Shown: piece by piece, positions 1-64,000 of the stretch
Layout: the number at the start of each line of letters is the position of its first letter
Numbering within the stretch: position 1 is the stretch's first letter
Assembly: GCA_047628775.1 (NCBI GenBank)
Contig: JBLHVW010000003.1
Coordinates: 2,624 to 66,623, forward strand
From: Salibacteraceae bacterium
Lineage (GTDB): Bacteria > Bacteroidota > Bacteroidia > Flavobacteriales_D > Crocinitomicaceae
DNA: 64,000 nt
Direction: 5' to 3'
The notes under the pieces: model-generated
What the model was told of the DNA's origin: nothing
Seen by the model: only the letters and a program-made list of their open reading frames with translations
The model's database searches: none
Made by a program: the position numbers and the translations under genes

Positions 1-114
1 TTTTCGTGAACCTGTTACGTTTGTTCGTTCACCAACATTTACAAAATTGCTTTCCGGAGTTACGATTAATGGCTCCAGTCCCGAAAGTTTTAAAGTCGCT
101 TTATTCTTCGACAT
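1..114 (-). CDS. metH: methionine synthase, pterin-binding/cobalamin-dependent part (5' end only, continues beyond window start)
   Basis: Partial, so not in the ORF track. The minus-strand ATG at 114-112 gives [38 protein letters not shown]. This is the conserved LSGLEPL / [13 protein letters not shown] start of the MetH pterin-binding module. It overlaps the stop of the upstream Hcy-domain ORF by 14 nt. Confidence 0.75.
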
Positions 115-1111
115 GTTTTTCAATTTCTCTAGGTGAATAATTTACCACCATATCTGCAATTGCTGCGATATGATCTGGAGTTGTTCCACAACAACCTCCA
201 ATAATATTTACTAATCCTTCGTCTAAAAACTCTTTGATTTGTTCGGCCATCAACTCTGGCGTTTCATCGTATTCACCAAATTCATTTGGCAATCCTGCAT
301 TGGGATGTGCACTCACTCCAAACGGACTATTTTTGTCCAGAACTTGAAGATAAGGCCGCATCATTGAAGCACCAAGAGCACAATTCAAGCCAACGGAAAG
401 CAGGTCCATATGGGCAACGGAGATTAAAAATGCATCCGTCGTTTGGCCCGTTAACGTTCTTCCACTTTGATCCGTAATCGTTCCAGAAACCATGATTGGA
501 ATTTTCACACCACGGTCGTCAAAAACCTCATCGATTGCATACAAAGCGGCTTTGGCATTCAAGGTGTCGAACACGGTTTCAACTAACAGCAAGTCTACTC
601 CACCATCCATTAAGGCGTTGGTTTGTTGCTTGTATGCCGTAACAAGTTCATTGAATGTGATTCCTCTAAATCCAGGGTCGTTAACATCTGGAGATATTGA
701 TGCTGTTCTGTTTGTCGGACCAATTGATCCAGCAACAAAGCGCGGCTTATGCGGTTCACGAGCGGTAAATTCATCCGCGACTTCTCGCGCAATTTTTGCA
801 CTTTGAAAATTAATGTCGTAAACAGCACTTTCCAAATTATAATCCGCTTGGGCGATTGTTGTACCCGAGAACGTGTTTGTTTCTGCGATATCTGCGCCAG
901 CAGCAAAATACTCTGAATGAATTTCTTTGATTATTTCAGGCCGTGTTAACGATAACAAATCATTGTTCCCTTTCAAAGGGCTCTCATGATCGTCGAACCA
1001 TCCTTTTCGGAAATCTTCTTCCTCGAGTTTATGGCGTTGAATCATCGTACCCATCGCTCCGTCGAGTACTAATATTCTATTTTTAAGTATTGATTTTATA
1101 TCCTGCTTCAT
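101..1111 (-). CDS. homocysteine S-methyltransferase domain protein (stand-alone Hcy-binding module of a split methionine synthase)
   Basis: 336-aa ORF with [44 protein letters not shown] and [11 protein letters not shown] motifs typical of the MetH N-terminal/S-methyltransferase domain. A SAM riboswitch lies directly upstream. Confidence 0.9.
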
Positions 1112-1154
1112 TGATATTATTTCTGACTACTGAAGCTGTGGGGATACAAGCTAA

Positions 1155-1263
1155 CTTATCGTTTCTCAGTAAAAACCGAGATTGGATTTGGCACCTTTTC
1201 TAACTGAGTTAGTTAGGTTGCCAAGGTTTCGTAGGGCCTTATCCCTCCACCTTTCTTCATAAG
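1155..1263 (-). promoter_or_regulatory. SAM-I (S-box) riboswitch in the 5' leader of the split metH operon
   Basis: The minus strand reads CUUAUGAAGAAAGGUGGAGGGAUAAGGCCCUACGAAACCUUGGCAACC...AAAAGGUGCCAAAUCCAAUCUCGGUUUUUACUGAGAAACGAUAAG. It has the P1 pairing CUUAU/AUAAG, the GAGGGA, GGCCC, GGCAACC and GGUGCCAAAUCC core, and a P4 hairpin UCUCGG/CUGAGA. Confidence 0.9.
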
Positions 1264-1371
1264 TCTATTTGAATGAACTGGGACAAAGTTAGCACAAACA
1301 TTATTCTAAACAAACAAAAAGCTTGATTCTAATAATGTTCACTTCAGATTAATTAACCATCATTCATTGAA

Positions 1372-1878
1372 ATGAGTTTATTTGTGATTTCAAGGTCACA
1401 AAATTACATATATCTGCCTACAATGAAATACCTTTCCCTTCTACTTTTGATCTTTTCAGGAACTATCGCCATCGGTCAAAGCACTACTAAAAAAGCCTTT
1501 GCTGCAATGGACAAAAGCGATATGAATGCTGCAAAAATACACATTGACAATACTATCCTAGAGGGTTTAATTTCGGCTAGAACCTATTTTTGCAGATCGT
1601 TTATCTACAAGGAATTATACAACCCCGAGTCTAATAATTTTAACTCCACCTGAGGAAAAGAGACCAAAAGATCATTAATACTTTGTTTCAATTTGGACAA
1701 GGCAGAACAGTTTAAACATGGAACAATAAAATTGATGCAATTTATTGCAGCCTCTTATTACAATGACTGCATCAAGGCCTATCAGAAGAAAGAAAAAGTC
1801 GAAGTTCTAAATCTTTTATATTCCAAATCTCATGGAATTATGCTGATTGCCAATCCATCTTTCAACTTTACTGAATAG
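1372..1878 (+). pseudogene. hypothetical secreted protein interrupted by one in-frame TGA (1651-1653)
   Basis: ORFs 1372..1653 and 1693..1878 share a frame, and the only stop between them is the TGA at 1651. The first has a signal-peptide-like MKYLSLLLLIFSGTIAIGQ. I recognise no family. Confidence 0.4.
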
Positions 1879-1969
1879 GATAAAATATAGCCAAAATGAA
1901 AAATGGTTTAAAATAAAGACCATCCTCTTTTCTAGCTAATTCAAGAAAGCAATTGTAAATTAGACGTCT

Positions 1970-3580
1970 ATGAAACTTGTACTTATCTCTCTTTTGTTGT
2001 TGAGCTATTCAACTTTCGCTCAACTAACAACTTCAAACCTGCCGATTCTAATTATTACCAACCAACCGGGCCAGGTAATTCAAGATGATCCTCGTGTTAG
2101 AGCGCATCTAGGAGTTATTGACAATGGTGTCGGGAACATGAATAATATTAACGATCCATTTAACAATTACAACGATTCTATCGCGATTGAATACAGAGGA
2201 TCTACATCTCAGCAATATCCCAAAAAAGGATACGGATTTGAAACGCAAGATGCCCTTGGAAACAACCTTCCTGTTGGCTTACTGGGAATGCCTGTTGAAA
2301 ATGATTGGATTTTAAACGGACCCTATCCAGATAAAACATTGATTCGAAACGTATTGACTTTCCACCTTGCAAGAGAAATGGGGCATTATGCTTCAAGAAC
2401 GCGCTATTGTGAATTGGTCATTGATGGCGACTACCGCGGGATTTACATTCTCATGGAAAAAATCAAAAAAGACGGAGACAGGGTTGATGTAGCAGATGTG
2501 CACATCCCGAATCAATGGAATGATACAATTACTGGAGGATACATCGTTAAGGTTGATAAAACTACAGGTGACGTGCCTTATCAATGGACTTCGAACTTCA
2601 ACAATGAAGTGATTTTTCAATTTCAAGATCCAGAATACGATGAATTGGATCCGCTGCAGTCGAGCTATATGGAGAATTACATCAATGAATTTGAGGCGGC
2701 AATCAACGGCCCAAATTTCGCTGACAACGCTTTGGGTTGGCCAGCATACATTGATGAACAGTCATTTCATGATTTCTTTATTCTCCAAGAGTTAGGAAGA
2801 ACTGTTGACGGTTATCGCTCAAGTTCATTCATGCACAAAGACAGAAACACCTTGGCTTGGAATGCAAAACTTGTTGCAGGACCAATGTGGGATTTTAATC
2901 TTTCTTACGGAAACGCAGATTACTGCGATGCCGATGAAATTTACGGATGGCAATATGAATTTGATGACATCTGCGGAAACTTCTCTACTTCCATTCCCTT
3001 TTGGTGGGAGAAATTGCAAGAAGATTGGCTTTATGAGCAGAATTTAAGATGCCGTTGGGAGGAATTGAGACAAGGCGTGTTAAGCACAGCCTACATCAAT
3101 AATTACATTGATTCAGTTGCTTTGGAGTTAACGGATGCTCGAATTCGAAATTTCCAGAGATGGCCAATCATTGGACAATATGTAAACTGGAATGGATTCG
3201 TAGGTCAAACCTACCAAGAGGATGTTGACTTCCTAAAAACATATATGGAGCAACGCTCTGTTTGGATTGACAACAACCTACCTGGAAATTGCAATGTAGC
3301 AATAGAGGAACAAGAATTTGTTGCGTTGTACCACAAAGCTTGGCCAAATCCATTTACAAATCAATTGGCGATTGGGTTCTCCACTTTTGGAATTGGAGAA
3401 GTGGTTGTTGAAATTCGAGACCTTTCAGGCCGTCTTGTAGAACAATGCAAGCTCGGCGAGAAATTTGCAGGCGCGCACGCGATTGATTTAAAGAGCGCAC
3501 AATGGGACAGAGGAAATTACCTTTATACCGTCTTGTTCAACGGAACAGTTCTTCATACGGGCAAACTCATAAAAATGTAA
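1970..3580 (+). CDS. CotH family protein with T9SS type A C-terminal sorting domain
   Basis: Signal peptide; CotH-like core (IEYRGSTSQQYPKKGYGFET, LIRNVLTFHLAREMGHYASRTRYCELVIDGDYRGIYILMEKIKKD); C-terminus WPNPFTNQLAIGF...YLYTVLFNGTVLHTGKLIKM resembles a Por secretion tail. Confidence 0.85.
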   Translation: MKLVLISLLLLSYSTFAQLTTSNLPILIITNQPGQVIQDDPRVRAHLGVIDNGVGNMNNINDPFNNYNDSIAIEYRGSTSQQYPKKGYGFETQDALGNNLPVGLLGMPVENDWILNGPYPDKTLIRNVLTFHLAREMGHYASRTRYCELVIDGDYRGIYILMEKIKKDGDRVDVADVHIPNQWNDTITGGYIVKVDKTTGDVPYQWTSNFNNEVIFQFQDPEYDELDPLQSSYMENYINEFEAAINGPNFADNALGWPAYIDEQSFHDFFILQELGRTVDGYRSSSFMHKDRNTLAWNAKLVAGPMWDFNLSYGNADYCDADEIYGWQYEFDDICGNFSTSIPFWWEKLQEDWLYEQNLRCRWEELRQGVLSTAYINNYIDSVALELTDARIRNFQRWPIIGQYVNWNGFVGQTYQEDVDFLKTYMEQRSVWIDNNLPGNCNVAIEEQEFVALYHKAWPNPFTNQLAIGFSTFGIGEVVVEIRDLSGRLVEQCKLGEKFAGAHAIDLKSAQWDRGNYLYTVLFNGTVLHTGKLIKM

Positions 3581-3583
3581 ACA

Positions 3584-3919
3584 ATGCTTAAAAGTTTTGC
3601 CGACGCTTTTCGCGGAATTTTTCTTTTGATTCAATCGGAGCGGAATTTCAAAATTCATGTTGTTGCTCTCATTTGTGTTTGTGCCGCTGGATTCTACTTT
3701 GAAATCAACAGGTTTGAATGGATCGTTATTGTTCTAACTTCGGCTTTAGTATTGGGATTGGAAAGTGTCAATTCGGCTTTGGAAAAACTCTGTGATGAAG
3801 TCACCGAAGAACGTAAAGAATCCATTAGAATAATAAAAGACACCGCAGCCGGAGCTGTTTTGATTGGCGCAATTGCGGCGATTGTTGTGGCGGGGTTGAT
3901 TTTCTCAAGGTATCTTTAA
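3584..3919 (+). CDS. dgkA: diacylglycerol/undecaprenol kinase family protein
   Basis: 111-aa membrane protein with FRGIFLLIQSERNFKIH, ESVNSALEKLCDEV and IKDTAAGAVLIGAIAA, typical of the DAGK_prokar family. Confidence 0.85.
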   Translation: MLKSFADAFRGIFLLIQSERNFKIHVVALICVCAAGFYFEINRFEWIVIVLTSALVLGLESVNSALEKLCDEVTEERKESIRIIKDTAAGAVLIGAIAAIVVAGLIFSRYL

Positions 3920-4109
3920 GCGTCAAATTAGTCCTTCTGATAGCCATTGGAATCTCCAAAAAAACTCCAAAAGCAAGCCCCCCCTTCTCAGTAAAACACA
4001 TAAGGGATTCGTTTAAAATATCCTGTTAAAAGGAGTATGTTCAATTGCAACTAATTCTTGATACAAATTCACTTTGTATAGTAATTCTGAATTCGATATC
4101 TTTGATTAA

Positions 4110-6407
4110 TTGTATTACAAACATTGCTACTTAATGCTCAAGAACTTCTTTTCCATCGTTTCAAAAAATGGCATAAATCATATATTTTTAATTTTAGCCC
4201 TTTTTGGTTCGGCCCAACTATCTGCTCAACATTCGTTCGATTATGACAATTCGATTCCTGTAGTTCGAATTTCGGACACATTAGAGAACCCATGGGCGGG
4301 AGGATTAAATTTCATCCAGATTTCAGAATTCGATTACAATCAGAATGGAATGATGGATCTTTTAGTATTCGACAGAAGCAGTGATCAAATTAAAGTCTAT
4401 ACTCAAGAAACGGGACCCAATGGTCTTTTTTACCAACATCAATTTGGCGCAAGCGAACTTTTCCCGCCCGATTTACGGTACAGAGCACAACTCTTCGATT
4501 ATGACAATGACGGAAGAAATGACCTCTTTACATGGGGAATTGGAGGACTAAAAGTATACCGCAATGTTTCCAATGGTGTAAATGGACTGCAATGGATAGT
4601 ATTTAAAGACATTGTTTATTCGGACTACGCAGTTACAGGCATCAATCCACTATTTATCAGTGCAGACGACATACCAGCCCTTGTTGATGTGGATTACGAC
4701 GGTGATCTGGATATTTTAACTTCAGACGCCCAAGGTCTGCGCATCGAATACCACCAAAACCAAAGCATGGAAACGTATGGGATTCCTGACTCCCTTCTTT
4801 TCGTTCAGAAAAATGAATGCTGGGGAAAGTTTACCGAAGGATTAAATTCAAGCGTCGTAACGCTGTTTGATCCTAATCCGCCATGTGTTGGAGGCAATAT
4901 TCCAAATCCAGAAAAGAACGCAACCCTTTCAGAATACAAATTAATTGCGCATCAAGGAACATCTATCTTGGCTTTAGACATAGACAGCTCTGGTGTACGC
5001 GATCTAATTCTCGGAGATGCCGCATACAATGGGTTGACACTTCTTTTAAACGGCGGAACGGCTGTAAACACGGACTCACCGATGATTAGCTTTGACGATG
5101 CATTCCCTTCCTATACTACCCCAGTTAAATGCAACAATTTTCCAGCTTCATTCTACGTAGATGTCGATTTTGATGGATTGAATGATTTGATTGTTTCCCC
5201 GAACTCCGAAAATTCTTCTTTTGATAAAAACAGCGTCCTTTTTTATAAAAACCTCGCTTCGAACGGTCAGCCAACATTCAGTCCCGTTTCGACAAATTTC
5301 CTTCAGTCGAGTATGATTGAACACGGAACGGGTTCTATCCCTGTACTCTTTGATTACAATGAAGACGGCCTTAAAGACCTAATCGTAGCAAACTATTACA
5401 ACTACAAAGCAACAAATCAAAAAGAGAGTTTAATCGCGTTGTATTTAAATACTGGAACCTCAACAGCACCTGTATTTAAATTCATTGACGATGATATTTT
5501 GAATCTTGTTAACGCAAATTTAGGCTTGCGGTCTGTCCCAGCTTTTGGTGATATTGATAATGATGGCGACGAAGATCTATTTCTTGGTTTGGAAGATGGA
5601 ACGCTCATTTTTTATGAAAACACATCGACGGGAAATGGAGCTATTTGGGCACTTGGAACACCAAATTACCAAGACAATCAAGCAAACACTATCAGTGTCA
5701 ATGCCTTTAGCTACCCGCAATTATTCGATCTTAATAACGACGGATTACTTGATCTACTTCTTGGAAACAGACTTGGGAATATTATCTACTATCAAAATGT
5801 TGGAAGTGCCACAATTCCATCGTTTGAGCTCATGAACTCTACACTAGGACAAGTTGACATTCTCCCTGGAAACCAAAGCTCGAACGCTTCAATTCATTTC
5901 TTCCGTGAAAACAATGAAATCCATTTACTATGTGGGTCATTTAAAGGAACACTATCCTATTACACCGACATCGCTACCAACTTAGCGCAAGGAGCTTCAT
6001 TCAATCTTGTTTCAGACAATTATCAAGGAATTGATGTCGGGAAACACTCCTCAATCTACTTGGATGATATTGATGACGATGGAATTCTAAATGCTTTTCT
6101 TGGGCAAGACCTTGGCGGAATCTTCCACTACAATCTTAATGAAGGATCCATTGGATTGACCGAACAAAGCCAAACTCAATTGGCCATTTACCCAAATCCT
6201 GCAATAGAATTCGTAACGATAAGCGCTGATGAATTGATCAATAGCATTGAGGTTGTCGACATGAGAGGCCGCATTCAATTTTCAGAAAACAACATCAATA
6301 AAATGGGGTTAACTGTTCCGGTAATTGATCTGGATGCTGGAATCTATATACTGCTGGTTGAATTGACATCAGGTCAATTGGTATCCAAAAAATTAATTGT
6401 CAGATAA
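4110..6407 (+). CDS. FG-GAP/VCBS repeat protein with T9SS type A sorting domain
   Basis: Repeated DxDxDGxxD-type motifs (DYDNDGRNDL, DVDYDGDLDIL, DIDNDGDEDLF, DLNNDGLLDLL, DIDDDGILN). C-terminus is IYPNPAIEFVTI...GIYILLVELTSGQLVSKKLIVR. The true start may be the internal MLKNFF at 4134. Confidence 0.85.
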   Translation: MYYKHCYLMLKNFFSIVSKNGINHIFLILALFGSAQLSAQHSFDYDNSIPVVRISDTLENPWAGGLNFIQISEFDYNQNGMMDLLVFDRSSDQIKVYTQETGPNGLFYQHQFGASELFPPDLRYRAQLFDYDNDGRNDLFTWGIGGLKVYRNVSNGVNGLQWIVFKDIVYSDYAVTGINPLFISADDIPALVDVDYDGDLDILTSDAQGLRIEYHQNQSMETYGIPDSLLFVQKNECWGKFTEGLNSSVVTLFDPNPPCVGGNIPNPEKNATLSEYKLIAHQGTSILALDIDSSGVRDLILGDAAYNGLTLLLNGGTAVNTDSPMISFDDAFPSYTTPVKCNNFPASFYVDVDFDGLNDLIVSPNSENSSFDKNSVLFYKNLASNGQPTFSPVSTNFLQSSMIEHGTGSIPVLFDYNEDGLKDLIVANYYNYKATNQKESLIALYLNTGTSTAPVFKFIDDDILNLVNANLGLRSVPAFGDIDNDGDEDLFLGLEDGTLIFYENTSTGNGAIWALGTPNYQDNQANTISVNAFSYPQLFDLNNDGLLDLLLGNRLGNIIYYQNVGSATIPSFELMNSTLGQVDILPGNQSSNASIHFFRENNEIHLLCGSFKGTLSYYTDIATNLAQGASFNLVSDNYQGIDVGKHSSIYLDDIDDDGILNAFLGQDLGGIFHYNLNEGSIGLTEQSQTQLAIYPNPAIEFVTISADELINSIEVVDMRGRIQFSENNINKMGLTVPVIDLDAGIYILLVELTSGQLVSKKLIVR

Positions 6408-6428
6408 TTAACCGTAAAAGTATTTAAA

Positions 6429-7760
6429 ATGTTTCAATTCTGGAGAACGTATAAATCTAAAATGCTCGAAGAAGTAAATCCTTCCAGCCTGGGATTGTTC
6501 CGCATTTTAATTGGTTTTATCCTCTTTATTCAAACGGTTTCATTCATGTCCGACGACTTTGTCACCAAGAATTTTGTTGATTCGAACATTCGGTTCACAT
6601 TTTCAAGTTTTGAATTTCTGGAGCCTTTATCAGAACAAGGCATGAATTTGCTACTCTTCGCAATGATGATTGCATCCATTTTCATCATGCTCGGTCGGTT
6701 TTTTAAAATTGCTACTGCCTTTTTCGGGTTGGCTTTTACCTATTTATGGCTGTTAGACAAAAGCTACTTCAACAATCACTATTACTTCATTTCTCTTCTT
6801 GTTCTTTTACTGCTGATCTCGAATGCGGATGCTTGGGGTTCGCTTAAAGGGAAAAACAAAAAAGCTACAGTACCTTATTATCAGGTTTTTGCCTTAAAAG
6901 CGCAAATCTTTCTAACATTTTTCATTGCCGGCATTAACAAAATCAATTATTACTGGATGGTTAAACACCAGCCAATGAAACACATACTTGAAGCTAAGTC
7001 CGAGCTGAACGGATACGATTGGCTTAACTCTTCATTCTTTTCGGGCTTCTTTTCATGGTCAGGACTTCTTTTTGATCTTAGCATAGGCTTTTTACTTTGG
7101 ATCCCGAAAACGAGACGTCTTGGAGTTTCGATTTTCATCGTATTTAACCTACTCAATTATTGGCTGTTCCATGACATTGGAGAAATTGGAATTTTCCCCT
7201 TTTTATTATTGGCGTGCATCCCCATTTTCTTGAACCCGATTAAAACATCAAAAAAATTAGAATGGCTCGTTCCAAATAAAACCAAAATTACTTCTAAGTC
7301 AACTTCCAATCCGATATTGGTCTATATTCTTTCTGGCTTTTTAGTGCTCCAATTAGTACTTCCTTTTCGACATCTATTGTATGAAGGACACGTAGACTGG
7401 AACGGACTTGGCCAGCGCTTTTCATGGAGAATGAAAATTATGTACAAAGAAGTCGATATGCACTTTTACCTTGTTGAGAAAGGTAAAACTGATAAGTTAG
7501 AAGTCAACCTAGGTAATTTTCTAAATGATAAGCAGTACACCAATCTCATGTACTACCCCGACTTCATTCCTCTTGTTGCGCAATACATTAAAAAAATAGG
7601 CGTCGAAAAAGGTCTGAAAGATCCAAAAGTGCTCGTTGACTTCAAAGTGGGCTTCAACGGAAACAAAAAAATGATTTTAGTCGACCCTGAAGCAGACTTG
7701 TCAAAAGTGAAATATGCGACGGGAAATGAGTTATATTGGTTGAAATCAAAGGTTTGGTAA
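6429..7760 (+). CDS. HTTM domain-containing membrane protein (vitamin K-dependent gamma-carboxylase-like)
   Basis: 443-aa polytopic protein. The N-terminal LGLFRILIGFILFIQTVSF and following TM pattern are typical of HTTM proteins. Confidence 0.75.
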   Translation: MFQFWRTYKSKMLEEVNPSSLGLFRILIGFILFIQTVSFMSDDFVTKNFVDSNIRFTFSSFEFLEPLSEQGMNLLLFAMMIASIFIMLGRFFKIATAFFGLAFTYLWLLDKSYFNNHYYFISLLVLLLLISNADAWGSLKGKNKKATVPYYQVFALKAQIFLTFFIAGINKINYYWMVKHQPMKHILEAKSELNGYDWLNSSFFSGFFSWSGLLFDLSIGFLLWIPKTRRLGVSIFIVFNLLNYWLFHDIGEIGIFPFLLLACIPIFLNPIKTSKKLEWLVPNKTKITSKSTSNPILVYILSGFLVLQLVLPFRHLLYEGHVDWNGLGQRFSWRMKIMYKEVDMHFYLVEKGKTDKLEVNLGNFLNDKQYTNLMYYPDFIPLVAQYIKKIGVEKGLKDPKVLVDFKVGFNGNKKMILVDPEADLSKVKYATGNELYWLKSKVW

Positions 7761-7912
7761 ACAAAAGAGACGTTCTACTCGGTGTTTAACACACAATTAA
7801 AAAAAACAACGGTATCTTTGTATAATAGACGAACTAACCTCGCTTCTTGTTAATAATTATAAGTCACCTTTCTATAATTAGCAATACGTTGCCGTAATAC
7901 TTAATATGAATT

Positions 7913-9325
7913 ATGCTTAAGATAATTAAATTCAATACTTTTTTTGGCTATCAGCCTAAATCTATACTCTCGATTTTAAGTTTAATTTTTCTGTTTAATT
8001 TTTCTGGAATCGCTTGCGATACTTCCCCAATATTAACGGCATCTAATGTGAATAATGTCGGTGGTGGTTTCTTTACATTTGACTTTCAAGTCTGTATAGG
8101 CAACAATGGTTCTGTCGATGGATTGGACGTAACAATGGGATGTGGATTGAATATCACGGCAACAAGTGCTGCTGTATTAAACAATGGAGGGAATATTGCA
8201 ACTGCTAATATTGCTGGAGGAGTTCTAACTTACACATATGGAGGAGCAGGAGACTTTGAGCCAAACGATGGTATTGCAGGTCCATGTTTCACAATGACAC
8301 TTACGGTAGATGGTAACCCCGAGAATTGCTCCGTCACCACGACAGGAATTAACGATGGCTGCTTGATTATCTCTACCTCCTGGTCAACCACCGTCCCCGG
8401 TCCCTGTATTGTCGACTTTACAATGATTGCCCCCGGCTCTCTGGCTGGAAATACATTAGGTGCTGGAAATACATGCACACTCCGGCCAAGTCAGGATCAA
8501 ACATTTGAAATCACCATTCCATGCAATGACACGTGGACAGTAACGCTCTGTAATGGAGGCTCGACATGGGATACCTATCTCTACTTGGGAAATTCATGTT
8601 GCGCTTCAAATGTATCCTTAAATGATGATTTCTGTGGACTTCGATCCCAGATCACTACAGTTCTTATTCCAGGTGTTTACTACCTTACTGTGGAAGGGTA
8701 TAGCTCCACAGCTGCAGGAACATATACGCTAGATGTCACTAGTGCAAATCCTTGCTCAGTTTTACCTGTCACACTTTCTGAATTCTTAGGGAATTATGAT
8801 GATGAAAGCAGGAGTAACCTCCTAAATTGGACGACCATAACGGAAAGCAATAACGATTACTTTGTCTTGGAACGATCATCGGATTTACTCTCGTTCGATG
8901 AAATCGCTACTATTGACGGAGCGGGAAACTCGTTGCACAAAAAGCATTACTCTTATAGTGACCCAATTGAAACCTCTGGACTTTTCTATTACAAACTAAA
9001 GCAAGTTGACTTCGACGGTTCATACACCTACTCAAATGTGATCGCATTAGAAACGAGTTTCAATACATCATCTTTCTTCGCCAGTGTTTATCCAAATCCT
9101 ACTAAAGATGAATTCACTATCGCGACAAACGCGCGATTGGAATCCAATTCGATCGAAGTTGAAATCTATTCAAGTCAATCAAAACTTATTCATTCGGAGT
9201 CTCTAACAGGATCGACGAATGCTTCCAATTACACAATCGATGTGCGTTCTCTAGAAAGTGGAATATATACCATTCACTTGCGTTCTGGAGATCAAGTCGA
9301 AGTAAAAAAGATCGTGATTATTTAA
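7913..9325 (+). CDS. secreted Cys-rich protein with T9SS type A sorting domain
   Basis: Signal/TM segment and a GTYTLDVTS pre-peptidase-like segment. It has the module LLNWTTITESNNDYFVLERSSD...YYKLKQVDFDGSYTYSNVIAL, also seen in the 635-aa ice-binding protein. C-terminus is VYPNPTKDEFTI...GIYTIHLRSG. Confidence 0.75.
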   Translation: MLKIIKFNTFFGYQPKSILSILSLIFLFNFSGIACDTSPILTASNVNNVGGGFFTFDFQVCIGNNGSVDGLDVTMGCGLNITATSAAVLNNGGNIATANIAGGVLTYTYGGAGDFEPNDGIAGPCFTMTLTVDGNPENCSVTTTGINDGCLIISTSWSTTVPGPCIVDFTMIAPGSLAGNTLGAGNTCTLRPSQDQTFEITIPCNDTWTVTLCNGGSTWDTYLYLGNSCCASNVSLNDDFCGLRSQITTVLIPGVYYLTVEGYSSTAAGTYTLDVTSANPCSVLPVTLSEFLGNYDDESRSNLLNWTTITESNNDYFVLERSSDLLSFDEIATIDGAGNSLHKKHYSYSDPIETSGLFYYKLKQVDFDGSYTYSNVIALETSFNTSSFFASVYPNPTKDEFTIATNARLESNSIEVEIYSSQSKLIHSESLTGSTNASNYTIDVRSLESGIYTIHLRSGDQVEVKKIVII

Positions 9326-9350
9326 TCCAGTTCACTTCTTAAATTATTTA

Positions 9351-9387
9351 AACAGGCTTCTAATTCATTGGGAGCCTGTTTTGATTT
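9351..9387 (+). terminator. putative rho-independent terminator
   Basis: Hairpin AACAGGCTYC...GGAGCCTGTT followed by TTGATTT, 26 nt after the stop at 9325. Confidence 0.55.
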
Positions 9388-9511
9388 AAAGCGGTATTAA
9401 GGATAGAGGTGAAGTGCTTCTATGATGATAGCGAGATATTTGAGAAGGTGAAGGGGGGGTAAGTTGTGGAAATAGCTTCGTTTATTGCTCCTTACGATTC
9501 TGTATGATGCG

Positions 9512-10111
9512 TTATTTTAATTTCAAAATATCAGATTTCAAAATTTCTATATTGTCCTTTATATGATTTTCGATTTGTTCGTATTCTTTTAGATTACCAG
9601 CACTAATTGAATTTATTTGTTCAAGAGTTTTAGTATTTACGATTCTCAACTCATATCCCCATTCCGTTTCTGTATCGCCAGGAACCTCAGGAAAAGCGTT
9701 ACTAACGACACGTGTTAATATTAAAAAATCGACATCCACCTCTTCAATTATTGGTGTGCAATATTTTTTATCAAAGACACCTTGATATGCGACACCCATC
9801 AGTTTTTTGAAAGGGAATGGTTCTACTTGAACACTTTCGAACTTATTAAGTTCTGTTTCAATAAAAGGATTAAAGTCATATCCAGCCCCTGAATAACCAT
9901 TTGAACATTGAACAACAAATATTTTAAGGGTGTCAATGTTTAAAGTTTCATTTATTATTGTTGCTTCGAAATTAACACTGTCTTTTACAGTTACATTTAA
10001 GTCTGAATTATGAGCGTTCTTTTTTTCGGTCGAATTACAACCTACAAGCATAAAACAAAGTAGAGTTATTGGAACAAGACCAATCAATATGGTTTGTGAT
10101 TTGAAATTCAT
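9512..10111 (-). CDS. hypothetical lipoprotein
   Basis: 199-aa ORF with a signal peptide and lipobox-like LVGC. No recognisable family. Confidence 0.6.
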   Translation of the reverse strand: MNFKSQTILIGLVPITLLCFMLVGCNSTEKKNAHNSDLNVTVKDSVNFEATIINETLNIDTLKIFVVQCSNGYSGAGYDFNPFIETELNKFESVQVEPFPFKKLMGVAYQGVFDKKYCTPIIEEVDVDFLILTRVVSNAFPEVPGDTETEWGYELRIVNTKTLEQINSISAGNLKEYEQIENHIKDNIEILKSDILKLK

Positions 10112-10327
10112 TGGATTTAAGATACAAATATCCTCACCTAGTGTTCAACTTTTTTGACTGGAACTTATTATTCGGTAACGTGATGACTGTAAATGAACAA
10201 AAGTCCACTCCAAATCCCAACTTAGTCCTTCCGATAGGTATCGGAGCCGCACCCCCCCTCCAAAAAGCAAGAATCCACAACGTCGCACTAAATATGATTG
10301 AGTGAGCCCTAACTGCCTGAATTACCA

Positions 10328-10375
10328 AACGCAAAAAAGGCGCCCATTTCTGAACGCCTTTACCAATTTCTGTAG
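10328..10375 (-). repeat. second copy of the tRNA-Phe downstream flank/terminator (partner at 10648-10695)
   Basis: AAACGCAAAAAAGGCG(C/T)CCATTTCTGAACGCCTTTACCAATTT occurs at both 10328-10375 and 10648-10695, with 1-2 mismatches. Confidence 0.8.
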
Positions 10376-10532
10376 ACGCATCACAACCAAAGTCGAACCA
10401 AAACCCAAAAAGTAAAATCTCTGAATGTATTGTGAATAAATGAATATTAGATGTTTATGAAATGTGTGTTTTTATCTTGCTCATTCTGAAAATGTAGTTT
10501 TAACTCAGTGTCCATATTTATGTTGCAATTCC

Positions 10533-10622
10533 AATAGCTGGAATCGATAGCTATCGGGATGAACCAGAGAAAGCATTGCTTTCGAATACGAAGCCCCGTC
10601 CCCAGAACAAATAGCTGAGGTA
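10533..10622 (-). pseudogene. decayed tRNA-Phe-like remnant
   Basis: The minus strand contains CTCAGCTAT, AGCAATG and CTGGTTCA[13-nt insert]CGATTCCAGCTATT. These match the D-arm, anticodon-stem and T-arm/acceptor segments of the intact tRNA-Phe at 10694-10766, with insertions. Confidence 0.4.
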
Positions 10623-10653
10623 CGACAGCGTGTCGCTGGAAACCCTTAAACGC

Positions 10654-10683
10654 AAAAAAGGCGTCCATTTCTGAACGCCTTTA
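10654..10683 (-). terminator. rho-independent terminator of tRNA-Phe
   Basis: Minus strand AAAGGCGT-TCAGAAATGG-ACGCCTTT followed by TTTGCG, starting about 10 nt after the tRNA 3' end. Confidence 0.7.
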
Positions 10684-10693
10684 CCAATTTATG

Positions 10694-10766
10694 TGGTGAT
10701 AGCTGGAATCGAACCAGCGACACATGGATTTTCAGTCCATTGCTCTACCGACTGAGCTATATCACC
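10694..10766 (-). tRNA. tRNA-Phe (anticodon GAA)
   Basis: Minus strand GGTGATATAGCTCAGTCGGTAGAGCAATGGACTGAAAATCCATGTGTCGCTGGTTCGATTCCAGCTATCACCA. It forms a cloverleaf with anticodon loop CTGAAAA and T-loop GGTTCGATTCC. Confidence 0.95.
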
Positions 10767-10851
10767 GTTTTAATTGTGCGGGCAAAGGTAATAACTTCTT
10801 TCTATTAACCATAAAGGTTAATTACTTTTTTTTCTTGATTATCTTTGCGCA

Positions 10852-11580
10852 ATGATATCAGAGAACATTGTACTTGTAATTGACGCCGGGAACACTTCTA
10901 TCAAAGTAGGACATTTTCAGGAAGATACGCTTGTTGACGTGCATCGTTTTTCAAACAATGACATGGATAAATTTTATTCATATTTAGATGAAAATAATTC
11001 TTCAAGTCGTGTTTTATCTTCTGTTTTATCGGATAAAGCCACCCAAAACATAGTTGAAAAGACAAATTCGTTTCTTGTTACGACAGAAACTTCGCTTCCA
11101 ATTCGCATTGAATACGGCACAAAAAACACGCTTGGTGTGGATCGAATGTGCAACGCCGTAGCTACTTCTGTTTTATTAAAAACTGCATTTGGTGTCAGTA
11201 TAGACATTGGAACTTGCATAAAATTTGATCTCGTTTCTAAAAATGATGGTTATTTGGGAGGATCAATTGCGCCAGGTATCAACCTAAGATACAAGGCTTT
11301 AAATGACTACACAGGTAAATTACCACTGCTTTCCAATAAATCAGCAACACAACTCGTTGGTAACGATACCAATTCAAGTATTCAATCTGGTGTTTTGAAC
11401 GGAATGAATGCTGAGATTAACGGATTGATTAAGATGTATTCTGAACAATATAGCGACTTAACTTTTTTTATGACAGGTGGGGATACAAGATACTTTGATT
11501 TAGACTCAAAAAATGACATCTTTGCAGACGAAAATTTGACCTTAATCGGTCTATTTGAAATATTTAAGCATAATGGGTAA
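10852..11580 (+). CDS. coaX: type III pantothenate kinase
   Basis: LVIDAGNTSIKVGHF, GVDRMCNAVA, DIGTCIKFD and GGSIAPGI motifs of the CoaX/Bvg accessory factor family. Confidence 0.9.
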   Translation: MISENIVLVIDAGNTSIKVGHFQEDTLVDVHRFSNNDMDKFYSYLDENNSSSRVLSSVLSDKATQNIVEKTNSFLVTTETSLPIRIEYGTKNTLGVDRMCNAVATSVLLKTAFGVSIDIGTCIKFDLVSKNDGYLGGSIAPGINLRYKALNDYTGKLPLLSNKSATQLVGNDTNSSIQSGVLNGMNAEINGLIKMYSEQYSDLTFFMTGGDTRYFDLDSKNDIFADENLTLIGLFEIFKHNG

Positions 11581-12916
11581 AATCATATTTATACTTCTAT
11601 TGTTCATTGGGAATTTATCCATTGCTCAAAATTCTATTAACTCAACTTTTAGCTCTTATGGCATTGGTGAATCAAACGGCTTAGACCATTCGACATTTTT
11701 AGGCGTTGGGAATGCGACCATTTCGATGGTAGATTCAACAGTCCTAAACTTTTACAATCCTGCATCTTACTCATCAATTGGAAAGGGACAACCTCTTTTT
11801 TCTTTTGGTACTTCAAGTCGATTATCGAATTACAATGAGGGAAGCGCAAACGAATTCAATACAAATACATCCATTCAACATTTCGCTTTTGGACTATCCT
11901 TCGCGAACCGTTTGGGAATGGCTTTCGGCTTGCAACCATACAGCAGAAGAGGATACGACTTTAATGTTGGTGATTTTATTGATTCAGATTCAATCACATA
12001 CACCTACCAAGGAACTGGAACGATCAACAAAGCCTTTCTGGGATTGTCCGCTGATATTATAAAGCTTGACAGTACGCGTCTTTCGGTAGGAGCTAATTTG
12101 GGATTCCTTTTCGGAAACGTTTCAAACACAAGAAAAGCAGTTCTGTTTAGTACAACACAAAATGGTGGTGTTGGAGTTAAAACGTACGATATTCGTTCAT
12201 TTCACTACGATCTAGGACTTTCATTTAGCCACCAATTTAATTCGAATCACTCTGTTGGAGTTTATGCAACATTTGATCCGCTCCAAAAATTAAACACGAC
12301 TTACGAAGAAGGGGTTTATTACGCTTCACAGGTTGATAACCCAAGCACTTACGACACTTCGTATTATCTTTCACAAACTTCGGGGACGTTAACGAATGTA
12401 CCTAAACTCACGTATGGCTTTAGCTATAAGTACAGGTTTACGGATTCTAAGAAGATCCAACGTAAGTTGCATCCAGAGTTTGCTGTTTATGCGACATACA
12501 GCACTTCAGACTGGTCGAAATTTGAAAACACATTTTCAACAGATTCGGCAACAACTTTCTTTAACACTTCGAAGATCTCATTTGGCGTTCAATTCATACC
12601 GGAAGCAGAGTTTCAGCTGAACACAGCAACAACAAGTTTTTTAGCTAGAGTGAGATACAGAGCTGGTTTCTACAGCTATACGCTCCCTTACACAACGAAT
12701 GGTGATCAAGTTTCAGATTTTGGCACAACATTTGGTTTTGGTATACCGATTGCTGTTCAGAAATCGCTATCATCTATTAACTTTGGATTCTCAGTTGGTA
12801 GCAGAGGAGTAGCTGATCAGACCCAATTAAAAGAAAACTATTACGGAATAAGCCTCGGAATTACAATAGCACCAGGTGATACTGAAAAGTGGTTCCGTAA
12901 GCGAAAATTGAACTAA
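11555..12916 (+). CDS. putative outer-membrane beta-barrel protein
   Basis: Signal peptide (IFILLLFIGNLSIAQ) and alternating aromatic/glycine-rich beta-strand-like pattern throughout. Family not recognised. The start may be the ATG at 11573, overlapping the coaX stop. Confidence 0.55.
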   Translation: MKYLSIMGKIIFILLLFIGNLSIAQNSINSTFSSYGIGESNGLDHSTFLGVGNATISMVDSTVLNFYNPASYSSIGKGQPLFSFGTSSRLSNYNEGSANEFNTNTSIQHFAFGLSFANRLGMAFGLQPYSRRGYDFNVGDFIDSDSITYTYQGTGTINKAFLGLSADIIKLDSTRLSVGANLGFLFGNVSNTRKAVLFSTTQNGGVGVKTYDIRSFHYDLGLSFSHQFNSNHSVGVYATFDPLQKLNTTYEEGVYYASQVDNPSTYDTSYYLSQTSGTLTNVPKLTYGFSYKYRFTDSKKIQRKLHPEFAVYATYSTSDWSKFENTFSTDSATTFFNTSKISFGVQFIPEAEFQLNTATTSFLARVRYRAGFYSYTLPYTTNGDQVSDFGTTFGFGIPIAVQKSLSSINFGFSVGSRGVADQTQLKENYYGISLGITIAPGDTEKWFRKRKLN

Positions 12917-12921
12917 CTAAA

Positions 12922-14232
12922 GTGATAAATATGAAACTAGGAAGTATCTTATTAGGAGCATCGATGATTCTTGCAAGTGCAACGTTTGCACAAGACGATA
13001 ATCGCGAATGCAAAAGAATGCGGTTTATAGCTAACGAAGCTATGAGAGTAGAGAATTATAAAGAAGCAACAGAGTATTTTATCAAAGCTGAAGTTACTTG
13101 TGGACCAGACTTCTTGAAAAATGATAATGGTGAAGACATTGGATCAGCGAACTACGATCGTTTAACTGGAAGTCTTATTCGTGTTATTAATGTGGAAACA
13201 GATGCTGACGCGAAAAAATTGTATGCTGATACATTGTGTGCTATTTGGGACAGAATGGATGAACAGAGCCTGTACGACAACAAAAACGACATGTACAGAG
13301 GAAATTTTGAACTTCAAAAATCAACTCCTGGTTATTTAAAAGCGGATAAGTACTTTACGCGAGGAATTGCTGCTCACGCAAATGGCGGAACTCCAGTTCA
13401 AGAGATGTACATTCCTTTGCATTACTACAACACGTTTACACTTTTCCTCATGGAGCAAGATGCAGAAAATAAAAATGTGATAAAGAAAAGAATGATCAAT
13501 GATTATTTTGATTTATCAAAATTGATCACAAAATCAAACTTCTCACTTAGAGCACAAGAAGGTATTACAGTTTATTTCAACTCGGCTGTTCAAACATGTG
13601 ATGATTTAACACCAGAGATTGCCGGATTCATTGCAGATCTTTCAGAAGACGTTGAAGCAGCTAAAAATTCTTTAATGAGCTTAATCGATTTGATGGAAAC
13701 AAAGAGATGTGAAGATACACAGGAATACATGGACTTGATCAATGCGTATTTGGAAAGAGATCCTGAATCTTTGAAAGCGCTTGAAATGAAAGCGAAGATT
13801 TTGGAGAAAGAAAACAAATACCGCGAAGCAAATGTTATTTACGAAAAGTTAATTGCTTCTCCAGAAATAACAGACGAACGGAAAGCGGAATTGAAGTACA
13901 AAATTGTAGACAACCTTTTCAAAATGAGATCTTACAACGCAGCTTACAGCAAAGCAATGAACATTCAAGGAAAATTTAGAGGAAAGGCAATGTCGATAGC
14001 GGGACAGTGTGTTGGTCAATTGGCAAACGAATGTGGCGTAAGTACTTTCGATAGAAATTGCAACTTCATCTACGCTGTTCAACTTTTAGAGCAGTCTGGA
14101 GGAGCTGCAGGTGCTAGCTTAATTACAAGCTACAAGGCAAAATTCCCGACAGCAAGAGATTGTTTCGGCGAAGGAAACCCTGCATCAGTTACTCTTGAAT
14201 GTTGGGGAGTAACGGTGAAACCGTGCAACTAG
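12922..14232 (+). CDS. hypothetical secreted helical (TPR-like) protein
   Basis: 436-aa ORF with a signal peptide (ILASATFAQ), helix-rich composition and conserved Cys pairs at both ends. Function unknown. Confidence 0.55.
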   Translation: MINMKLGSILLGASMILASATFAQDDNRECKRMRFIANEAMRVENYKEATEYFIKAEVTCGPDFLKNDNGEDIGSANYDRLTGSLIRVINVETDADAKKLYADTLCAIWDRMDEQSLYDNKNDMYRGNFELQKSTPGYLKADKYFTRGIAAHANGGTPVQEMYIPLHYYNTFTLFLMEQDAENKNVIKKRMINDYFDLSKLITKSNFSLRAQEGITVYFNSAVQTCDDLTPEIAGFIADLSEDVEAAKNSLMSLIDLMETKRCEDTQEYMDLINAYLERDPESLKALEMKAKILEKENKYREANVIYEKLIASPEITDERKAELKYKIVDNLFKMRSYNAAYSKAMNIQGKFRGKAMSIAGQCVGQLANECGVSTFDRNCNFIYAVQLLEQSGGAAGASLITSYKAKFPTARDCFGEGNPASVTLECWGVTVKPCN

Positions 14233-14233
14233 A

Positions 14234-14800
14234 ATGAAGTCAAATTCATCGAAAAAATTATTTAGAATACCTGCTGTGATTTTCGCAGCAGGTATTCTTA
14301 TTTCATGTGTAAATGATTTGGACACAATTGAAAAAGTAACCTTCGATGACAAAGCAGCGGGAGAAGTGATGGCCAATGCCGAAGTTCTAATTACTGACTC
14401 AGGATATGCCCAAGTGAGAATTCACGCTGTGATAGCGGAAACCTTCAAAGTGCCAGAAAGAGTTACAAAAATCAAAGATGGAGTTACTGTTGACTTTTAC
14501 TCTCCTGACGGGAAAATTGTCTCAAAATTAACGGCTTTGTATGGAGTGGTGAACCACCAAACAGGTATCATGTTTGTTCGGGATTCCGTTGTGCTCCGCA
14601 ACATTAATAAAAATCAAATTCTTGAAACCGAAGAATTGTTCTACAATCAACGCGACAGTTCTATTTACACAGACCGAAACGTGATTGTAAGAAGAAACGG
14701 CAAGGTTGGAACGGGCTCAGGCATCCGAACAACTCAATCTTTCAGCTCCTATAGAGTTAATAATCCAGTTGGTGAAGCTGCGATGTCCGATTCTGATTAG
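14234..14800 (+). CDS. lptC: LPS export periplasmic protein LptC-like lipoprotein
   Basis: 188 aa with lipobox ILISC. OstA-like beta-jellyroll pattern (ITDSGYAQVRIHA, MFVRDSVVLRN, LETEELFYNQRDSSIYTDRNVIV, GSGIRTTQSFSSYRV), as in Bacteroidota LptC. Confidence 0.65.
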   Translation: MKSNSSKKLFRIPAVIFAAGILISCVNDLDTIEKVTFDDKAAGEVMANAEVLITDSGYAQVRIHAVIAETFKVPERVTKIKDGVTVDFYSPDGKIVSKLTALYGVVNHQTGIMFVRDSVVLRNINKNQILETEELFYNQRDSSIYTDRNVIVRRNGKVGTGSGIRTTQSFSSYRVNNPVGEAAMSDSD

Positions 14801-14829
14801 AATCACTACTTTTATCAAAAACTTACGCA

Positions 14830-15060
14830 ATGCAGTTGTACAATAAAATCATGCTTTTCTTTTGGCTTTTCATCGGAGTCCTAATTTTCGTAATTGTCAC
14901 TTACATGGGATTCACTGAGAAAAGTGGCTTTAAAATCTGGGCATATTATTACCTGTTTTCTGGACTTTCTTTCCTCATGTACTTCGTTCGTCGTTGGATG
15001 ATAAAACGCATGGAAAAGCACCTCAAATACATGGCAGAGAAAGAAGCCAGCGAAGAATAG
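14830..15060 (+). CDS. small two-TM membrane protein
   Basis: 76-aa ORF with two hydrophobic segments, no competing ORF. Confidence 0.5.
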   Translation: MQLYNKIMLFFWLFIGVLIFVIVTYMGFTEKSGFKIWAYYYLFSGLSFLMYFVRRWMIKRMEKHLKYMAEKEASEE

Positions 15061-15221
15061 AAAACCCCTTCCATCACATTTATAGTTAATTCATTAGCCT
15101 CTACGTTACCTTAGTCACATTCTTGATTACAATGGTTGAACAATTCTGTATTTTTAATTGTTCAAGACAGAAATATGTTGAATTTTGTAACTAAACCTGC
15201 AATGAACTTGTCCTATATACA

Positions 15222-17738
15222 ATGAAAATTGCGCAACTTATAACCCTTTTGAGTTTTCTTCTTTTAGGAGGAAGTTTAAATGCTCAAAAGCTTCTCAAAG
15301 GAACAATAACGGATGAATTAGGCAATCCAATTCCGCATGCCAAGGTGTTCGTTAAAAACTCCACGGAGCTAAGAACGGTGGCCGATGCCGACGGGTATTA
15401 TGAAATGCGATTGATTCCGGATGAGTATTTTCTGTTTTTTAGTGCAGGTGGCTATGACACGCGAGAAGCATACGTTACAATTTCAGAAATTACGGTTACC
15501 AAGGACATGGTCCTTTTTCCAACGAAGATTCAAAATATTGAAGATATCAACGTATCCGTGAAAAAATCGAATCCTGGACGCGAAATCATGTTAAAGGTGG
15601 TCGCGAAAAGAGATCAGACGAATCTATGGAATTATCCGCATTCCGTTCATGGTTATATCAAGGCGACTGAGAAAATTACGCGAAAAGAAGATGACAAACC
15701 TGAAGATGAAAAGAAAACAAAGAAGGATTCCGATGAAGAAGTAAACACTGACCCTTCAGGTATTGAAGATCCATTTGCAGAAAAACACAAAGCAGATGAG
15801 GAGTTGTCCAAAAATATGAATTTGATTGAGGTCGATTTTATACGAAATTATGGATCTAAATGGAAAGTAAAGGAGTTAAGAACCGCATTTGAGCAAAGAG
15901 GAAGCAAAAGAAACAAACTCTATTACACAACGACGGTTAAATCAAATTTCAATTTCTTCTCCAACTTATTGCATTTGGATGATTTGCACCAAACACCTGT
16001 GAGTTCGCCTATTTCTGGACCAGGGATTTTATCCTACAAATACAAACTCGTTGAACAATACGAGGAAAACGGACAAAAAATAAGCAAGATTAAAATAATC
16101 GCTCGAAATACGGCGACAACAACTTTAGCGGGTCATATTTATGTCGTTGATTCGCTGTGGTTGGTTCAAAAACTAGAACTGACAATGGAGAAAGGCAACC
16201 TGCTTGTCTATGATTACTTCACAATCACTCAAGAGTTTGACCATCCAGGAGATACGATGTGTGTTCTAAGAAAACAGGTTTTAGATTACGGAGTAGAATA
16301 CAAGAATGAAACATCGACGTGTACGACAACCGCCAATTTTGACAGTTATAATTTCGATCCTCAATTCCCACCTAAGTTTTTCGGAAATGAAGTGGCCATC
16401 ACTGAACAAGAAGCTTACGATAAAGACACAACGTATTGGAGTGAAAAACGCCAGGTTAAACTAACACCAGAAGAACGCCAATTCATCATTACCAAAGACA
16501 GTATTTACGACGCACAGCATCGAACGGAATATTTAGATTCTATAGATAAAATATTCAATAAGGTGACTGCACTAAAGGTGCTTTGGTGGGGAATCGATCA
16601 TCGGAATCGAGCGAAAAAGACGCAATGGGGATTCAGCTCTATCGCAGGTCTGGCTCGGCCAATTTACATTGCAGGCCCGAGAATTGCACCTGGTTTTTCC
16701 TTCTTTAAAAAATGGGATGATGAACGGTGGATAGATTTTGAAGCGGAAGTTTCTTACGGGTTTATGAACTCGGATATAAAGGGTGACATTGGTGGCGATT
16801 TCAGATACAGTCCTTTTCACTTTGGAACCGTCGGATTTAAATTGGCCCATGGGTTTGATGCCATTCGAGGATTTGACGCAATTACCCAAATCTACAAGCG
16901 GGATAATTTCATAGAAGTTACGGATTTAACAATCGACCATTCTTATGAAATATTAAATGGGATGTATCTTGAAACAGAAGTTTCATTTACGGAACGAAGA
17001 AGTCTCAAAGACTACGAGTTCATCACAGCGGTCGATGAAGTTCTACCAAACAATGAACCAACTGAATTTCAAGCCTATCAAGCCTTAATTTTTGGCGCAA
17101 CTTTGAAGTACACACCAGGCCAACGCTACATGCGTGAGCCGAACAGAAAAGTAGTTTTGGGTTCAAAATGGCCAATGTTTTATGCTTGGTACGAAAAAGG
17201 AATTCGTGGTGTTTTAGGAAGTGATGTAGATCATGACTACATCCGATTTGGAATTCTGCAGACATTTAAGATCGGAACCCTTGGTACGTCAAGTTATCAT
17301 GTAACGACAGGTCTGTTCTTAAACACGAATCGACTTCAAGATGCGGATCAAAAATTCCACAGACGAAGCGACCCTTTTTGGTTCTCTAACCCATTGTATT
17401 CGTTCCAAGGATTGGATTCTACACTTCCGACGCAAAAGATCTACTACGAGGCGCATTTCGTTCACCACGACAACGGAGCGATCTTAAACAAGATTCCGTT
17501 CATGAAGAAAACAGGTATTGGGCTTGTTATTGGAGGAGGAGCGCTATACATCCCTGAATTCAATTGGCAGCATTTTGAAATCCTTGCTGGATTGGAACGT
17601 AATTTCAAATTCTCTAAGCGCCGTTTGCGTGTTGGAATCTACGGCGTTCTCTCCGATGGGAATAAAATTGATCCTACTCCAAGTTTTAAAATTTCATTCG
17701 CCGTTCTGAACAATCGGAATTTGAAGTGGAATTTTTAA
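15222..17738 (+). CDS. carboxypeptidase-regulatory-like domain / DUF5686-type outer membrane-associated protein
   Basis: Signal peptide, then a CarboxypepD_reg-like start (LKGTITDELGNPIPHAKVFVKNS...TVADADGYYEM). The length of about 840 aa and C-terminal beta-rich region are typical of DUF5686 proteins. Confidence 0.7.
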   Translation: MKIAQLITLLSFLLLGGSLNAQKLLKGTITDELGNPIPHAKVFVKNSTELRTVADADGYYEMRLIPDEYFLFFSAGGYDTREAYVTISEITVTKDMVLFPTKIQNIEDINVSVKKSNPGREIMLKVVAKRDQTNLWNYPHSVHGYIKATEKITRKEDDKPEDEKKTKKDSDEEVNTDPSGIEDPFAEKHKADEELSKNMNLIEVDFIRNYGSKWKVKELRTAFEQRGSKRNKLYYTTTVKSNFNFFSNLLHLDDLHQTPVSSPISGPGILSYKYKLVEQYEENGQKISKIKIIARNTATTTLAGHIYVVDSLWLVQKLELTMEKGNLLVYDYFTITQEFDHPGDTMCVLRKQVLDYGVEYKNETSTCTTTANFDSYNFDPQFPPKFFGNEVAITEQEAYDKDTTYWSEKRQVKLTPEERQFIITKDSIYDAQHRTEYLDSIDKIFNKVTALKVLWWGIDHRNRAKKTQWGFSSIAGLARPIYIAGPRIAPGFSFFKKWDDERWIDFEAEVSYGFMNSDIKGDIGGDFRYSPFHFGTVGFKLAHGFDAIRGFDAITQIYKRDNFIEVTDLTIDHSYEILNGMYLETEVSFTERRSLKDYEFITAVDEVLPNNEPTEFQAYQALIFGATLKYTPGQRYMREPNRKVVLGSKWPMFYAWYEKGIRGVLGSDVDHDYIRFGILQTFKIGTLGTSSYHVTTGLFLNTNRLQDADQKFHRRSDPFWFSNPLYSFQGLDSTLPTQKIYYEAHFVHHDNGAILNKIPFMKKTGIGLVIGGGALYIPEFNWQHFEILAGLERNFKFSKRRLRVGIYGVLSDGNKIDPTPSFKISFAVLNNRNLKWNF

Positions 17739-17838
17739 GATTGATTGTTCGATCTTTAGATCGTTCGAATATTCGATAAATCGGACCATCGAATAATCGC
17801 TTTTTCTCTTAAATTTGTCTTCAACAAAAAATTGAGCC

Positions 17839-19029
17839 ATGTACAGCAAAATGAAAGATCATCTTCAGTCGGAATTAAAAGCGATTGACGAAGCCGGAAT
17901 ATATAAGCGAGAAAGAATTATAACTTCGCCTCAAGGAGCAAACGTTCATGTGAGCACTGGAGAAGATGTGATCATCATGTGTGCAAACAATTACTTGGGT
18001 CTTTCATCTCATCCAGATGTAATTCAAGCTTCAAAAGATGCCTTGGATTCGCATGGTTTTGGAATGTCATCGGTTCGATTTATTTGCGGTACTCAAGACA
18101 TACACAAAGAACTTGAAGCGAAAATCTCTAAGTTCTATGGCAATGAGGATACGATTCTTTACGCAGCGGCATTTGACGCCAACGGTGGGCTTTTTGAACC
18201 TTTATTTACAGCAGAAGATGCTATTATTTCTGATGAGTTGAACCATGCTTCTATCATTGATGGCGTTCGTTTGTGTAAAGCACAGCGTTACCGATACAAG
18301 CACTCAAACATGGAAGACTTGGAAACGCAATTAATAGCAGCCCAAGAACAACGCTTCAGAATTATCGTGACAGACGGTGTTTTCTCGATGGATGGTGATT
18401 TGGCCAAAATGGACGAAATCTGTGCATTGGCTGATAAATATGACGCTTTGGTAATGTCAGATGAGTGCCATTCTGCTGGATTTATTGGAAAAACAGGTCG
18501 TGGTGTTCCAGAACATTGTGGAGTTGAAGACCGTGTTGATATTATAACTGGAACTTTAGGAAAAGCATTAGGCGGTGCAATGGGCGGTTATACAACTGGA
18601 CCAAAAGAAATCATTGACATGCTTCGTCAAAAGTCGCGCCCATATTTATTCTCAAATTCATTGGCCCCATCAATTGTTGGTGCCTCAATTAAAGTGTTTG
18701 ATATTTTAAGTTCGAATACGGAGCTTAGAGATCAACTTGAGGAGAACACAAAATACTTCAAGGACCAAATTGTTGCTGCTGGTTTCGATATCAAACCGGG
18801 TGATTCACCAATTGTTCCGATCATGTTATACGATGCGGCATTGTCACAAAAATTCGCAGATAAATTATTAGAAGAAGGCGTTTACGCTATTGGATTCTTC
18901 TACCCTGTTGTAGCGAAAGGCGCAGCTAGAATCCGCACGCAAATTTCTGCGGCTCACTCTAAAGCTGATTTGGATAAAGCTGCAGCTGCATTCATCAAGA
19001 TTGGTAAGGAATTAGGCGTAATTGACTAA
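17839..19029 (+). CDS. kbl: glycine C-acetyltransferase (2-amino-3-ketobutyrate CoA ligase)
   Basis: [43 protein letters not shown] and TLGKALGG (PLP lysine region), typical of Kbl. Confidence 0.9.
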
Positions 19030-19534
19030 GATGATCTCTAAAGGAGAACTTCACGAATTGGACGCGATTCTAAAGCTTACACGAGCTTGTGGCAAACACA
19101 TGCGTGATAATGGAATCGATCAGTGGGATGAGAACTATCCGGACCGCACCAGTCTTCTTAATGACCTCAATTCAGAGACATTATTCGTGTATCGAGAAGA
19201 TGGCGTTGTTCTGGGAATTGTTGTTCTCAATGAATCGCAAGATGAAGAATACGCGGAAATAAAATGGTCAACAAACGATGCCGACAGAAACATAGTTGTG
19301 CATCGTTTGGCGGTTCATCCAGATCAACAAGGAAAGGGAATTGCGCGAAAAATAATGGACTTCGCTGAAGTTTATGCAAAAGACCAAGGATACAACGCAA
19401 TTCGATTGGATACTTTTAGTCAGAATCCGAGAAATCAGAAATTTTACACGAACCGGGGTTATACTGATTTAGGCCCCGTTTATTTGAAATACAAAAAGGA
19501 CCATCCGTATTATTGCTACGAGATGTTGATCTAA
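19022..19534 (+). CDS. GNAT family N-acetyltransferase
   Basis: [23 protein letters not shown] acetyl-CoA binding motif. Overlaps the kbl stop by 8 nt. Confidence 0.8.
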
Positions 19535-20385
19535 TAAGTCGTTGTCATATCTTCATCAACGCAAATGATAAAATCGGCCTTGCCCCTATTCTCTTTTTCA
19601 AGCCTATCAATATTTTCTTGAGTGACTGTAGAAATCGTTCCGTAGTTCAAGTCTGGTTTTTGATCTTTCAAATACCATAAAATCCCCTCATAGAAATTAG
19701 AATGAAACGAACCATTAAAATGCAAAAAGAACTGACCTGTTTTATAAGTTCTTAAAATGAAATGGGCCATTGTTGCATCTTTGATTGCTTGCGCCATGAC
19801 TAGCTCCGGAGTTCCATGTTCACCCATCATATCCAAAATTGCTTTGTACTGAGGAAGTTCAGAATCGAATTTAATTGGCAGTGGTGCAATCCAAGATTTT
19901 TCCAAATCACTGATTGAATCCAGAGCCGATAACCCTCCATTTTTATACACGGCTCTAGCATATTTTCGAGGAATATTCGTTGCCGTGAATTCAAGGCCTT
20001 GGTCTCGAGCGTAATTTAGTAATGGTGCATAATCTGTTTCATAATTTGACCACAAACGTGCCGTTGAATCAAGTTCTTTAGCGTCCATTGTTCCTGCCAA
20101 ATAGAAATTCACTTGTTCTTGATTATCGGCTTCTAACATCTCTGCCCCAAGTATTAAATCCTTTTTTTTATCGATGTCTTTTGTCAATTCCAATTGCAAC
20201 CAATGCGCAATTGCACAATTGTGTTCTTCTCCAAAAAGTACGATATCCTTTTCCAGAAGCGACTTAAGCATTTTTGCATAAGTGACTTGTTTTCCTTTTG
20301 AATCGTAAATTTTATAAGGGGATTTGTCTTGAGAAAATGAAAAAGATGAAGCGATCAATGTGATGATTAGAAGTAGACTTTTCAT
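19531..20385 (-). CDS. ChaN-like (DUF399) lipoprotein/secreted protein
   Basis: VLFGEEHNCAIAHWLQLEL motif and overall ChaN/Tiki-like pattern. The ORF is open to 20484, but the signal peptide MKSLLLIITLIASSFSFSQ starts at 20385. Confidence 0.65.
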   Translation of the reverse strand: MKSLLLIITLIASSFSFSQDKSPYKIYDSKGKQVTYAKMLKSLLEKDIVLFGEEHNCAIAHWLQLELTKDIDKKKDLILGAEMLEADNQEQVNFYLAGTMDAKELDSTARLWSNYETDYAPLLNYARDQGLEFTATNIPRKYARAVYKNGGLSALDSISDLEKSWIAPLPIKFDSELPQYKAILDMMGEHGTPELVMAQAIKDATMAHFILRTYKTGQFFLHFNGSFHSNFYEGILWYLKDQKPDLNYGTISTVTQENIDRLEKENRGKADFIICVDEDMTTTY

Positions 20386-20629
20386 GTGGGTAGTGTCAAT
20401 TATTCTTGATAAAGATACGGAATCACGGTTGATTATGCCTGTGAATAAATTCAGAGGAGGTGCTGTGTTTTTCTTTTTAACCAAAAGGACACTAACCGCT
20501 TTTCAGGCTAGGCACTATGCAGAGTTTTGTTTTAGACACAAAGTAATGAAGACCTCAAGGTCTACTGGTGTCGAAGACCATCCAATTAGCTTAGTGGCCT
20601 TGTGTCTTGGTGGTAAAAAAAGTTCACAG

Positions 20630-20995
20630 CTACCAGGGAAAAATATGAATATATAAAATGCGAGACCATTTGTAATTCTTTTTAGCGAAAATAAAAATTG
20701 TACCAACGACCAACGTGATAACCCATTCAATAGAAAGTGTTGGGAGAATCAAAGCCGTCAAAACGAAAGCCGCTACTCCTTGCGCTACGGCCAGGCCATA
20801 ACTCAGATACATCGCACCAATAAAATAGCCAGGTTCACGCTCAAACTTATAATCACAATTCGGACATTTATCATTCATCACTGGAAACTTTAAAATTCCA
20901 GTTTTAAGTTTGAACACTTGCCCTTCATTACAATGAGGACACTTCTCTGCATTAACGTCTCTTATAAATCGAAATGGATTACTTTTCTTTCCCAT
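20630..20995 (-). CDS. DUF983 domain membrane protein
   Basis: CPHCNEG...CPNCDYKFEREPGYFIGAMYLSYG zinc-ribbon followed by TM segments. Confidence 0.75.
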   Translation of the reverse strand: MGKKSNPFRFIRDVNAEKCPHCNEGQVFKLKTGILKFPVMNDKCPNCDYKFEREPGYFIGAMYLSYGLAVAQGVAAFVLTALILPTLSIEWVITLVVGTIFIFAKKNYKWSRILYIHIFPW

Positions 20996-21083
20996 AAAAC
21001 AAATCTAGATCATATATCCCTTTGATTCAATTCATTTTCTACGCTATAAATAGTACTATTCGGACATTTTCGTAATTTTAAGA

Positions 21084-21956
21084 ATGAATTCAGCGTTTCC
21101 TGTTTATAGCATTAATCAGTTTCAATCTCAAAACCCAGACAGTGACTTTTATGCGAATTACTTTAGTCCGCACGTTAAAACACATCATTTCACGAATCTT
21201 CCGCACAAGCATGATTTTTACTTAATCGTTCTCATAACAAAAGGAAGTGGCCGCCATGAAATTGATTTTGAATCGTTCGATGTTGCTCCCGGAGCCTTGT
21301 TTATTCTTCGTCCTGGGCAGATGCACTTCTGGGAACTTTCGGATGATATTGACGGTTATGTATTTTTCCATTCAAGAGATTTTTACGACAAATACTCAGT
21401 TGGAGCAGGACTGAAGACTTTTGAATTCTATTCCTCTTTTCAAAACGCACCTTGTGTGCATCTGGCCAAAACAACAATGGACGAAATCAGTTTATCGATG
21501 CGGCAATTAGTGCTTGAGAAAGAAAAAAATGATCAATTCAAATGGGAAAAAGTACATGCTTTGATTACGATCATTTATGTCAACATCGCACGGCACTATT
21601 CACAAAAAAAAGAAGTGAAAAGTACAACTTACCTTCATAAGGCGCGACACTTCGAGGATTTAATAGAGACTAATTTTAAAGCAGTAAAGTTTGCTCGAGA
21701 CTACGCCCAAATGTTAAATACTTCTGAGAAACACTTGAATAGAATCACGAAGAGTTGTTTCGATAAGACGAGCACACAATTGATTGGGGAACGTATTCTG
21801 CTCGAAGCAAAGAGAATGTTAATGCACTCGGAATTTAACGTCACTCAAATTGGAGATGAATTGGGATTTAAAGAGAGTTCTTACTTTATCCGGTTCTTTA
21901 AAAAACACACCGGAATAACGCCGTTGACGTTTCTAAACACCTATGAAAACCGATGA
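21084..21956 (+). CDS. AraC family transcriptional regulator
   Basis: N-terminal cupin-like sensor (HKHDFYLIVLITKGSGRHEIDF) and C-terminal dual HTH (ARDYAQMLNTSEKHLNRITK...IGDELGFKESSYFIRFFKKHTGITP). Confidence 0.85.
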   Translation: MNSAFPVYSINQFQSQNPDSDFYANYFSPHVKTHHFTNLPHKHDFYLIVLITKGSGRHEIDFESFDVAPGALFILRPGQMHFWELSDDIDGYVFFHSRDFYDKYSVGAGLKTFEFYSSFQNAPCVHLAKTTMDEISLSMRQLVLEKEKNDQFKWEKVHALITIIYVNIARHYSQKKEVKSTTYLHKARHFEDLIETNFKAVKFARDYAQMLNTSEKHLNRITKSCFDKTSTQLIGERILLEAKRMLMHSEFNVTQIGDELGFKESSYFIRFFKKHTGITPLTFLNTYENR

Positions 21957-21973
21957 TTTATTGTGCTATAATT

Positions 21974-22330
21974 TTTTAACCGCTGAGGCGCAAAAGGCAC
22001 TATATCTCCATTGTTTTGACGCAAGATTCACATAAATGTGTATCATCTAGGGGTTGACCGAAGTTGGTTGTGTTTTTTTAACCGCTGAGGCGCAAAAGGC
22101 ACTATATTCCCATTGTTTTGACGCAAGACTCACATAAATGCGTATCACCAGGGGGTGACCGAAGTTTGTTTTGTTCTTTAAAAGAATAGGAATCAAAGCT
22201 CAAAGTCTGTAAAATGTTCTGTTAGTAATCTTTCACTTAACATAAGACCACGAAGAGGTCATTTGCGCCTTTAATTACATCCTACTTTGGGCATAAATAG
22301 AGCCTCTTGCGCCTCAGCAGTTAAAAAAAT
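21974..22330. repeat. MITE-like element: two tandem units of about 100 bp plus an inverted terminal repeat
   Basis: TTTTTAACCGCTGAGGCGCAAAAGGCACTATAT...GACCGAAGTT occurs at 21974-22072 and again at 22074-22174. Its terminal 25-30 nt recur inverted at 22300-22330 (GAGCCTCTTGCGCCTCAGCAGTTAAAAAAA). Confidence 0.65.
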
Positions 22331-22355
22331 TATAGGACACAAACTATTAAGAAAA

Positions 22356-23906
22356 TCATCTGCGCTCTTGACGTGACCGAATAATTTCTTCAACTGGAAC
22401 CCCTTCAATCCGACTCGTTAACCAAGAAATCAAATCCAAATACAAAAGCGGTCGTCTTTCAAAAGGATCATCAAAAATAGAAACCAAATTGTCTTTCAAC
22501 GCAACGAAATGTTCTCCTACCTCTTCCTTTCTCACATTTACCGTTGTCCGAATAAAACTAATAATTGCTTCTTGAATTTTTTGTAAATCTCCATATTTAA
22601 TCAAAAATCGATACGTGCTTTTCAATTGGTATTCAACCAAATCATCATTGCCCAATTCGTAATGTGCGACCAAGTTCAGGATTCGCGCGAAACACTGAAC
22701 ATCTTGTCTCAAGTATTTCTCTTTCACTTCAGAATGAATAATTTTATTCAAATGAACGATACAATTTTTGAAATCATCCGCGCCAAAATATAGACACGCA
22801 ATTTTATAATTGAAAACCTGAATTCTGTTTTGATCCAAGTAGTCAGAATTTGATTCTAACCACTGTTTCAATTCTATAACAAAGGCTTCATTTCCTCTAA
22901 ATTGACCTGCCAAGAAACGCTGATTCAACTCCGCCATGTTTTTATAGACGTCAATTAACATGAGCGTATTGTGATCGAATTCAGCGTTCTCCTTATTTAG
23001 GAAAGCCTTAAAGCTATCGTACATTTTATTGAATTGCCGCGGCTTGTTCGAATAAAATAAAGCAGATAGCGCATTGTGCACTCCTTTCAAATAAAAGATT
23101 GGGTCTCTGCTCATAAGAAGGTCTTTCGATTCTACAAGATTGATCCAATCCGAAGCGTGGCGGTAACACAAAGCAAAATTCTGTGTGATAAAATAATACC
23201 ACGTAAAGGCCATGTGTCGGTAAACGCGACCTTGCATTGAGCCGGCTTCATCCATTAAATGTTCGGTTTGTTCTTTAAACAACGCCTCTACTTTAATGAA
23301 CTGATGCTGGTTCTTAACATGTCCATACTTTAAGTAATAATCGTAGAGCAAAAGCGCTACATTCGACCAATTATCCCGGGCATCGAGCTGACCTCGCAAT
23401 TTAATATTCGTTTCAACAATTTCGGAGGCTCTGTTCTCGCCACTATCCGTCACGTAGAACAATTCTAGCCGCCGTTCCATTTCAACAATTGAGTGCAACG
23501 ATAACTCATCTTCCATGCTTTCCGCATAAACCCGAGCGCGTTTCAATTGCTCCAAACTTTGCAAGTAAAGTCCTTTCGAATACAGAACATTGGCGAAACT
23601 TAAAAGTTCGTGAATTTTAACCGATGAATCATTTCTGTGCAACAGACGCAAACTGATCAATAGTTGCTCGTACAAATGTGCCTTCAAATTCGAAATTGCA
23701 CTGACGCTTGTTCCTGAAAAATTAACCCTTATTTTTTCTGGATTGTATGTCGACTGTTTGTCCAACAAATCAAATAACGTCAAGAATTTAATGTCTTTTT
23801 CCCCGAAATTCCGTTTCGCGTACGATCGAAAATGTCGTTTTTCCGCTTTCGAAAGCGAATGAATTAACAAATATAAGGCATTGGTATTCGACTTGGACAT
23901 GTGCAC
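22356..23906 (-). CDS. hypothetical helical protein
   Basis: 516-aa ORF, helix-rich, no signal peptide, no recognised motifs. Confidence 0.6.
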   Translation of the reverse strand: MHMSKSNTNALYLLIHSLSKAEKRHFRSYAKRNFGEKDIKFLTLFDLLDKQSTYNPEKIRVNFSGTSVSAISNLKAHLYEQLLISLRLLHRNDSSVKIHELLSFANVLYSKGLYLQSLEQLKRARVYAESMEDELSLHSIVEMERRLELFYVTDSGENRASEIVETNIKLRGQLDARDNWSNVALLLYDYYLKYGHVKNQHQFIKVEALFKEQTEHLMDEAGSMQGRVYRHMAFTWYYFITQNFALCYRHASDWINLVESKDLLMSRDPIFYLKGVHNALSALFYSNKPRQFNKMYDSFKAFLNKENAEFDHNTLMLIDVYKNMAELNQRFLAGQFRGNEAFVIELKQWLESNSDYLDQNRIQVFNYKIACLYFGADDFKNCIVHLNKIIHSEVKEKYLRQDVQCFARILNLVAHYELGNDDLVEYQLKSTYRFLIKYGDLQKIQEAIISFIRTTVNVRKEEVGEHFVALKDNLVSIFDDPFERRPLLYLDLISWLTSRIEGVPVEEIIRSRQERR

Positions 23907-24054
23907 AATTTATTTATTAAAACGCTTTTTATCAGTCGTTTATATCAAAAACGCTTTGCTTTAACATCTTAACGCATTGGTTTTTTAATTTTCATTCGAA
24001 TCACAACTCACCTAGATTCGAATCGAATACAACATTAACAAGAAAATCGACATT

Positions 24055-25218
24055 TTGAAAGAACACGTTAAAATATTTGACACAACCTTACGAGACGGCG
24101 AGCAAGTTCCGGGGTGTAAATTAAGCACTTCCCAGAAAGTTGAAATAGCCAAAGAGCTAGAAATTCTTGGGGTCGATGTCATTGAAGCAGGATTTCCAAT
24201 TTCAAGTCCGGGGGACTTTGAAGCAGTATATCAAATTGCGACACTAATAAAAGACACGACCATTTGTGCTTTATCAAGGGCCATTGAGAAGGACATTGAT
24301 TCCGCAGGAGCCGCGTTGAAGAATGCCGTAAATGGTAGAATTCATACGGGAATAGGCACTTCTGACTTTCACATATTGCAAAAACTCAACACCAATCGAA
24401 AAGACGTTATTGAGCGTGGAATTAAAGCGGTTAAATACGCGAGAAATATATGTCCTGAAGTAGAGTTCTACGCTGAAGACGCTGGAAGAACGGACAATGA
24501 ATTTTTGGCTCGGGTGGTTGAAAAAATGATCCGCGCAGGAGCGACAATCATCAATATTCCAGACACAACGGGCTATTGTTTGCCACATCAGTACGGAGAA
24601 AAAATCGCCTATTTGATGAACAATGTTCCGAATATTGACAAAGCGATTCTATCAACGCATTGCCACAACGATCTTGGCTTGGCAACAGCAAACAGTATTG
24701 CAGGAGTTCAGGCAGGAGCACGACAAGTTGAATGCACAATCAATGGAGTTGGTGAGCGCGCTGGAAACACATCGCTCGAAGAAGTTGTGATGATTTTGCG
24801 CCAACACGATCACATTAAACTGAACACAAATATTCAAACAGAGCAATTAACTCAAATCTCTCGTATTGTTGAATTGGAAATGAATATGCCTGTTCAACGA
24901 AACAAAGCCATTGTCGGCCAAAATGCATTTGCGCACTCATCCGGAATTCACCAAGACGGCATAATAAAGAGCAGAGAAACTTACGAAATAATCGATCCTA
25001 AGGATGTCGGTGCAGGTGATTCACAAATAATTCTAACAGCAAGAAGCGGAAGAGCTGCATTGAAATACAGGGCGAAACTCCTAAAAGTAGACTTGAATAA
25101 AAATCAATTGGACATAGCCTACGATCACTTTTTACAACTCGCTGACCAGATGAGCCAAATCAACGATTACCAATTGAAAGAACTCTTAAATAACGAAGCA
25201 TTATGCCGCGTACAATAA
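24055..25218 (+). CDS. leuA: 2-isopropylmalate synthase (short form lacking the C-terminal regulatory domain)
   Basis: TTG start. [29 protein letters not shown] and [14 protein letters not shown] motifs. Followed by leuCDB. Confidence 0.85.
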
Positions 25219-26567
25219 TTGATAAAATATGGGATCAGCACGTTGTTAAAACGGTGACTGACGCGGTTGATGTTTTATACATTGACACGCATTACATCCA
25301 CGAAGTCACAAGTCCGCAAGCTTTCACTGGACTGGACAAACGAGGATTAAAAGTCCTTCGACCAAAACAGACAATTGCGACAGCAGATCACAACATTCCG
25401 ACGAAGAATCAACACCTTCCGATTGAGAACAAGCTTTCAAGCAATCAAGTTGCAACCTTGGTACAAAATTGCGCGAACCACAACATAGAACTCTTTGGAG
25501 TTGGGCATGAGAAAAACGGAATTGTTCATGTTATCGGACCTGAAAACGGATTTACACTTCCTGGAATGACGATCGTCTGTGGAGACAGCCACACATCAAC
25601 GCACGGCGCATTTGGAGCTTTGGCTTTTGGAATTGGAACATCGCAAGTAGAGCACGTTTTGACAACACAAGCTTTGCTTTTAAGCCGACCAAAGACCATG
25701 AAAATTACGGTGAATGGTGCTTTGCAAAAAGGCGTTACAGCCAAAGATGCCGCTTTGTACATCATCGCACATTTAGGAGCAGAAGGCGCAACAGGACATT
25801 TTGTTGAATTCACGGGAACCGTATTCGAAAACTTCTCCATGGAGGAACGTATGACGGTTTGCAACATGAGCATCGAAATGGGAGCTCGTGGTGGAATGGT
25901 TGGAATTGATGCAACAACAATTGAATATGTTCAAGCCCGCATTGATCTTAAAGAAGAACGAAAAAATACTTGGCTGAATTTGAACTCCGACACGGACGCT
26001 GAATTTGACCAAACCATTGAATTGGATGGATCCGTAATTGCGCCAATGATTACAACGGGAACATCTCCAGATACTGGAATTGATCTTACAAAATCGATTG
26101 CTTCATCATCTCGAAATAATCCAAAAGGATTGAAATACATGCAATTGGAAACTGAGAAAACACTCCTCGGAAAGAAGATTGATTATGTGTTTATCGGAAG
26201 CTGCACAAATGGCCGCATTGAAGATTTACGGCTAGTAGCGGAAATTGCGAAAGACCGACAAAAAGCGGAGCACGTTACCGTTTGGGTTGTTCCAGGTTCA
26301 AACGATGTTAGAAATCAAGCCAAAAAAGAAGGCTTGGATCTCATTTTTGAAGCGGCTGGATTCGAGTTTAGAGAACCGGGATGCTCAGCATGTTTGGCCA
26401 TGAACGACGATAAAATTCCAAGTGGAGCGTTGTGTGTTTCCACTTCCAATAGAAACTTTGAAGGACGCCAAGGTGATGGTGCCCGAACATTATTAGCAAG
26501 CCCAATTACAGCTGCAGCAGCGGCAATAAAGGGAGAAATTACGGACCCACGAATATATTTAAACTAA
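25203..26567 (+). CDS. leuC: 3-isopropylmalate dehydratase large subunit
   Basis: [44 protein letters not shown] and [10 protein letters not shown] Fe-S cluster motifs. Confidence 0.95.
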
Positions 26568-26568
26568 G

Positions 26569-27156
26569 ATGAAAATGATTCAATCAAGAGGCATGGTATT
26601 GAATGTCGAGAACATTGATACCGATCAGATTATTCCAGCTAAATTTTTAAAAGCGACAAGCAGAGAAGGCTTTGGGGAACACTTGTTTTCAAATTGGCGT
26701 TACCTCGAAAACGGTGAGCCGAACCAAGATTTCATTCTGAACACGGCCGCAAAAAACACCGCGGTTCTCATTGCGGGAAACAATTTTGGTTGTGGTTCAA
26801 GTCGTGAACATGCTGCGTGGGCCATTTCCGATTATGGAATTCGCGCCATTATTTCAAGTCAATTTGCAGACATCTTTAAGGGAAACGCTTTGAACAACGA
26901 CATCGTTCCAATTGAACTCGATCCAGAGGAATTAAAACTGGTCATGGGTTACGTTGAAAAGCATCCTGAGGCAAACATCGATATTGACATCGAAACGCAA
27001 TCTGTAAAGGTTTACAACGATGATTTTTCGTTCGAGAAAACATTTGCGCTCGATCCATTGAAAAAGAAATTCATCATGGAAGACATTAGCGAATTGGAAT
27101 ATTTATTGAGTATCAAAAAAGATGTGCAAGCATTTGAAGAATTGAACGTACTATGA
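26569..27156 (+). CDS. leuD: 3-isopropylmalate dehydratase small subunit
   Basis: NIDTDQIIPAKFLK and GNNFGCGSSREHAAWA motifs. Confidence 0.95.
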   Translation: MKMIQSRGMVLNVENIDTDQIIPAKFLKATSREGFGEHLFSNWRYLENGEPNQDFILNTAAKNTAVLIAGNNFGCGSSREHAAWAISDYGIRAIISSQFADIFKGNALNNDIVPIELDPEELKLVMGYVEKHPEANIDIDIETQSVKVYNDDFSFEKTFALDPLKKKFIMEDISELEYLLSIKKDVQAFEELNVL

Positions 27157-28268
27157 AAAAGCAAATAGCAGTAATTCACGGAGATGGAATTGGGCCTGAA
27201 ATCGTGAATCAAGGAATTAAGGTGTTGAATTCAATTGCCTTTCGATTCGATCATGAATTTAAATACGTTCTTGTTGAAATGGGCGCGTGTGCGATTGAAA
27301 AATACGGCGTAGCGATTACCGATAAAGACCTTGAAATTTGCGCATCAAGCGATGCTGTTCTTTTGGGTGCAATTGGAGACCCTAAATACGACAACGATCC
27401 AACTTTAACGGTTAGGCCCGAGCAGGGTCTTTTGAAACTAAGACAACATTTGGGTTTGTTTTGTAATATCCGTCCAATTGAGACTTACGACCTTATATCT
27501 GACAGTTCACCAATAAAAAATCACTTATTGACCGGCGTTGACTTCGTGATCTATCGCGAGCTCATTGGGGGGATTTACTTTGGCGAAAAAACGCTGAGCG
27601 AAGACAAAACAAAAGCGAGTGATTTGTGCTCGTACACCGTTGAACAAATTGAGCGAATTGCTCACGAGGCCTTTAAAGCTGCTGAACAACGCAATGGTAA
27701 ATTGACATTAGTCGATAAAGCGAACGTCTTGGAAACATCTCGATTGTGGCGTAAAGAAGTAACACGGATTGCAGCGCAATATCCGGATGTAATGTTGGAT
27801 TATTTATTCGTTGACAATGCTGCGATGCAGATCATTCAGCAACCTCAATCGTTTGATGTGATTCTAACGGAGAACATGTTTGGTGATATTCTCTCTGATT
27901 TGGCGAGTGTGATCACGGGGTCAATTGGAATGCTTCCTTCGGCTTCGGTTGGCGGAAAAAATGGTCTTTTTGAACCTATTCATGGATCGTATCCGCAGGC
28001 AAAGGGTTTGGACATTGCGAATCCAAATGCGACTATTTTGGCCGTTGCGATGTTGCTTGATAATCTTGGGATGCACGAAGAGGCTGAAGTGACAAGAAAG
28101 GCTGTTGATTGGGCGATGCAAGAGGGAATTGTTTCTGTGGATTTGAATTCTGAATCGCCTTCGAGTTGCAGTAGAATTGGGGATTTGATTGCGAATTACA
28201 TTGAGGATAAGGGAGCTGTGTTTATTAATAAACGGAATACTGAAGAGAGTAAAGGGGTGTTGATTTAA
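27153..28268 (+). CDS. leuB: 3-isopropylmalate dehydrogenase
   Basis: IAVIHGDGIGPEI, IYRELIGGIYFG, NMFGDILSDLAS and GSIGMLPSAS motifs. Confidence 0.95.
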   Translation: MKKQIAVIHGDGIGPEIVNQGIKVLNSIAFRFDHEFKYVLVEMGACAIEKYGVAITDKDLEICASSDAVLLGAIGDPKYDNDPTLTVRPEQGLLKLRQHLGLFCNIRPIETYDLISDSSPIKNHLLTGVDFVIYRELIGGIYFGEKTLSEDKTKASDLCSYTVEQIERIAHEAFKAAEQRNGKLTLVDKANVLETSRLWRKEVTRIAAQYPDVMLDYLFVDNAAMQIIQQPQSFDVILTENMFGDILSDLASVITGSIGMLPSASVGGKNGLFEPIHGSYPQAKGLDIANPNATILAVAMLLDNLGMHEEAEVTRKAVDWAMQEGIVSVDLNSESPSSCSRIGDLIANYIEDKGAVFINKRNTEESKGVLI

Positions 28269-28399
28269 ATTGGATCGCTGGCTCTTTTGGATAATGGACC
28301 GCTTCGCTATTGGATCGTATAACTTCACTACCGTTTGTTTTTCAACAGCTATCGCTTTTTCTTGCCTTTTAGATTTTTGATTAAGTGCTGTGTTTTGAT

Positions 28400-28575
28400 T
28401 TTAACCACATAGGCGCAAAAGACACAATTTATGCCAACTCTTGATTGGAGTACGAGACACTATGTAATCACTTTGTGATTCAGGATTTCTTTCGGTCAAT
28501 GTTCTTTAAATACTTCACCCAACCATTGTACTAAAACAATACACTTCTTGTGCCTTTTGCGCCTCTGTGGTTAAA
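28400..28575. repeat. MITE-like element of the same family as 21974-22330
   Basis: Terminal inverted repeats TTAACCACATAGGCGCAAAAGACAC (28401-28425) and GTGCCTTTTGCGCCTCTGTGGTTAA (28550-28574) flank about 125 bp. The ends resemble those of the 21974-22330 element. Confidence 0.6.
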
Positions 28576-28746
28576 TAATTTTACTTAGCAAAAAATGCTC
28601 TGCAGTTAAAACCATATCTTTGAAATCAAATTTTCAGAATGGCACTAATAAAAGAATGCAGAGAAGAAGCTAAGATTCTTGAGCAGGTGAAGACCGATGT
28701 GGAATTAAGCAAGTGCGATAGCTAAAACAAAATCTTACAAAAAAAT

Positions 28747-29265
28747 ATGGCTTTGATTAAAGAATGCAGGGGAAAAAATCCAACCCATGGAAACGATTGC
28801 TGGTTTGCAGAAAATGCAACAATTGTTGGTGATGTCACCATGGGCGATCAATGCTCCGTTTGGTTTAGCGCTGTAATTCGCGGTGATGTGAATTCCATTG
28901 TAATGGGGAACAAAGTCAACATTCAAGACGGCGCTGTGATTCATTGCACCTTCGAAAAAACAAAGACGGTCTTAGGCAACAACGTTTCAATTGGACACAA
29001 TGCTTTGGTGCATGGATGTACTGTTGAAGACAACGTTCTTATCGGAATGGGATCGATCGTTATGGACGATTGCTATATCGAATCTGGAAGTATTATTGCT
29101 GCAGGAGCTGTACTTTTAGAAGGTTCAAAAGTAGGAAAAGGTGAAATTTGGGCTGGCGTTCCCGCTAAGAAAGTAAAGGATATTTCTCCTGAGCTGTTCG
29201 AAGGTGAAGTAATGCGAATTGCGAATAATTACGTGAAGTATTCAAGTTGGTTTAAGGAGGAATAA
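28747..29265 (+). CDS. gamma carbonic anhydrase family (left-handed beta-helix, hexapeptide repeat) protein
   Basis: 172 aa with WFAENATIVGDVTMG, SVWFSAVIRGDVN, NIQDGAVIH, IGHNALVHGCTVEDNVLIGMGSIV and AGVPAKKV, typical of the gamma-CA/YrdA-like family. Confidence 0.9.
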   Translation: MALIKECRGKNPTHGNDCWFAENATIVGDVTMGDQCSVWFSAVIRGDVNSIVMGNKVNIQDGAVIHCTFEKTKTVLGNNVSIGHNALVHGCTVEDNVLIGMGSIVMDDCYIESGSIIAAGAVLLEGSKVGKGEIWAGVPAKKVKDISPELFEGEVMRIANNYVKYSSWFKEE

Positions 29266-29362
29266 AATCTCACTATAACCAAAACACTTCCAAGTTTTGT
29301 TGTTTAACAATGTTTAGAATTGGTGATGCCGTAATTAGACATTATCACCAATAAGCAGATAG

Positions 29363-30109
29363 CTATTCACTCACTCTCTTCTGAAATTCACCTACTTTGT
29401 TTCTTGATACTTTTGCAACAACATTGCAACTAAGACTTGTTGTTCCACGTGTTTTATTGAATAGCTGTAGATGTTTCAGATTAATTATCCAAGTTCTGTG
29501 GGATCTAAAAAATCCTGAATCTTCAGGCAATACCGATTCAAAATACTTTAGCGTTTTACTCACCGTAATAATTTGACCATCAGAAAGGTGAACCTTGCTA
29601 TATGCTCCATCTGCCTCGATTGCAATGATAGTATCTAACTTCAAAACGCGTCGATCTCCAAGTTCAGGAATTACGATTTGCTTGAACTCCTTCTCTTTCA
29701 TTGACTCAAGAAGAACTGTGTAATCATCTAAACGTTTACGTTCTTTTAATTTTGCCTCAAGGCGAGTTACAGCTTCACTCAAACGAGTTCTATTGATTGG
29801 TTTTATAAAATAATCAATTGCACTTAACTCAAAAGCCTTAATAGCGTATTGATCATAGGCAGTCACAAAAATGATCTCAAAATCTATCTGATCGAAGAAG
29901 TTTACAATTTCGTATCCAGCGTAATTCGGCATTTGAACATCTAGAAAAACAACATTAGGTTGCGATCGATTGATTTCCTCAACAGCTTCGAGAACATTTG
30001 AGCATTCAGCAATGATATTGATGACAGGACAACACCGCTCAAGAAGACTGGAGAGCACATTGCGGGCTCTTCGTTCGTCATCAACTATTATGGCATTTAT
30101 TTGTGTCAA
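29363..30109 (-). CDS. LytR/AlgR (LytTR) family response regulator
   Basis: Receiver domain (AIIVDDE...FLDVQMP...IIFVTAYDQYAIKAFELSAIDYFIKP) plus LytTR DNA-binding domain (IIAIEADGAYSKVHL...FFRSHRTWIINLKHL). TTG start. Confidence 0.9.
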   Translation of the reverse strand: MTQINAIIVDDERRARNVLSSLLERCCPVINIIAECSNVLEAVEEINRSQPNVVFLDVQMPNYAGYEIVNFFDQIDFEIIFVTAYDQYAIKAFELSAIDYFIKPINRTRLSEAVTRLEAKLKERKRLDDYTVLLESMKEKEFKQIVIPELGDRRVLKLDTIIAIEADGAYSKVHLSDGQIITVSKTLKYFESVLPEDSGFFRSHRTWIINLKHLQLFNKTRGTTSLSCNVVAKVSRNKVGEFQKRVSE

Positions 30110-30209
30110 GGTGCTAATTTAATGAGGATAATTGGAATTGTACTTTCTTCAAGTTGTTAAAATCCGACTCCTCAGATGAGAAGTCGGCTGTGTATAATGG
30201 TATGTGGTA

Positions 30210-32594
30210 TTAATTTTTCACCAAACGAATACGTGTTATCCGAGCATTTGTTTGAACGTTTGCCATGTAAATCCCAGGAGATAAATTCTCAATTGAGAAC
30301 GATCCTGTTGTTTCTTGCTGCACCAATGCTCCGTTTAAATTGAAGATCAAAACCGATTCAATTTGCTGATCCGTATCGATTGTTATAATTGTTGATGCTG
30401 GATTTGGATAAACCAGTACTGTTTTTTGTTCCATTTCGGTTAATCCTACTTCTGTTACTTCTGTACATTCTGTAAAGTCTGAACAACCCGATAAGGTTAC
30501 TTCACATGCATAATTACCATTTACAGTTGGAGTGAACGTTTGATTTGTTGCTCCTGGGATGATGTTGAAATTATCATCACAATCAACCCATTGGTATTCT
30601 ATTGCTCCTGCTTGATCTGCTGTTAATGTAATCCCTGATTCTGAAACTGAAGGATTCACTGTACAGCTAGATATGTTATCGAAGTAAAGAAATACTTGCG
30701 AGTATTGAATACTGCTCAGAATATCCAAATCACCATCAGCATTCAAATCAACTAAAGAAGTAAAATTTCGATAGGGATTTGGAGTAGTGTAGAACACATC
30801 TCTTAAAAAGAACGGGTTATTCTGCCCGCTTCCAAATGTAGGGTTAGATGTCGTTCCTGTATTTTCGAAAAATAAGAACCCTGGATCATTTGCTCTCTCT
30901 CCGCAAAGAAGATCCATATCTCCATCATTATCCAAATCTCCGAAGGAGATGGAAGAAATAGGATATGATCCACTTATTGGATTCAATCCGAAGGGACTTA
31001 AGACTGGAGTTCCAAAAGTTGGAGCTGACACTGAACCTGTATTTTCAGTAAAGTAAAACGATCCAGTAGCACCATCGAACGACACAAAATCAAGATCTGC
31101 ATCGTTATCCAAATCAACTAAAGTTGGAATATCTGTCGCGATTGTATTAATCATACCAAATGGGCTTGATTGTATCGCGGCGAAAGCAGGATTAGCCGCA
31201 TCTCCAGTATTTTCAACGAATCCTATCTCTCCATCCCAAGAATTTCTCCCAAATAAATCCAAATCTCCATCTGCATCAATATCCGCTAACGTCGGATTAT
31301 CAACTAGACTCGACGTTAGAGAAAATGGATTTATTATTGGTGTATTAAAATTGGCCAAAATAGCGGTACCGGCGTTTTGATAGTAATACAAATCACCATC
31401 CTTTTCTGCAATCATATCCATATCGCCATCGTTATCTAAATCACCAAACGATTGAGCTTCACCATGAATATCTCCCGTCGTTAGTGAAAACATACCCATG
31501 TGTCCATCAGTGAAATTTGGAGCTGAAATAGTGCCATTATTTTCGTAAAAACGAAGCTCTCCGTTGTATAAGTTAGGTGCAATAATATCAAAGGTTCCAT
31601 CTCCATTGAAGTCTCCTATAGTTGTACCACGCACTGTTCCAAAAAGATTCTTTAAATAAAATGGTTCAATTACAAATGCCGCTAAATTTGCGACAGTAGC
31701 AGTTCCCGTGTTTTCAAAATATTTAAATGCACTAGAAGTAGTAGCTAACACATCTAAATCACCATCGTTATCTAAGTCAACAAGTCTACTATCGCTTAGA
31801 TTTCCCATTGAGTTATAATCTACAACTGGAGCGGCGAAGTCTGGAGCAACATTAGTCCCTATGTTTTCATAGTAATCACTATTGGTGAACATGTCCAAGT
31901 CACCATCCCCATCAAAATCACCAAAGGTTGGGTTAGGTATGTGTGACGGAACAACAAGAGAGAATGGATTGGTAACCGGTGCGGCAAAATTTGGCGAAGA
32001 AGAAGTTCCAGTGTTTTCCAAGTATACAAAACTGATTACCCAAGAACCGTAATTGTATTCTCCAGCCAAAATATCATAATCTCCATCGTTATCCAAATCA
32101 ACAAATGCTGGTTTTATATATTGATTGGTAGAACTTAAAGAAAAGGGATTTGTTTGTAGAGCAGCGTAGTCTGGAGCCAATGTTGTTCCAGTATTCTCAT
32201 AATAAAAGAAATCACCATCTGCATTGGCTGCTAGGATGTCTAAATCTCCATCATTATCTAAATCTGCAGACGTAAGGCTACCTTCAACATTATTCGCTCC
32301 TGAAGGAACCGGCTGTAAAGAAAACATATTGACATGATTTTCTTGAAACTCAGTTTGTGCTCTCACATTTTGAACACCTAAGCTCATTACTGCAGAACAA
32401 CTTGCGGCAAGAACTGCTTTACGTTTGATGTTCAATTCTAAACTTTGCAGTTTAGCGAATAGGCGTTCAATGTGCTTCCGAAGAACACCTTGTCTGTGTT
32501 CGTTCTTTCCGTTTTGTTGCAAGCGAACAAGTTTGCTTCTGTATTTATTAAACTTTCTGAGAAGATCGTTAAATGTGTGTTTTTGTTTTTTCAT
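30210..32594 (-). CDS. FG-GAP/VCBS repeat protein with T9SS type A sorting domain and extended basic N-terminal region
   Basis: More than ten DLDNDGDxD-type repeats. Has a C-terminal Cys module (YQWVDCDDNFNIIPGATNQTFTPTVNGNYACEVT) and the tail VYPNPASTIITI...GIYMANVQT. Paralog of 32611..34950. Confidence 0.85.
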   Translation of the reverse strand: MKKQKHTFNDLLRKFNKYRSKLVRLQQNGKNEHRQGVLRKHIERLFAKLQSLELNIKRKAVLAASCSAVMSLGVQNVRAQTEFQENHVNMFSLQPVPSGANNVEGSLTSADLDNDGDLDILAANADGDFFYYENTGTTLAPDYAALQTNPFSLSSTNQYIKPAFVDLDNDGDYDILAGEYNYGSWVISFVYLENTGTSSSPNFAAPVTNPFSLVVPSHIPNPTFGDFDGDGDLDMFTNSDYYENIGTNVAPDFAAPVVDYNSMGNLSDSRLVDLDNDGDLDVLATTSSAFKYFENTGTATVANLAAFVIEPFYLKNLFGTVRGTTIGDFNGDGTFDIIAPNLYNGELRFYENNGTISAPNFTDGHMGMFSLTTGDIHGEAQSFGDLDNDGDMDMIAEKDGDLYYYQNAGTAILANFNTPIINPFSLTSSLVDNPTLADIDADGDLDLFGRNSWDGEIGFVENTGDAANPAFAAIQSSPFGMINTIATDIPTLVDLDNDADLDFVSFDGATGSFYFTENTGSVSAPTFGTPVLSPFGLNPISGSYPISSISFGDLDNDGDMDLLCGERANDPGFLFFENTGTTSNPTFGSGQNNPFFLRDVFYTTPNPYRNFTSLVDLNADGDLDILSSIQYSQVFLYFDNISSCTVNPSVSESGITLTADQAGAIEYQWVDCDDNFNIIPGATNQTFTPTVNGNYACEVTLSGCSDFTECTEVTEVGLTEMEQKTVLVYPNPASTIITIDTDQQIESVLIFNLNGALVQQETTGSFSIENLSPGIYMANVQTNARITRIRLVKN

Positions 32595-32610
32595 AATGTA
32601 ATTTATAATG

Positions 32611-34950
32611 TTATTGTTTCATGAATTTAACACGTGCCAATCCTGTGCTTGTTTTAACATTCAGCATGTAAATTCCTGAATCCAACCCTTCAATTGAGAA
32701 TGAAGCTGTTGTTTCTGATTGAATTAAAACTCCCGATAAATCGAAGATCAATATAGAGCTGATTTCATCTTCCGAATCAATTGTGATTTGATCCGTTGCC
32801 GGATTTGGATAAACGTTCACATGGGTCTTATACACTTCATCCAATCCAATCGTTGTAATTGCAATACATTCTGTATAATCAGCACATCCTACCAATGTAA
32901 CTTCACATGCATAATTTCCATTTACAGTTGGTGTAAATGATTGATTTGTTTCACCTGGAATAATGTTGAAGTTGTCGTCACAATCCACCCAGTAATATTC
33001 AATTGCACCAGCTTGATCTGCAGTCAGTGTATTTCCTGTTTGGGTAACGCTTGTATTCACTGAACAACCTGAAATGTTTTCGAAGTAGTAGAAATCTCCA
33101 CTATTACCACCTGTTAAGAGGTCCAAATCACCATCTCCGTCCAAATCACCAAATGTAGGACTCGGATTACCAGTTCCGTAAAATAGTGAGAATGGATTAA
33201 CAACTCCCACGTCAAAGTTAGGAACGGAAGCCGTTCCAATGTTTTCTTGATAGCGCCATCCATTGTTTGAACAAACCAATGCATCCAAATCTCCATCTTC
33301 ATCCAGATCAACAAAACTAGGACTAGAGTTTGATGCAGAATTCATCAGTGAAAAGGGATTGGTTTGAAAAGCAGCGAACACTGGAACAGAACTAGTTCCT
33401 GTATTTTCAAAATAGGATAATCCTTGATTAACACTGCCATTCAAAATATCCAAATCTCCATCGTTATCCAGATCCCCAAACGTTGGCCTAGAGCTCCATA
33501 GTCCGGTTGTTACAATAGAATATGGATTCGTTTGCATTACACCAAAAGAAGGAGCTAATGTAGTCCCTGTATTTTCAAAATAAATAAGCTCTCCAAACCC
33601 TTCACCAGTCATTAAATCTAAATCACCATCAGCATCCAAATCAACGAATTCAGGAAATAGACTGCCAGATCCAATATTTGTTAGAGAGAATGGATTTGAC
33701 TGAAATACAGAATACACCGGCACTGCTAAAGAACCAATATTTTCATAAAATGCGAAATCCCCATTGTTATCTCCAGTTAGTATATCTAAATCTCCATCTC
33801 CATCCAAATCACCTAATGTCGCTGAATTTCTTACTCCATTACTGGCTAAAGAAAATGGGTTTGCAAAAATATTTTCAAAAGCAGAAACGGTTGGTGTTCC
33901 GATATTCCCGAAATAGAAAAAATCCCCAACGTTATTTGCCTGAATCATATCAAGATCTCCATCATTATTCAAGTCAACAAAACATGGATCTTGACCATTA
34001 TAAATTGGCGAAAGGGCAAATGAATTAACTTCTTCTGGACCAAAAACTGGAACAGCTGACGTGCCTGTATTTTCAAAAAAGCTTGTTAAACCTCCTCTTC
34101 CAGAAAGTAAATCAAAATCACCATCTCCATCTACGTCACCAAAAGATGGAGATAACCAACCTGTTGATGAAGAGAGAGAAAATGGATTCGTTTGATCTAC
34201 AGCAAAATTTGGAGAAGTAGACGTTCCTATATTTTCGAAATAGTGAAAATCGGAAGTTTCCTCTCCTGCCATTAAGTCAAAATCACCATCATCGTCTATA
34301 TCTACAAATGATGAGTGCAAATATGACCCAGTAGTTGTTAAAGAGAAAGGGTTCATCTGTGGTGTTCCAAAAGCTGGAGCAGATACTGTCCCCGTGTTTT
34401 CAACGTAGATGAATTCACCGGCAACGTTCCCGTGCATTAAATCAAAATCTCCATCTCCATCGAGATCTACAAATTCAGTTGAAAAATTATTCGGTACTGT
34501 TGTAAGAGAAAACGGATTCACTTGTTCAGCGTTAAAGGATGGTGCTGATGCCGTTCCTGTATTTTCAAAATAGTGAACATCACCAGAATACGTGCCAGAA
34601 ATAGCATCATAATCTCCATCATTATCAAGATCCGCAAATGATACAGCGAACATATAGCCAGTAGTACTCGATAGATTAAACGGATTAGGTTCAGGCGAGT
34701 AAAAGTCTATCTGAGCATTCGTTTCTTGAATACCTATTCCCATTATTGCTGTAAAGCTTGCTGCAAGAATAGCTTTACGCTGCATATTAAAATGGAATCC
34801 GTTAAGCTTAACAATGAGTCGTTCAATGTGCTTTAAAAGAACTCCTTGACGGTGCGAATTTATTCCGTTTTCTTGTAAACGGGCAAGCTTGTTTCTATAC
34901 TTATTGAGCCTTCTTAGAAGGTCATTAAATGTGAGTATTTGTTTTTTCAT
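32611..34950 (-). CDS. FG-GAP/VCBS repeat protein with T9SS type A sorting domain and extended basic N-terminal region
   Basis: Same architecture as 30210..32594. The N-terminal 65 aa are about two-thirds identical by eye. Tail is VYPNPATDQITI...GIYMLNVKT. Confidence 0.85.
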   Translation of the reverse strand: MKKQILTFNDLLRRLNKYRNKLARLQENGINSHRQGVLLKHIERLIVKLNGFHFNMQRKAILAASFTAIMGIGIQETNAQIDFYSPEPNPFNLSSTTGYMFAVSFADLDNDGDYDAISGTYSGDVHYFENTGTASAPSFNAEQVNPFSLTTVPNNFSTEFVDLDGDGDFDLMHGNVAGEFIYVENTGTVSAPAFGTPQMNPFSLTTTGSYLHSSFVDIDDDGDFDLMAGEETSDFHYFENIGTSTSPNFAVDQTNPFSLSSSTGWLSPSFGDVDGDGDFDLLSGRGGLTSFFENTGTSAVPVFGPEEVNSFALSPIYNGQDPCFVDLNNDGDLDMIQANNVGDFFYFGNIGTPTVSAFENIFANPFSLASNGVRNSATLGDLDGDGDLDILTGDNNGDFAFYENIGSLAVPVYSVFQSNPFSLTNIGSGSLFPEFVDLDADGDLDLMTGEGFGELIYFENTGTTLAPSFGVMQTNPYSIVTTGLWSSRPTFGDLDNDGDLDILNGSVNQGLSYFENTGTSSVPVFAAFQTNPFSLMNSASNSSPSFVDLDEDGDLDALVCSNNGWRYQENIGTASVPNFDVGVVNPFSLFYGTGNPSPTFGDLDGDGDLDLLTGGNSGDFYYFENISGCSVNTSVTQTGNTLTADQAGAIEYYWVDCDDNFNIIPGETNQSFTPTVNGNYACEVTLVGCADYTECIAITTIGLDEVYKTHVNVYPNPATDQITIDSEDEISSILIFDLSGVLIQSETTASFSIEGLDSGIYMLNVKTSTGLARVKFMKQ

Positions 34951-34970
34951 AATGGTGGTGATTGGTTCTT

Positions 34971-36047
34971 TTATTGTTGATCAGGATTTGCCCAAAAGGT
35001 ATTTCCTGGGATCGAAAGTGATTGTTTATGAAGTGGATTGATTGTATTTAAAATATTTGGTCGAATCATTTCTTGAAGAATTGATACTTCATAAATTTCA
35101 TCGACGCTTGTTTGGTAGTTGATCTCCCCTACTTCGGCTTGTGTTGGGAGGTGAATAACTTTAACTCCTGCGAAATCAGCCTTCTCAGAAAATGCAAGTT
35201 TGGCAAATGTGCTGGAGTTTTTGCGCAACTTTGAGAAGCCAACAAAAGCGTAATCTTGGTAGATATCGAGTCCTCTGCAGAAACCATCAAAAGCCTTCAC
35301 AACTTCATACGATTTGTTTTCAATATTCACTTTGATCAATTCTCCTTTCGCAGATTGCAAAACATACAGTTCTCCGTTGTACATTCGAGGTGAATGTGGC
35401 ATTGCCAAACCATCTAAAATGATTTCATTGGTTTCAATGTCGATTAAAACTCCACCAGATGTAATGTTGTCTCTCCAACCTTGACGGGTATTTGTAGTTC
35501 CCAATGCTGTAGCGTATTTCGGCTTTCCATCAACCATAACCAAACCATTTAGGTGGCATCTGTCTTCTGAAGCTAACTTATCAATAAATAGTGGTTGCCA
35601 AATCGGTTTAAAGTTGAAGTTTCCATCTACTTTACAAATGCAAGAGAACGATGTATTCACAGCGTAGATTCCATCATCACCAAAAGCAATATCGTGCATA
35701 TCTACTTGCCCTGTATGAAATGTGATTCGTGGTAACCATAAGCTATCATACGTATCTTGTTTGTTTGGATAATGGGCTGCAAGCTCTCTTGAATTCTCTA
35801 ATAAATACACTTCGTCTTTAGCCGCAACCAACATTTTATCGCCCTTTACAGCGATTCCCATTGGTTTTTCAAAAGTTCGAGGTAAAGTTGTCAATCGTTC
35901 CTTATCTGGATTCGGACTGATAAAAACTAGCTTTCCAGCCTGATAAGTTGTTAGAGCAATAGTACAATTGAGATTTAATAAAAGTTCAGGAAGTTGAGGA
36001 GAGTAACTGCACGTGAACGGTGCATGTTGGATAGTTTGTGTATTCAT
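34971..36047 (-). CDS. TIGR03032/DUF4915-like conserved hypothetical protein
   Basis: FTCSYSPQLPELL, TTYQAGKLVFIS, EDRCHLNGLVMVDGKPKYATALG, GWRDN..GGVLIDI, MPHSPRMYNGELYVLQSAKGELI and FVGFSKLR match my recollection of the invariant blocks of this family. Confidence 0.7.
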   Translation of the reverse strand: MNTQTIQHAPFTCSYSPQLPELLLNLNCTIALTTYQAGKLVFISPNPDKERLTTLPRTFEKPMGIAVKGDKMLVAAKDEVYLLENSRELAAHYPNKQDTYDSLWLPRITFHTGQVDMHDIAFGDDGIYAVNTSFSCICKVDGNFNFKPIWQPLFIDKLASEDRCHLNGLVMVDGKPKYATALGTTNTRQGWRDNITSGGVLIDIETNEIILDGLAMPHSPRMYNGELYVLQSAKGELIKVNIENKSYEVVKAFDGFCRGLDIYQDYAFVGFSKLRKNSSTFAKLAFSEKADFAGVKVIHLPTQAEVGEINYQTSVDEIYEVSILQEMIRPNILNTINPLHKQSLSIPGNTFWANPDQQ

Positions 36048-36116
36048 TTTTCGCTTTAACGCTTATGTCATATAAGCAGTTCCTTATCAAGGATAAAGGA
36101 ATTCGACGAAATAATT

Positions 36117-36190
36117 TGAAGACACTTTGTGAACCGCAAATTGGGTTAGTGAATGGTACTTCGACAAGCTCAGTGACTGTTCGATTGAAG
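36117..36190 (-). repeat. conserved upstream element, copy 1 (before the TIGR03032-like gene)
   Basis: ACACTTTGTGAACCGCAAATTGGGTTAGTGAATGGTACTTCGACAAGCTCAGTGAC is similar to 40690-40772 and, in its right half, to 37248-37320. Confidence 0.7.
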
Positions 36191-36220
36191 CTCTTGCGAA
36201 AAAAGGTTATCAAAAATTTT

Positions 36221-37245
36221 CTATTCTATCGTTACAGTAGAACCACATGTATCATCACCATTAGCAATCAAAAAACCTTTTGAACTTCCCCCAACGCAAT
36301 AATAAACATCTGTAGAACAGATATAAGTAGTAGACCCACCTGAGCTTAATGTTGAAGTTAATCCTGAATCAGTTATTATTTTCAAAGATACTCCAGAGTT
36401 GTTTTTGATAGTATAATTAGATGCTCCTCCAGCTCCAGCTGTTTTTTTTGCTTTCATTTTTTTCGACAACCCTCTTGACTGTTCTTGTCTTAGCTTTAAA
36501 AAATCGGCAGTCTCAGCTTTAATATCAGCATCTATCACCGTCTCTTTTGATTTATCTCCAGCCAAATGCTTTTCATTCATCGCATTTAGATAGGCTTTAA
36601 TTGCCTCATCAAGTTTCATACTCTTTAACTTCTCCTCACTTGGAGTCCCTTTCACTCCATTTTTTCAGAGCATCCTTAGCTGCAGCAATTTTTTCTTTCA
36701 TTGTCATGTTTGCCTTAGCCTCTTCTTTCGCTTCAGCGGCAGCAGTTACTTCTTCGTCTGTTTGTTTAATCAGAAATATTCTTCCAATTCTTTTATAGAT
36801 TAAACCATCTGAAATACCTTCCAATGTAATCAACATATCATCAATAAAAACATACCCCCACTTTTGTGTACTTATGCGCAACTAAACTAGGATATAATCT
36901 ACTATATGAAATTTCATCTGACCCCATAAAACCTCTTGAATCTCCACCTTCTTCATATCCAATGAAACCACAATAATTTCCTTTTTCTGTTTTCTGTGTT
37001 TTAACTGTTACGACTCTGTGTGGATTTTCTGCGTGATAATATCCTTCCTTTTCTGGTACTGCACTCGTAAATATGTACTCTTGAAATTTAGTCCCTTCAA
37101 CTTTTGCTATTCCTTCATAAAAGGAATCTTGCGCTTTAACCCCAGTTGATATAGCAATTAAGTCAGTGCTACTAACACTGCGTTTTTCATGATTTTTTAT
37201 TGTTTTGATACCCGAATGCATGCAATAGCAGAAATAGCGCAGCAA
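36221..37245 (-). pseudogene. hypothetical protein gene broken by two frameshifts at homopolymer runs
   Basis: Three consecutive overlapping minus-strand ORFs (36841..37245, 36636..36881, 36221..36655). The frame changes are confined to 36843-36881 (contains a G5 run) and 36636-36668 (contains an A6 run). Confidence 0.55.
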
Positions 37246-37247
37246 TA

Positions 37248-37320
37248 CAATTTGTGAGGAACGATTTGGCTTAATAAATGGTATTTCGACAAGCTCAATG
37301 GCCTATGGTTTGAACATGGC
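37248..37320 (-). repeat. conserved upstream element, copy 2
   Basis: AATGGTATTTCGACAAGCTCAATGGCCTATGGTTTGAACATGG matches the right half of 40690-40772 almost exactly. Confidence 0.65.
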
Positions 37321-37334
37321 TTTTCCTCAATAGT

Positions 37335-40300
37335 TTACTGTTTAACAAATCTTTTTCTGACAGTCCCTTTACTTGTGAAAATCACAGCTGTATAAGTTCC
37401 TGTTGCAAGATACTCTACCGAAAAAGATGACGCATAGTGCACATCTACCAATACACCTGTCAAATCATATATCGCTACTTTTTCCAATGTCTGTTCCGTT
37501 TCAATAGTCAATATCGAGAACGATGGATTTGGAAATAGCTTAAGCGATGTCAAATTGTTTTCGTCAATACCTATAGTATTTATGCTTTCACATACAGATG
37601 TTTCAGTACAATTTCCAACAGTTACTTCAACTGCATAATTTCCATTTACCGTCGGAGCAAATGATTGGCCTATTTCACCTGCAATTGGCGAATGGTTATC
37701 ATCACAATCAACCCATTGGTAAGAATCTGCATCGGAATTAGTTGCGACTATTCCATTATTTACCATGACAATTGTTGCATCAACTGTGGTAATGGTTACC
37801 ATTTGACTATGCGTAATTGTATTTCCAGCAGCATCTTCAAGTGTCCATATGATCGTTGTTGCAGCAGTGATTGGATAAGTTGCGTCATTCGATATAGTTA
37901 CTACACCTGAACAGTTGTCCGTTGCCGTTGGAGGCGTTAAACTAGCCACTTCGCATACTGCCGTTATTCCTGGAACACAAGGACCATCTAAAAGAGGAGC
38001 CGTTATATCTTGAACTACTATTAATTGAATTACGTTTATTGAATTACCACAATTATCCGTAATGCTATATGTTCTTGTAATCGTTTCTGGGTTTGACAAA
38101 CCATCAGACACATCAGAGACAAATGCTACTGTAGGTGATGAACAATTGTCAGCTTCATCTGTAATGATCAAAATATCTTGAGCTGGAATATCTCCAGAGC
38201 ATTCAACATTCTCTGTAGCTGGGTTACTCGCAGTTGGCGGTGTAACGTCAAGAATATTGATCGTTTGATCTACCAATATTTGATTACCACAGTCATCCGT
38301 AATGGAAAATGTTCGGGTAATAATCTCCGGACAAACACCACCGTTCGAGACATCACTAACCCACACCACTATTGGTGTATTTCCGTTATCTGCTTCATCT
38401 GTTACAACTATAGGATCAGGAGCAGGCACATCAGAACTGCATTCTACATTCACAGTATTTGGATTACTTGCTGTTGGACTTGTTACATCACTAACAACAA
38501 TTGTTTGTGTTACTGTAATCTGATTACCACAGTCATCCGTGACTGAGTAAGTTCTTGTTATTGTTTCTGGACAACTGCTACCATCCGAGACATCACCTAC
38601 CCACCCCACTATTGGGGTAACCGTGCAATTATCAGCTTCGTTTAGAATTACCAATGGATCTGGTACAGGAACATCCGATATAAGTTCAACAACTATTCCT
38701 CCTGGGACACTTGCAGTTGGAAGGGTAACATCACTAACCGTTATTGTTTGTTCAACTGTTATTGAGTTTCCACAAGCATCAGTGATTGAATACGTTCTTG
38801 TAATCGTTTCTGGACAAGAACCACCATCCGATAAATCGCTTACAAAAGCAACTACTGGAATTGAACAATTATCTACCTCGTCAGTTACTACTAAGACATC
38901 CTGAGCTGGAATATCACTTGCGCATTCAACATTAATTGCAACAGGATTAGAACCCGTAGGGTTAATATTGTCGTCGATAGTATAGGTGTATGTGTAAACA
39001 GAAGAGTTCCCTATATAATCTGTATACGTATACGTGTAAATTTTATCTCCTAAACAGGCAGGATTAGCCCCAACATTAATAACAGGAACTATTGTAGTCC
39101 CGCATTCATCAGTGACATTTGGTGAAGCTGATTGAACAGCATCAGTAATACAATTCACCGTTGACGAGCCATTGGATGGGACAACAGGATTAAGAGTAGG
39201 TACACATTGTGTGATTTTTTCAAGAAAGATATCATTAAGTCCGTTAGATGTTACGTTGAACGTTCCAACATTAGGATCAAAGTCTGCAGTTCCTGCAAAA
39301 TCTCCAAGTGCATATATGTTGTCATTTATATCAACACTTATTGAGCGACCAAAATCGAAATCAGTACCGCCAAAATTTCTAGCCCAAACAAGATCTCCAT
39401 TCGAATCAAGTTTTTGAATATATACATCGGTACTACCATTTGTTATTAGGTTTGATGTACCAGCATTTGGGTCAAAATCTACAGTTGATTGAAACCTACC
39501 CGTTGTATACACATTCCCGGCTAAATCAAGACTTAAAGATCTCCCTTCATCATCTACACCCCCCCCCATAACCTTTGTCCATAACATATTCCCGTTTTGA
39601 TCAAGTTTTTGTACAAATATGTCAGAGCTTCCATTTGAGGTATAATTTAATGTTCCAGCACCTGGGTCAAAATCTACCGTTGACAAAAAAAAACCTGTAG
39701 TATATATATCCCCAGTTTGATTTATCTCAAGACCATACGCAATATCAACTCCAGTACCTCCAAAGCTCTTTGCCCAAAGAAAATTGCCGTTTGGATCAAG
39801 TTTTTGAATGTAAACATCATGTGCTCCATTGCTATTCAAAACTGATGTTCCAGCACCTGGATCAAAATCTACAGAGCCAATGAAAAACCCAGTTGTGTAT
39901 ACATTACCATTTAAATCTGCACGGGTAACTTCTCCACGTTCATCATTCCCACCACCGAAGACTTTTGCCCAAAGAAGATCACCATTAGAATCAAGTTTTT
40001 GAACGAAAACATCAGAGCTTCCATTTGAAGAATAATTCAAAATTCCAGCGCCTGGATCAAAATCGGCTGTTCCAGAAAAGTAGCCTGTTGTAATCACATT
40101 TCCATTGGCATCAATACTAACTGATTGTCCAAAATCCCAAGCAGAACCTCCAAATCCTTTTGCCCATAGTAAATTCCCATTTGGATCAAGTTTTTGAATA
40201 AACACATCGCAGCCTCCTGCAACAGTTAAATTTGTAATTCCTGCATTTGGGTCGAAATCTGTTGTTCCCCAGAAATATCCTGTCGTATAAACATTACCCG

Positions 40301-40628
40301 TAGCATCAGTTGTTATTGAGTATACAAAGTCATCTTGTGTACTCCCGAATGATTTTGCCCAAAGTAAGTTTCCATTTGGATCGAGTTTTTGAATAAACAT
40401 ATCAGACCCACCATTTGATGTTAGGTTGGTTGTTCCAGCACTAGGGTCAAAATCAACAGTAGCAAGGAATCTTCCAGCGCTATAGACATTACCGTTGATG
40501 TCTGCAGTTACAGAATGCGCAAAGTCATCTCCAGTATTCCCAAATGTTTTCGCCCATTCCATATTCTGGGCATTTGATTCGAGTGCTAATAGCGTAATTG
40601 CGATGGTAGCAAGTACAATTTTTTTCAT
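37335..40628 (-). CDS. SBBP beta-propeller repeat + tandem Ig-like Cys repeat protein with T9SS type A sorting domain
   Basis: Eight or more repeats of the type GNVYTTGYF.GT.DFDPGAGT.N..SNG..D.F.QKLD.NGNLLWAK.FGG. Four repeats of about 90 aa follow (TDEADNC...CPETITRTYSITD.CGN). Then the YQWVDCDDN...NGNYAVEVT module and the tail LFPNPSFSILTI...GTYTAVIFTS. Confidence 0.85.
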   Translation of the reverse strand: MKKIVLATIAITLLALESNAQNMEWAKTFGNTGDDFAHSVTADINGNVYSAGRFLATVDFDPSAGTTNLTSNGGSDMFIQKLDPNGNLLWAKSFGSTQDDFVYSITTDATGNVYTTGYFWGTTDFDPNAGITNLTVAGGCDVFIQKLDPNGNLLWAKGFGGSAWDFGQSVSIDANGNVITTGYFSGTADFDPGAGILNYSSNGSSDVFVQKLDSNGDLLWAKVFGGGNDERGEVTRADLNGNVYTTGFFIGSVDFDPGAGTSVLNSNGAHDVYIQKLDPNGNFLWAKSFGGTGVDIAYGLEINQTGDIYTTGFFLSTVDFDPGAGTLNYTSNGSSDIFVQKLDQNGNMLWTKVMGGGVDDEGRSLSLDLAGNVYTTGRFQSTVDFDPNAGTSNLITNGSTDVYIQKLDSNGDLVWARNFGGTDFDFGRSISVDINDNIYALGDFAGTADFDPNVGTFNVTSNGLNDIFLEKITQCVPTLNPVVPSNGSSTVNCITDAVQSASPNVTDECGTTIVPVINVGANPACLGDKIYTYTYTDYIGNSSVYTYTYTIDDNINPTGSNPVAINVECASDIPAQDVLVVTDEVDNCSIPVVAFVSDLSDGGSCPETITRTYSITDACGNSITVEQTITVSDVTLPTASVPGGIVVELISDVPVPDPLVILNEADNCTVTPIVGWVGDVSDGSSCPETITRTYSVTDDCGNQITVTQTIVVSDVTSPTASNPNTVNVECSSDVPAPDPIVVTDEADNGNTPIVVWVSDVSNGGVCPEIITRTFSITDDCGNQILVDQTINILDVTPPTASNPATENVECSGDIPAQDILIITDEADNCSSPTVAFVSDVSDGLSNPETITRTYSITDNCGNSINVIQLIVVQDITAPLLDGPCVPGITAVCEVASLTPPTATDNCSGVVTISNDATYPITAATTIIWTLEDAAGNTITHSQMVTITTVDATIVMVNNGIVATNSDADSYQWVDCDDNHSPIAGEIGQSFAPTVNGNYAVEVTVGNCTETSVCESINTIGIDENNLTSLKLFPNPSFSILTIETEQTLEKVAIYDLTGVLVDVHYASSFSVEYLATGTYTAVIFTSKGTVRKRFVKQ

Positions 40629-40689
40629 AATCAGTTCTTTCTTTACTATTTAGTACGACAATAGTACGCTTTAGTCATTTCTGATTTTG

Positions 40690-40772
40690 ACACACTTTGT
40701 GAACTGCAAATTGAGTTAGTGAACGGTATTTCGACAAGCTCAATGGCCTATGATTTGATCATGATTGAAAGT
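40690..40772 (-). repeat. conserved upstream element, copy 3 (before the SBBP gene)
   Basis: ACACTTTGTGAACTGCAAATTGAGTTAGTGAACGGTATTTCGACAAGCTCAATGGCCTATGATTTGATCATG. An inverted partial copy (AGCCTGAGCTTGTCGAAGGC) lies at 40850-40871. Confidence 0.7.
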
Positions 40773-40871
40773 GACAAAAGACTGATTGACATAAGACTTT
40801 TTTAAACTAGCTCGAAACAAGAGTAGCCTGAGTTAGCATCTGGAACAAAAGTAGCCTGAGCTTGTCGAAGG

Positions 40872-41881
40872 CTAGAATTGGTCCATATACGGCATTGTAA
40901 TAACAACTTTAGTTCCCATTGAAACTTCGTTTTCAAACAAATCGTGAATTACATAACCGACTTGTTTACCATGCTGCTCTTGAAGAATTGACAGGCGCTT
41001 ATTGATAGCGTCCAAAGCAAAGGATTCGTGGAGGTTTCCTTGTCGTCCTTGAATTTTTTGTTTTTCTAAACGCTCCGTATTTCCATGTGCCATTCTTCGA
41101 ATCTGAATCAAGTATAGGAGAAAAATAAGTGCTCCAAAGCCAATTCCCACCAAAAGACAGAACCACTCTCTTATCAAGAATGGAAGTATGATTTCAAACC
41201 GATATCGTTTGATTTCACTGTACGAATTTCGGTACTTTACTTTTACTTCAAAAGTGTATTTCCCTGGCGGGAGGCACTTAAATTGGATGAGGTCTGAAGT
41301 TGAAGGAATAGCCCTCCATTCATTTTCAAATCCAACCATTCGATACAGAATAGTTGTTTCGGATTCGTACTCAATTCCTCTGAAAGCAACAAAAAATGAA
41401 AACTCATTCTGATCGTAAGAGAATTTCTGGAAAGCATCATTTTCTACGATTCTATCTGGAAATACTATGGAGTCAATGTAAACGTTCAAGTTTGGTTTTT
41501 TTTGAGGTAGATTGTCTAGATCTAAAGACAACGGCTGTCCATCAGAAATCATCCATAACTTGTCGGAACTAAGTGCAAAATCACTTAAAGAACCATCTAT
41601 AATTCCTTCAGCAGTTCCTGGTGAATACTTACGGTCATCAACAAATTGATTTGCTCTTCTTCTGTTTGACAAATAGAGTAAACATCAGTATTGGATAACT
41701 CCTTTTCTCCAATAACAAAATAGGTTGGTTCTTGAGAGTATACCTTGAGAGGGTATGTACTAACAAGAATAAATAGTATAAGATATGTTATTCGTTTGGC
41801 CAAATTGACTTTTACAATTTTTCGATAAATCAATGGAATAGAATGCTTAGTAGGTAGATCAAACTTGAAGTTAACTTTCAT
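40872..41881 (-). pseudogene. collapsed sensor histidine kinase (Y_Y_Y domain + TM retained; propeller and most of the kinase core deleted; frameshifted)
   Basis: ORFs 41597..41881 and 40872..41672 overlap in different frames. The Y_Y_Y-like segment is FSYDQNEFSFFVAFRGIEYESETTILYRMVGFENEWRAI...PGKYTFEVKVKY, followed by a TM segment. Only about 75 aa follow it, ending GTKVVITMPY (end of an ATPase domain), where about 230 aa are expected. Confidence 0.7.
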
Positions 41882-41960
41882 AAAATGAAAAATCTATACA
41901 ATGCATGTTCAACGAATGAAAAACAAACTGGTTACACACTATAATAATTCATATTATAAT

Positions 41961-42257
41961 AACTACGCAATCGTAGAAGACAATTTTTTGATCGGGATGG
42001 GGTCTATCGTGATGGATGTTTGCTACATCGAATCAGGAAGCATCATTGCAGCTGGAGCTGTTCTTTTAGAAGGAGAAGGCGTGCAACGACTGAAAAACAA
42101 ACGTTAGTGCAGCTTGTTACAGCTGGATATATTTACCTTCGGTGCTACTTCGTGGTGAGGGGGTGTTCCTGCGAAGAAAATCAAGGACATTTCTCCAGAA
42201 TTGTTTCACTTCGTGGCTGCTTCGCGGTGAAGGTGAAGTATTCGGGTTGATTTAAAG
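41961..42257 (+). pseudogene. displaced/degenerate copy of the 3' end of the gamma-CA-like gene (copy 2)
   Basis: Encodes (I)VEDNFLIGMGSIVMDVCYIESGSIIAAGAVLLEG, then VPAKKIKDISPELF and EGEV..YSG segments. These are colinear with 29023-29265 but interrupted by inserts of about 85 nt and 24 nt and a 29-nt deletion. Confidence 0.8.
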
Positions 42258-42260
42258 ATT

Positions 42261-42296
42261 AAAAAAGGTAATTCTCAGTAAGACTCACCTTTTTTA
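42261..42296. terminator. possible bidirectional terminator hairpin
   Basis: AAAAAAGGT-17 nt-ACCTTTTTT immediately downstream of the minus-strand 296-aa ORF. The stem is mostly A:T. Confidence 0.4.
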
Positions 42297-42314
42297 ATCG
42301 ATTTTCATCAAACC

Positions 42315-43205
42315 TTAATTAAGACTAATGGTTCCAAGTGTGAATGAATAACACGTATTTCCAGACGAATCTCTACAATCAGATTTTGCGGTTAGAATTA
42401 TACCATTAGCCTCAAATGAATAGAACTTAAATAATCGATCGAATTTTTCACCTTTATCGAAACCATTCGTCAATATCTGGCGTTTTAGAACTTCACCATT
42501 TTCATCAATAACCAAATGAACTGGAGACTCATCTGCCGTAGGTACAGCATTAGAATAACTAACAAAACTGCCCTCTTTAGAATATCTAGAGTCAGCATCA
42601 TTTAGAAATATATTCAATGCACCATCTGCATCTATACCCGTTGCTACAATCGAAGAAGCATGCAAACAATTAGTTCTAACAATTTCTCCATTTGCATCAA
42701 TGAATGTCAATAACAAAACACTAATTGCATTAACTTTCATTTCATTGATTGAAATATATCCTCCATTTAAAAGCTTGTGATCTTGAGTAAAGTTGACGTT
42801 AAAATTCATTTTAATAACACCCTCTTTCTTTTCCTTAATTCTATTTTCAAAATTACTTATGTTATTGCTATTGTTCCCAGCGTATAAATCTGAATAAGGA
42901 ATTTTCACATGACTCTTTTCAATCAGTTCACCGTCTTTCACTTCTAATATGGAAACTATAATTCCTCCATTAGCAAGAATACGGAGCACCTTCAGTCGAA
43001 TACCATTTTCGTCTTCAATAACTGTACTTCCATCAATGACTCCTCCATTTTCAAACTCGAAAGACATTTTCTGTTTTCCGGACTCGTTGTGGAGCTCAAA
43101 AGTAATTTCTCCAGATCGTAAATTGTGGTCGTTCTTGTTGCCTTTATCAAGAGGTGTAGAAAGCATATAAAAGCTCCCTTCTCGAGTAATCCCATAGCCT
43201 AACAT
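42315..43205 (-). CDS. hypothetical protein
   Basis: 296-aa ORF, no signal peptide, no recognised family. Its 5' end overlaps the upstream ORF by 59 nt, so a frameshifted fusion with 43147..43560 is possible. Confidence 0.55.
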   Translation of the reverse strand: MLGYGITREGSFYMLSTPLDKGNKNDHNLRSGEITFELHNESGKQKMSFEFENGGVIDGSTVIEDENGIRLKVLRILANGGIIVSILEVKDGELIEKSHVKIPYSDLYAGNNSNNISNFENRIKEKKEGVIKMNFNVNFTQDHKLLNGGYISINEMKVNAISVLLLTFIDANGEIVRTNCLHASSIVATGIDADGALNIFLNDADSRYSKEGSFVSYSNAVPTADESPVHLVIDENGEVLKRQILTNGFDKGEKFDRLFKFYSFEANGIILTAKSDCRDSSGNTCYSFTLGTISLN

Positions 43206-43560
43206 AGGCTTTATAATCAGCCTCGATGTTATCCTGGTTAACTTTTAAAACATTATCTAGATTTTCCTTATCAAAGACATAAGCCTTCATTGCAAAAGGT
43301 TCTTCAGAATCATAGCTCCATGACATATCAACAAAAGAGAAGTATTTATTGTTCTCTTCTCCTAAAGAGTAATTATACAACTCTTTCTCTCCTTCTAGGA
43401 TGGTTTCTTTCTCCCCTGTAAATTCAAGATTCACCTTGTCTCTGCCAGTTAGAATCAGATCTTTACCTGATTTCGATTTTCCAACACAATATAATTTACC
43501 ATCTATAAGAACAGGAATCAGTCCATTCAACTGATCAACTGTAATTAATTTCTTTTTCAT
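43147..43560 (-). CDS. hypothetical protein
   Basis: 137-aa ORF. Its start overlaps the stop of the upstream 83-aa ORF (TAATG). Confidence 0.5.
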   Translation of the reverse strand: MKKKLITVDQLNGLIPVLIDGKLYCVGKSKSGKDLILTGRDKVNLEFTGEKETILEGEKELYNYSLGEENNKYFSFVDMSWSYDSEEPFAMKAYVFDKENLDNVLKVNQDNIEADYKAYVRLWDYSRRELLYAFYTS

Positions 43561-43811
43561 TAAGCCCTTACCTTTGTAGATGTAATTTGTCCATTCACCG
43601 TATCTAAATAGTGCATTTTCAAATTCATTCCCCCTGAAGCGGGTCTTCTTAATGTCATAAGCCCATTTTCTCCGAATTGGCTCTGTTGATATGCCGTTCC
43701 TTTAATCTCCCCATCCTCTTGAGGTGTAAATTTTATATCTTGAGCCGTTGAAGTTTTCGTGGCGCACACTACTAACAAACTAGCTATTATAACTTTACAT
43801 AAACCTTTCAT
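43560..43811 (-). CDS. small secreted hypothetical protein
   Basis: 83 aa with signal peptide MKGLCKVIIASLLVVCATKTSTAQ. Confidence 0.5.
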   Translation of the reverse strand: MKGLCKVIIASLLVVCATKTSTAQDIKFTPQEDGEIKGTAYQQSQFGENGLMTLRRPASGGMNLKMHYLDTVNGQITSTKVRA

Positions 43812-43910
43812 TCTTCGGAGAAATTAGTGGATTATTCTGTGTCCAAATCTAGTGAATAATATGATTCAAGTGCGACTTAAGTGGCTATTCCAGAAACAAC
43901 AAAGCCATAT

Positions 43911-44238
43911 CTACGCAACGGTTGAAGTCCAAGTGTTGATCGGAATGGGAGCAATCGTGATCGATATCTGTTATATCGAATCAGGTTCAATCATTGCGGC
44001 CGGAGCTGTTCTTTTGGAAGAAGAGGGCTTGCAACGACTGAAAAACAAACGTTAGTGAAGCTTGTTACAGCTGATATATTTACCTTCAGCGCTACTTCGT
44101 GGTGAGGGGGGGGGGAGTTCCTGCAAAGAAAGTCAAGGACATTTCTCCAGAATTGTTTCACTTCGTGGCTGCTTCGCGGTAAAGGTGAAGTGATGCGAAT
44201 TGCGAATAATTACGTGAAGTATTCGGGTTGATCTAAAA
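43911..44238 (+). pseudogene. displaced/degenerate copy of the 3' end of the gamma-CA-like gene (copy 3)
   Basis: Encodes VEVQVLIGMGAIVIDICYIESGSIIAAGAVLLEE, the same 85-nt and 24-nt inserts as copy 2, and VPAKKVKDISPELF. It retains GEVMRIANNYVKYSG. A G10 run lies at 44106-44115. Confidence 0.8.
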
Positions 44239-44905
44239 GGGAGTAAATCGATTATTAGCTTATTGGATATTTCGAAGATTCATTTAAACGCGCGTGCCCA
44301 ATGACCTAGCTGTTCTACTCTGACTAATACAATGGATGTCCATTTCAAAAAAAGCAAAGCATTATTGCATACCAATTTAGACTTCGTGACAGCAATCCTA
44401 GTTGAAAACTAATTCTCCATTTTGTTCTCAGCGAATTGACAAGATCTCTTTTGGAGAATTAGGAACTACCTTAAGAAAATTGCAATTGAATGATTTGTAT
44501 TCAGTAGATCCATAACAACCGAGTCTGTCTATTTTTTTTCCTCTGGTCCATAATGAGCGAAGCTCAAGGTATTAAGAATACGTAACACAATGAACTAAAC
44601 TCTGAGCGTATGATAAATTTATCATAATGGCTAAAATCAATCTAAAATCATTTGACGAAAGTACTCGATCAAAAAATTGTGATAATATATGCCAAAAAGA
44701 TGTAATTAACATTGAATAGCCTCATGATATTAATGAATTATTCATTAGAAGCTTAAACTTTGTATTAAATCAAAATTCAATAAATGAGACCCTTTAAATT
44801 ATTGGTACTAGTAGTGATTTTTCTATTCAAAAAACAACCATTGTCAATCTCCACAAGTAATTAGCTTCCAAACAGGTGTCAGGTAGATTACTGTTTAATT
44901 CGTTA

Positions 44906-46813
44906 TTAATCAATTACGTTAAACTTCTCAATAATAGTTTCGGAAGCTAAAGTCACTGCAAGAATATACATACCATTAAATTTACGACCCAATGCTATTT
45001 TTGACTCATAATTTTCTGAATAGTAGACACGCTCTCCAATTAAGTTATAGACAGAAGTTGAGATAATTTCGTCCTTATCGCCTGAAAATGATATGTTTAA
45101 AGTTTCAACACAAGGATTGGGATATATTGACACTTCGCTTTCGTTTCGTTGGCAGATATCCTGAGAAATAGCAGTATAGTCTTTAATTGCACCATTAATA
45201 TCTCTTTGTTGCAATTTATAATAGGTTAAACTATTATATGGTTCATTATCAGTAAAAGAATATTTATTTATTGACGTAGAATTACCGGCACCGTTAATTC
45301 GGGCTATATCTTCCCATTCATTCCCGTCTTTGGTTCTATATATTGAGAAATAATCATTATTAATTTCTGTTGCAGTACTCCATTCCAATTCAACACCTTG
45401 ACCACTGCATTTAGCTGTAAACGATGTCAATTCTACTGGTAAGGGTGTACTTGGACATAAGTTTGGAATTACGCAAATAGTAGCGCTATTAGTGACTGAT
45501 AGCGAGTAAGAAATAGCTCCAGTTGTAGAAAAAAGTCTGCCCTCCAAAGTACTTAAAGCATCAATAAACACAGCCCCATTATTTGAAATAAAAGTGCCTT
45601 TAACATCAGATCCTGTAGCAATTGAAATTGCGCCTTCGACCACAAAGAAAACATTACATGAAGCGGCATCATTTATGAGGACTATATTACTGAATACTGC
45701 GGTAGAAAAAGCCCCACTACACCTAATTATAAATACGGCGCTAGGGTTAGCTTGAGCATCCAAAGTAAGAGTGCCTAAGAGCGATGAAGCACCTGTTATA
45801 TAGGTAGCTCCTGGATACAATGTATCACCTCCTAATACAGGTGAATGAGTGTTCGTTATTGGAATAGATATTAAAGAAGTATAAAGAGCCAATAAATCAG
45901 CACTTGCTTGAGCTGTAACTGCATTAGCATTATGCTCAAGGCCTATTAAAGTTGCGACTCCAAACCCTGAAACAGCGCCAACGTTAGATCCAACATTTCC
46001 TGTGATATTAGATGCTCCAGCATTACTAAGAGCTCCATTACTTGTAAAAAGAGCAAAATAATTTGTAGAGCCAAAATCAGGATTGCAAATCTCTGGAGGG
46101 GGAGGAACTGAAATCGTTGAACTTGTGCAATTAGATAGGTAAAATACTGAAGAATTATTAATCGAAATTGCTCCTGAAGTTGTAAGTAAGTGTCCTTCAA
46201 AATTAACATTAGCCGCAATGGCAATAGCAGCGTTATTCACAATGATAGTACCTTTAACTGTAGATGCGGCAGCAATAGTTGCCGCTCCTTCTGATATCCA
46301 GTAGACATTACAAGGACGTGCATCGTTTATTAAAATAAGATTAGCAGCTGCACCTACAACAAAAGCACCTGTGAACTTAAAAATAAATACTGCATTAGTA
46401 TCTCCTTGGCCATCTAGCGTAAGATTCCCCCCAAAAGACCCTGCACCTGCTATACCATAGACTCCATTGGTTAGAGTTTCACCTGCCCCAAAAGCAGCTG
46501 GATGCGACCCTACTGTTACGGGCACACTAACTAGCTGATTATAAGCAATACCAACATCTACAGCAGCCTGTTCTGTTATTGAATCAATAGTATAAACGGA
46601 ACCAATAATCGTAGATGTTGCAAACCCAAGAGTATCTCCCAGATCAGAACCTAGATCACCGGTTAAAGTTGAACTGCCCGTGCAAGAAACCCCTCCATTT
46701 CCTGTAAATAGAATAAAATTTTCTGCGGTACCTAGACTAAATGTTTGTCCTAGAGATATATTTGGGGAAATTAATGCAAAGGCTATTAGGAGGTATTGTA
46801 TTTTTTTATTCAT
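44906..46813 (-). CDS. two-domain DUF3494 ice-binding family protein with T9SS type A sorting domain
   Basis: Signal peptide, then two modules of about 200 aa. Module 1: LGTAENFILFTG...LTGDLGS...LTNGVYGIAGAGSFGGNLTLDGQGDTNAVFIFKFTGAFVVGAAANLILINDARPCNVYWISEGA...GHLLTTSGAIS. Module 2: NYFALFTSNGA...GNVGS...LTLDAQANPSAVFIIRCSGAFST...ASCNVFFVVEGA...GRLFSTTGAIS. Then the LEWSTATEINNDYFSIYRT module and the tail IYPNPCVETLNI. Confidence 0.85.
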   Translation of the reverse strand: MNKKIQYLLIAFALISPNISLGQTFSLGTAENFILFTGNGGVSCTGSSTLTGDLGSDLGDTLGFATSTIIGSVYTIDSITEQAAVDVGIAYNQLVSVPVTVGSHPAAFGAGETLTNGVYGIAGAGSFGGNLTLDGQGDTNAVFIFKFTGAFVVGAAANLILINDARPCNVYWISEGAATIAAASTVKGTIIVNNAAIAIAANVNFEGHLLTTSGAISINNSSVFYLSNCTSSTISVPPPPEICNPDFGSTNYFALFTSNGALSNAGASNITGNVGSNVGAVSGFGVATLIGLEHNANAVTAQASADLLALYTSLISIPITNTHSPVLGGDTLYPGATYITGASSLLGTLTLDAQANPSAVFIIRCSGAFSTAVFSNIVLINDAASCNVFFVVEGAISIATGSDVKGTFISNNGAVFIDALSTLEGRLFSTTGAISYSLSVTNSATICVIPNLCPSTPLPVELTSFTAKCSGQGVELEWSTATEINNDYFSIYRTKDGNEWEDIARINGAGNSTSINKYSFTDNEPYNSLTYYKLQQRDINGAIKDYTAISQDICQRNESEVSIYPNPCVETLNISFSGDKDEIISTSVYNLIGERVYYSENYESKIALGRKFNGMYILAVTLASETIIEKFNVID

Positions 46814-46904
46814 CAGTTAATTATTAGATAAATATAATTTTTCGAAACGAAGCTGAACCATTAGTTTTTACGTTTGCAATTTCCTTTCGTGTTTTGTGAA
46901 TTGC

Positions 46905-49900
46905 TTATCTTAAGAGGTTCATATGTCCCGTTTCTAAATATCGTTTGGCTGAGTAAAAGTCTTTAACCTCAATTTTCCAAATATAGGAGCCTTCTTGAGA
47001 GTATTGACCCTTATAACTTCCATCCCAACCTAATTTTGCGTCATGACTTTCAAATACTAATTCTCCCCATCGATTGAAAATGAGCAAGCTGTAATCAAAT
47101 GGATCAAAACCTGAAGTAAAAACAGGCGTAAAAGTCTGATTTAATTCATTCCCATCGGGAGTAAACGTATTCGGTATATAGAAAATTAACTCTTCTTTTA
47201 CCACAACTTTTTTAACAATTGAATCAGTACAACCAAATTCGTTAATTACTGTCAATGTAACGTTATACGTTTCAGCTTCGAATAATTCAAATTGATGACT
47301 TGGAGAAAAGTCACTTGAATTCAAGGTTTGATCTCCAAAATCCCAAATATAATATTGAGCGCCAGAAGAAGTGTTGATAAATTGTACCTCGGAATTTAAT
47401 GAAGTCAATTCAGCCGAATTAAAGAAGAAATCGGCAGTTACTTGATCGTATTCGGAAATTATCAAAATGACAACACTATCACATCCAAATGATGAAATCA
47501 GTGATTCAGTAAATGTTCCAGGTCCAAATACATTTCCTAGCGAACTAATATATTCATCTCCGAAACAAATATATTCGTAAACTGTATTAATAATGGGCCC
47601 CAGCTCTGTCACCACAAAAGTCACTGTGCTATCGCAGCCAGTAGCAGAGGTATACGTTTCATCGAAGGAACCTGCTCCATAAATGTTTGCTTGCGGAGAT
47701 GTGAATTGAGATCCATTACAGACTGTTTCATTCACTGTACTGGCATATGCGATTTGCTCTGTTACAACAAAAGTCACTGTGCTATCGCAGCCAGTAGCAG
47801 AGGTATACGTTTCATCGAAAGAACCTGCTCCATAATTGTTTGCTTGCGGAGACGTGAATTGAAATCCATTACAAACTGTTTCACTCACTGTACTGGCATA
47901 TGCGATTTGCTCTGTTACAACAAAAGTCACTGTACTATCACAACCAGTGGCAGAGGTATACGTTTCATCGAAAGAACCTGCTCCATAATTGTTTCCTTGC
48001 GGAGATGTGAATTGAAATCCATTGCAGACTGTTTCATTCACTGTACTGGCATATGCAATTTGCTCTGTCATTACAAAAGTCACCGTGCTATCACAACCAG
48101 TAGCAGAGGTATACGTTTCATCGAAGGAACCTGCTCCATAACTGTTTCCTTGCGGAGATGTGAATTGAGATCCATTGCATATTGTTTCATTCACTGTACT
48201 GGCATATGCGATTTGCTCTGTCACTACAAAAGTAACCGTGCTATCACAACCAGTAGCAGAGGTATACATTTCATCGAAAGAACCTGCTCCATAATTGTTT
48301 GCTTGCGGAGATGTGAATTGAAATCCATTACAGACTGTTTCATTCACTGTAATGGTATATGCGATTTGCTCTGTTACAACAAAAGTCACGGTGCTATCAC
48401 ACCCAGTGACAGAGGTATACGTTTCATCGAAGGAACCTGCTCCATAAATGTTTGCTTGCGGAGATGTGAATTGAGATCCATTGCATATTATTTCATTCAC
48501 CGTACTGGTATATGCGATTTGCTCTGTTACAACAAAAGTCACCGTGCTATCACAACCTGTAGCAGAGATATACGTTTCATCGTAAGAACCTGCTCCATAA
48601 ATGTTTGCTTGCGGAGATGTGAATTGAAATCCATTACAGACTGTTTCATTCACTGTACTGGCATATGCTATTTGCTCTGTAACTACAAAAGTCACCGTGC
48701 TATCACAGCCAGTAGCAGAGGTATATGTTTCATCGTAAGAACCTGCTCCATAAATGTTTGCTTGCGGAGACGTGAATTGAAATCCATTACAAACTGTTTC
48801 ATTCACTGTACTGGCATATGCGATTTGCTCTGTTACAACAAAAGTCACTGTGCTATCACAGCCAGTAGCAGAGGTATACGTTTCATCGAAAGAACCTGCT
48901 CCATAATTGTTTGCTTGCGGAGACGTGAATTGAAATCCATTACAAACTGTTTCATTCACTGTACTGGCATATGCGATTTGCTCTGTCACTACAAAAGTTA
49001 CCGTGCTATCGCAGCCAGTAGCAGAGGTATACGTTTCATCGAAAGAACCTGCTCCATAATTGTTTGCTTGCGGAGACGTGAATTGAAATCCATTACAAAC
49101 TGTTTCATTCACTGTACTGGCATATGCGATTTGCTCTGTTACAACAAAAGTCACTGTACTATCACAACCAGTGGCAGAGGTATACGTTTCATCGAAAGAA
49201 CCTGCTCCATAATTGTTTGCTTGCGGAGATGTGAATTGAGATCCATTACAGACTGTTTCATTCACTGTACTGGCATATGCTATTTGCTCTGTAACTACAA
49301 AAGTCACTGTGCTATCACAACCAGTGGCAGAGGTATACGTTTCATCGAAAGAACCTGCTCCATAATTGTTTGCTTGCGGAGATGTGAATTGAGATCCATT
49401 ACAGATTGTTTCATTCACTGTATTGGCATATGCGATTTGCTCTGTTACAACAAAAGTCACGGTGCTATCACAACCAGTAGCAGAGGTATACATTTCATCG
49501 AAAGAACCTGCTCCATAACTGTTTCCTCCTGGGGACGTGAATTGAAATCCATTACAAACTGTTTCATTCACTGTATTGGCATATGCGATTTGCTCTGTTA
49601 CAACAAAAGTCACCGTGCTATCACAACCTGTGGCAGAGATATACGTTTCATCGTAAGAACCTGCTCCATAAATGTTTGCTTGCGGAGATGTGAATTGAAA
49701 TCCATTACAAACTGTTTCATTCACTGTACTGGCATATGCTATTTGCTCTGTAACGACAAAAGTCACCGTGCTATCACAACCAGTAGCAGAGGAATACGTT
49801 TCATCGAAAGAGCCTGCTCCATAACTGTTTGCTTGCGGAGATGTAAATTGAAATCCATTACAGACTGTTTCATTCACTGTATTGGTATATGCGATTTGCT

Positions 49901-51674
49901 CTGTTACAACAAAAGTCACGGTGCTATCACAACCAGTAGCAGAGGTATACGTTTCATCGTAAGAACCTGCTCCATAACTGTTTGCTTCCGGAGATGTGAA
50001 TTGAGATCCATTACAGATTGTTTCATTCACTGTACTGACATATGCGATTTGCTCTGTTACAACAAAAGTCACGGTGCTATCACAACCAGTGGAAGAGGTA
50101 TACGTTTCATCGAAAGAACCTGCTCCATAATTGTTTGCTTGCGGAGATGTGAATTGAAATCCATTACAAACTGTTTCATTCACTGTACTGGCATATGCGA
50201 TTTGCTCTGTTACAACAAAAGTCACGGTGCTATCACAACCAGTAGCAGAAGTATACGTTTCATCGTAAGAACCTGCTCCATAATTGTTTGCTTGCGGAGA
50301 TGTGAATTGCAATCCATTACAAACTGTTTCATTCACTGTACTGGCATATGCGATTTGCTCTGTTACCACAAAAGTCACGGTACTATCACAACCATTAGCA
50401 GAGGTATATGTTTCATCGAAAGAACCTGCTCCATAGCTGTTTGCCTGCGGAGATGTGAATTGAGATCCATTACAGACTGTTTCATTCACTATATCATTGG
50501 TAACTACCAAAACACTAACGTTTGTCACAATTATTGAATCACACCCCTGAGTCGTTAGTAAATTTGATGTATGAGAAGTATTTGCGATAATAACTTGGTT
50601 AAAATTATCAGGGTAAATTACCGTATCATTTAAACAAGATGTGATATTCTCAATAACGTTATAACTCGCGCCTCCATTCGGCACAATAACGTCAATTGTA
50701 TCTTGACAAGTGTTAGACGATGTATCAATAGCAATAATTTGGTACATTCCATCCGATAAACTTGGAATCGAATATGTACCTGTGAAGTAGCTACTATAAG
50801 TAACGCTATTAATTAAAACGTCATAAACAAAGGATGAACCAGCAATTGTAAGGTCAATTGATCCATCATTTCCTGTACAAGACTCAGCAATTGCCGATCC
50901 ATTAATTACTAAATCACAAACACTTGGAGTAATGGAACAAATTGGTAAGTTTATTGTTCCATTATATATAGATGCCGCACCATTGGTAGTAAGCATTCTG
51001 CCCTCTAACGCTACCCCATCTCCCATAGAAATGGCCCCATTGTTTGACACAATAGTTCCTTTCATATTCGTATTAGCAGCCAAATGCATCGCTCCTTCTG
51101 CAATCCAAAACACATTACAAGCCAATGCCCCGCCTGTCAAAATAACGTTAGAAGAGGCCCCCGCAGAAAAGGCACCTCCAAATTGAAAAATAAATAGTGT
51201 GTCAGGATTCCCCTCTGCATCTAATATCAAGTTTCCGCCTAATGATCCCGCTCCTCCAGTATTATACACCCCTGCAGTAAGTGTTTCTGTTCCAAATGCA
51301 GGTGGATGCGAAGTAACTGTTGGAGTTATTGCAACTATTTCGTCATATGCAGCCTGCACATCAATTAAACATTGTGCAGTTGATGCATTCGCTAACTCTA
51401 TATTTCCAATAACCACATTGGGAGCGCCAAACCCGGTGATGGCACCTACATGTGTACCAATATGACCTGTAATATTTGTTGTAGTACCTGTGTTTCCTAA
51501 TGCCCCTAATGAAGTAAATATGGCATAGTTGCTTGCTGTACCCAAGTTAGGTGGCTGTGCTAAAGAAATATTAGGAAATAATAAAGCTGAAACAATAAAT
51601 TTTAATAATGGGCTAATTATCTTTGTTTGCTTACTTGATGAGCGCTTATGAATTTTCGAAAAAGAAGTTGCCAT
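46905..51674 (-). CDS. giant surface protein: DUF3494 ice-binding-like head, 19 near-identical 51-aa repeats, PKD-like domain, T9SS type B (gliding motility-associated) C-terminal domain
   Basis: The ORF is open to 51821; the likely start is the ATG at 51674 (MATSFSKIHKRSSSKQTKIISPLLKFIVSALLFPNISLAQ). DUF3494 signature: LGTASNYAIFT...GHIGT...LTAGVY...GNLILDAEGNPDTLFIFQFGGAFSAGASSNVILTGGALACNVFWIAEGA...GRMLTTNGA. Repeat unit: TVNETVCNGFQFTSPQANNYGAGSFDETYTSATGCDSTVTFVVTEQIAYAS. C-terminus: IPNTFTPDGNELNQTFTPVF...LLIFNRWGELVFES...GWDGSYKGQ...GSYIWKIEVKD. Confidence 0.85.
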   Translation of the reverse strand: MATSFSKIHKRSSSKQTKIISPLLKFIVSALLFPNISLAQPPNLGTASNYAIFTSLGALGNTGTTTNITGHIGTHVGAITGFGAPNVVIGNIELANASTAQCLIDVQAAYDEIVAITPTVTSHPPAFGTETLTAGVYNTGGAGSLGGNLILDAEGNPDTLFIFQFGGAFSAGASSNVILTGGALACNVFWIAEGAMHLAANTNMKGTIVSNNGAISMGDGVALEGRMLTTNGAASIYNGTINLPICSITPSVCDLVINGSAIAESCTGNDGSIDLTIAGSSFVYDVLINSVTYSSYFTGTYSIPSLSDGMYQIIAIDTSSNTCQDTIDVIVPNGGASYNVIENITSCLNDTVIYPDNFNQVIIANTSHTSNLLTTQGCDSIIVTNVSVLVVTNDIVNETVCNGSQFTSPQANSYGAGSFDETYTSANGCDSTVTFVVTEQIAYASTVNETVCNGLQFTSPQANNYGAGSYDETYTSATGCDSTVTFVVTEQIAYASTVNETVCNGFQFTSPQANNYGAGSFDETYTSSTGCDSTVTFVVTEQIAYVSTVNETICNGSQFTSPEANSYGAGSYDETYTSATGCDSTVTFVVTEQIAYTNTVNETVCNGFQFTSPQANSYGAGSFDETYSSATGCDSTVTFVVTEQIAYASTVNETVCNGFQFTSPQANIYGAGSYDETYISATGCDSTVTFVVTEQIAYANTVNETVCNGFQFTSPGGNSYGAGSFDEMYTSATGCDSTVTFVVTEQIAYANTVNETICNGSQFTSPQANNYGAGSFDETYTSATGCDSTVTFVVTEQIAYASTVNETVCNGSQFTSPQANNYGAGSFDETYTSATGCDSTVTFVVTEQIAYASTVNETVCNGFQFTSPQANNYGAGSFDETYTSATGCDSTVTFVVTEQIAYASTVNETVCNGFQFTSPQANNYGAGSFDETYTSATGCDSTVTFVVTEQIAYASTVNETVCNGFQFTSPQANIYGAGSYDETYTSATGCDSTVTFVVTEQIAYASTVNETVCNGFQFTSPQANIYGAGSYDETYISATGCDSTVTFVVTEQIAYTSTVNEIICNGSQFTSPQANIYGAGSFDETYTSVTGCDSTVTFVVTEQIAYTITVNETVCNGFQFTSPQANNYGAGSFDEMYTSATGCDSTVTFVVTEQIAYASTVNETICNGSQFTSPQGNSYGAGSFDETYTSATGCDSTVTFVMTEQIAYASTVNETVCNGFQFTSPQGNNYGAGSFDETYTSATGCDSTVTFVVTEQIAYASTVSETVCNGFQFTSPQANNYGAGSFDETYTSATGCDSTVTFVVTEQIAYASTVNETVCNGSQFTSPQANIYGAGSFDETYTSATGCDSTVTFVVTELGPIINTVYEYICFGDEYISSLGNVFGPGTFTESLISSFGCDSVVILIISEYDQVTADFFFNSAELTSLNSEVQFINTSSGAQYYIWDFGDQTLNSSDFSPSHQFELFEAETYNVTLTVINEFGCTDSIVKKVVVKEELIFYIPNTFTPDGNELNQTFTPVFTSGFDPFDYSLLIFNRWGELVFESHDAKLGWDGSYKGQYSQEGSYIWKIEVKDFYSAKRYLETGHMNLLR
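47604..50496 (-). repeat. tandem array, 153-bp unit x about 19 (coding, in frame)
   Basis: The period was measured directly: GATTTGC at 47751 recurs at 47904. Units differ at only a few positions. Degenerate copies flank the array on both sides. Confidence 0.95.
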
Positions 51675-52290
51675 TTTGTGACAGCATTCTGTAATGACTT
51701 CAAAAACAACACTAAAGATGTAACGTACTGCTCTTTTCATAAAAAAAGTATTAGTTAAAACGATTGGAAATGTTGACCTTTTTGCGTCAGGCCCTCTAAA
51801 AAAAACCAAATAAATCATCAACTACCCTTAAGGGGAACTGATAATTTTTCAAATAAAAAATCCATTTGAATAACCAATAGAAAATTTAGAAGTGATCGAA
51901 AATAAAGTCATTTGATTACGGACAAGAGATTAAAAGTCTCAGGTATAAAGTAAGGAGAAAGCACGAATGTGTTTTGTTACTTAGTAGTAATATTCTTTAT
52001 TAACTCAATCTAGTCAATTTAAACATTAAAGAATTATAAATTCGTCAAATGACCGTATTTAAGCTTCAAATCATCTAATTATACCGTTTAATTAAACTCG
52101 AATAGTGTCGCTTTTGTAATTTGGTTTCTTAATTCAACTATTATTAGTTAATAACTTTTAGATTTATTTTGTCAACAAACACTAATGTTCATCTGAAATT
52201 TGAAGATTGCTTAATAGGGTTGGTGAATTCTATAGAATATAATGACTCTAATTTAAGATAGTTAATCCTTGCTAAACTATCTTAACTAAC

Positions 52291-53321
52291 TGTCCAGTCC
52301 CTTGCAGCAGCTACAAACGATAGTACTCACACAAATTAGGAGAGCAAATTAAGGTGTGAATTTAAAGCTGTATTACTAAAAGAACAAAGAGAAAATTCAG
52401 TGCTTCATTTAAGACAAAAGTAGGTCTTGAAGCAATTAAAGAAAGACTAACAAGCCAAGAATTAGCTTCCAAGTATGAAATTCATTCCAATCAGGTTACT
52501 CAATGGAAGAAGGAGTTTCTAGAAAATGCTTCAGCTTGGTTTGAAACAAAAGCAAAGTAAGACAACGATGATGTTGAAAAGGAAAAACTTTATGGTAAAA
52601 TCGGGCAACTTCAAGTTGAGAAAGATTTTTTAAACTTTGTCTGGGGGAAATGAGTACAACAAAAAAGAGACAAAAAGTTGTAAAGCCTCATCCAGAGCAA
52701 AGTCTAGACAGCCAATGTAAAGTATTGAATATTCATCGCTCAGGTCTTTATTATAAGCCAAAGGGAAAAAGTGCTCTGAACTTAATTTTAATGTAGCATG
52801 TTGATAAATACTTTCTTGGACATCCATGTTACTGGGTAGAGCGAATGACGGACTATTTGAATAAGAATTTCGGATATCGTGTAAATGTAAAAAGGGTACG
52901 TAGATTACATGAAATAATGAGTTAAAACACCATTTATTGCAAACCACGAACAACCATTAAAGACAAGTCAAGGATCACAATACACCAGCGATGACTATAC
53001 CGAAACATTGGAGTCACATAAAATAGAGATTTCGATAGACGGAAGAGGAAGAGCTCTTGACAATATTTACATAGAGCGATTTTGGAGATCGTTGAAATAT
53101 GAAAAGATCTATCTCAACCCGGCCAACAGTGGTTTAGAACTATATGAAAATCTTAATCAATACATTCGATTTCACAATCAAGAAAGACGCCATACAGAGA
53201 TCGGAAAAGTTCCACCTGACGAGATATTTTACAAGAAATCAATGGCGTGTTAACAATAAAGAATTAACTTAAACCTGTTCTAAAGATGGGGAGTGCCTCA
53301 CGCAACTGCAAAACCGGAGCA
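52291..53321 (+). mobile_element. IS3-family insertion sequence remnant (no start codon, stops, internal deletion of the DDE core)
   Basis: OrfA-like KRKFSASFKTKVGLEAIKERLTSQELASKYEIHSNQVTQWKKEFLENAS...KLYGKIGQLQVEKDFL. OrfB fragments are LNIHRSGLYYKPKG and GYRVNVKRVRRLHEIM, then a jump to SQGSQYTSDDYTETLESHKIEISIDGRGRALDNIYIERFWRSLKYEKIYL...NQERRH (ORF 53008..53253). Candidate imperfect terminal IRs are TGTCCAGTCCCTTGCAGCAGC (52291) and, inverted, TGCTCCGGTTTTGCAGTTGCG (53321). Confidence 0.8.
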
Positions 53322-53381
53322 TGTACCTGTCTGATTCCCAAAAAAATGTAACTTTAACATCTAAAACTTTTTTTTTAAATT

Positions 53382-56300
53382 TTGACTGTCAAGCATCTAC
53401 TCACTATAGTCGGCTTTGTGCTTTTTAGCAACCTTTCTTTAAGTCAACAAAATTCCGTTGCGAGAGAATGGAACAATCTAATCCTAGAAGCAATTCGGAA
53501 TGATTTTGCCAGGCCTACCGTTCATGCAAGAAATTTGTTCCATCATTCGGTCATAGCTTATGATGCTTGGGCAGCCTATGACAACTCAAAAAAGACCTAC
53601 TTTTTAGGAGACACACTTCACGGTTATGTCTGTAGTTTCAGTGGTATTGATTATCCTGTTGATATTCATTCCGCGAGAGAAGAAGCCATTTCGTATGCGT
53701 CCTATCGATTTATTCAAAGCAGGTATCAAAACTCGCCAGATTACAACACTACTTTGATCCTAGTTCAAAACCTAATGAATCAATTGGGCTATGATCCATC
53801 GAACACATCAACGGATTATGTGAATGGCGGACCTGCTGAACTAGGAAATTATCTTGCTGAACAAATCTATTTGTATGGCCTTACAGATGGTTCAAATGAG
53901 CAAAATGATTATGCGAATATTTTCTATGATCAATTGAATCCCCCAATAATAATGAGTCAACCTGGAAATCCAAATATTCAAGATCCGAATCATTGGCAAC
54001 CTATCACGTTAACACAATCTATCGATCAATCTGGCAATCCAGTGCTCAGCACACCTGAAAATCTATCCCCCGAATGGGGCGAAGTACATCCGTTTTCTTT
54101 GGATTCATCCATGTACAATGAACATGTTCGAGATGGGGATACGTATAAAGTTTATTTTGACACTGTTTACCCGGCCATTCTAGATCTTTCTGACTCCTCC
54201 TCTTGGGAATCATTTTATAAGTGGAATCACACCTTGGTTTCTGTGTGGCAATCTCATCTTGACCCAACAGACGGAGTGATGTGGGATATCTCGCCAGGTT
54301 CAATTGGAAACAATTCGTGGTACCCATCCGATTCTTCCCAATATGCAGCGTTTTACGATTTAACCAACGGAGGCGACCCTGGAACGGGCTATACAATCAA
54401 TCCTGTAACGGGAATTCCATACTCCCCTCAAATAGTTCCCCGTGGAGATTATACGCGGGTACTTGCCGAGTTTTGGGCAGATGGTCTTGACTCCGAAACA
54501 CCTCCAGGACATTGGTTTGAAATCTACCATTACGTTTCAGATCAACCCGGTTTTGAGCGCAAATGGCAAGGAGTTGGTCCTTTATTGGACACTCTAGAAT
54601 ATGACGTAAAGGCGCAGTTAACACTTGGTGGAACTATGCATGATGCCGCAATAAGCGCGTGGAGTTTAAAAGGGTACTACGATTATATCCGTCCTGTTTC
54701 GGCAATTCGATACATGGCTGATTTAGGTCAAAGTTCAGATACCACAGCAATTAGTTATCATCCCAATGGAATTCCATTGTTGCCCGGTTTTGTTGAAATT
54801 GTCCAAGTTGGTGATTCTTTGGCCGGCCAATGGAACGAAAATGTTGGCAAAATCAAATTATTCACTTGGAAAGGACATGAATACATCATCGATCCCCTTA
54901 CGGAAATGGCAGGAGTTGATTGGATTCTTGCTGAAAAGTGGTGGCCTTATCAACGACCCACTTTTGTAACTCCACCATTTGCTGGATTTGTTTCAGGGCA
55001 TTCTACGTTCTCCCGGGCAGCTGCAAACACCATGGAATTTATTACTGGCTCACCTTATTTCCCAGGAGGACTTGGTGAATTTCAGGCTATTCAAAATCAG
55101 TACTTACATTTCGAAGAAGGTCCAAGCACAACGATTACACTTCAATGGGCTTCTTACAAAGACGCTGCCGATCAATGCAGTTTGTCAAGATTATGGGGAG
55201 GCATTCACCCTCCTATTGATGATATTCCAGGAAGAATAATCGGTGAGGAAATTGGAAGTTTAGCATTCATTAAGGCAGATGCGCTTTTTGATATTGATAA
55301 CCCCGCTTTAATTTCTGCTTCTGTCTCCGACTCTGTTCTGTCAATTGCCGATATTGGAAGTCAATTTTCAATGTATTTCACCTTTAATGTGCCAATGGAC
55401 TCCTCTTTAGTTCCATCGTTAACGTTGTTTGGAAGCCTTAGTTCTGCTGTCGGTATAAACCAATTTGTTTGGATCGATTCTTTCAATCTTGAATTGAACT
55501 TAAATGTTCTAACGAGTACAATAGAGTTGTTCGTGACGAATGTTGAAATTGGCAACTTATTTAGCGGAACAGGAAGTGCTTTGAGCAATTACAACTTCCT
55601 CAATTATTTCATCGTTGACACTAAAAGACCACTAGTAAATTCGATCGTTCCAAGTGAGAATGTAGTTTCAAACTCAACTGTCGGAACCTCTTTTGTTATT
55701 GACGTTGAATTTAATGAGGCCTGTATGACCACAACAAACCCAACACTTGTTTTAACTGCACCCACTCTGGTAAATCCAACTTTCACTTTAAACTTGACAG
55801 GCTCCTTTTGGAGTAACGATTCAACATTTAGTGCGTCCTACGATGTGATGGACTTTAATGAAGAAATCCCTTCAATTGATGTTGAAGTCACCAATGTTTT
55901 TGACTTAGCAGCGAACGAAATAAATATTTCTCAGTACGTTGATGTATTTGGTGTTGACACTAAGAGCCCTCTTATTACATCGATTTCTACAACCGACTCA
56001 TTGATTACCCAATCCGATTTGTCGAGTCCAGTTTTCACGATAGATGTAACTTTTCAAGAGGCCATGAATACTTCTATCCTTCCTACACTTACATTTTTGG
56101 ATCAAGGGATTCTGTACACATCGATTTCACAAACTCCGACGCAAACCTTTTGGACAGCTACCAATCAACTTTCAGTTTCGTTTTTAGTTTCTAGCAATAC
56201 GAATGATTTAATTCCGATCGACTTATCACTTTCGAATGTTACTGATTCAATTGGAAACACACTACTTGATTCACTTCAGTTGTCTTTTATTTGGAGTGAT

Positions 56301-57221
56301 ATGAAATCGCCTGAGGTTGTATCAATTGTCCCTAACAAATCCATTATTAGCGATAGTGTTTTGGGATCTTCGTTGTATTTCATTGATGTTGAATTTAACG
56401 AACCTATGGACACATCCAATAAGCCATTGGTTATGCATTTTGCAGGTCAATCTCTTACAAATTCATTGCAATACAACCTTCCTGTAAGTGACTTTGTCGA
56501 TTCTTTAAACTACCGAGCCTATTATCAAGTACTCGATGAAAACATTGAAATTGAACCCGTCCACTTAAAAATTGATTTTGGAAAAGATGCATCTGGAAAT
56601 ACCCAGGTTGTTGATTCGAGCTTAAATTTTATTGCCATTGACACGAAGAACCCAAGCGTTATTAGTTTGAATGCAAATGACTACATTCTGGATCAAATAG
56701 GTCAATCATTTGATGTCACTGCTATTTTCGACGAACCTATGCTCGCTACTGACTCTCCATCGATGCAATTTAGTCCTGTTGCTAGTACTTACTTGGATTT
56801 GGTCGACTCCATGTGGATTAATTCCTCAACTTACTTGTTCAATTACCATTTGGTTTCTACAACAATTCAAACAACCCAATTTGGAGTCCTCTTAAACTCC
56901 GCAGTTGATCAAGCTGGGAATGTCATAATTGAGCTAGATGTCGCAGATTATTTTCAAATTGACCAAACACTCGGAATTGTTCCGTTGTTGGATGAAAAGG
57001 TACTGCTCTATCCAAATGTTCTATTAAGCGGAGGACGCTTAAACATTGATGGCGATCTTGATCAAACCTCTTTTAATCTTATGAATTCAATTGGGCAAAT
57101 CGTACAAAAATTAGTATTCATAAAAGTGAATTCGAAATTTGTTTCCGATGAGATTTCCCTTCCTCCAGGAATGTACCTGTTAACGAATGGCCAAATAAAA
57201 GCCAAAATAATTATCCGCTAA
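53382..57221 (+). CDS. PAP2/vanadium-dependent haloperoxidase-like protein fused to Ig-like repeats and a T9SS sorting domain
   Basis: TTG start and signal peptide. All three PAP2 motifs are present: KGYYDYIRP (KX6RP), FVSGHSTF (SGH) and SRLWGGIHPPIDD (SRX5HX3D). The C-terminal 650 aa or so consist of repeated units of about 100 aa (DTK.PL..SI.P....IS.S.....F.IDVEFNE.M). Tail is LLYPNVLLSGGRLNI...GMYLLTNGQ. Confidence 0.8.
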   Translation: MTVKHLLTIVGFVLFSNLSLSQQNSVAREWNNLILEAIRNDFARPTVHARNLFHHSVIAYDAWAAYDNSKKTYFLGDTLHGYVCSFSGIDYPVDIHSAREEAISYASYRFIQSRYQNSPDYNTTLILVQNLMNQLGYDPSNTSTDYVNGGPAELGNYLAEQIYLYGLTDGSNEQNDYANIFYDQLNPPIIMSQPGNPNIQDPNHWQPITLTQSIDQSGNPVLSTPENLSPEWGEVHPFSLDSSMYNEHVRDGDTYKVYFDTVYPAILDLSDSSSWESFYKWNHTLVSVWQSHLDPTDGVMWDISPGSIGNNSWYPSDSSQYAAFYDLTNGGDPGTGYTINPVTGIPYSPQIVPRGDYTRVLAEFWADGLDSETPPGHWFEIYHYVSDQPGFERKWQGVGPLLDTLEYDVKAQLTLGGTMHDAAISAWSLKGYYDYIRPVSAIRYMADLGQSSDTTAISYHPNGIPLLPGFVEIVQVGDSLAGQWNENVGKIKLFTWKGHEYIIDPLTEMAGVDWILAEKWWPYQRPTFVTPPFAGFVSGHSTFSRAAANTMEFITGSPYFPGGLGEFQAIQNQYLHFEEGPSTTITLQWASYKDAADQCSLSRLWGGIHPPIDDIPGRIIGEEIGSLAFIKADALFDIDNPALISASVSDSVLSIADIGSQFSMYFTFNVPMDSSLVPSLTLFGSLSSAVGINQFVWIDSFNLELNLNVLTSTIELFVTNVEIGNLFSGTGSALSNYNFLNYFIVDTKRPLVNSIVPSENVVSNSTVGTSFVIDVEFNEACMTTTNPTLVLTAPTLVNPTFTLNLTGSFWSNDSTFSASYDVMDFNEEIPSIDVEVTNVFDLAANEINISQYVDVFGVDTKSPLITSISTTDSLITQSDLSSPVFTIDVTFQEAMNTSILPTLTFLDQGILYTSISQTPTQTFWTATNQLSVSFLVSSNTNDLIPIDLSLSNVTDSIGNTLLDSLQLSFIWSDMKSPEVVSIVPNKSIISDSVLGSSLYFIDVEFNEPMDTSNKPLVMHFAGQSLTNSLQYNLPVSDFVDSLNYRAYYQVLDENIEIEPVHLKIDFGKDASGNTQVVDSSLNFIAIDTKNPSVISLNANDYILDQIGQSFDVTAIFDEPMLATDSPSMQFSPVASTYLDLVDSMWINSSTYLFNYHLVSTTIQTTQFGVLLNSAVDQAGNVIIELDVADYFQIDQTLGIVPLLDEKVLLYPNVLLSGGRLNIDGDLDQTSFNLMNSIGQIVQKLVFIKVNSKFVSDEISLPPGMYLLTNGQIKAKIIIR

Positions 57222-59632
57222 TGAAGGTTCTTCTTCTCATTGTCTCACTTGTTTGTACAACTTTTTGTATGGGGCAAACCTTGACGGATGTTGCAATTAG
57301 TCAGAACATCACGTATACTCAAAGCACAACTGACAATCGGGCAAACGGAATGTCGTTTTATGATTTTAACGAAGATGGATGGGATGACTTAACGCTACCA
57401 GTGAATAATGACTCTATAGTTTTCTACAAAAACGTGAATGGAAATTTTCAACAAATCGGTTCCTACATTGATGCAATTGGTTATGTGAGACAAATACTTT
57501 GGGTGGATTATGACAATGATTTGGATTTAGATATCTGTGTTTCCTACGAAGATGCTGGTATTCGCTTGTACCAAAACGATGGCGCTTTTAATTTTACCGA
57601 CATCACTGCCGCAGCTGGAATATCAATCATTCCATTTATTGCATACGGATTCTCCTTCGCAGATCCGGACACAGATGGCGATTTGGACTTTTACGTATGT
57701 TCGCATGAAATAATTGGCCAGGTTGTTTCTCCTGTTCAAAACAAGTATTACGAAAACCAAGGGAACGGAACATTCATTGAAAAAGCACAACTACTGAATA
57801 TTGACAATGGATTTCAACCGACTTTTATGCCTGTTTGGTTCGATTACAACAATGATCATTTACTGGATTTAGGTCTAATCAACGATAAAGAATTTTGGAA
57901 CGATGCCCTGTATCAAAATATGGGAAATGGCACCTATCAAGACGTTGCAACAACAGTTGGAATATCTAACGATGGTCACGATCCAATGTCGTTATCGATA
58001 GCTGATTTCAATAATGACGGTTACCAAGATATTTTCAAAACAGACATTGGAAATGACGTTATCGTAAATGGCTATGCCATGGACTATAAACTTTACAGAA
58101 ACAATTCAGGTGTCAACTTTACAGATATCGCTCAAAGCATAAATTTAGATACCAACATGTTTGCATGGGGTTCTTTGTGGGTCGATTACGACAACGATTG
58201 TTTTGAAGACTTGTACATTGCAACTACTTTTGGAACAGGATATTCTTCTTTGCTGTATAAAAACAATAATGGACAATCGTTCGAACTCATGAACGATTCC
58301 ATTAATGGTAACACCATCAGTTCTTCCTTTTGTCCTGTAAAAGGCGACATTGATAACAATGGTTTTTACGATATTGTTGTACTGAACGATAATGCTATCC
58401 CAAACGTGTTGTTGAACAGCGGGAATGCAAACAACTATATCAAAATTGACTTACTGGGAACTTTTTCGAATCAAAAAGGAATAGGCTCCACTATAGAAGT
58501 ATATGCCAATGGTGAGCATCAAACACAAACTGTTTTCTGTGGAAGTGGACTCTGCGCTCAAAATTCACAGCACAAAATATTTGGTCTTGGCACTGCGACA
58601 ACTATTGATTCATTGATAGTAACTTTCCCAAGTGAAATTGTAGTTCGACAGTTTGATCTTGCAGCCAATACAAATTACCAAATCATTGAACAGGTAACCG
58701 AAGTCATAGATCTGAATCAAGGAGCGAATACGATCTATGCCTGTGAAGGTGTACTACTTGAACTTGGCGTTCCAGGCCTCTACAATTACCAATGGAACAC
58801 AGGAAGTCAGGATTCTATAATCACAGTTCTATCACAAGGGAGTTATTCATTCGAAGCGACCAATTTTGCGGGTGACACTTTGTATATTTCCTCGCCGTTA
58901 TATGTGGATTACGAAACGCTCTTAACCTATCAAGAAGTAATTAATCAACCGCCTTGTGGAGCGATAAATAATGGCTCCATTGAATTGTTGCTAAATCCTA
59001 GCTCCATTGTATTTGAAGTCTATTGGTCGAATGGAATCCTAGGAACAATGAACAATAATCTATCTGCCGGTCAGTACTCCTATACCATTCTAACCAATGG
59101 TGATTGCAATTACTCGGGATCTATTACGATTGAAAATGCACCGCAATTTACAGTTCAATACATAACAGCGCCCGCAACAGACACTTCTTTGGGCTCGGTT
59201 AATTTGTTCATCTGGGGTGGCGTTGCACCGTATATATATACAATATTAGGCGATACAGTAAACAGTCCAATTACAGATTTATCTGCTGGGAATTACGATG
59301 TAATTGTAACAGACGCTTATGGGTGCGCCGACACCGTTTTATTTACGATTAATGACCTGTCTACAGGTAGTGTGTCTGAAACGGTAATTGATGCTTCTAA
59401 AATATACTTCAGTGATGGATATGTTTGGGTATGCGATGTAAACTCAAATGAAATACAACACATTGAAGTCTTCGATATGCTTGGAACTCTAATTCTAGAT
59501 AAACACAATTGGGAAACGGATGCTGATAAGAATTGTAGAATAAAAATGCTCGAGTCTGCAGCTTCAGGCTTGTATCGAATTGTGGTAACCCATGATTCAT
59601 TCGTAGAATCAGCTACTATTTTCGTAAGATAG
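57221..59632 (+). CDS. CRTAC1-like protein (FG-GAP/VCBS repeats + ASPIC/UnbV domain) with C-terminal sorting domain
   Basis: FG-GAP motifs (DFNEDGWDDL, DPDTDGDLDFY, DFNNDGYQDIF, DIDNNGFYDIV). UnbV-like IKIDLLGTFSNQKGIGSTIEVYANGEHQTQTVFCGSGLCAQNSQHKIFGLG. The start overlaps the upstream stop (TAATG). Confidence 0.8.
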   Translation: MKVLLLIVSLVCTTFCMGQTLTDVAISQNITYTQSTTDNRANGMSFYDFNEDGWDDLTLPVNNDSIVFYKNVNGNFQQIGSYIDAIGYVRQILWVDYDNDLDLDICVSYEDAGIRLYQNDGAFNFTDITAAAGISIIPFIAYGFSFADPDTDGDLDFYVCSHEIIGQVVSPVQNKYYENQGNGTFIEKAQLLNIDNGFQPTFMPVWFDYNNDHLLDLGLINDKEFWNDALYQNMGNGTYQDVATTVGISNDGHDPMSLSIADFNNDGYQDIFKTDIGNDVIVNGYAMDYKLYRNNSGVNFTDIAQSINLDTNMFAWGSLWVDYDNDCFEDLYIATTFGTGYSSLLYKNNNGQSFELMNDSINGNTISSSFCPVKGDIDNNGFYDIVVLNDNAIPNVLLNSGNANNYIKIDLLGTFSNQKGIGSTIEVYANGEHQTQTVFCGSGLCAQNSQHKIFGLGTATTIDSLIVTFPSEIVVRQFDLAANTNYQIIEQVTEVIDLNQGANTIYACEGVLLELGVPGLYNYQWNTGSQDSIITVLSQGSYSFEATNFAGDTLYISSPLYVDYETLLTYQEVINQPPCGAINNGSIELLLNPSSIVFEVYWSNGILGTMNNNLSAGQYSYTILTNGDCNYSGSITIENAPQFTVQYITAPATDTSLGSVNLFIWGGVAPYIYTILGDTVNSPITDLSAGNYDVIVTDAYGCADTVLFTINDLSTGSVSETVIDASKIYFSDGYVWVCDVNSNEIQHIEVFDMLGTLILDKHNWETDADKNCRIKMLESAASGLYRIVVTHDSFVESATIFVR

Positions 59633-59695
59633 ATACGTCTAGTTCTGGGATTTTTAATAGTGATTATTGCCCCTGTTCTATAAAAAAACATTCAC

Positions 59696-60169
59696 ATGAA
59701 TCGACTCATCAAATTTTTTCCGTTTAAAACCCATCACTTAATAGCCGGAATTCTTTTACTAATAATCATTGGTTGTTCAACTAAAGATAGCGATCAGGAT
59801 TCGGATCAAAAATACAATGTTGTTCATTCCGTGCAGTCCATGGATAAAAATGGAACTAACGTCTCGTACAAAGTAAAATATGATATCATAGCAAAGACAG
59901 CATTAAGCAATGTCGAAATTGATGAGATTCAATTAAAAACGAAATGGGTTGTTTCTGATGTTCTTGAGTTTTTTACTTATGAGGATTGCTTGTTCAAAAG
60001 AGATTCCGTTGAAACCATAATTATCAGAGAAGTTCTGATGAAAAACAAAACCGATTACACACACCTGGAATCGTTAATTATTGAGGAGGTTGCAATTCCC
60101 GAGCAGATTCTTAAACTGATAATCGCTCGACACGGCGAGTTTAAAGACAAAAACATTGTCGGTCAATAA
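59696..60169 (+). CDS. hypothetical lipoprotein
   Basis: 157 aa, lipobox LIIIGC. Confidence 0.55.
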   Translation: MNRLIKFFPFKTHHLIAGILLLIIIGCSTKDSDQDSDQKYNVVHSVQSMDKNGTNVSYKVKYDIIAKTALSNVEIDEIQLKTKWVVSDVLEFFTYEDCLFKRDSVETIIIREVLMKNKTDYTHLESLIIEEVAIPEQILKLIIARHGEFKDKNIVGQ

Positions 60170-60216
60170 AGAAATACATCCAATTTAGCTTTGCTATTTA
60201 CAACCTTTAATGAACT

Positions 60217-60822
60217 ATGAAATTTCTATTTTCACTCCTTCTGTTTGGCCTGTTCGGATGCACTTCTACTCCATCTGAGAACTCAAAAATTATACATCAG
60301 GAGAAATTAAATTCCACTTTTGTTAATTTAATTGTAAAGACAAATCTCGGCGCTGATGTTGATCTGGAATTTCTTGTTTATTATCGAGGAAACCATGATT
60401 TTAACGACGCAGTAAATGGAAAAAATAGGCATTTTCACAAGGCTCTGAAAGACTCACTTCGTCAGTTTACTGTCTATGAAATGTATATGTCCAAAAGGAG
60501 ATCAATCGATTCTATCACTCGAAGTATTGTTGAAAATGAATTTAAAAAGAGTCCGATAAAAATAGAGAGATTGGAACTTGGGATGATTGAAATTCCTAAA
60601 AAAGACATGGAGAGATTCTTGAGAAATGATAAATTAAAAAACCAAATTGTTGAAGCTTTAAATGAAGTTCATGATAATTATCTATTACTAAAACAAAAAC
60701 TTGAAACAGATAAATCCTTATCCCAAAGAGAAAGAATTGCTATTGAAAAAGAAATGTCAATTCTTGATAAGGACATGGACTCAATACAGAAAAAAGGGCG
60801 AGAGCTTATTCTTGAAAAGTAA
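60217..60822 (+). CDS. hypothetical lipoprotein
   Basis: 201 aa, lipobox LFGLFGC, coiled-coil-like C-terminus. Confidence 0.55.
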   Translation: MKFLFSLLLFGLFGCTSTPSENSKIIHQEKLNSTFVNLIVKTNLGADVDLEFLVYYRGNHDFNDAVNGKNRHFHKALKDSLRQFTVYEMYMSKRRSIDSITRSIVENEFKKSPIKIERLELGMIEIPKKDMERFLRNDKLKNQIVEALNEVHDNYLLLKQKLETDKSLSQRERIAIEKEMSILDKDMDSIQKKGRELILEK

Positions 60823-60971
60823 GGAATGGCGAACACTTCCTACTTATTCAACTATATGAAGGTTGAAGACAATGTTCTTATTGGAAGAACCCAGGTGCAC
60901 TAAATAAATTGTTCTTCGATTTCACTTTATTTCGAATATAGGTAATTCAATGGCACTCTTATAAAACGTAC

Positions 60972-62645
60972 CTAGCTCTTACTATTCAGCAATTCTTGCG
61001 TTATAACTCCGATAAGAATAACAACTCCACATCCAATAAAATTGTACATTAAGTAACTCAATTCTATCACTTCATACGATACCATTAGATGGACAATTAG
61101 AACCGTGATTTGACCAACAATACCTCCAATTAAAGCTGCAGTTCCCTTTGTAGATTTAAAGAACAAAGCCAACAAAAACACGCCTAAAATTGTACCGTAG
61201 AACAAAGAGCCTAAAATGTTTACCAATTGAATCAGGTTTTCAAACATCCCAGCCGTAAGTGCAATTAAGATTGCCATTAGTCCCCAACCCACTGTCAACA
61301 ATTTACTGACGCGAAGGTCCTTTTTATCATCGTCTGATTTGGACCAAAACTTTTTGTAATAGTCAATGGTTGTTGTTGCGGCAAGTGCATTCAATTCACC
61401 AGCAGTAGATGACATGGCGGCGGAAAAGATAACAGCCAAGAGCAATCCGATTAATCCGTGCGGAAGAAAATTCAAAATAAACGTGAGGAAAATATAATCT
61501 GAATCTTTGACTTCAAAATTGGGATCAATTTTATGGAGCGATTTCTTGTAGCTCCCTCGCAGTGAATCTTGTTGAGTTTGTAATTTCTGAATAGCAACAT
61601 TCTCATCGACATTTGAGTCCTTGAATTCTTTCAAAAGAACGCGTTTCTCTTCAAAAACGACATCGTACTCCGTTTCAATTGCCTTCAATCCACGTTCTTC
61701 AGTAGCAGTCATTTCAACGTTCACAGTGTTAAAGACAATGGGGGGCTTATTGAACTGAAAGGAAACAAATACCATCACACCAATGAACAAAATAAAGAAC
61801 TGCATCGGAACTTTCAATAATCCATTGAACATCAACCCCATTCTCGATTCTTTCAAGGATTTACCACCCAAATAGCGTTGCACTTGCGATTGATCCGTTC
61901 CGAAATACGAGACGAAAAGAAAAAGTCCACCAGTAAGCCCTGAAAGCAGTGTATAGCGATTGCCAAGATCCGTAGACAAATCAATGATTTCCATTTTCCC
62001 CAAACTTCCAGCAATATCCACTCCTTCCATGAATCCAATATTCTCTGGAAAGCTTTCAACTACAAAGTAGAAGGCGATGAACATCCCGGTCATAATAATC
62101 CCCATTTGCCATTTCTGCGTCAGGGAAACCGCTCTACTTCCACCCGAGACCGTGTAGATAATTACGAGTCCACCAATCAAGAGACAGGTAAGTTGAAGGT
62201 TCCATCCTAAAATAGTCGATAGAATAATGGAAGGTGCGTAGATTGTGATTCCAGCAGCCAAACCACGTGAAACCAAAAACAGAAAAGCAGTAAAGGATCG
62301 CACTCTGACATCAAAGCGTTCCTCTAAATATTGATAGGCCGTGTAAACTTTAAGACGGTAGTACACGGGCAAGAAGAAAATGGAAATTAGGATCATCGCA
62401 AGCGGCAATCCAAAATAGAATTGTATGAATCCCATTCCACTTTCATAGGCTTGTCCAGGTGTCGACAAAAAGGTAATTGCACTGGCTTGAGTGGCCATAA
62501 TCGACAATCCAATTGTTGCCCAATTTTCGGTGTTATTGCCTTTTAAGTAACTCTCTAAATTGCTATTCTTACGGGTTTTCCATGTTCCATACGCCACAAT
62601 TACGATAAGCGTAGTCATTAATACAAACCAATCAATTCCACTCAT
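60972..62645 (-). CDS. sodium:solute symporter family transporter
   Basis: 557-aa protein with 13 or more TM segments and SSF-like blocks (ATQASAITFLSTPGQAY, IYTVSGGSRAV, GTDQSQVQRYL). Confidence 0.85.
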   Translation of the reverse strand: MSGIDWFVLMTTLIVIVAYGTWKTRKNSNLESYLKGNNTENWATIGLSIMATQASAITFLSTPGQAYESGMGFIQFYFGLPLAMILISIFFLPVYYRLKVYTAYQYLEERFDVRVRSFTAFLFLVSRGLAAGITIYAPSIILSTILGWNLQLTCLLIGGLVIIYTVSGGSRAVSLTQKWQMGIIMTGMFIAFYFVVESFPENIGFMEGVDIAGSLGKMEIIDLSTDLGNRYTLLSGLTGGLFLFVSYFGTDQSQVQRYLGGKSLKESRMGLMFNGLLKVPMQFFILFIGVMVFVSFQFNKPPIVFNTVNVEMTATEERGLKAIETEYDVVFEEKRVLLKEFKDSNVDENVAIQKLQTQQDSLRGSYKKSLHKIDPNFEVKDSDYIFLTFILNFLPHGLIGLLLAVIFSAAMSSTAGELNALAATTTIDYYKKFWSKSDDDKKDLRVSKLLTVGWGLMAILIALTAGMFENLIQLVNILGSLFYGTILGVFLLALFFKSTKGTAALIGGIVGQITVLIVHLMVSYEVIELSYLMYNFIGCGVVILIGVITQELLNSKS

Positions 62646-62800
62646 GATCCGTACGAATTAGTGATCCATAAATACACAATAATCTGAACGACCAAGAAAA
62701 CCATCAATCCAATGTACCAACCCTTCCAATTCGTTGAGTCTTTCTCTTGTTCGGGTTCCGGCACGTGGTCTAGCCCTTGGTCCAGCTCTTCATCACTCAT
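62642..62800 (-). CDS. small single-TM protein translationally coupled between two genes
   Basis: Below the ORF track length cutoff. The minus strand encodes MSDEELDQGLDHVPEPEQEKDSTNWKGWYIGLMVFLVVQIIVYLWITNSYGS. ATGA overlaps occur at both ends (62797-62800 and 62642-62645). Confidence 0.5.
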   Translation of the reverse strand: MSDEELDQGLDHVPEPEQEKDSTNWKGWYIGLMVFLVVQIIVYLWITNSYGS

Positions 62801-64000
62801 GGCTCATAACTTAAAATGTTAGCAAATAGGCGGTAGGCCCCAATCACACCATTTGGTAGCTCACGGAAAAACGAAATTCCAGAATAGACAAATTGTCCTT
62901 TTCCATATTTCGCAACAATCAAAGCTCCCGTTTGTGCTTCTTCACCTTGATCCGCCCAGGAGAAAAGAGGCGTATACTGCTTGTCCCAATTGTTGGCAAA
63001 ATACAACCCTCGCTCTTGAACCCAATTTTCAAAATCGGTTTGCGTGATTTTATTTGGCGAATTCATGATTTGATGCTCTGGCGCTAAAAATATTACCTCC
63101 GCATCTTCTTCCGTCACTCGGTTTCTAGACAATTCAAAAGGATAAGGTCCAAATTGTTTTTCTGTAAATGAACGCGACGCTGTGTTGTACTGCATCACTA
63201 GATTCCCTCCATTTTCAACATAAGCATTCAATCGTTCTGAATAATTCGAAATTTCAGGGTGCACATTGTAAATACGAATTCCTAATACAACGGATTGGTA
63301 TTTCGTGAGGTCAATACTTGGGATGTCTTTCACTTCAAAAAAGTCAAGTTGGAAACCAAGTTGCTCAATAGCCTGTGGAACAGCATCATCGACACCTTTG
63401 ATATAGGCAATTCGTCCAGCTTTTATTTCTGCGTCAAGCACAGTACATTGCATAAATGCAGTTCTAAACAATGCTTGCGTTGGAATATGATCGTACGCAA
63501 TCTCCTTGTAGTTCAACAATTCCGTTCCGTCCTCTTGAGACAATTGAACGGCTCCTGGTTTTGCATCTTTGTCCGCCTCAATAGTTAAAACAAACCATTC
63601 TTCAGCATGCATGGTGTTGAACTCCAAGTGAATTTTATTTGGAGAAATTGTCCAGCCTTTTGGTGCCGTTATATTCAATGTTGTGTTTAAGCTGTCTCTA
63701 AAATTTTTGACTTTTATTCGAACTTCTTTTGGTTCCCCAGATTTTGTCAAGAGTTGTTGTTCTTCGAAACTAGCCGTATATCCTGGAGTAGAAATCAAAG
63801 GCCGACGTCGTTCACCGTAAGAAGGATCACGCCATTTATAGGTGGCAGGAATTGAAACAGTAAAGGGTTGGTCATCCACCAAAAAAGTAAATTTCACAGT
63901 AATACTTGGTTGGCTCTCTGGTGCGCAAAAATTGCTTGGATCTGTCACTTTAAAAGTAGCTTCAAAGGGTTCATTCAGCCAATACGGATTTGAAATATCC
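62797..64000 (-). CDS. C-terminal part of a large conserved protein (continues past window end); function not confidently recognised
   Basis: The reading frame stays open from 63948 to the window edge (…DISNPYWLNEPFEATFKVTDPSNF…). The C-terminal region (GGNLVMQYN...WVQERGLYF...GALIVAKYGKGQFVYSGISFFRELP) resembles the amidotransferase-like domain fused to PIG-L/LmbE-type deacetylases in Bacteroidota, but this is recollection only. Confidence 0.6.
   Translation of the reverse strand, partial: DISNPYWLNEPFEATFKVTDPSNFCAPESQPSITVKFTFLVDDQPFTVSIPATYKWRDPSYGERRRPLISTPGYTASFEEQQLLTKSGEPKEVRIKVKNFRDSLNTTLNITAPKGWTISPNKIHLEFNTMHAEEWFVLTIEADKDAKPGAVQLSQEDGTELLNYKEIAYDHIPTQALFRTAFMQCTVLDAEIKAGRIAYIKGVDDAVPQAIEQLGFQLDFFEVKDIPSIDLTKYQSVVLGIRIYNVHPEISNYSERLNAYVENGGNLVMQYNTASRSFTEKQFGPYPFELSRNRVTEEDAEVIFLAPEHQIMNSPNKITQTDFENWVQERGLYFANNWDKQYTPLFSWADQGEEAQTGALIVAKYGKGQFVYSGISFFRELPNGVIGAYRLFANILSYEP

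Follow-up and report, generated by a model that had tools for sequence, protein, structure and literature searches.

The window analysed here (the whole stretch, 64 kb) carries a single tRNA gene, for tRNA-Phe, at 10693–10766; the organism belongs to freshwater/marine Bacteroidota. Downstream of leuCDB lies an intact gene for a hexapeptide-repeat protein, and some 32 kb further on the conserved right flank begins, of which the symporter portion covers 60972–62645 (Table 1). The Pfam Hexapep family matched the 172-aa product above cutoff (E = 2.5e-19). The NCBIfam gamma-CA model NF050158 scored 147.7 bits against a cutoff of 250 bits, and the PaaY and CaiE models likewise scored below cutoff; because the gamma-CA score fell short, the product is called here a gamma-CA-like LbH protein. 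It is 98% identical in amino-acid sequence to its counterpart in the closest relative (L005) and 80–93% identical to those of 79 other loci from Crocinitomicaceae and related bacteria. The relatives compared were 80 listed loci, out of more than 560 gamma-CA-like Crocinitomicaceae loci.

Table 1. Features of the gamma-CA-like locus and its array (positions in the window)
Feature	Position	Strand	Remarks
Left flank, conserved: leuC, leuD, leuB	25203–28268	+	Synteny with L005, L022, L033
Gamma-CA-like hexapeptide-repeat gene	28747–29265	+	172-aa ORF, intact; putative target gene
Resident repeat unit, ~240 nt	29023–29265	+	Codon V93 to stop codon
Cargo block A, 12.7 kb	29266–41960		Pfam; absent from L005, L022
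Putative element-end motif AACTACGCAA + 2 nt	41961–41972	+	Directly 5' of c2
Displaced 3' fragment c2	41973–42262	+	blastn, tblastn, MAFFT alignment
Cargo block B, 1.65 kb	42263–43908		Three minus-strand ORFs: 296, 137, 83 aa
Putative element-end motif ATCTACGCAA + 2 nt	43909–43920	+	Directly 5' of c3
Displaced 3' fragment c3	43921–44246	+	blastn, tblastn, MAFFT alignment
Cargo block C, 16.6 kb	44247–60846		Pfam; whole block absent from L022
c4: degenerate motif TTCAACTATATGAAG + 25-nt repeat-unit remnant	60847–60886	+	Outer island boundary
Right flank, conserved: sodium:solute symporter + GH42M-like gene	60972–63948	-	Pfam

The initial annotation had described the intact gene as being followed by two same-strand copies of its own 3' end, and blastn, tblastn and MAFFT alignment all confirmed this. 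It placed them at 41961–42257 and 43911–44238; the copies, c2 and c3, are there, but the starts given take in a motif of 10–12 nt that is not part of the gene. That all copies begin at the same point was borne out: c2 and c3 open on the codon at gene position 29023, codon 93 (GTTGAAGAC, VED), and so does a third copy, c4, whose remnant (60862–60886) matches 29023–29047 at 23 of 25 nt and whose boundary was placed also by alignment with the empty site of L022. With the gene as blastn query against the window, the displaced copies gave E-values of 8e-24 and 7e-18, and the pattern CTACGCAANNGTWGAAGWC occurs at just two sites in the window, at c2 and c3, compared with 0.03 expected; chance matches are thus excluded. 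Identity to the gene is 82% over the first 101 nt of c2, and 75% over the first 103 nt and 72% over the last 134 aligned columns (112 gene nt) of c3. Homology among the tail copies stops at the stop codon, with nothing shared beyond it. Independent contigs from five metagenome samples contained the c2–B–c3 arrangement, so the array is no assembly artefact. Tail fragments lay only downstream of the gamma-CA-like gene, with none elsewhere in the window or across 2.2 Mb of retrieved loci, unlike a generic dispersed repeat.

Both c2 and c3 are dead fragments. They have in common a replacement of ~88 nt with an in-frame stop and an insertion of ~22 nt, and c2 additionally lacks 29 nt. The common insertion did not fold significantly (z = 0.15), and convincing matches elsewhere were limited to pieces of 19–22 nt. 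Compared with each other, c2 and c3 form a mosaic, 78% identical over the first 99 nt and ~95% over the remainder, and the common damage is likely to have come from gene conversion between them. The positional orthologue of c3 in L005 (12040–12285) is a fragment that is still open, and the downstream flank of c3 is homologous to L005 12218–12371.

The initial annotation had counted two cargo blocks, up to 43.9 kb. Both are retained here, but their number and extent had to be revised: the island comprises three blocks over 31.6 kb (29.27–60.9 kb). Block A encodes a LytTR response regulator, two FG-GAP T9SS proteins, a DUF4915 protein, an HYR/SBBP T9SS protein, a truncated Y_Y_Y sensor kinase and small unknown ORFs. 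None of the block B ORFs matched a Pfam family, and its 296-aa protein found no homologue but itself among 5.8 billion proteins. Block C encodes two ice-binding-like T9SS proteins, a DUF6851 protein, an FG-GAP/UnbV protein and two unknowns, and holds the relic of an IS3-type transposase (rve_3 fragment, 52650–53253); its near end is 90% identical to L005, and the block may itself be composite. GC content is 0.375 in block A and 0.344 in block B compared with 0.389 in the left flank, and tetranucleotide correlation is 0.91–0.93 compared with 0.94–0.96 in controls. The k-mer and GC scan that the initial annotation had proposed is weak as a test for an island.

Relatives differ at these very junctions, as serial insertion into the 3' end of the gene would have it and contrary to an invariant synteny. 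In L022 the site is essentially empty: leuCDB and the gamma-CA-like gene are followed, after 170 nt, by the symporter and GH42M-like genes (88% and 78% amino-acid identity); since the gene there stands directly before the symporter, 29.27–60.9 kb of the window was inserted. A remnant of ~30 nt of an older gene terminus precedes the symporter in L022. In L005 the gene is followed by a 1.5-kb esterase/TPR block, an intact-looking fragment and then block C; blocks A and B are missing, and only the outer block is held in common with the window, which fits the proposal that the newest block lies nearest the gene. L021 carries four one-gene blocks with a fragment after each. L052 carries a 4.5-kb block, for which L073 is the empty counterpart, giving a second empty/filled pair; the truncated fragment in L052 begins ~28 nt further in. 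The arrays of L021 and L052, which represent two other species, are independent of the window array. Among the contigs found, none showed a circular or excised form or a population polymorphism, and all had the integrated array; exact-protein look-ups returned the same arrangement only, with no record for the response regulator.

Most differences between resident and displaced tails fall on third codon positions. Counted as codons differing synonymously and non-synonymously, the comparison of resident with displaced tails gave 22:2 in L005, 17:1 in L021 and 5:2 in L052, and c2 of the window gave 15:2 against the resident copy over its first 99 nt. Between the window and L005, the gene was 88.8% identical in its 5' part and 84.2% in its 3' part, a difference that was not significant (p = 0.15). 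The almost purely synonymous divergence of the tails indicates that each evolved within a working gene, and directly supports the view in the initial annotation that the insertions supplied a replacement 3' end. It also speaks decisively on whether the copies could be partial 3'-end duplications made in situ, by slippage or in association with a transposon, that then decayed neutrally while the intervening DNA arrived by unrelated routes. The direct orientation of the copies, their nearness to the gene and the IS3-type relic in block C would suit such an origin, yet ratios of 22:2 and 17:1 are impossible for a duplicate that was never translated, and the empty sites, a start point identical in three species and a conserved non-gene motif 5' of the copies all count against it. 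We regard this explanation as effectively refuted and give it next to no weight.

The motif immediately 5' of the displaced tails, AACTACGCAA (10 nt), was found in three species, whereas intact genes lack it and read CATGGATGYACN at that position. At four junctions beside unrelated cargo it shows 0–1 differences per 10 nt, and the 20 nt upstream of it are unrelated between junctions. The fragments that bear it differ at 41% of third codon positions, and for a neutral 10-mer such conservation has P ~0.005 per pair. AACTACGCAA therefore looks like a conserved element end, and this end appears to be under selection. Resident and displaced copies show their first differences 8–12 nt into the unit, and the junctions share the layout YAAC-N9-10-GTTGAAG. 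A longer version of the motif-plus-core pattern had no matches in metagenome contigs; a search of IMG/VR returned 17, all of them chance matches in unrelated coding DNA.

These junctions also bear on whether homologous recombination alone could have built the array. Circles looped out by RecA, each consisting of fragment, cargo and motif, would re-enter the 3' region of the gene, in the genome they came from or in that of a relative, through one Campbell-type crossover with no dedicated recombinase, and the common start point and motif would be inherited from one ancestral event. No array contains a recombinase, repeats of 240 nt are long enough for RecA, and the c2/c3 mosaic shows that homologous sequences do exchange within the repeat. 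However, a hitch-hiking neutral 10-mer should have diverged by about as much as the third codon positions did, the early first differences indicate that crossovers cluster at the extreme left end rather than over the 240 nt, and there is no account of how the first circle with a fragment arose. We consider this explanation quite unlikely.

The 3' third of the gamma-CA-like gene is, in our view, probably an attachment site that integrating blocks have used repeatedly. The attachment site would be the gene from codon 93 on (GTTGAAGAC...), and each block would consist of its own gene 3' end of ~240 nt, its cargo and the end motif (AACTACGCAA + 2 nt). A crossover at GTTGAAG or right behind it would link the 5' part of the gene on the chromosome with the 3' end of the block, and, as the block supplies that end, the gene would stay whole. 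The former 3' end would be displaced to the far side of the block, right behind the motif. At least three insertions would have made the 31.6-kb island, in the order C, B, A, with the newest beside the gene; the resident tail would then have been brought by the latest insertion, that of block A, and the old tails c2, c3 and c4 would have decayed afterwards. A simple serial model does not predict the damage common to c2 and c3, and an extra step of gene conversion is needed. The reaction would be site-specific, its most likely catalyst being a tyrosine recombinase that has since been lost or whose gene lies elsewhere. By now the blocks may be relics comparable to cis-mobilisable elements, or may be moved in trans. 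Our verdict is that of a decayed or trans-mobilised array that grew through tandem accretion, with the gamma-CA-like gene as a new target.

As the initial annotation had said, no such integrase was seen in the window: Pfam scans of every ORF of at least 110 aa in 28.7–64 kb, of 10 of the 24 ORFs of that size in 1–28.7 kb and of some smaller ORFs found none, and tblastn with four integrases as queries revealed no relic at E ≤ 0.28. Neither the window nor any of nine cargo blocks across four genomes (window, L005, L021, L052) held a recombinase or a remnant of one, and where ICE/IME decay would leave relics Pfam returned just the IS3-type rve_3 fragment. The initial annotation had further suggested searching related genomes for recombinase-bearing elements that abut the gene fragment. 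In three relatives (L018, L031, L039) a tyrosine recombinase lies directly downstream of the gene, but a link to the arrays did not emerge.

One could suppose that this XerC/D-like, 'integron-integrase-type' enzyme acts on the site and that the window blocks are deleted derivatives of elements bearing it. Three of the five recombinase matches in the 80 relatives' loci indeed lie 80–500 nt downstream of the gene on the same strand, they represent two distinct subtypes only 35% identical to each other, and a homologue 86% identical to the L018 enzyme is present in the metagenome samples of the window organism. L039, on the other hand, showed neither displaced fragment nor motif when its contig was extended to 20 kb (L039/L197), and in an integrase alignment search of metagenome contigs none of the 80 homologue loci had a gamma-CA-like gene nearby. 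Both integrase types also sit in many unrelated contexts: the closest L018-integrase homologues, P0101 and P0098, adjoin a LytTR regulator and a uvrA-like gene, and the module of integrase plus small zinc-ribbon ORF seen in L031 and L039 abuts many different genes. L018-type integrases have a conserved stretch (..TATATACTAGTTA..) ~70–100 nt past the integrase stop, many contigs with the L039-type module break 50–175 nt past the stop, as for a multicopy mini-element, and neither region showed similarity to the AACTACGCAA/GTTGAAGAC junction. Direct repeats upstream and downstream of the integrase were absent from the 80 metagenome loci bar one unrelated case. That this enzyme made the arrays strikes us as very unlikely. 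As a separate observation, a search of viral contigs with the C-terminal 80 aa of the gamma-CA-like protein matched nothing but complete hexapeptide genes within host flanks, as in L102.

A bolder reading, which we hold to be unlikely, is an integron-like cassette system in Crocinitomicaceae whose attachment site lies within the coding part of a housekeeping gene; it is suggested by the single-gene blocks in L021, by block B as an orphan and by the lack of integrase relics in nine blocks. Codon 93 would be the place where a recombinase encoded elsewhere captures and releases recombinase-less units, each of a 240-nt replacement tail, one or a few genes and a selected end motif of 10–12 nt, and the array would grow at its gene-proximal end. 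Integron arrays, like that of the window, grow nearest a fixed site from small, often single-gene, recombinase-less units, and YAAC-N9-10-GTTGAAG recalls the integron core sites RYYYAAC / GTTRRRY, a resemblance only. Integrons differ in having intI at the head of the array, where none adjoins the window array. The window also departs from them in its repeat unit, a 240-nt coding fragment, and in its cargo, which lies in both orientations and reaches up to 17 kb. No attC-type hairpin was seen to recur across junctions of the window type: non-homologous hairpins lie 5' of the motif at three of seven, folding z-scores range from +0.05 to -2.5, and neither a consistent attC-like structure nor an R''/L''-L'/R' architecture was found.

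Insertion at an attachment site within the gene, our preferred reading, has precedents among known elements. Lambdoid phage 21 and e14 in E. coli icd carry a long alternative 3' end (about 165 bp) with mainly synonymous changes; their integration inside the coding sequence regenerates a functional icd, and the displaced 3' end persists beyond the element as a pseudo-fragment. Both are lone prophage-type elements that encode an integrase, whereas the window holds an array of integrase-less blocks. In staphylococci, SCCmec, composite SCC and pseudo-SCC elements use one hotspot, the 3' end of rlmH (orfX), and some units of tandem SCC composites lack a recombinase and depend on Ccr from a neighbour or in trans. 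The Ccr enzymes are large serine recombinases, the SCC repeats measure ~15–18 bp, and cargo and host are unrelated to those of the window.

Tandem accretion of ICEs or IMEs and CIMEs at 3' ends of housekeeping genes is known from ICESt1/ICESt3 in fda, and streptococcal ICEs also target rplL, rpsI, lysS, guaA and rpmG (PMC5704250, PMC4701971). As in the window, the elements insert at the 3' end of a protein-coding gene without disrupting it, with direct repeats of the 3' end, and CIMEs form tandem blocks that retain both att sites and lack integration and transfer genes. Att-flanked tandem blocks without recombination or transfer genes, the mark of a CIME, were found as A, B and C in the window and as four blocks in L021. 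The differences lie in the direct repeats (12–54 bp in the streptococcal ICE survey compared with ~240 nt in the window array), in the absence of any integrase, relaxase or conjugation relic from the window blocks by Pfam scans and integrase tblastn, and in several blocks of the present arrays being a single gene. In the ICE/CIME review entry is at attR, whereas those of the window appear to come in at the site nearest the gene; the hosts surveyed were streptococci, as opposed to an aquatic Bacteroidota family here.

The additive islands of Prochlorococcus built by tycheposons (bioRxiv 10.1101/2020.12.28.424599) resemble the window in having partial copies of the target scattered through the island and niche genes as cargo, in a free-living aquatic host with few classical mobile elements. 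Tycheposons use seven tRNA/tmRNA genes with att sites of ~40 nt, whereas the window target is protein-coding, and active ones encode a tyrosine recombinase together with a replication module, hallmark genes that were not found in the window.

The insertion principle is thus known; the target gene and the bacterial family are new examples. Beyond a few model groups, it is poorly understood how flexible islands come together in free-living aquatic bacteria in which few mobile elements can be recognised, and this locus offers a clean Bacteroidota example: the attachment point is defined, displaced tails form datable 'growth rings', relatives show empty and variant sites, and there is a short end motif. 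A recombinase recognising AACTACGCAA-NN-GTTGAAGAC would tell ordinary element decay from a trans-acting cassette mechanism. Type-IX-secreted surface proteins (FG-GAP, HYR, ice-binding-like) and orphan genes predominate in the cargo, and the hotspot is therefore likely to be a route by which cell-surface and niche genes are turned over.

The product of the gene whose 3' end is repeated is a left-handed beta-helix protein of 172 aa (Pfam Hexapep, E=2.5e-19), for which gamma carbonic anhydrase is the top NCBIfam model; because the score of 147.7 bits falls below the 250-bit cutoff, the gene is called gamma-CA-like. Scanning a single genome from each species placed the window in Crocinitomicaceae (Fluviicola-like, Bacteroidota) and gave at least 80 loci of relatives. 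The initial annotation held that the 3' end of this gene recurs twice downstream in the same orientation, and this was borne out by alignment and by searching the window with the gene in blastn and tblastn. Both partial same-strand copies, c2 and c3, start exactly at the gene's GTTGAAGAC (codon V93, position 29023), in agreement with the common start point claimed for them, and homology between copies ends at the stop codon. The c3 tail aligned with the gene at 72% identity (134 columns over 112 gene nt). In the alignment, c2 and c3 share two changes, a ~88-nt replacement that contains a TAG in frame and an insertion of ~22 nt, and 29 nt are missing from c2; both are dead copies. A further copy, c4, falls beyond the range first described. 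The successive cargo blocks proposed earlier are supported, but there are three (A, B and C), ending at 60.9 kb, rather than two ending at 43.9 kb. The c2-B-c3 order was found again in independent contigs from five metagenome samples, which rules out an assembly artefact as its source. Several short-read contigs of the window population (L192, L195, L205, L206) stop ~200 nt or less from c2, likely because of a ~190-nt stretch 95% identical with c3; these ends may instead mark a population-level junction variant.

Features of the gamma-CA-like locus and its surroundings (window positions)
Feature	Position	Strand	Description
SAM riboswitch	1153-1265	-	upstream of homocysteine S-methyltransferase gene; without insertion signs
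tRNA-Phe	10693-10766	-	single in window; without insertion signs
MITE-like copies	21967-22017, 22074-22119		6.5 kb upstream of the MITE-like element
Left flank			leuC-leuD-leuB
Replacement piece	28323-28344	-	19-22 nt, CTGAAAAACAAACGTTAGTG; downstream of leuB
MITE-like element	28402-28432 / 28547-28572		leuB-gene spacer; terminal inverted repeats AACCACAkAGGCGCAAAAGrCAC
Upstream ORF	28639-28725	+	MALIKECREEAKILEQVKTDVELSKCDS, then stop; 108-122 nt ahead of gamma-CA-like gene
Gamma-CA-like gene	28747-29265	+	172 aa
Block A	29266-41960		LytTR regulator, two FG-GAP and one HYR/SBBP type-IX-secreted proteins, DUF4915, truncated Y_Y_Y sensor kinase
LytTR response regulator	29363-30109	-	near end of block A
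Y_Y_Y sensor kinase	40872-41672	-	far end of block A; truncated, kinase domain missing
Replacement piece	41910-41928	+	end of block A
c2	41973-42262	+	first 101 nt 82% identical to gene
Replacement in c2	42070-42165		~88 nt
Block B	42263-43908		three orphan ORFs
c3	43921-44246	+	first 103 nt 75% identical to gene
Replacement in c3	44016-44118		~88 nt
Block C	44247-60846		two ice-binding-like T9SS proteins, DUF6851, FG-GAP/UnbV, unknowns, decayed IS3-type transposase
Ice-binding-like ORF	46905-51821	-	1638-aa ice-binding-like / CHU_C type-IX-secreted protein
Tandem repeats	47450-50503		19 of 153 nt (51 aa), 88-96% identical
IS3-family transposase	52650-53253	+	decayed; rve_3 core fragment (53008-53253, E=1.5e-12) and N-terminal-like 48-aa piece
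c4	60862-60886		unit's first 25 nt, 23/25 identical, start point as in c2/c3, then breaks off
Right flank	beyond 60.9 kb		sodium:solute symporter and GH42M-like gene

The content after the gene was found to differ among relatives. At locus L022, leuCDB and the gene are followed, 170 nt on, by counterparts of the window's symporter and GH42M-like gene, with aa identities of 88% and 78%; relative to L022, window 29.27-60.9 kb (31.6 kb) is an insertion. L005 is the closest relative among the matches listed (91% nt identity across 8.7 kb of left flank). After its gene comes a 1.5-kb block that carries a single esterase/TPR gene not found in the window; next is a complete tail fragment, and beyond it the block C ice-binding genes (90% identity). 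The outer block is common to both loci and the inner blocks are different, the order predicted by a model in which incoming DNA inserts beside the gene. In L021, four one-gene blocks are each followed by a fragment, the most cassette-like form of the hotspot; this array (10517-16754) holds ORFs of 127, 852, 396 and 185 aa, exactly one per block and two of the four with T9SS sorting domains, separated by tail fragments at 11251, 14090, 15860 and 16683. In L052 a 4.5-kb block precedes a fragment that matches the L052 gene at 97% identity; in its relative L073, the gene is directly followed by the same 241-aa gene and murI. The gene-to-murI distance ranged from 16 nt to 6.3 kb in 16 relatives. 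The "empty" site of L022 itself holds a ~30-nt gene-terminus relic (GTACAGCAGTTGGTTTAAGGAGGATTAA, ~10650-10680), 140 nt past the real stop and just before the symporter; this relic indicates an earlier insertion with subsequent loss of its cargo, and with it a longer gain-and-loss history at the site.

Resident and displaced tails were compared codon by codon. Differences were mostly synonymous in L005 (22 codons synonymous, 2 non-synonymous; 22 of the 27 nucleotide differences fall at third positions), L021 (17 and 1), L052 (5 and 2) and the first 99 nt of window c2 (15 and 2). A never-translated copy would diverge otherwise, and this codon pattern implies that each tail must have evolved within a working gene before both came together. 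Local duplication as the tail source is ruled out by the same divergence. Together with the L022 empty site and the L005 variant, it supports the earlier proposal of serial insertion with replacement 3' ends.

c2 and c3 share 78% identity in their first 99 nt and ~95% in the remainder, including the common replacement and insertion, both of which are missing from the L005 positional orthologue of c3. The simplest account, we infer, is that gene conversion, once both fragments had been displaced, transferred damage from one to the other. Homologous exchange inside the repeats does therefore occur, and this mosaic keeps alive a model in which RecA-dependent homologous exchange alone built the array, which we consider quite improbable. 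The replacement stands for 34 nt of coding sequence, its two copies being 95% identical; no significant fold was found in it, and a piece of it recurs at two other positions.

A motif, AACTACGCAA and 2 further nt, abuts the displaced tails on their 5' side in window c2 and c3 (ATCTACGCAA), L005 and L021 fragment A. L021 fragment C carries the version AACTACGTAA, degenerate versions occur at L021 fragment B and window c4 (AACTATATGA), and intact genes have CATGGATGYACN at this position. At four junctions adjoining unrelated cargo, the 10-mer shows 0-1 differences from one to another, compared with 41% difference at third codon positions of the adjoining fragments, and the next 20 nt upstream are unrelated; the motif is therefore under constraint. 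We read it as a putative recombinase-recognised end of incoming DNA, equivalent to an attP arm. Resident and displaced copies begin to differ 8-12 nt into the unit, so exchange would take place at or just after GTTGAAG. A direct ATTGAA copy lies ~20 nt upstream of this core in L005 and L021. Three junctions have hairpins, not homologous to one another, ahead of the motif; no consistent attC-like fold was seen at the junctions.

As first noted, no integrase or excisionase ORF was evident: integrase, resolvase or excisionase-like domains were absent from the scanned window ORFs (all of at least 110 aa in 28.7-64 kb, 10 of 24 such in 1-28.7 kb and some smaller), and tblastn with four Bacteroidota integrases detected no relics in the window, L005, L021 or L052 arrays. 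In L018, L031 and L039 the gene has a tyrosine recombinase gene on its own strand 80-500 nt downstream (Phage_integrase and SAM_4; NCBIfam "site-specific tyrosine recombinase/integron integrase", 229-230 bits, cutoff 220). We could not link them to the arrays, because L039, extended to 20 kb, contains neither displaced tail nor motif, the gene was near recombinase homologues in 0 of 80 metagenome loci, their contexts vary, and they resemble mini-elements. The zinc-ribbon ORF plus integrase module of L039/L031 type adjoins many different genes, and the two closest L018-type homologues adjoin a LytTR regulator and a uvrA-like gene. L018-type integrases have a conserved stretch (..TATATACTAGTTA..) ~70-100 nt past the stop, and many contigs with the L039-type module end 50-175 nt past the recombinase stop; both look like multicopy mini-elements. 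The module (L039 10613-12197, L031 1563-3208, metagenome loci L111-L190) spans ~1.8 kb in ~44 metagenome loci. Its two divergent genes encode a zinc-ribbon protein of 123 aa and a XerC/D-like tyrosine recombinase of 376-386 aa, and it resembles a multicopy mini-element or a border of hypervariable DNA. The samples with the window organism also contain a homologue that shares 86% identity with the L018 enzyme, a lead rather than evidence.

By analogy, the locus appears to follow the logic of tandem site-specific accretion, shared with phage 21 and e14 in icd and with composite SCC arrays at rlmH. The same logic is seen in ICE/IME/CIME arrays, which sit at 3' ends of housekeeping genes (PMC5704250, PMC4701971), and in tycheposon-built islands with scattered partial tRNAs (bioRxiv 10.1101/2020.12.28.424599). 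Compared with the 12-54 bp repeats of the streptococcal survey, the coding repeat of ~240 nt is unusually long. Further differences from known systems are the new target gene and host family, the short end motif conserved across species, and the complete absence of recombinase relics from nine blocks, several of them single-gene. A trans-acting, integron-like cassette system with its attachment site inside coding sequence is a tentative and rather unlikely reading.

The composition check gave only a slight shift (GC 0.375 versus 0.389; block B 0.344). No homologue of the 296-aa block B protein turned up in a search of 5.8 billion proteins. The tandem repeats of block C lie within the ice-binding-like ORF. 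In block A, the LytTR regulator and the Y_Y_Y kinase, 10.7 kb apart, may once have formed a two-component pair that the T9SS cargo separated. The short upstream ORF is conserved in four species (counterparts at L005 9893, L023 9883 and L034 9879); its first ~25 nt copy the start of the gamma-CA-like gene, with an identical MALIKxC peptide and synonymous differences, and it could be a leader peptide or a displaced 5' end relic.

What the first reader, a model, noticed from the sequence alone, without database searches (positions are those of the whole stretch)
46905..51821. Candidate T9SS-anchored ice adhesin: DUF3494 head on a stalk of 19 near-identical 51-aa repeats
Seen in sequence: after a signal-like N-terminus comes a region of about 210 aa with the DUF3494/ice-binding-family signature. 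Next come 1-2 degenerate and 19 almost identical 51-aa two-cysteine repeats, a PKD-like domain and a gliding-motility type B C-terminal domain. Established: DUF3494 is the main microbial ice-binding protein family, and its members are mostly small secreted proteins. The well-studied bacterial ice adhesin of Marinomonas primoryensis puts an unrelated RTX-type ice-binding domain on a long tandem-repeat stalk exported by a type I system. Type B CTD proteins such as SprB stay attached to the Bacteroidota cell surface. Inference: this protein would place an ice-binding head at the distal end of a repeat stalk anchored through the T9SS. That is a convergent ice-adhesin design built from different parts. 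I do not recognise the 51-aa repeat as a named domain.
Basis: partly seen in the sequence, partly recalled or inferred. Interest (0 to 1): 0.85.

Follow-up and report, generated by a model that had tools for sequence, protein, structure and literature searches.

The report
Stalked ice-binding surface protein, T9SS-exported
A sea-ice-type Crocinitomicaceae bacterium encodes a 1,589-1,638 aa surface protein with a genuine ice-binding head on a 21-unit repeat stalk and a type IX secretion anchor signal, which is a new build of the already-proposed "tethered DUF3494 ice adhesin" idea, not a new principle.

Summary
ORF 46905-51821 (minus strand) encodes these parts in order:
- a signal-like N-terminus;
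- a DUF3494/Ice_binding domain (124 bits);
- one SprB-type module;
- 21 units of 51 aa, of which 19 are near-identical and one at each end is degenerate;
- a PKD domain;
- a type B T9SS C-terminal domain.

The head is 47% identical to domain A of IBPv, a protein with measured ice-binding activity. It models as the canonical beta-solenoid (pLDDT 95-98; 1.5 Å rmsd to 5UYT). All five small residues of IBPv's mutationally defined ice-binding row are alanine here.

The 51-aa unit has no Pfam or NCBIfam model but is very common: 32,097 representative proteins carry it, with up to 87 units each, mostly T9SS cargo. It models confidently (pLDDT 92) as tandem small beta modules resembling the GhpA grappling-hook stem.

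Orthologues occur only in close Crocinitomicaceae relatives, including a sea-ice MAG. They sit next to the same 2xDUF3494 type-A-CTD gene.

Ice adhesion and cell anchorage are inferred, not shown. No PorP/SprF partner gene lies in the window. Tethered DUF3494 adhesins are already published (SfIBP_1), so this is a new variant of a known kind.

The parts
46905..51821 (-). Maximal ORF of the stalked ice-binding protein: 1638 aa from TTG. The probable start is the ATG at 51674, giving 1589 aa.
51558..51674 (-). Signal-like N-terminus (aa 50-88): basic n-region, hydrophobic LLKFIVSALLF, and S-L-A|Q at the likely cleavage site. The hydrophobic core and the cleavage motif are conserved in orthologues; the start codon is not.
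   Evidence: Sequence read directly. No signal-peptide predictor was available.
50943..51557 (-). DUF3494 / Ice_binding head (aa 89-293): a beta-solenoid with one long alpha-helix. All five first-row ice-binding-site positions are Ala (max-ORF aa 107, 217, 244, 263, 282).
   Evidence: Pfam 124 bits. 47% identity to IBPv domain A, PDB 5UYT. AF2 pLDDT 95-98. Foldseek gives 31 IBP structures, best rmsd 1.5 Å.
50670..50924 (-). SprB-type repeat module (aa 300-384), carrying the motif ESCTGNDGSIDLTIAG.
   Evidence: Pfam SprB 15.6 bits, below the 28-bit cut-off. BLASTP gives 34% identity, E 2e-7, to the SprB-repeat segment of P0174. The AF2 model has low confidence here.
50499..50651 (-). Degenerate N-terminal 51-aa unit (aa 391-441). 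It belongs to a distinct 'YPDG...ANTS' subtype also seen in P0121, P0134 and P0162.
47592..50498 (-). 19 near-identical 51-aa two-cysteine units (aa 442-1410); 153-nt period, mean 91.7% nucleotide identity, all units distinct.
   Evidence: TRF. Unit table. Identity matrix, and 78 synonymous against 58 non-synonymous codon differences. AF2 of three units, pLDDT 92.4.
47439..47591 (-). Degenerate C-terminal 51-aa unit (aa 1411-1461).
   Evidence: positionally conserved in L002
47208..47411 (-). PKD domain (aa about 1471-1538).
   Evidence: PKD_4 36.6 bits and PKD 30.8 bits, both above cut-off
46908..47177 (-). T9SS type B C-terminal sorting domain (aa 1549-1638).
   Evidence: TIGR04131 39.4-43.8 bits (cut-off 35); CHU_C 43.5-46.9 bits
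44906..46813 (-). Co-oriented downstream neighbour, 91 nt away: a 635-aa protein with two DUF3494 domains and a T9SS type A CTD (IBPv-like). The gene pair is syntenic in the sea-ice MAG locus L002.

Best explanation
The gene encodes a cell-surface, stalk-mounted ice-binding protein, which would function as an ice adhesin.

Proposed mechanism:
1. A Sec signal takes the protein to the periplasm.
2. There the two conserved cysteines of each 51-aa unit probably form a disulfide, and the conserved D-S-[I/V/T] sequons may be O-glycosylated.
3. The type B C-terminal domain is recognised by the T9SS and handed to a PorP/SprF-type outer-membrane shuttle encoded elsewhere. This holds the C-terminus at the cell surface.
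4. The PKD domain, 21 small beta modules and one SprB-type module form an acidic extender of about 150 kDa.
5. The N-terminal DUF3494 beta-solenoid sits at the far end. It binds ice through a flat face whose central row is five alanines.

The neighbouring two-domain DUF3494 protein with a type A CTD would supply the diffusible or LPS-linked ice-structuring activity. The locus would then give the cell both an ice modifier and an ice tether.

What is shown: domain identities, order and folds; homology to active IBPs; lineage restriction; purifying selection on the repeats.

What is inferred: secretion, retention at the surface, disulfides and glycosylation, ice affinity, and adhesion.
For: Head:
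- PF11999 at 124 bits.
- Best PDB sequence match is IBPv 5UYT, E 2e-73, at 47% identity over 202 positions.
- IBPv's mutagenesis-defined ice-binding row in domain A is A41, A212, A193, L174, A147, and the L174A change raises its thermal hysteresis (PMC5673226). That row maps to five alanines here.
- The AF2 head has pLDDT 95-98. All 31 significant Foldseek PDB hits are characterised IBPs/AFPs; the best is 5UYT at rmsd 1.5 Å over 212 columns.

Export and anchor:
- TIGR04131 and CHU_C score above cut-off at the extreme C-terminus.
- The window carries at least 7 other cargo genes with a type A CTD above the Pfam cut-off, plus CotH just below it, so a T9SS is in use.
- Type B CTD proteins bind PorP-like proteins for surface anchorage (PMC9143113). 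They are directed either to a static anchor or to the gliding track (PMC12618676).

Stalk:
- 21 units.
- AF2 of three units gives pLDDT 92.4, all-beta.
- The closest solved folds are the Ig-like stem repeats of GhpA, a T9SS-exported surface appendage, together with Rib domains.
- The same unit builds proteins of up to 87 units that end in T9SS tails.
- Synonymous changes outnumber non-synonymous ones between units (78 against 58).

Ecology and conservation:
- Orthologues at 88-89% identity occur in a sea-ice Crocinitomicaceae MAG and one other, and at 66% in a third MAG. The repeat array is present in all of them, and the IBP neighbour gene is the same where the sequence is available (L002).
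- More distant head relatives come from sea-ice, glacier and Antarctic Flavobacteriia.
Against: - There is no experimental evidence of ice binding, secretion or retention.
- No PorP/SprF-like or PorE-like gene lies next to the gene or among the window ORFs scanned. The anchor partner is therefore hypothetical.
- The IBP-like solenoid fold also occurs in non-ice adhesive domains such as choice-of-anchor A and ComZ (bioRxiv 2023.03.06.531300), and PF11999 members occur in some non-polar MAGs.
- Ice-binding faces are poorly conserved in sequence among DUF3494 IBPs (PMC5673226), so the Ala-row match is suggestive only.
- The start codon is uncertain, and the signal peptide was not tested with a predictor.
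- Inter-unit geometry is uncertain (pTM 0.64), and model coordinates could not be inspected. Stalk length and Cys-Cys distances were therefore not measured.
- The copy number of 19 is unverified. The full-length orthologue in L002 has 7 near-identical units.
Confidence: 0.6

Rival explanations
1. The protein is a surface-displayed ice-structuring protein and not an attachment device. The stalk keeps an antifreeze / recrystallisation-inhibiting head close to the producer as a privatised good, shaping the brine pocket around the cell. Holding the cell to ice is not the selected function.
For: The closest characterised relative, IBPv, is a thermal-hysteresis / recrystallisation-inhibition protein. 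The adjacent gene is an IBPv-like two-domain protein. Winder et al. found little support for tethering as the dominant role of multidomain DUF3494 proteins (PMC9957290).
Against: A single head tethered on a long extender gives a very low local concentration compared with a secreted IBP. The locus already encodes a two-domain type-A-CTD IBP for that job. A tethered head that binds ice irreversibly adheres the cell to it physically whatever the 'purpose'. The chassis (SprB module, 51-aa units, PKD, type B CTD) is that of adhesins.
Confidence: 0.15
2. The protein is a general surface adhesin whose DUF3494-fold head binds something other than ice, such as diatom or algal surfaces, exopolymer or mineral. 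The IBP-like solenoid would be used as a generic water-ordering adhesive module.
For: IBP-like solenoids serve as adhesive domains in diatom Trailins and choice-of-anchor A proteins, and in the ComZ pilus tip. The stalk and CTD chassis is shared with hundreds of proteins that have other heads. Some PF11999 homologues occur in non-polar MAGs.
Against: Here the head is a sequence-level PF11999 member (124 bits), 47% identical to an active IBP, with the small-residue row intact. The non-ice examples share the fold only. Orthologues and nearest homologues come overwhelmingly from sea ice, glaciers and Antarctica.
Confidence: 0.12
3. The protein is released. The type B CTD mediates export only, and the protein acts as a long soluble or matrix-embedded IBP, for example cross-linking exopolymer to ice.
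For: No cognate PorP/SprF or PorE gene lies nearby. CTD swaps show that the CTD decides between release and attachment, and this CTD's partner is unknown.
Against: The type B CTD substrates whose localisation has been examined so far (SprB, PG1035, Fjoh_3952, Fjoh_4750, Fjoh_1123) are cell-associated, either on the gliding track or statically anchored. Orphan type B substrates use a shuttle encoded elsewhere.
Confidence: 0.1
4. The 19-unit array is an assembly artefact, and the real gene has few or no near-identical units.
For: Two related assemblies break inside the array (L001/P0001 and L003). The only other complete copy has 7 near-identical units. The longest exact internal repeat is 128 nt, which could mislead short-read assemblers.
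Against: All 19 units differ from each other (83-99% identity). The frame is intact over 2.9 kb, with an excess of synonymous changes. The edge units are positionally orthologous with L002. Arrays of at least 7 and at least 8 near-identical units exist in independent assemblies. 9 of 132 large family members also have near-identical adjacent units.
Confidence: 0.05

Closest known systems
SfIBP_1 of Shewanella frigidimarina (DUF3494 domain PDB 6BG8), proposed as a 'new type of ice adhesin' by Vance, Graham & Davies 2018
   Same: A DUF3494 ice-binding domain is joined to a run of tandem beta-sandwich extender domains and a predicted cell anchor. The functional idea is the same: a tethered IBP gives ice adhesion. 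The 6BG8 domain matches the head by sequence (E 3.6e-13) and by structure (TMt 0.78).
   Different: From my own knowledge of the paper and the summary in PMC9957290, SfIBP_1 belongs to a gammaproteobacterium, its extender is made of BIg domains, and its DUF3494 is C-terminal to them. Here the polarity is reversed: N-terminal head, C-terminal anchor. The extender is an unnamed 51-aa two-Cys unit, and export and anchoring go through a T9SS type B CTD. Head identity is only about 24%.
IBPv, the two-domain IBP of Flavobacteriaceae bacterium 3519-10 (PDB 5UYT)
   Same: It is the closest characterised relative of the head: 47% identity, rmsd 1.5 Å, with the same small-residue ice-binding row. It is also the model for the neighbouring gene 44906-46813.
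   Different: IBPv has two DUF3494 domains, no stalk and no type B CTD. It acts as a soluble thermal-hysteresis / recrystallisation-inhibition protein.
MpIBP, the 1.5-MDa RTX ice adhesin of Marinomonas primoryensis
   Same: It works the same way: a long tandem-repeat extender projects an ice-binding domain from the outer membrane (PMC5550230 and PMC5014055).
   Different: The ice-binding domain is an unrelated Ca2+-dependent RTX beta-solenoid. MpIBP has about 120 BIg repeats, uses type I secretion with an N-terminal anchor, and carries additional sugar- and peptide-binding domains. No homology was detected apart from generic beta-sandwich hits.
SprB / GhpA-class giant T9SS surface appendages (type B CTD adhesins of Bacteroidota)
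   Same: These share a C-terminal T9SS sorting domain, long runs of small Ig-like, disulfide-bearing repeats, and the presence of SprB repeats. The best structural matches of the 51-aa unit are GhpA stem and neck fragments (E 2.7e-5, TMq 0.41-0.45). Type B CTD anchoring works through PorP/SprF.
   Different: This protein is much smaller (1.6 kaa against 5.9-6.5 kaa). There is no adjacent sprF/ghpB-like gene. The repeat profile shows no sequence similarity to GhpA. None of those proteins has an ice-binding head.
Multidomain DUF3494 T9SS cargo of cold-habitat Bacteroidota: 2xDUF3494 + FG-GAP/ASPIC + DUF7619 + Por_Secre_tail (about 1,400-1,500 aa), and the 2,311-aa Flavobacterium degerlachei GEVED + Ig_7 + PKD_6 + 2xDUF3494 ORF
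   Same: DUF3494 is fused to adhesion-type modules and exported by the T9SS. Such architectures are listed in the Arctic survey (PMC9957290).
   Different: Those proteins carry a type A CTD (or none was detected), different accessory domains, and no homogeneous repeat stalk.

Membership tests
DUF3494 / Ice_binding (PF11999) ice-binding proteins | Match to the family HMM above the gathering threshold | tested here: met
   124 bits against a 28.7-bit cut-off, E 8.5e-36, profile positions 6-207 of 208
DUF3494 / Ice_binding (PF11999) ice-binding proteins | Discontinuous right-handed beta-solenoid with one long alpha-helix packed alongside | tested here: met
   AF2 gives pLDDT 95-98 with helix 58-75 plus beta coils. 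Foldseek matches 31 IBP crystal structures, with TMt up to 0.95 and rmsd 1.3-1.6 Å.
DUF3494 / Ice_binding (PF11999) ice-binding proteins | Flat ice-binding face with a row of small residues and a Thr/Ser row | tested here: inconclusive
   By alignment to IBPv domain A, the five first-row positions are all Ala and T214 becomes Ser.
DUF3494 / Ice_binding (PF11999) ice-binding proteins | Measured ice affinity (thermal hysteresis, recrystallisation inhibition, ice shaping) | not testable with these tools
   Requires recombinant protein
T9SS type B CTD cargo (TIGR04131 / PF13585) | Type B sorting-domain HMM above cut-off at the extreme C-terminus | tested here: met
   TIGR04131 39.4-43.8 bits (cut-off 35) and CHU_C 43.5-46.9 bits (cut-off 27), aa 1549-1638 of 1638
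T9SS type B CTD cargo (TIGR04131 / PF13585) | N-terminal Sec signal peptide | tested here: inconclusive
   A basic n-region, a hydrophobic core and SLA|Q are visible and conserved in orthologues. The start codon is ambiguous and no predictor was available.
T9SS type B CTD cargo (TIGR04131 / PF13585) | Cognate PorP/SprF-like shuttle, often encoded adjacent, with or without PorE | tested here: not met
   No PorP/SprF or PorE family hit in any of the 32 window ORFs scanned, including both neighbours. None is visible downstream in L002 by ORF inspection. Adjacency is frequent but not obligatory: three F. johnsoniae orphans share a distant shuttle.
T9SS type B CTD cargo (TIGR04131 / PF13585) | Host organism has a T9SS | tested here: met
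   Indirect evidence: at least 7 other genes in the window carry a Por_Secre_tail above the Pfam cut-off, and CotH scores just below it. The lineage is Crocinitomicaceae, order Flavobacteriales.
RTX-type bacterial ice adhesin (MpIBP family) | RTX Ca2+-bound ice-binding solenoid, BIg extender, T1SS C-terminal signal | tested here: not met
   No RTX, BIg or T1SS families appear in the Pfam/NCBIfam scans. The only link is a weak generic beta-sandwich Foldseek hit. This protein is a functional analogue, not a member.
SfIBP_1-type tethered DUF3494 adhesin | DUF3494 domain plus a tandem beta-sandwich extender plus a cell anchor | tested here: met
   All three elements are present in kind. The extender family, the polarity and the anchor type all differ, so the protein shares the functional class and is not an orthologue.
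Unnamed 51-aa 'C...GCDS' repeat family of Bacteroidota surface proteins | Unit of about 51 aa with invariant C9 and G36-C37-D38-S39, arrayed head to tail, usually in T9SS cargo | tested here: met
   Profile A1 finds 21 units here and 32,097 representative proteins overall, 9,344 of them at E<=1e-30. The modal spacing is 51 aa. Six of the seven large members scanned end in a Por_Secre_tail, and Pfam does not cover the repeat in any of the seven.
SprB-like gliding adhesin | Many SprB repeats, very large size, adjacent sprF, movement on the gliding track | tested here: not met
   There is one sub-threshold SprB-type module, the protein is 1.6 kaa, and there is no sprF. Movement is not testable here.

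The most novel reading that the evidence does not exclude
The protein is an orphan type B CTD substrate with no adjacent PorE-like gene. In F. johnsoniae that genomic situation goes with substrates that are loaded onto the gliding machinery and are not statically anchored (PMC12618676). On this reading the protein would be a mobile, track-driven adhesin whose tip binds ice specifically, letting a Crocinitomicaceae cell glide along ice or brine-channel walls. That would be 'motility on ice' with ice itself as the substratum ligand.
Probability: 0.1. Interest if true: 0.85.

Novelty: new variant of a known kind. Interest (0 to 1): 0.5.

Why it matters
If the head binds ice and the CTD retains the protein on the cell, this would be the first ice adhesin assigned to the Bacteroidota type IX secretion pathway. 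It would be the third independent way of building one, after the RTX/T1SS MpIBP and the BIg-tethered SfIBP_1. It would come from a family (Crocinitomicaceae) that recurs in sea-ice metagenomes.

The locus pairs a tethered IBP with a two-domain type-A-CTD IBP. That makes a clean natural system for asking whether attaching to ice and structuring ice are separate functions.

There is also a side result. The stalk unit is a very abundant domain, present in more than 32,000 cluster representatives. It has a confident predicted fold but no Pfam or NCBIfam model, so it deserves a family definition. Its invariant C-D-S-[I/V/T] motif may mark one disulfide and one O-glycosylation site per unit in T9SS adhesin stalks.

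Tried and rejected
- **Naming the 51-aa unit.** Pfam and NCBIfam scans of isolated units at E up to 10 gave only noise: CLIP_1, CBM13-like, citrate synthase. PDB sequence searches with the units and with the 34-sequence profile gave nothing relevant. The GhpA similarity is structural only.
- **Looking for a PorP/SprF or PorE partner.** Four Pfam scans of neighbouring and distant ORFs found none. Five ORFs of at least 150 aa more than 17 kb away were not scanned: 14234-14800, 19022-19534, 25203-26567, 26569-27156 and 28747-29265.
- **Modelling head, SprB module and first units together.** Only the head was confident. Residues after about 210 had pLDDT below 70, because the alignment there rests on a single orthologue.
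- **Measuring stalk length and Cys-Cys distances.** This was not possible because model coordinates are not exposed to the scripting tool.
- **Linking the JGI sample numbers of the orthologue contigs to a named expedition.** The MOSAiC MAG paper does not list those identifiers in its main text. The ecological argument therefore rests on record titles such as 'HBSea_ice_MAG418' and on the named cold-habitat isolates.
- **Searching for the architecture elsewhere.** I found no other DUF3494 head among the 150 top repeat-bearing proteins or among the 120 closest PKD + type B CTD cassettes. The word-indexed searches appear biased towards short, fragmentary proteins, so absence there is weak evidence.
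- **Literature search.** No paper in the searchable library contains both 'DUF3494' and 'T9SS'. The Vance 2018 and 2019 FEBS J papers are not in the library and were used only as cited by others.


Full report
**1. What is in the sequence**

The minus-strand ORF 46905..51821 is real and intact. It is 1638 aa from the first TTG. The first 49 codons are probably not translated. An ATG at 51674 opens MATSFSKIHKRSSSKQTKIISPLLKFIVSALLFPNISLA|QPPN, which has a basic stretch, a hydrophobic core and a small-x-small site.

The hydrophobic core and cleavage motif are conserved in orthologues, but the Met is not. The start is therefore uncertain, and the signal peptide is read from the sequence, not predicted by a tool.

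Curated models confirm each named part:
- Ice_binding PF11999: 124 bits against a cut-off of 28.7, aa 107-290.
- PKD_4 and PKD: both above cut-off, at about aa 1471-1538.
- CHU_C and TIGR04131 (type B sorting domain): both above cut-off, on the last 90 residues.

TRF reports a 153-nt period with 18.9 copies at 92% identity. In protein register there are 19 near-identical 51-aa units, with one degenerate unit on each flank.

An 85-aa SprB-type module lies between head and stalk. It is sub-threshold in Pfam, but 34% identical (E 2e-7) to a segment of P0174, a protein with a precomputed SprB-repeat (PF13573) hit.

The 948-aa antisense ORF across the array is a by-product of the repeat.

**2. Is the array real?**

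- The 19 units are all different from each other, at 83-99% nucleotide identity (mean 91.7%). The longest exact internal repeat is 128 nt.
- Codon differences from the unit consensus are 78 synonymous against 58 non-synonymous. That is the signature of a translated, constrained sequence.
- Three independent assemblies of related genomes carry the same gene with the same unit.
- Two of those assemblies end inside the array: L001/P0001 (66% identity) and L003 (88% identity, with at least 8 units before the contig end).
- The third, L002, is complete and has 7 near-identical units between the same two degenerate end units.
- The edge units are positional orthologues between the window and L002, whereas the interior units are not. 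This fits expansion, contraction or homogenisation in the interior.

The stalk is therefore real. The number 19 cannot be certified without reads.

**3. The head**

- The best PDB sequence match is IBPv (5UYT, E 2e-73), a protein with measured thermal hysteresis. The SfIBP_1 DUF3494 domain (6BG8) is also matched.
- Identity to IBPv domain A is 47% over 202 positions.
- Wang et al. defined the ice-binding face of IBPv by mutagenesis. One row of small residues is A41-A212-A193-L174-A147 in domain A, and replacing the bulky L174 by Ala increased activity (PMC5673226).
- In the window protein all five positions are alanine, and T214 is serine.
- With an 86-sequence alignment, AlphaFold2 gives pLDDT 95-98 for the first 205 mature residues, with the characteristic long helix beside the beta coils.
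- All 31 significant Foldseek PDB hits are characterised IBPs or antifreeze proteins. The best is 5UYT at 1.5 Å over 212 columns.

This is as strong as computation can make the case for an ice-binding head. It is not proof, because ice-binding faces are poorly conserved in this family and the fold is also used by non-ice adhesins.

**4. The stalk unit**

No Pfam or NCBIfam model matches it, whether in this protein or in large family members that Pfam otherwise annotates only with a T9SS tail.

A word-indexed search found 81 proteins. A 34-unit profile built from them has invariant C9, C37 and D38, and near-invariant G36 and S39. Searched exhaustively, that profile found:
- 32,097 cluster representatives at E<=1e-3 and 9,344 at E<=1e-30;
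- up to 87 units per protein, in proteins of up to 6,310 aa;
- units that follow each other head to tail with a modal spacing of 51 aa.

Near-identical adjacent units, as seen here, occur in 9 of 132 large members.

Three window units modelled with a 59-sequence alignment give pLDDT 92.4 and an all-beta structure, with strands 2-9, 25-32 and 38-48 in each unit.

The nearest solved folds are fragments of GhpA, together with Rib domains:
- GhpA is the T9SS-exported grappling hook of Aureispira. Its stem is built of Ig-like repeats with many intramolecular disulfides and a glycan on every domain.
- The profile has no sequence match in the PDB.

From my own knowledge, the invariant D-S-[I/V/T] fits the Bacteroidota O-glycosylation sequon D-(S/T)-(A/I/L/V/M/T). 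There are 22 such sites in the stalk.

The unit is therefore an abundant, unnamed extender module of Bacteroidota surface proteins. The PKD + type B CTD cassette behind it is likewise generic: 296 hits at E<=1e-10, the 120 listed being 39-56% identical, and none of those with PF11999.

**5. Context and lineage**

- Immediately downstream (91 nt, same strand) lies a 635-aa protein with two DUF3494 domains and a type A CTD, which is the IBPv architecture. The head is 47% and 44% identical to its two domains, so the two genes are old paralogues.
- The gene pair is syntenic in L002. The upstream 1279-aa and roughly 800-aa genes are syntenic in L003.
- In the window, an IS remnant (an rve_3 fragment) sits in the upstream gap.
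- Besides this neighbour, the window holds at least six more genes with a type A CTD above the Pfam cut-off, plus CotH just below it. It holds only this one type B gene, and no PorP/SprF or PorE homologue.
- The closest genome records are Crocinitomicaceae MAGs, one of them named as a sea-ice MAG.
- More distant head homologues come from Brumimicrobium glaciale, from Antarctic and other Flavobacterium isolates and glacier-stream MAGs, and from polar MAGs.
- Among the 120 best head homologues and the 50 genome loci, only the orthologues combine the head with this repeat.

**6. Mechanism**

The best-supported reading is a T9SS-exported, C-terminally held, stalk-mounted ice-binding protein.

- The polarity follows from established T9SS biology. 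The CTD is the part recognised and bound by the outer-membrane shuttle (PMC9143113 and PMC12618676), so the N-terminal head is distal.
- The mature protein without its CTD is about 153 kDa with pI about 4.
- Which shuttle binds it is unknown, as is whether it is static or track-borne. In F. johnsoniae, type B substrates without a PorE-like gene in their operon are the ones directed to the gliding machinery. This leaves open the more novel reading that the protein is a mobile ice adhesin.

The rivals are a tethered ice-structuring role, a non-ice ligand, release from the cell, and an assembly artefact. They are weighed in the structured sections of this report.

**7. Comparison and novelty**

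The functional idea is published. SfIBP_1 joins a DUF3494 domain to tandem beta-sandwich domains and was proposed as an ice adhesin. Arctic metagenomes contain DUF3494 proteins with up to 26 TSP3 repeats or 7 BIg domains (PMC9957290). MpIBP is the experimentally established analogue, built from unrelated parts.

Three things are new here:
- the export and anchor route, a T9SS type B CTD (no paper in the searchable library mentions DUF3494 together with T9SS);
- the reversed polarity;
- the use of the unnamed 51-aa unit as a homogeneous stalk.

I therefore class it as a new variant of a known kind and score interest at about 0.5. It is a good experimental candidate and exposes an unannotated, very large repeat family, but it would not surprise specialists in principle.

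Noticed in passing
window 47439-50651 (and 32,097 proteins elsewhere): The 51-aa two-Cys 'C...GCDS' unit is a very large repeat family with no Pfam or NCBIfam model. It occurs at up to 87 units per protein, mostly in T9SS cargo, and has a confident predicted fold (pLDDT 92). Its invariant D-S-[I/V/T] coincides with the Bacteroidota O-glycosylation sequon, giving 22 such sites in this stalk.
   Followed up: partly
window 44906-46813 (-): The neighbouring gene encodes an IBPv-like protein with two DUF3494 domains and a T9SS type A CTD. It lies 91 nt downstream on the same strand, and the pair is syntenic in the sea-ice MAG locus L002 (4525-6432). The two genes may form a two-gene ice module.
   Followed up: partly
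window 41959-42239 and 43907-44191: A direct duplication of about 280 nt (167 nt at 83% plus 86 nt at 93%, spacing about 1950 nt) brackets three small or unknown ORFs (42315-43811, minus strand). Each copy carries a short ORF ending in a hexapeptide-transferase-like peptide (...IESGSIIAAGAVLLE.EG.QRLKNKR). This may be the footprint of an insertion into, or a duplication of, a gene fragment.
   Followed up: no
window 53008-53253 (+): An 81-aa rve_3 integrase fragment (an IS remnant) sits in the 1.5-kb gap upstream of the adhesin gene. In the syntenic locus L003 the corresponding gap is about 0.9 kb.
   Followed up: no
window 47691-50537 (+): A 948-aa antisense ORF spans the repeat array. It is an artefact: the 153-nt unit has no stop codon in one antisense frame. 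The same thing is seen in L002 (2617-3780).
   Followed up: yes
window 1970-9325, 30210-34950, 37335-40628: T9SS type A cargo genes are unusually dense here: CotH kinase-like (its tail scores just below cut-off), three FG-GAP proteins, a protein with five HYR_4C domains, and a 470-aa unknown. An HTTM / vitamin-K-carboxylase-like gene (6429-7760) lies among them.
   Followed up: no
L017, L030, L042, L044 (about 1,400-1,500 aa ORFs) and L018:6410-13342: Other cold-habitat Bacteroidota encode large 2xDUF3494 + FG-GAP/ASPIC + SdrD_B + DUF7619 + Por_Secre_tail proteins; L044 carries the same architecture but its record is labelled Gammaproteobacteria. Flavobacterium degerlachei has a 2,311-aa GEVED + Ig_7 + PKD_6 + 2xDUF3494 ORF. 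Multidomain DUF3494 T9SS cargo is common.
   Followed up: partly
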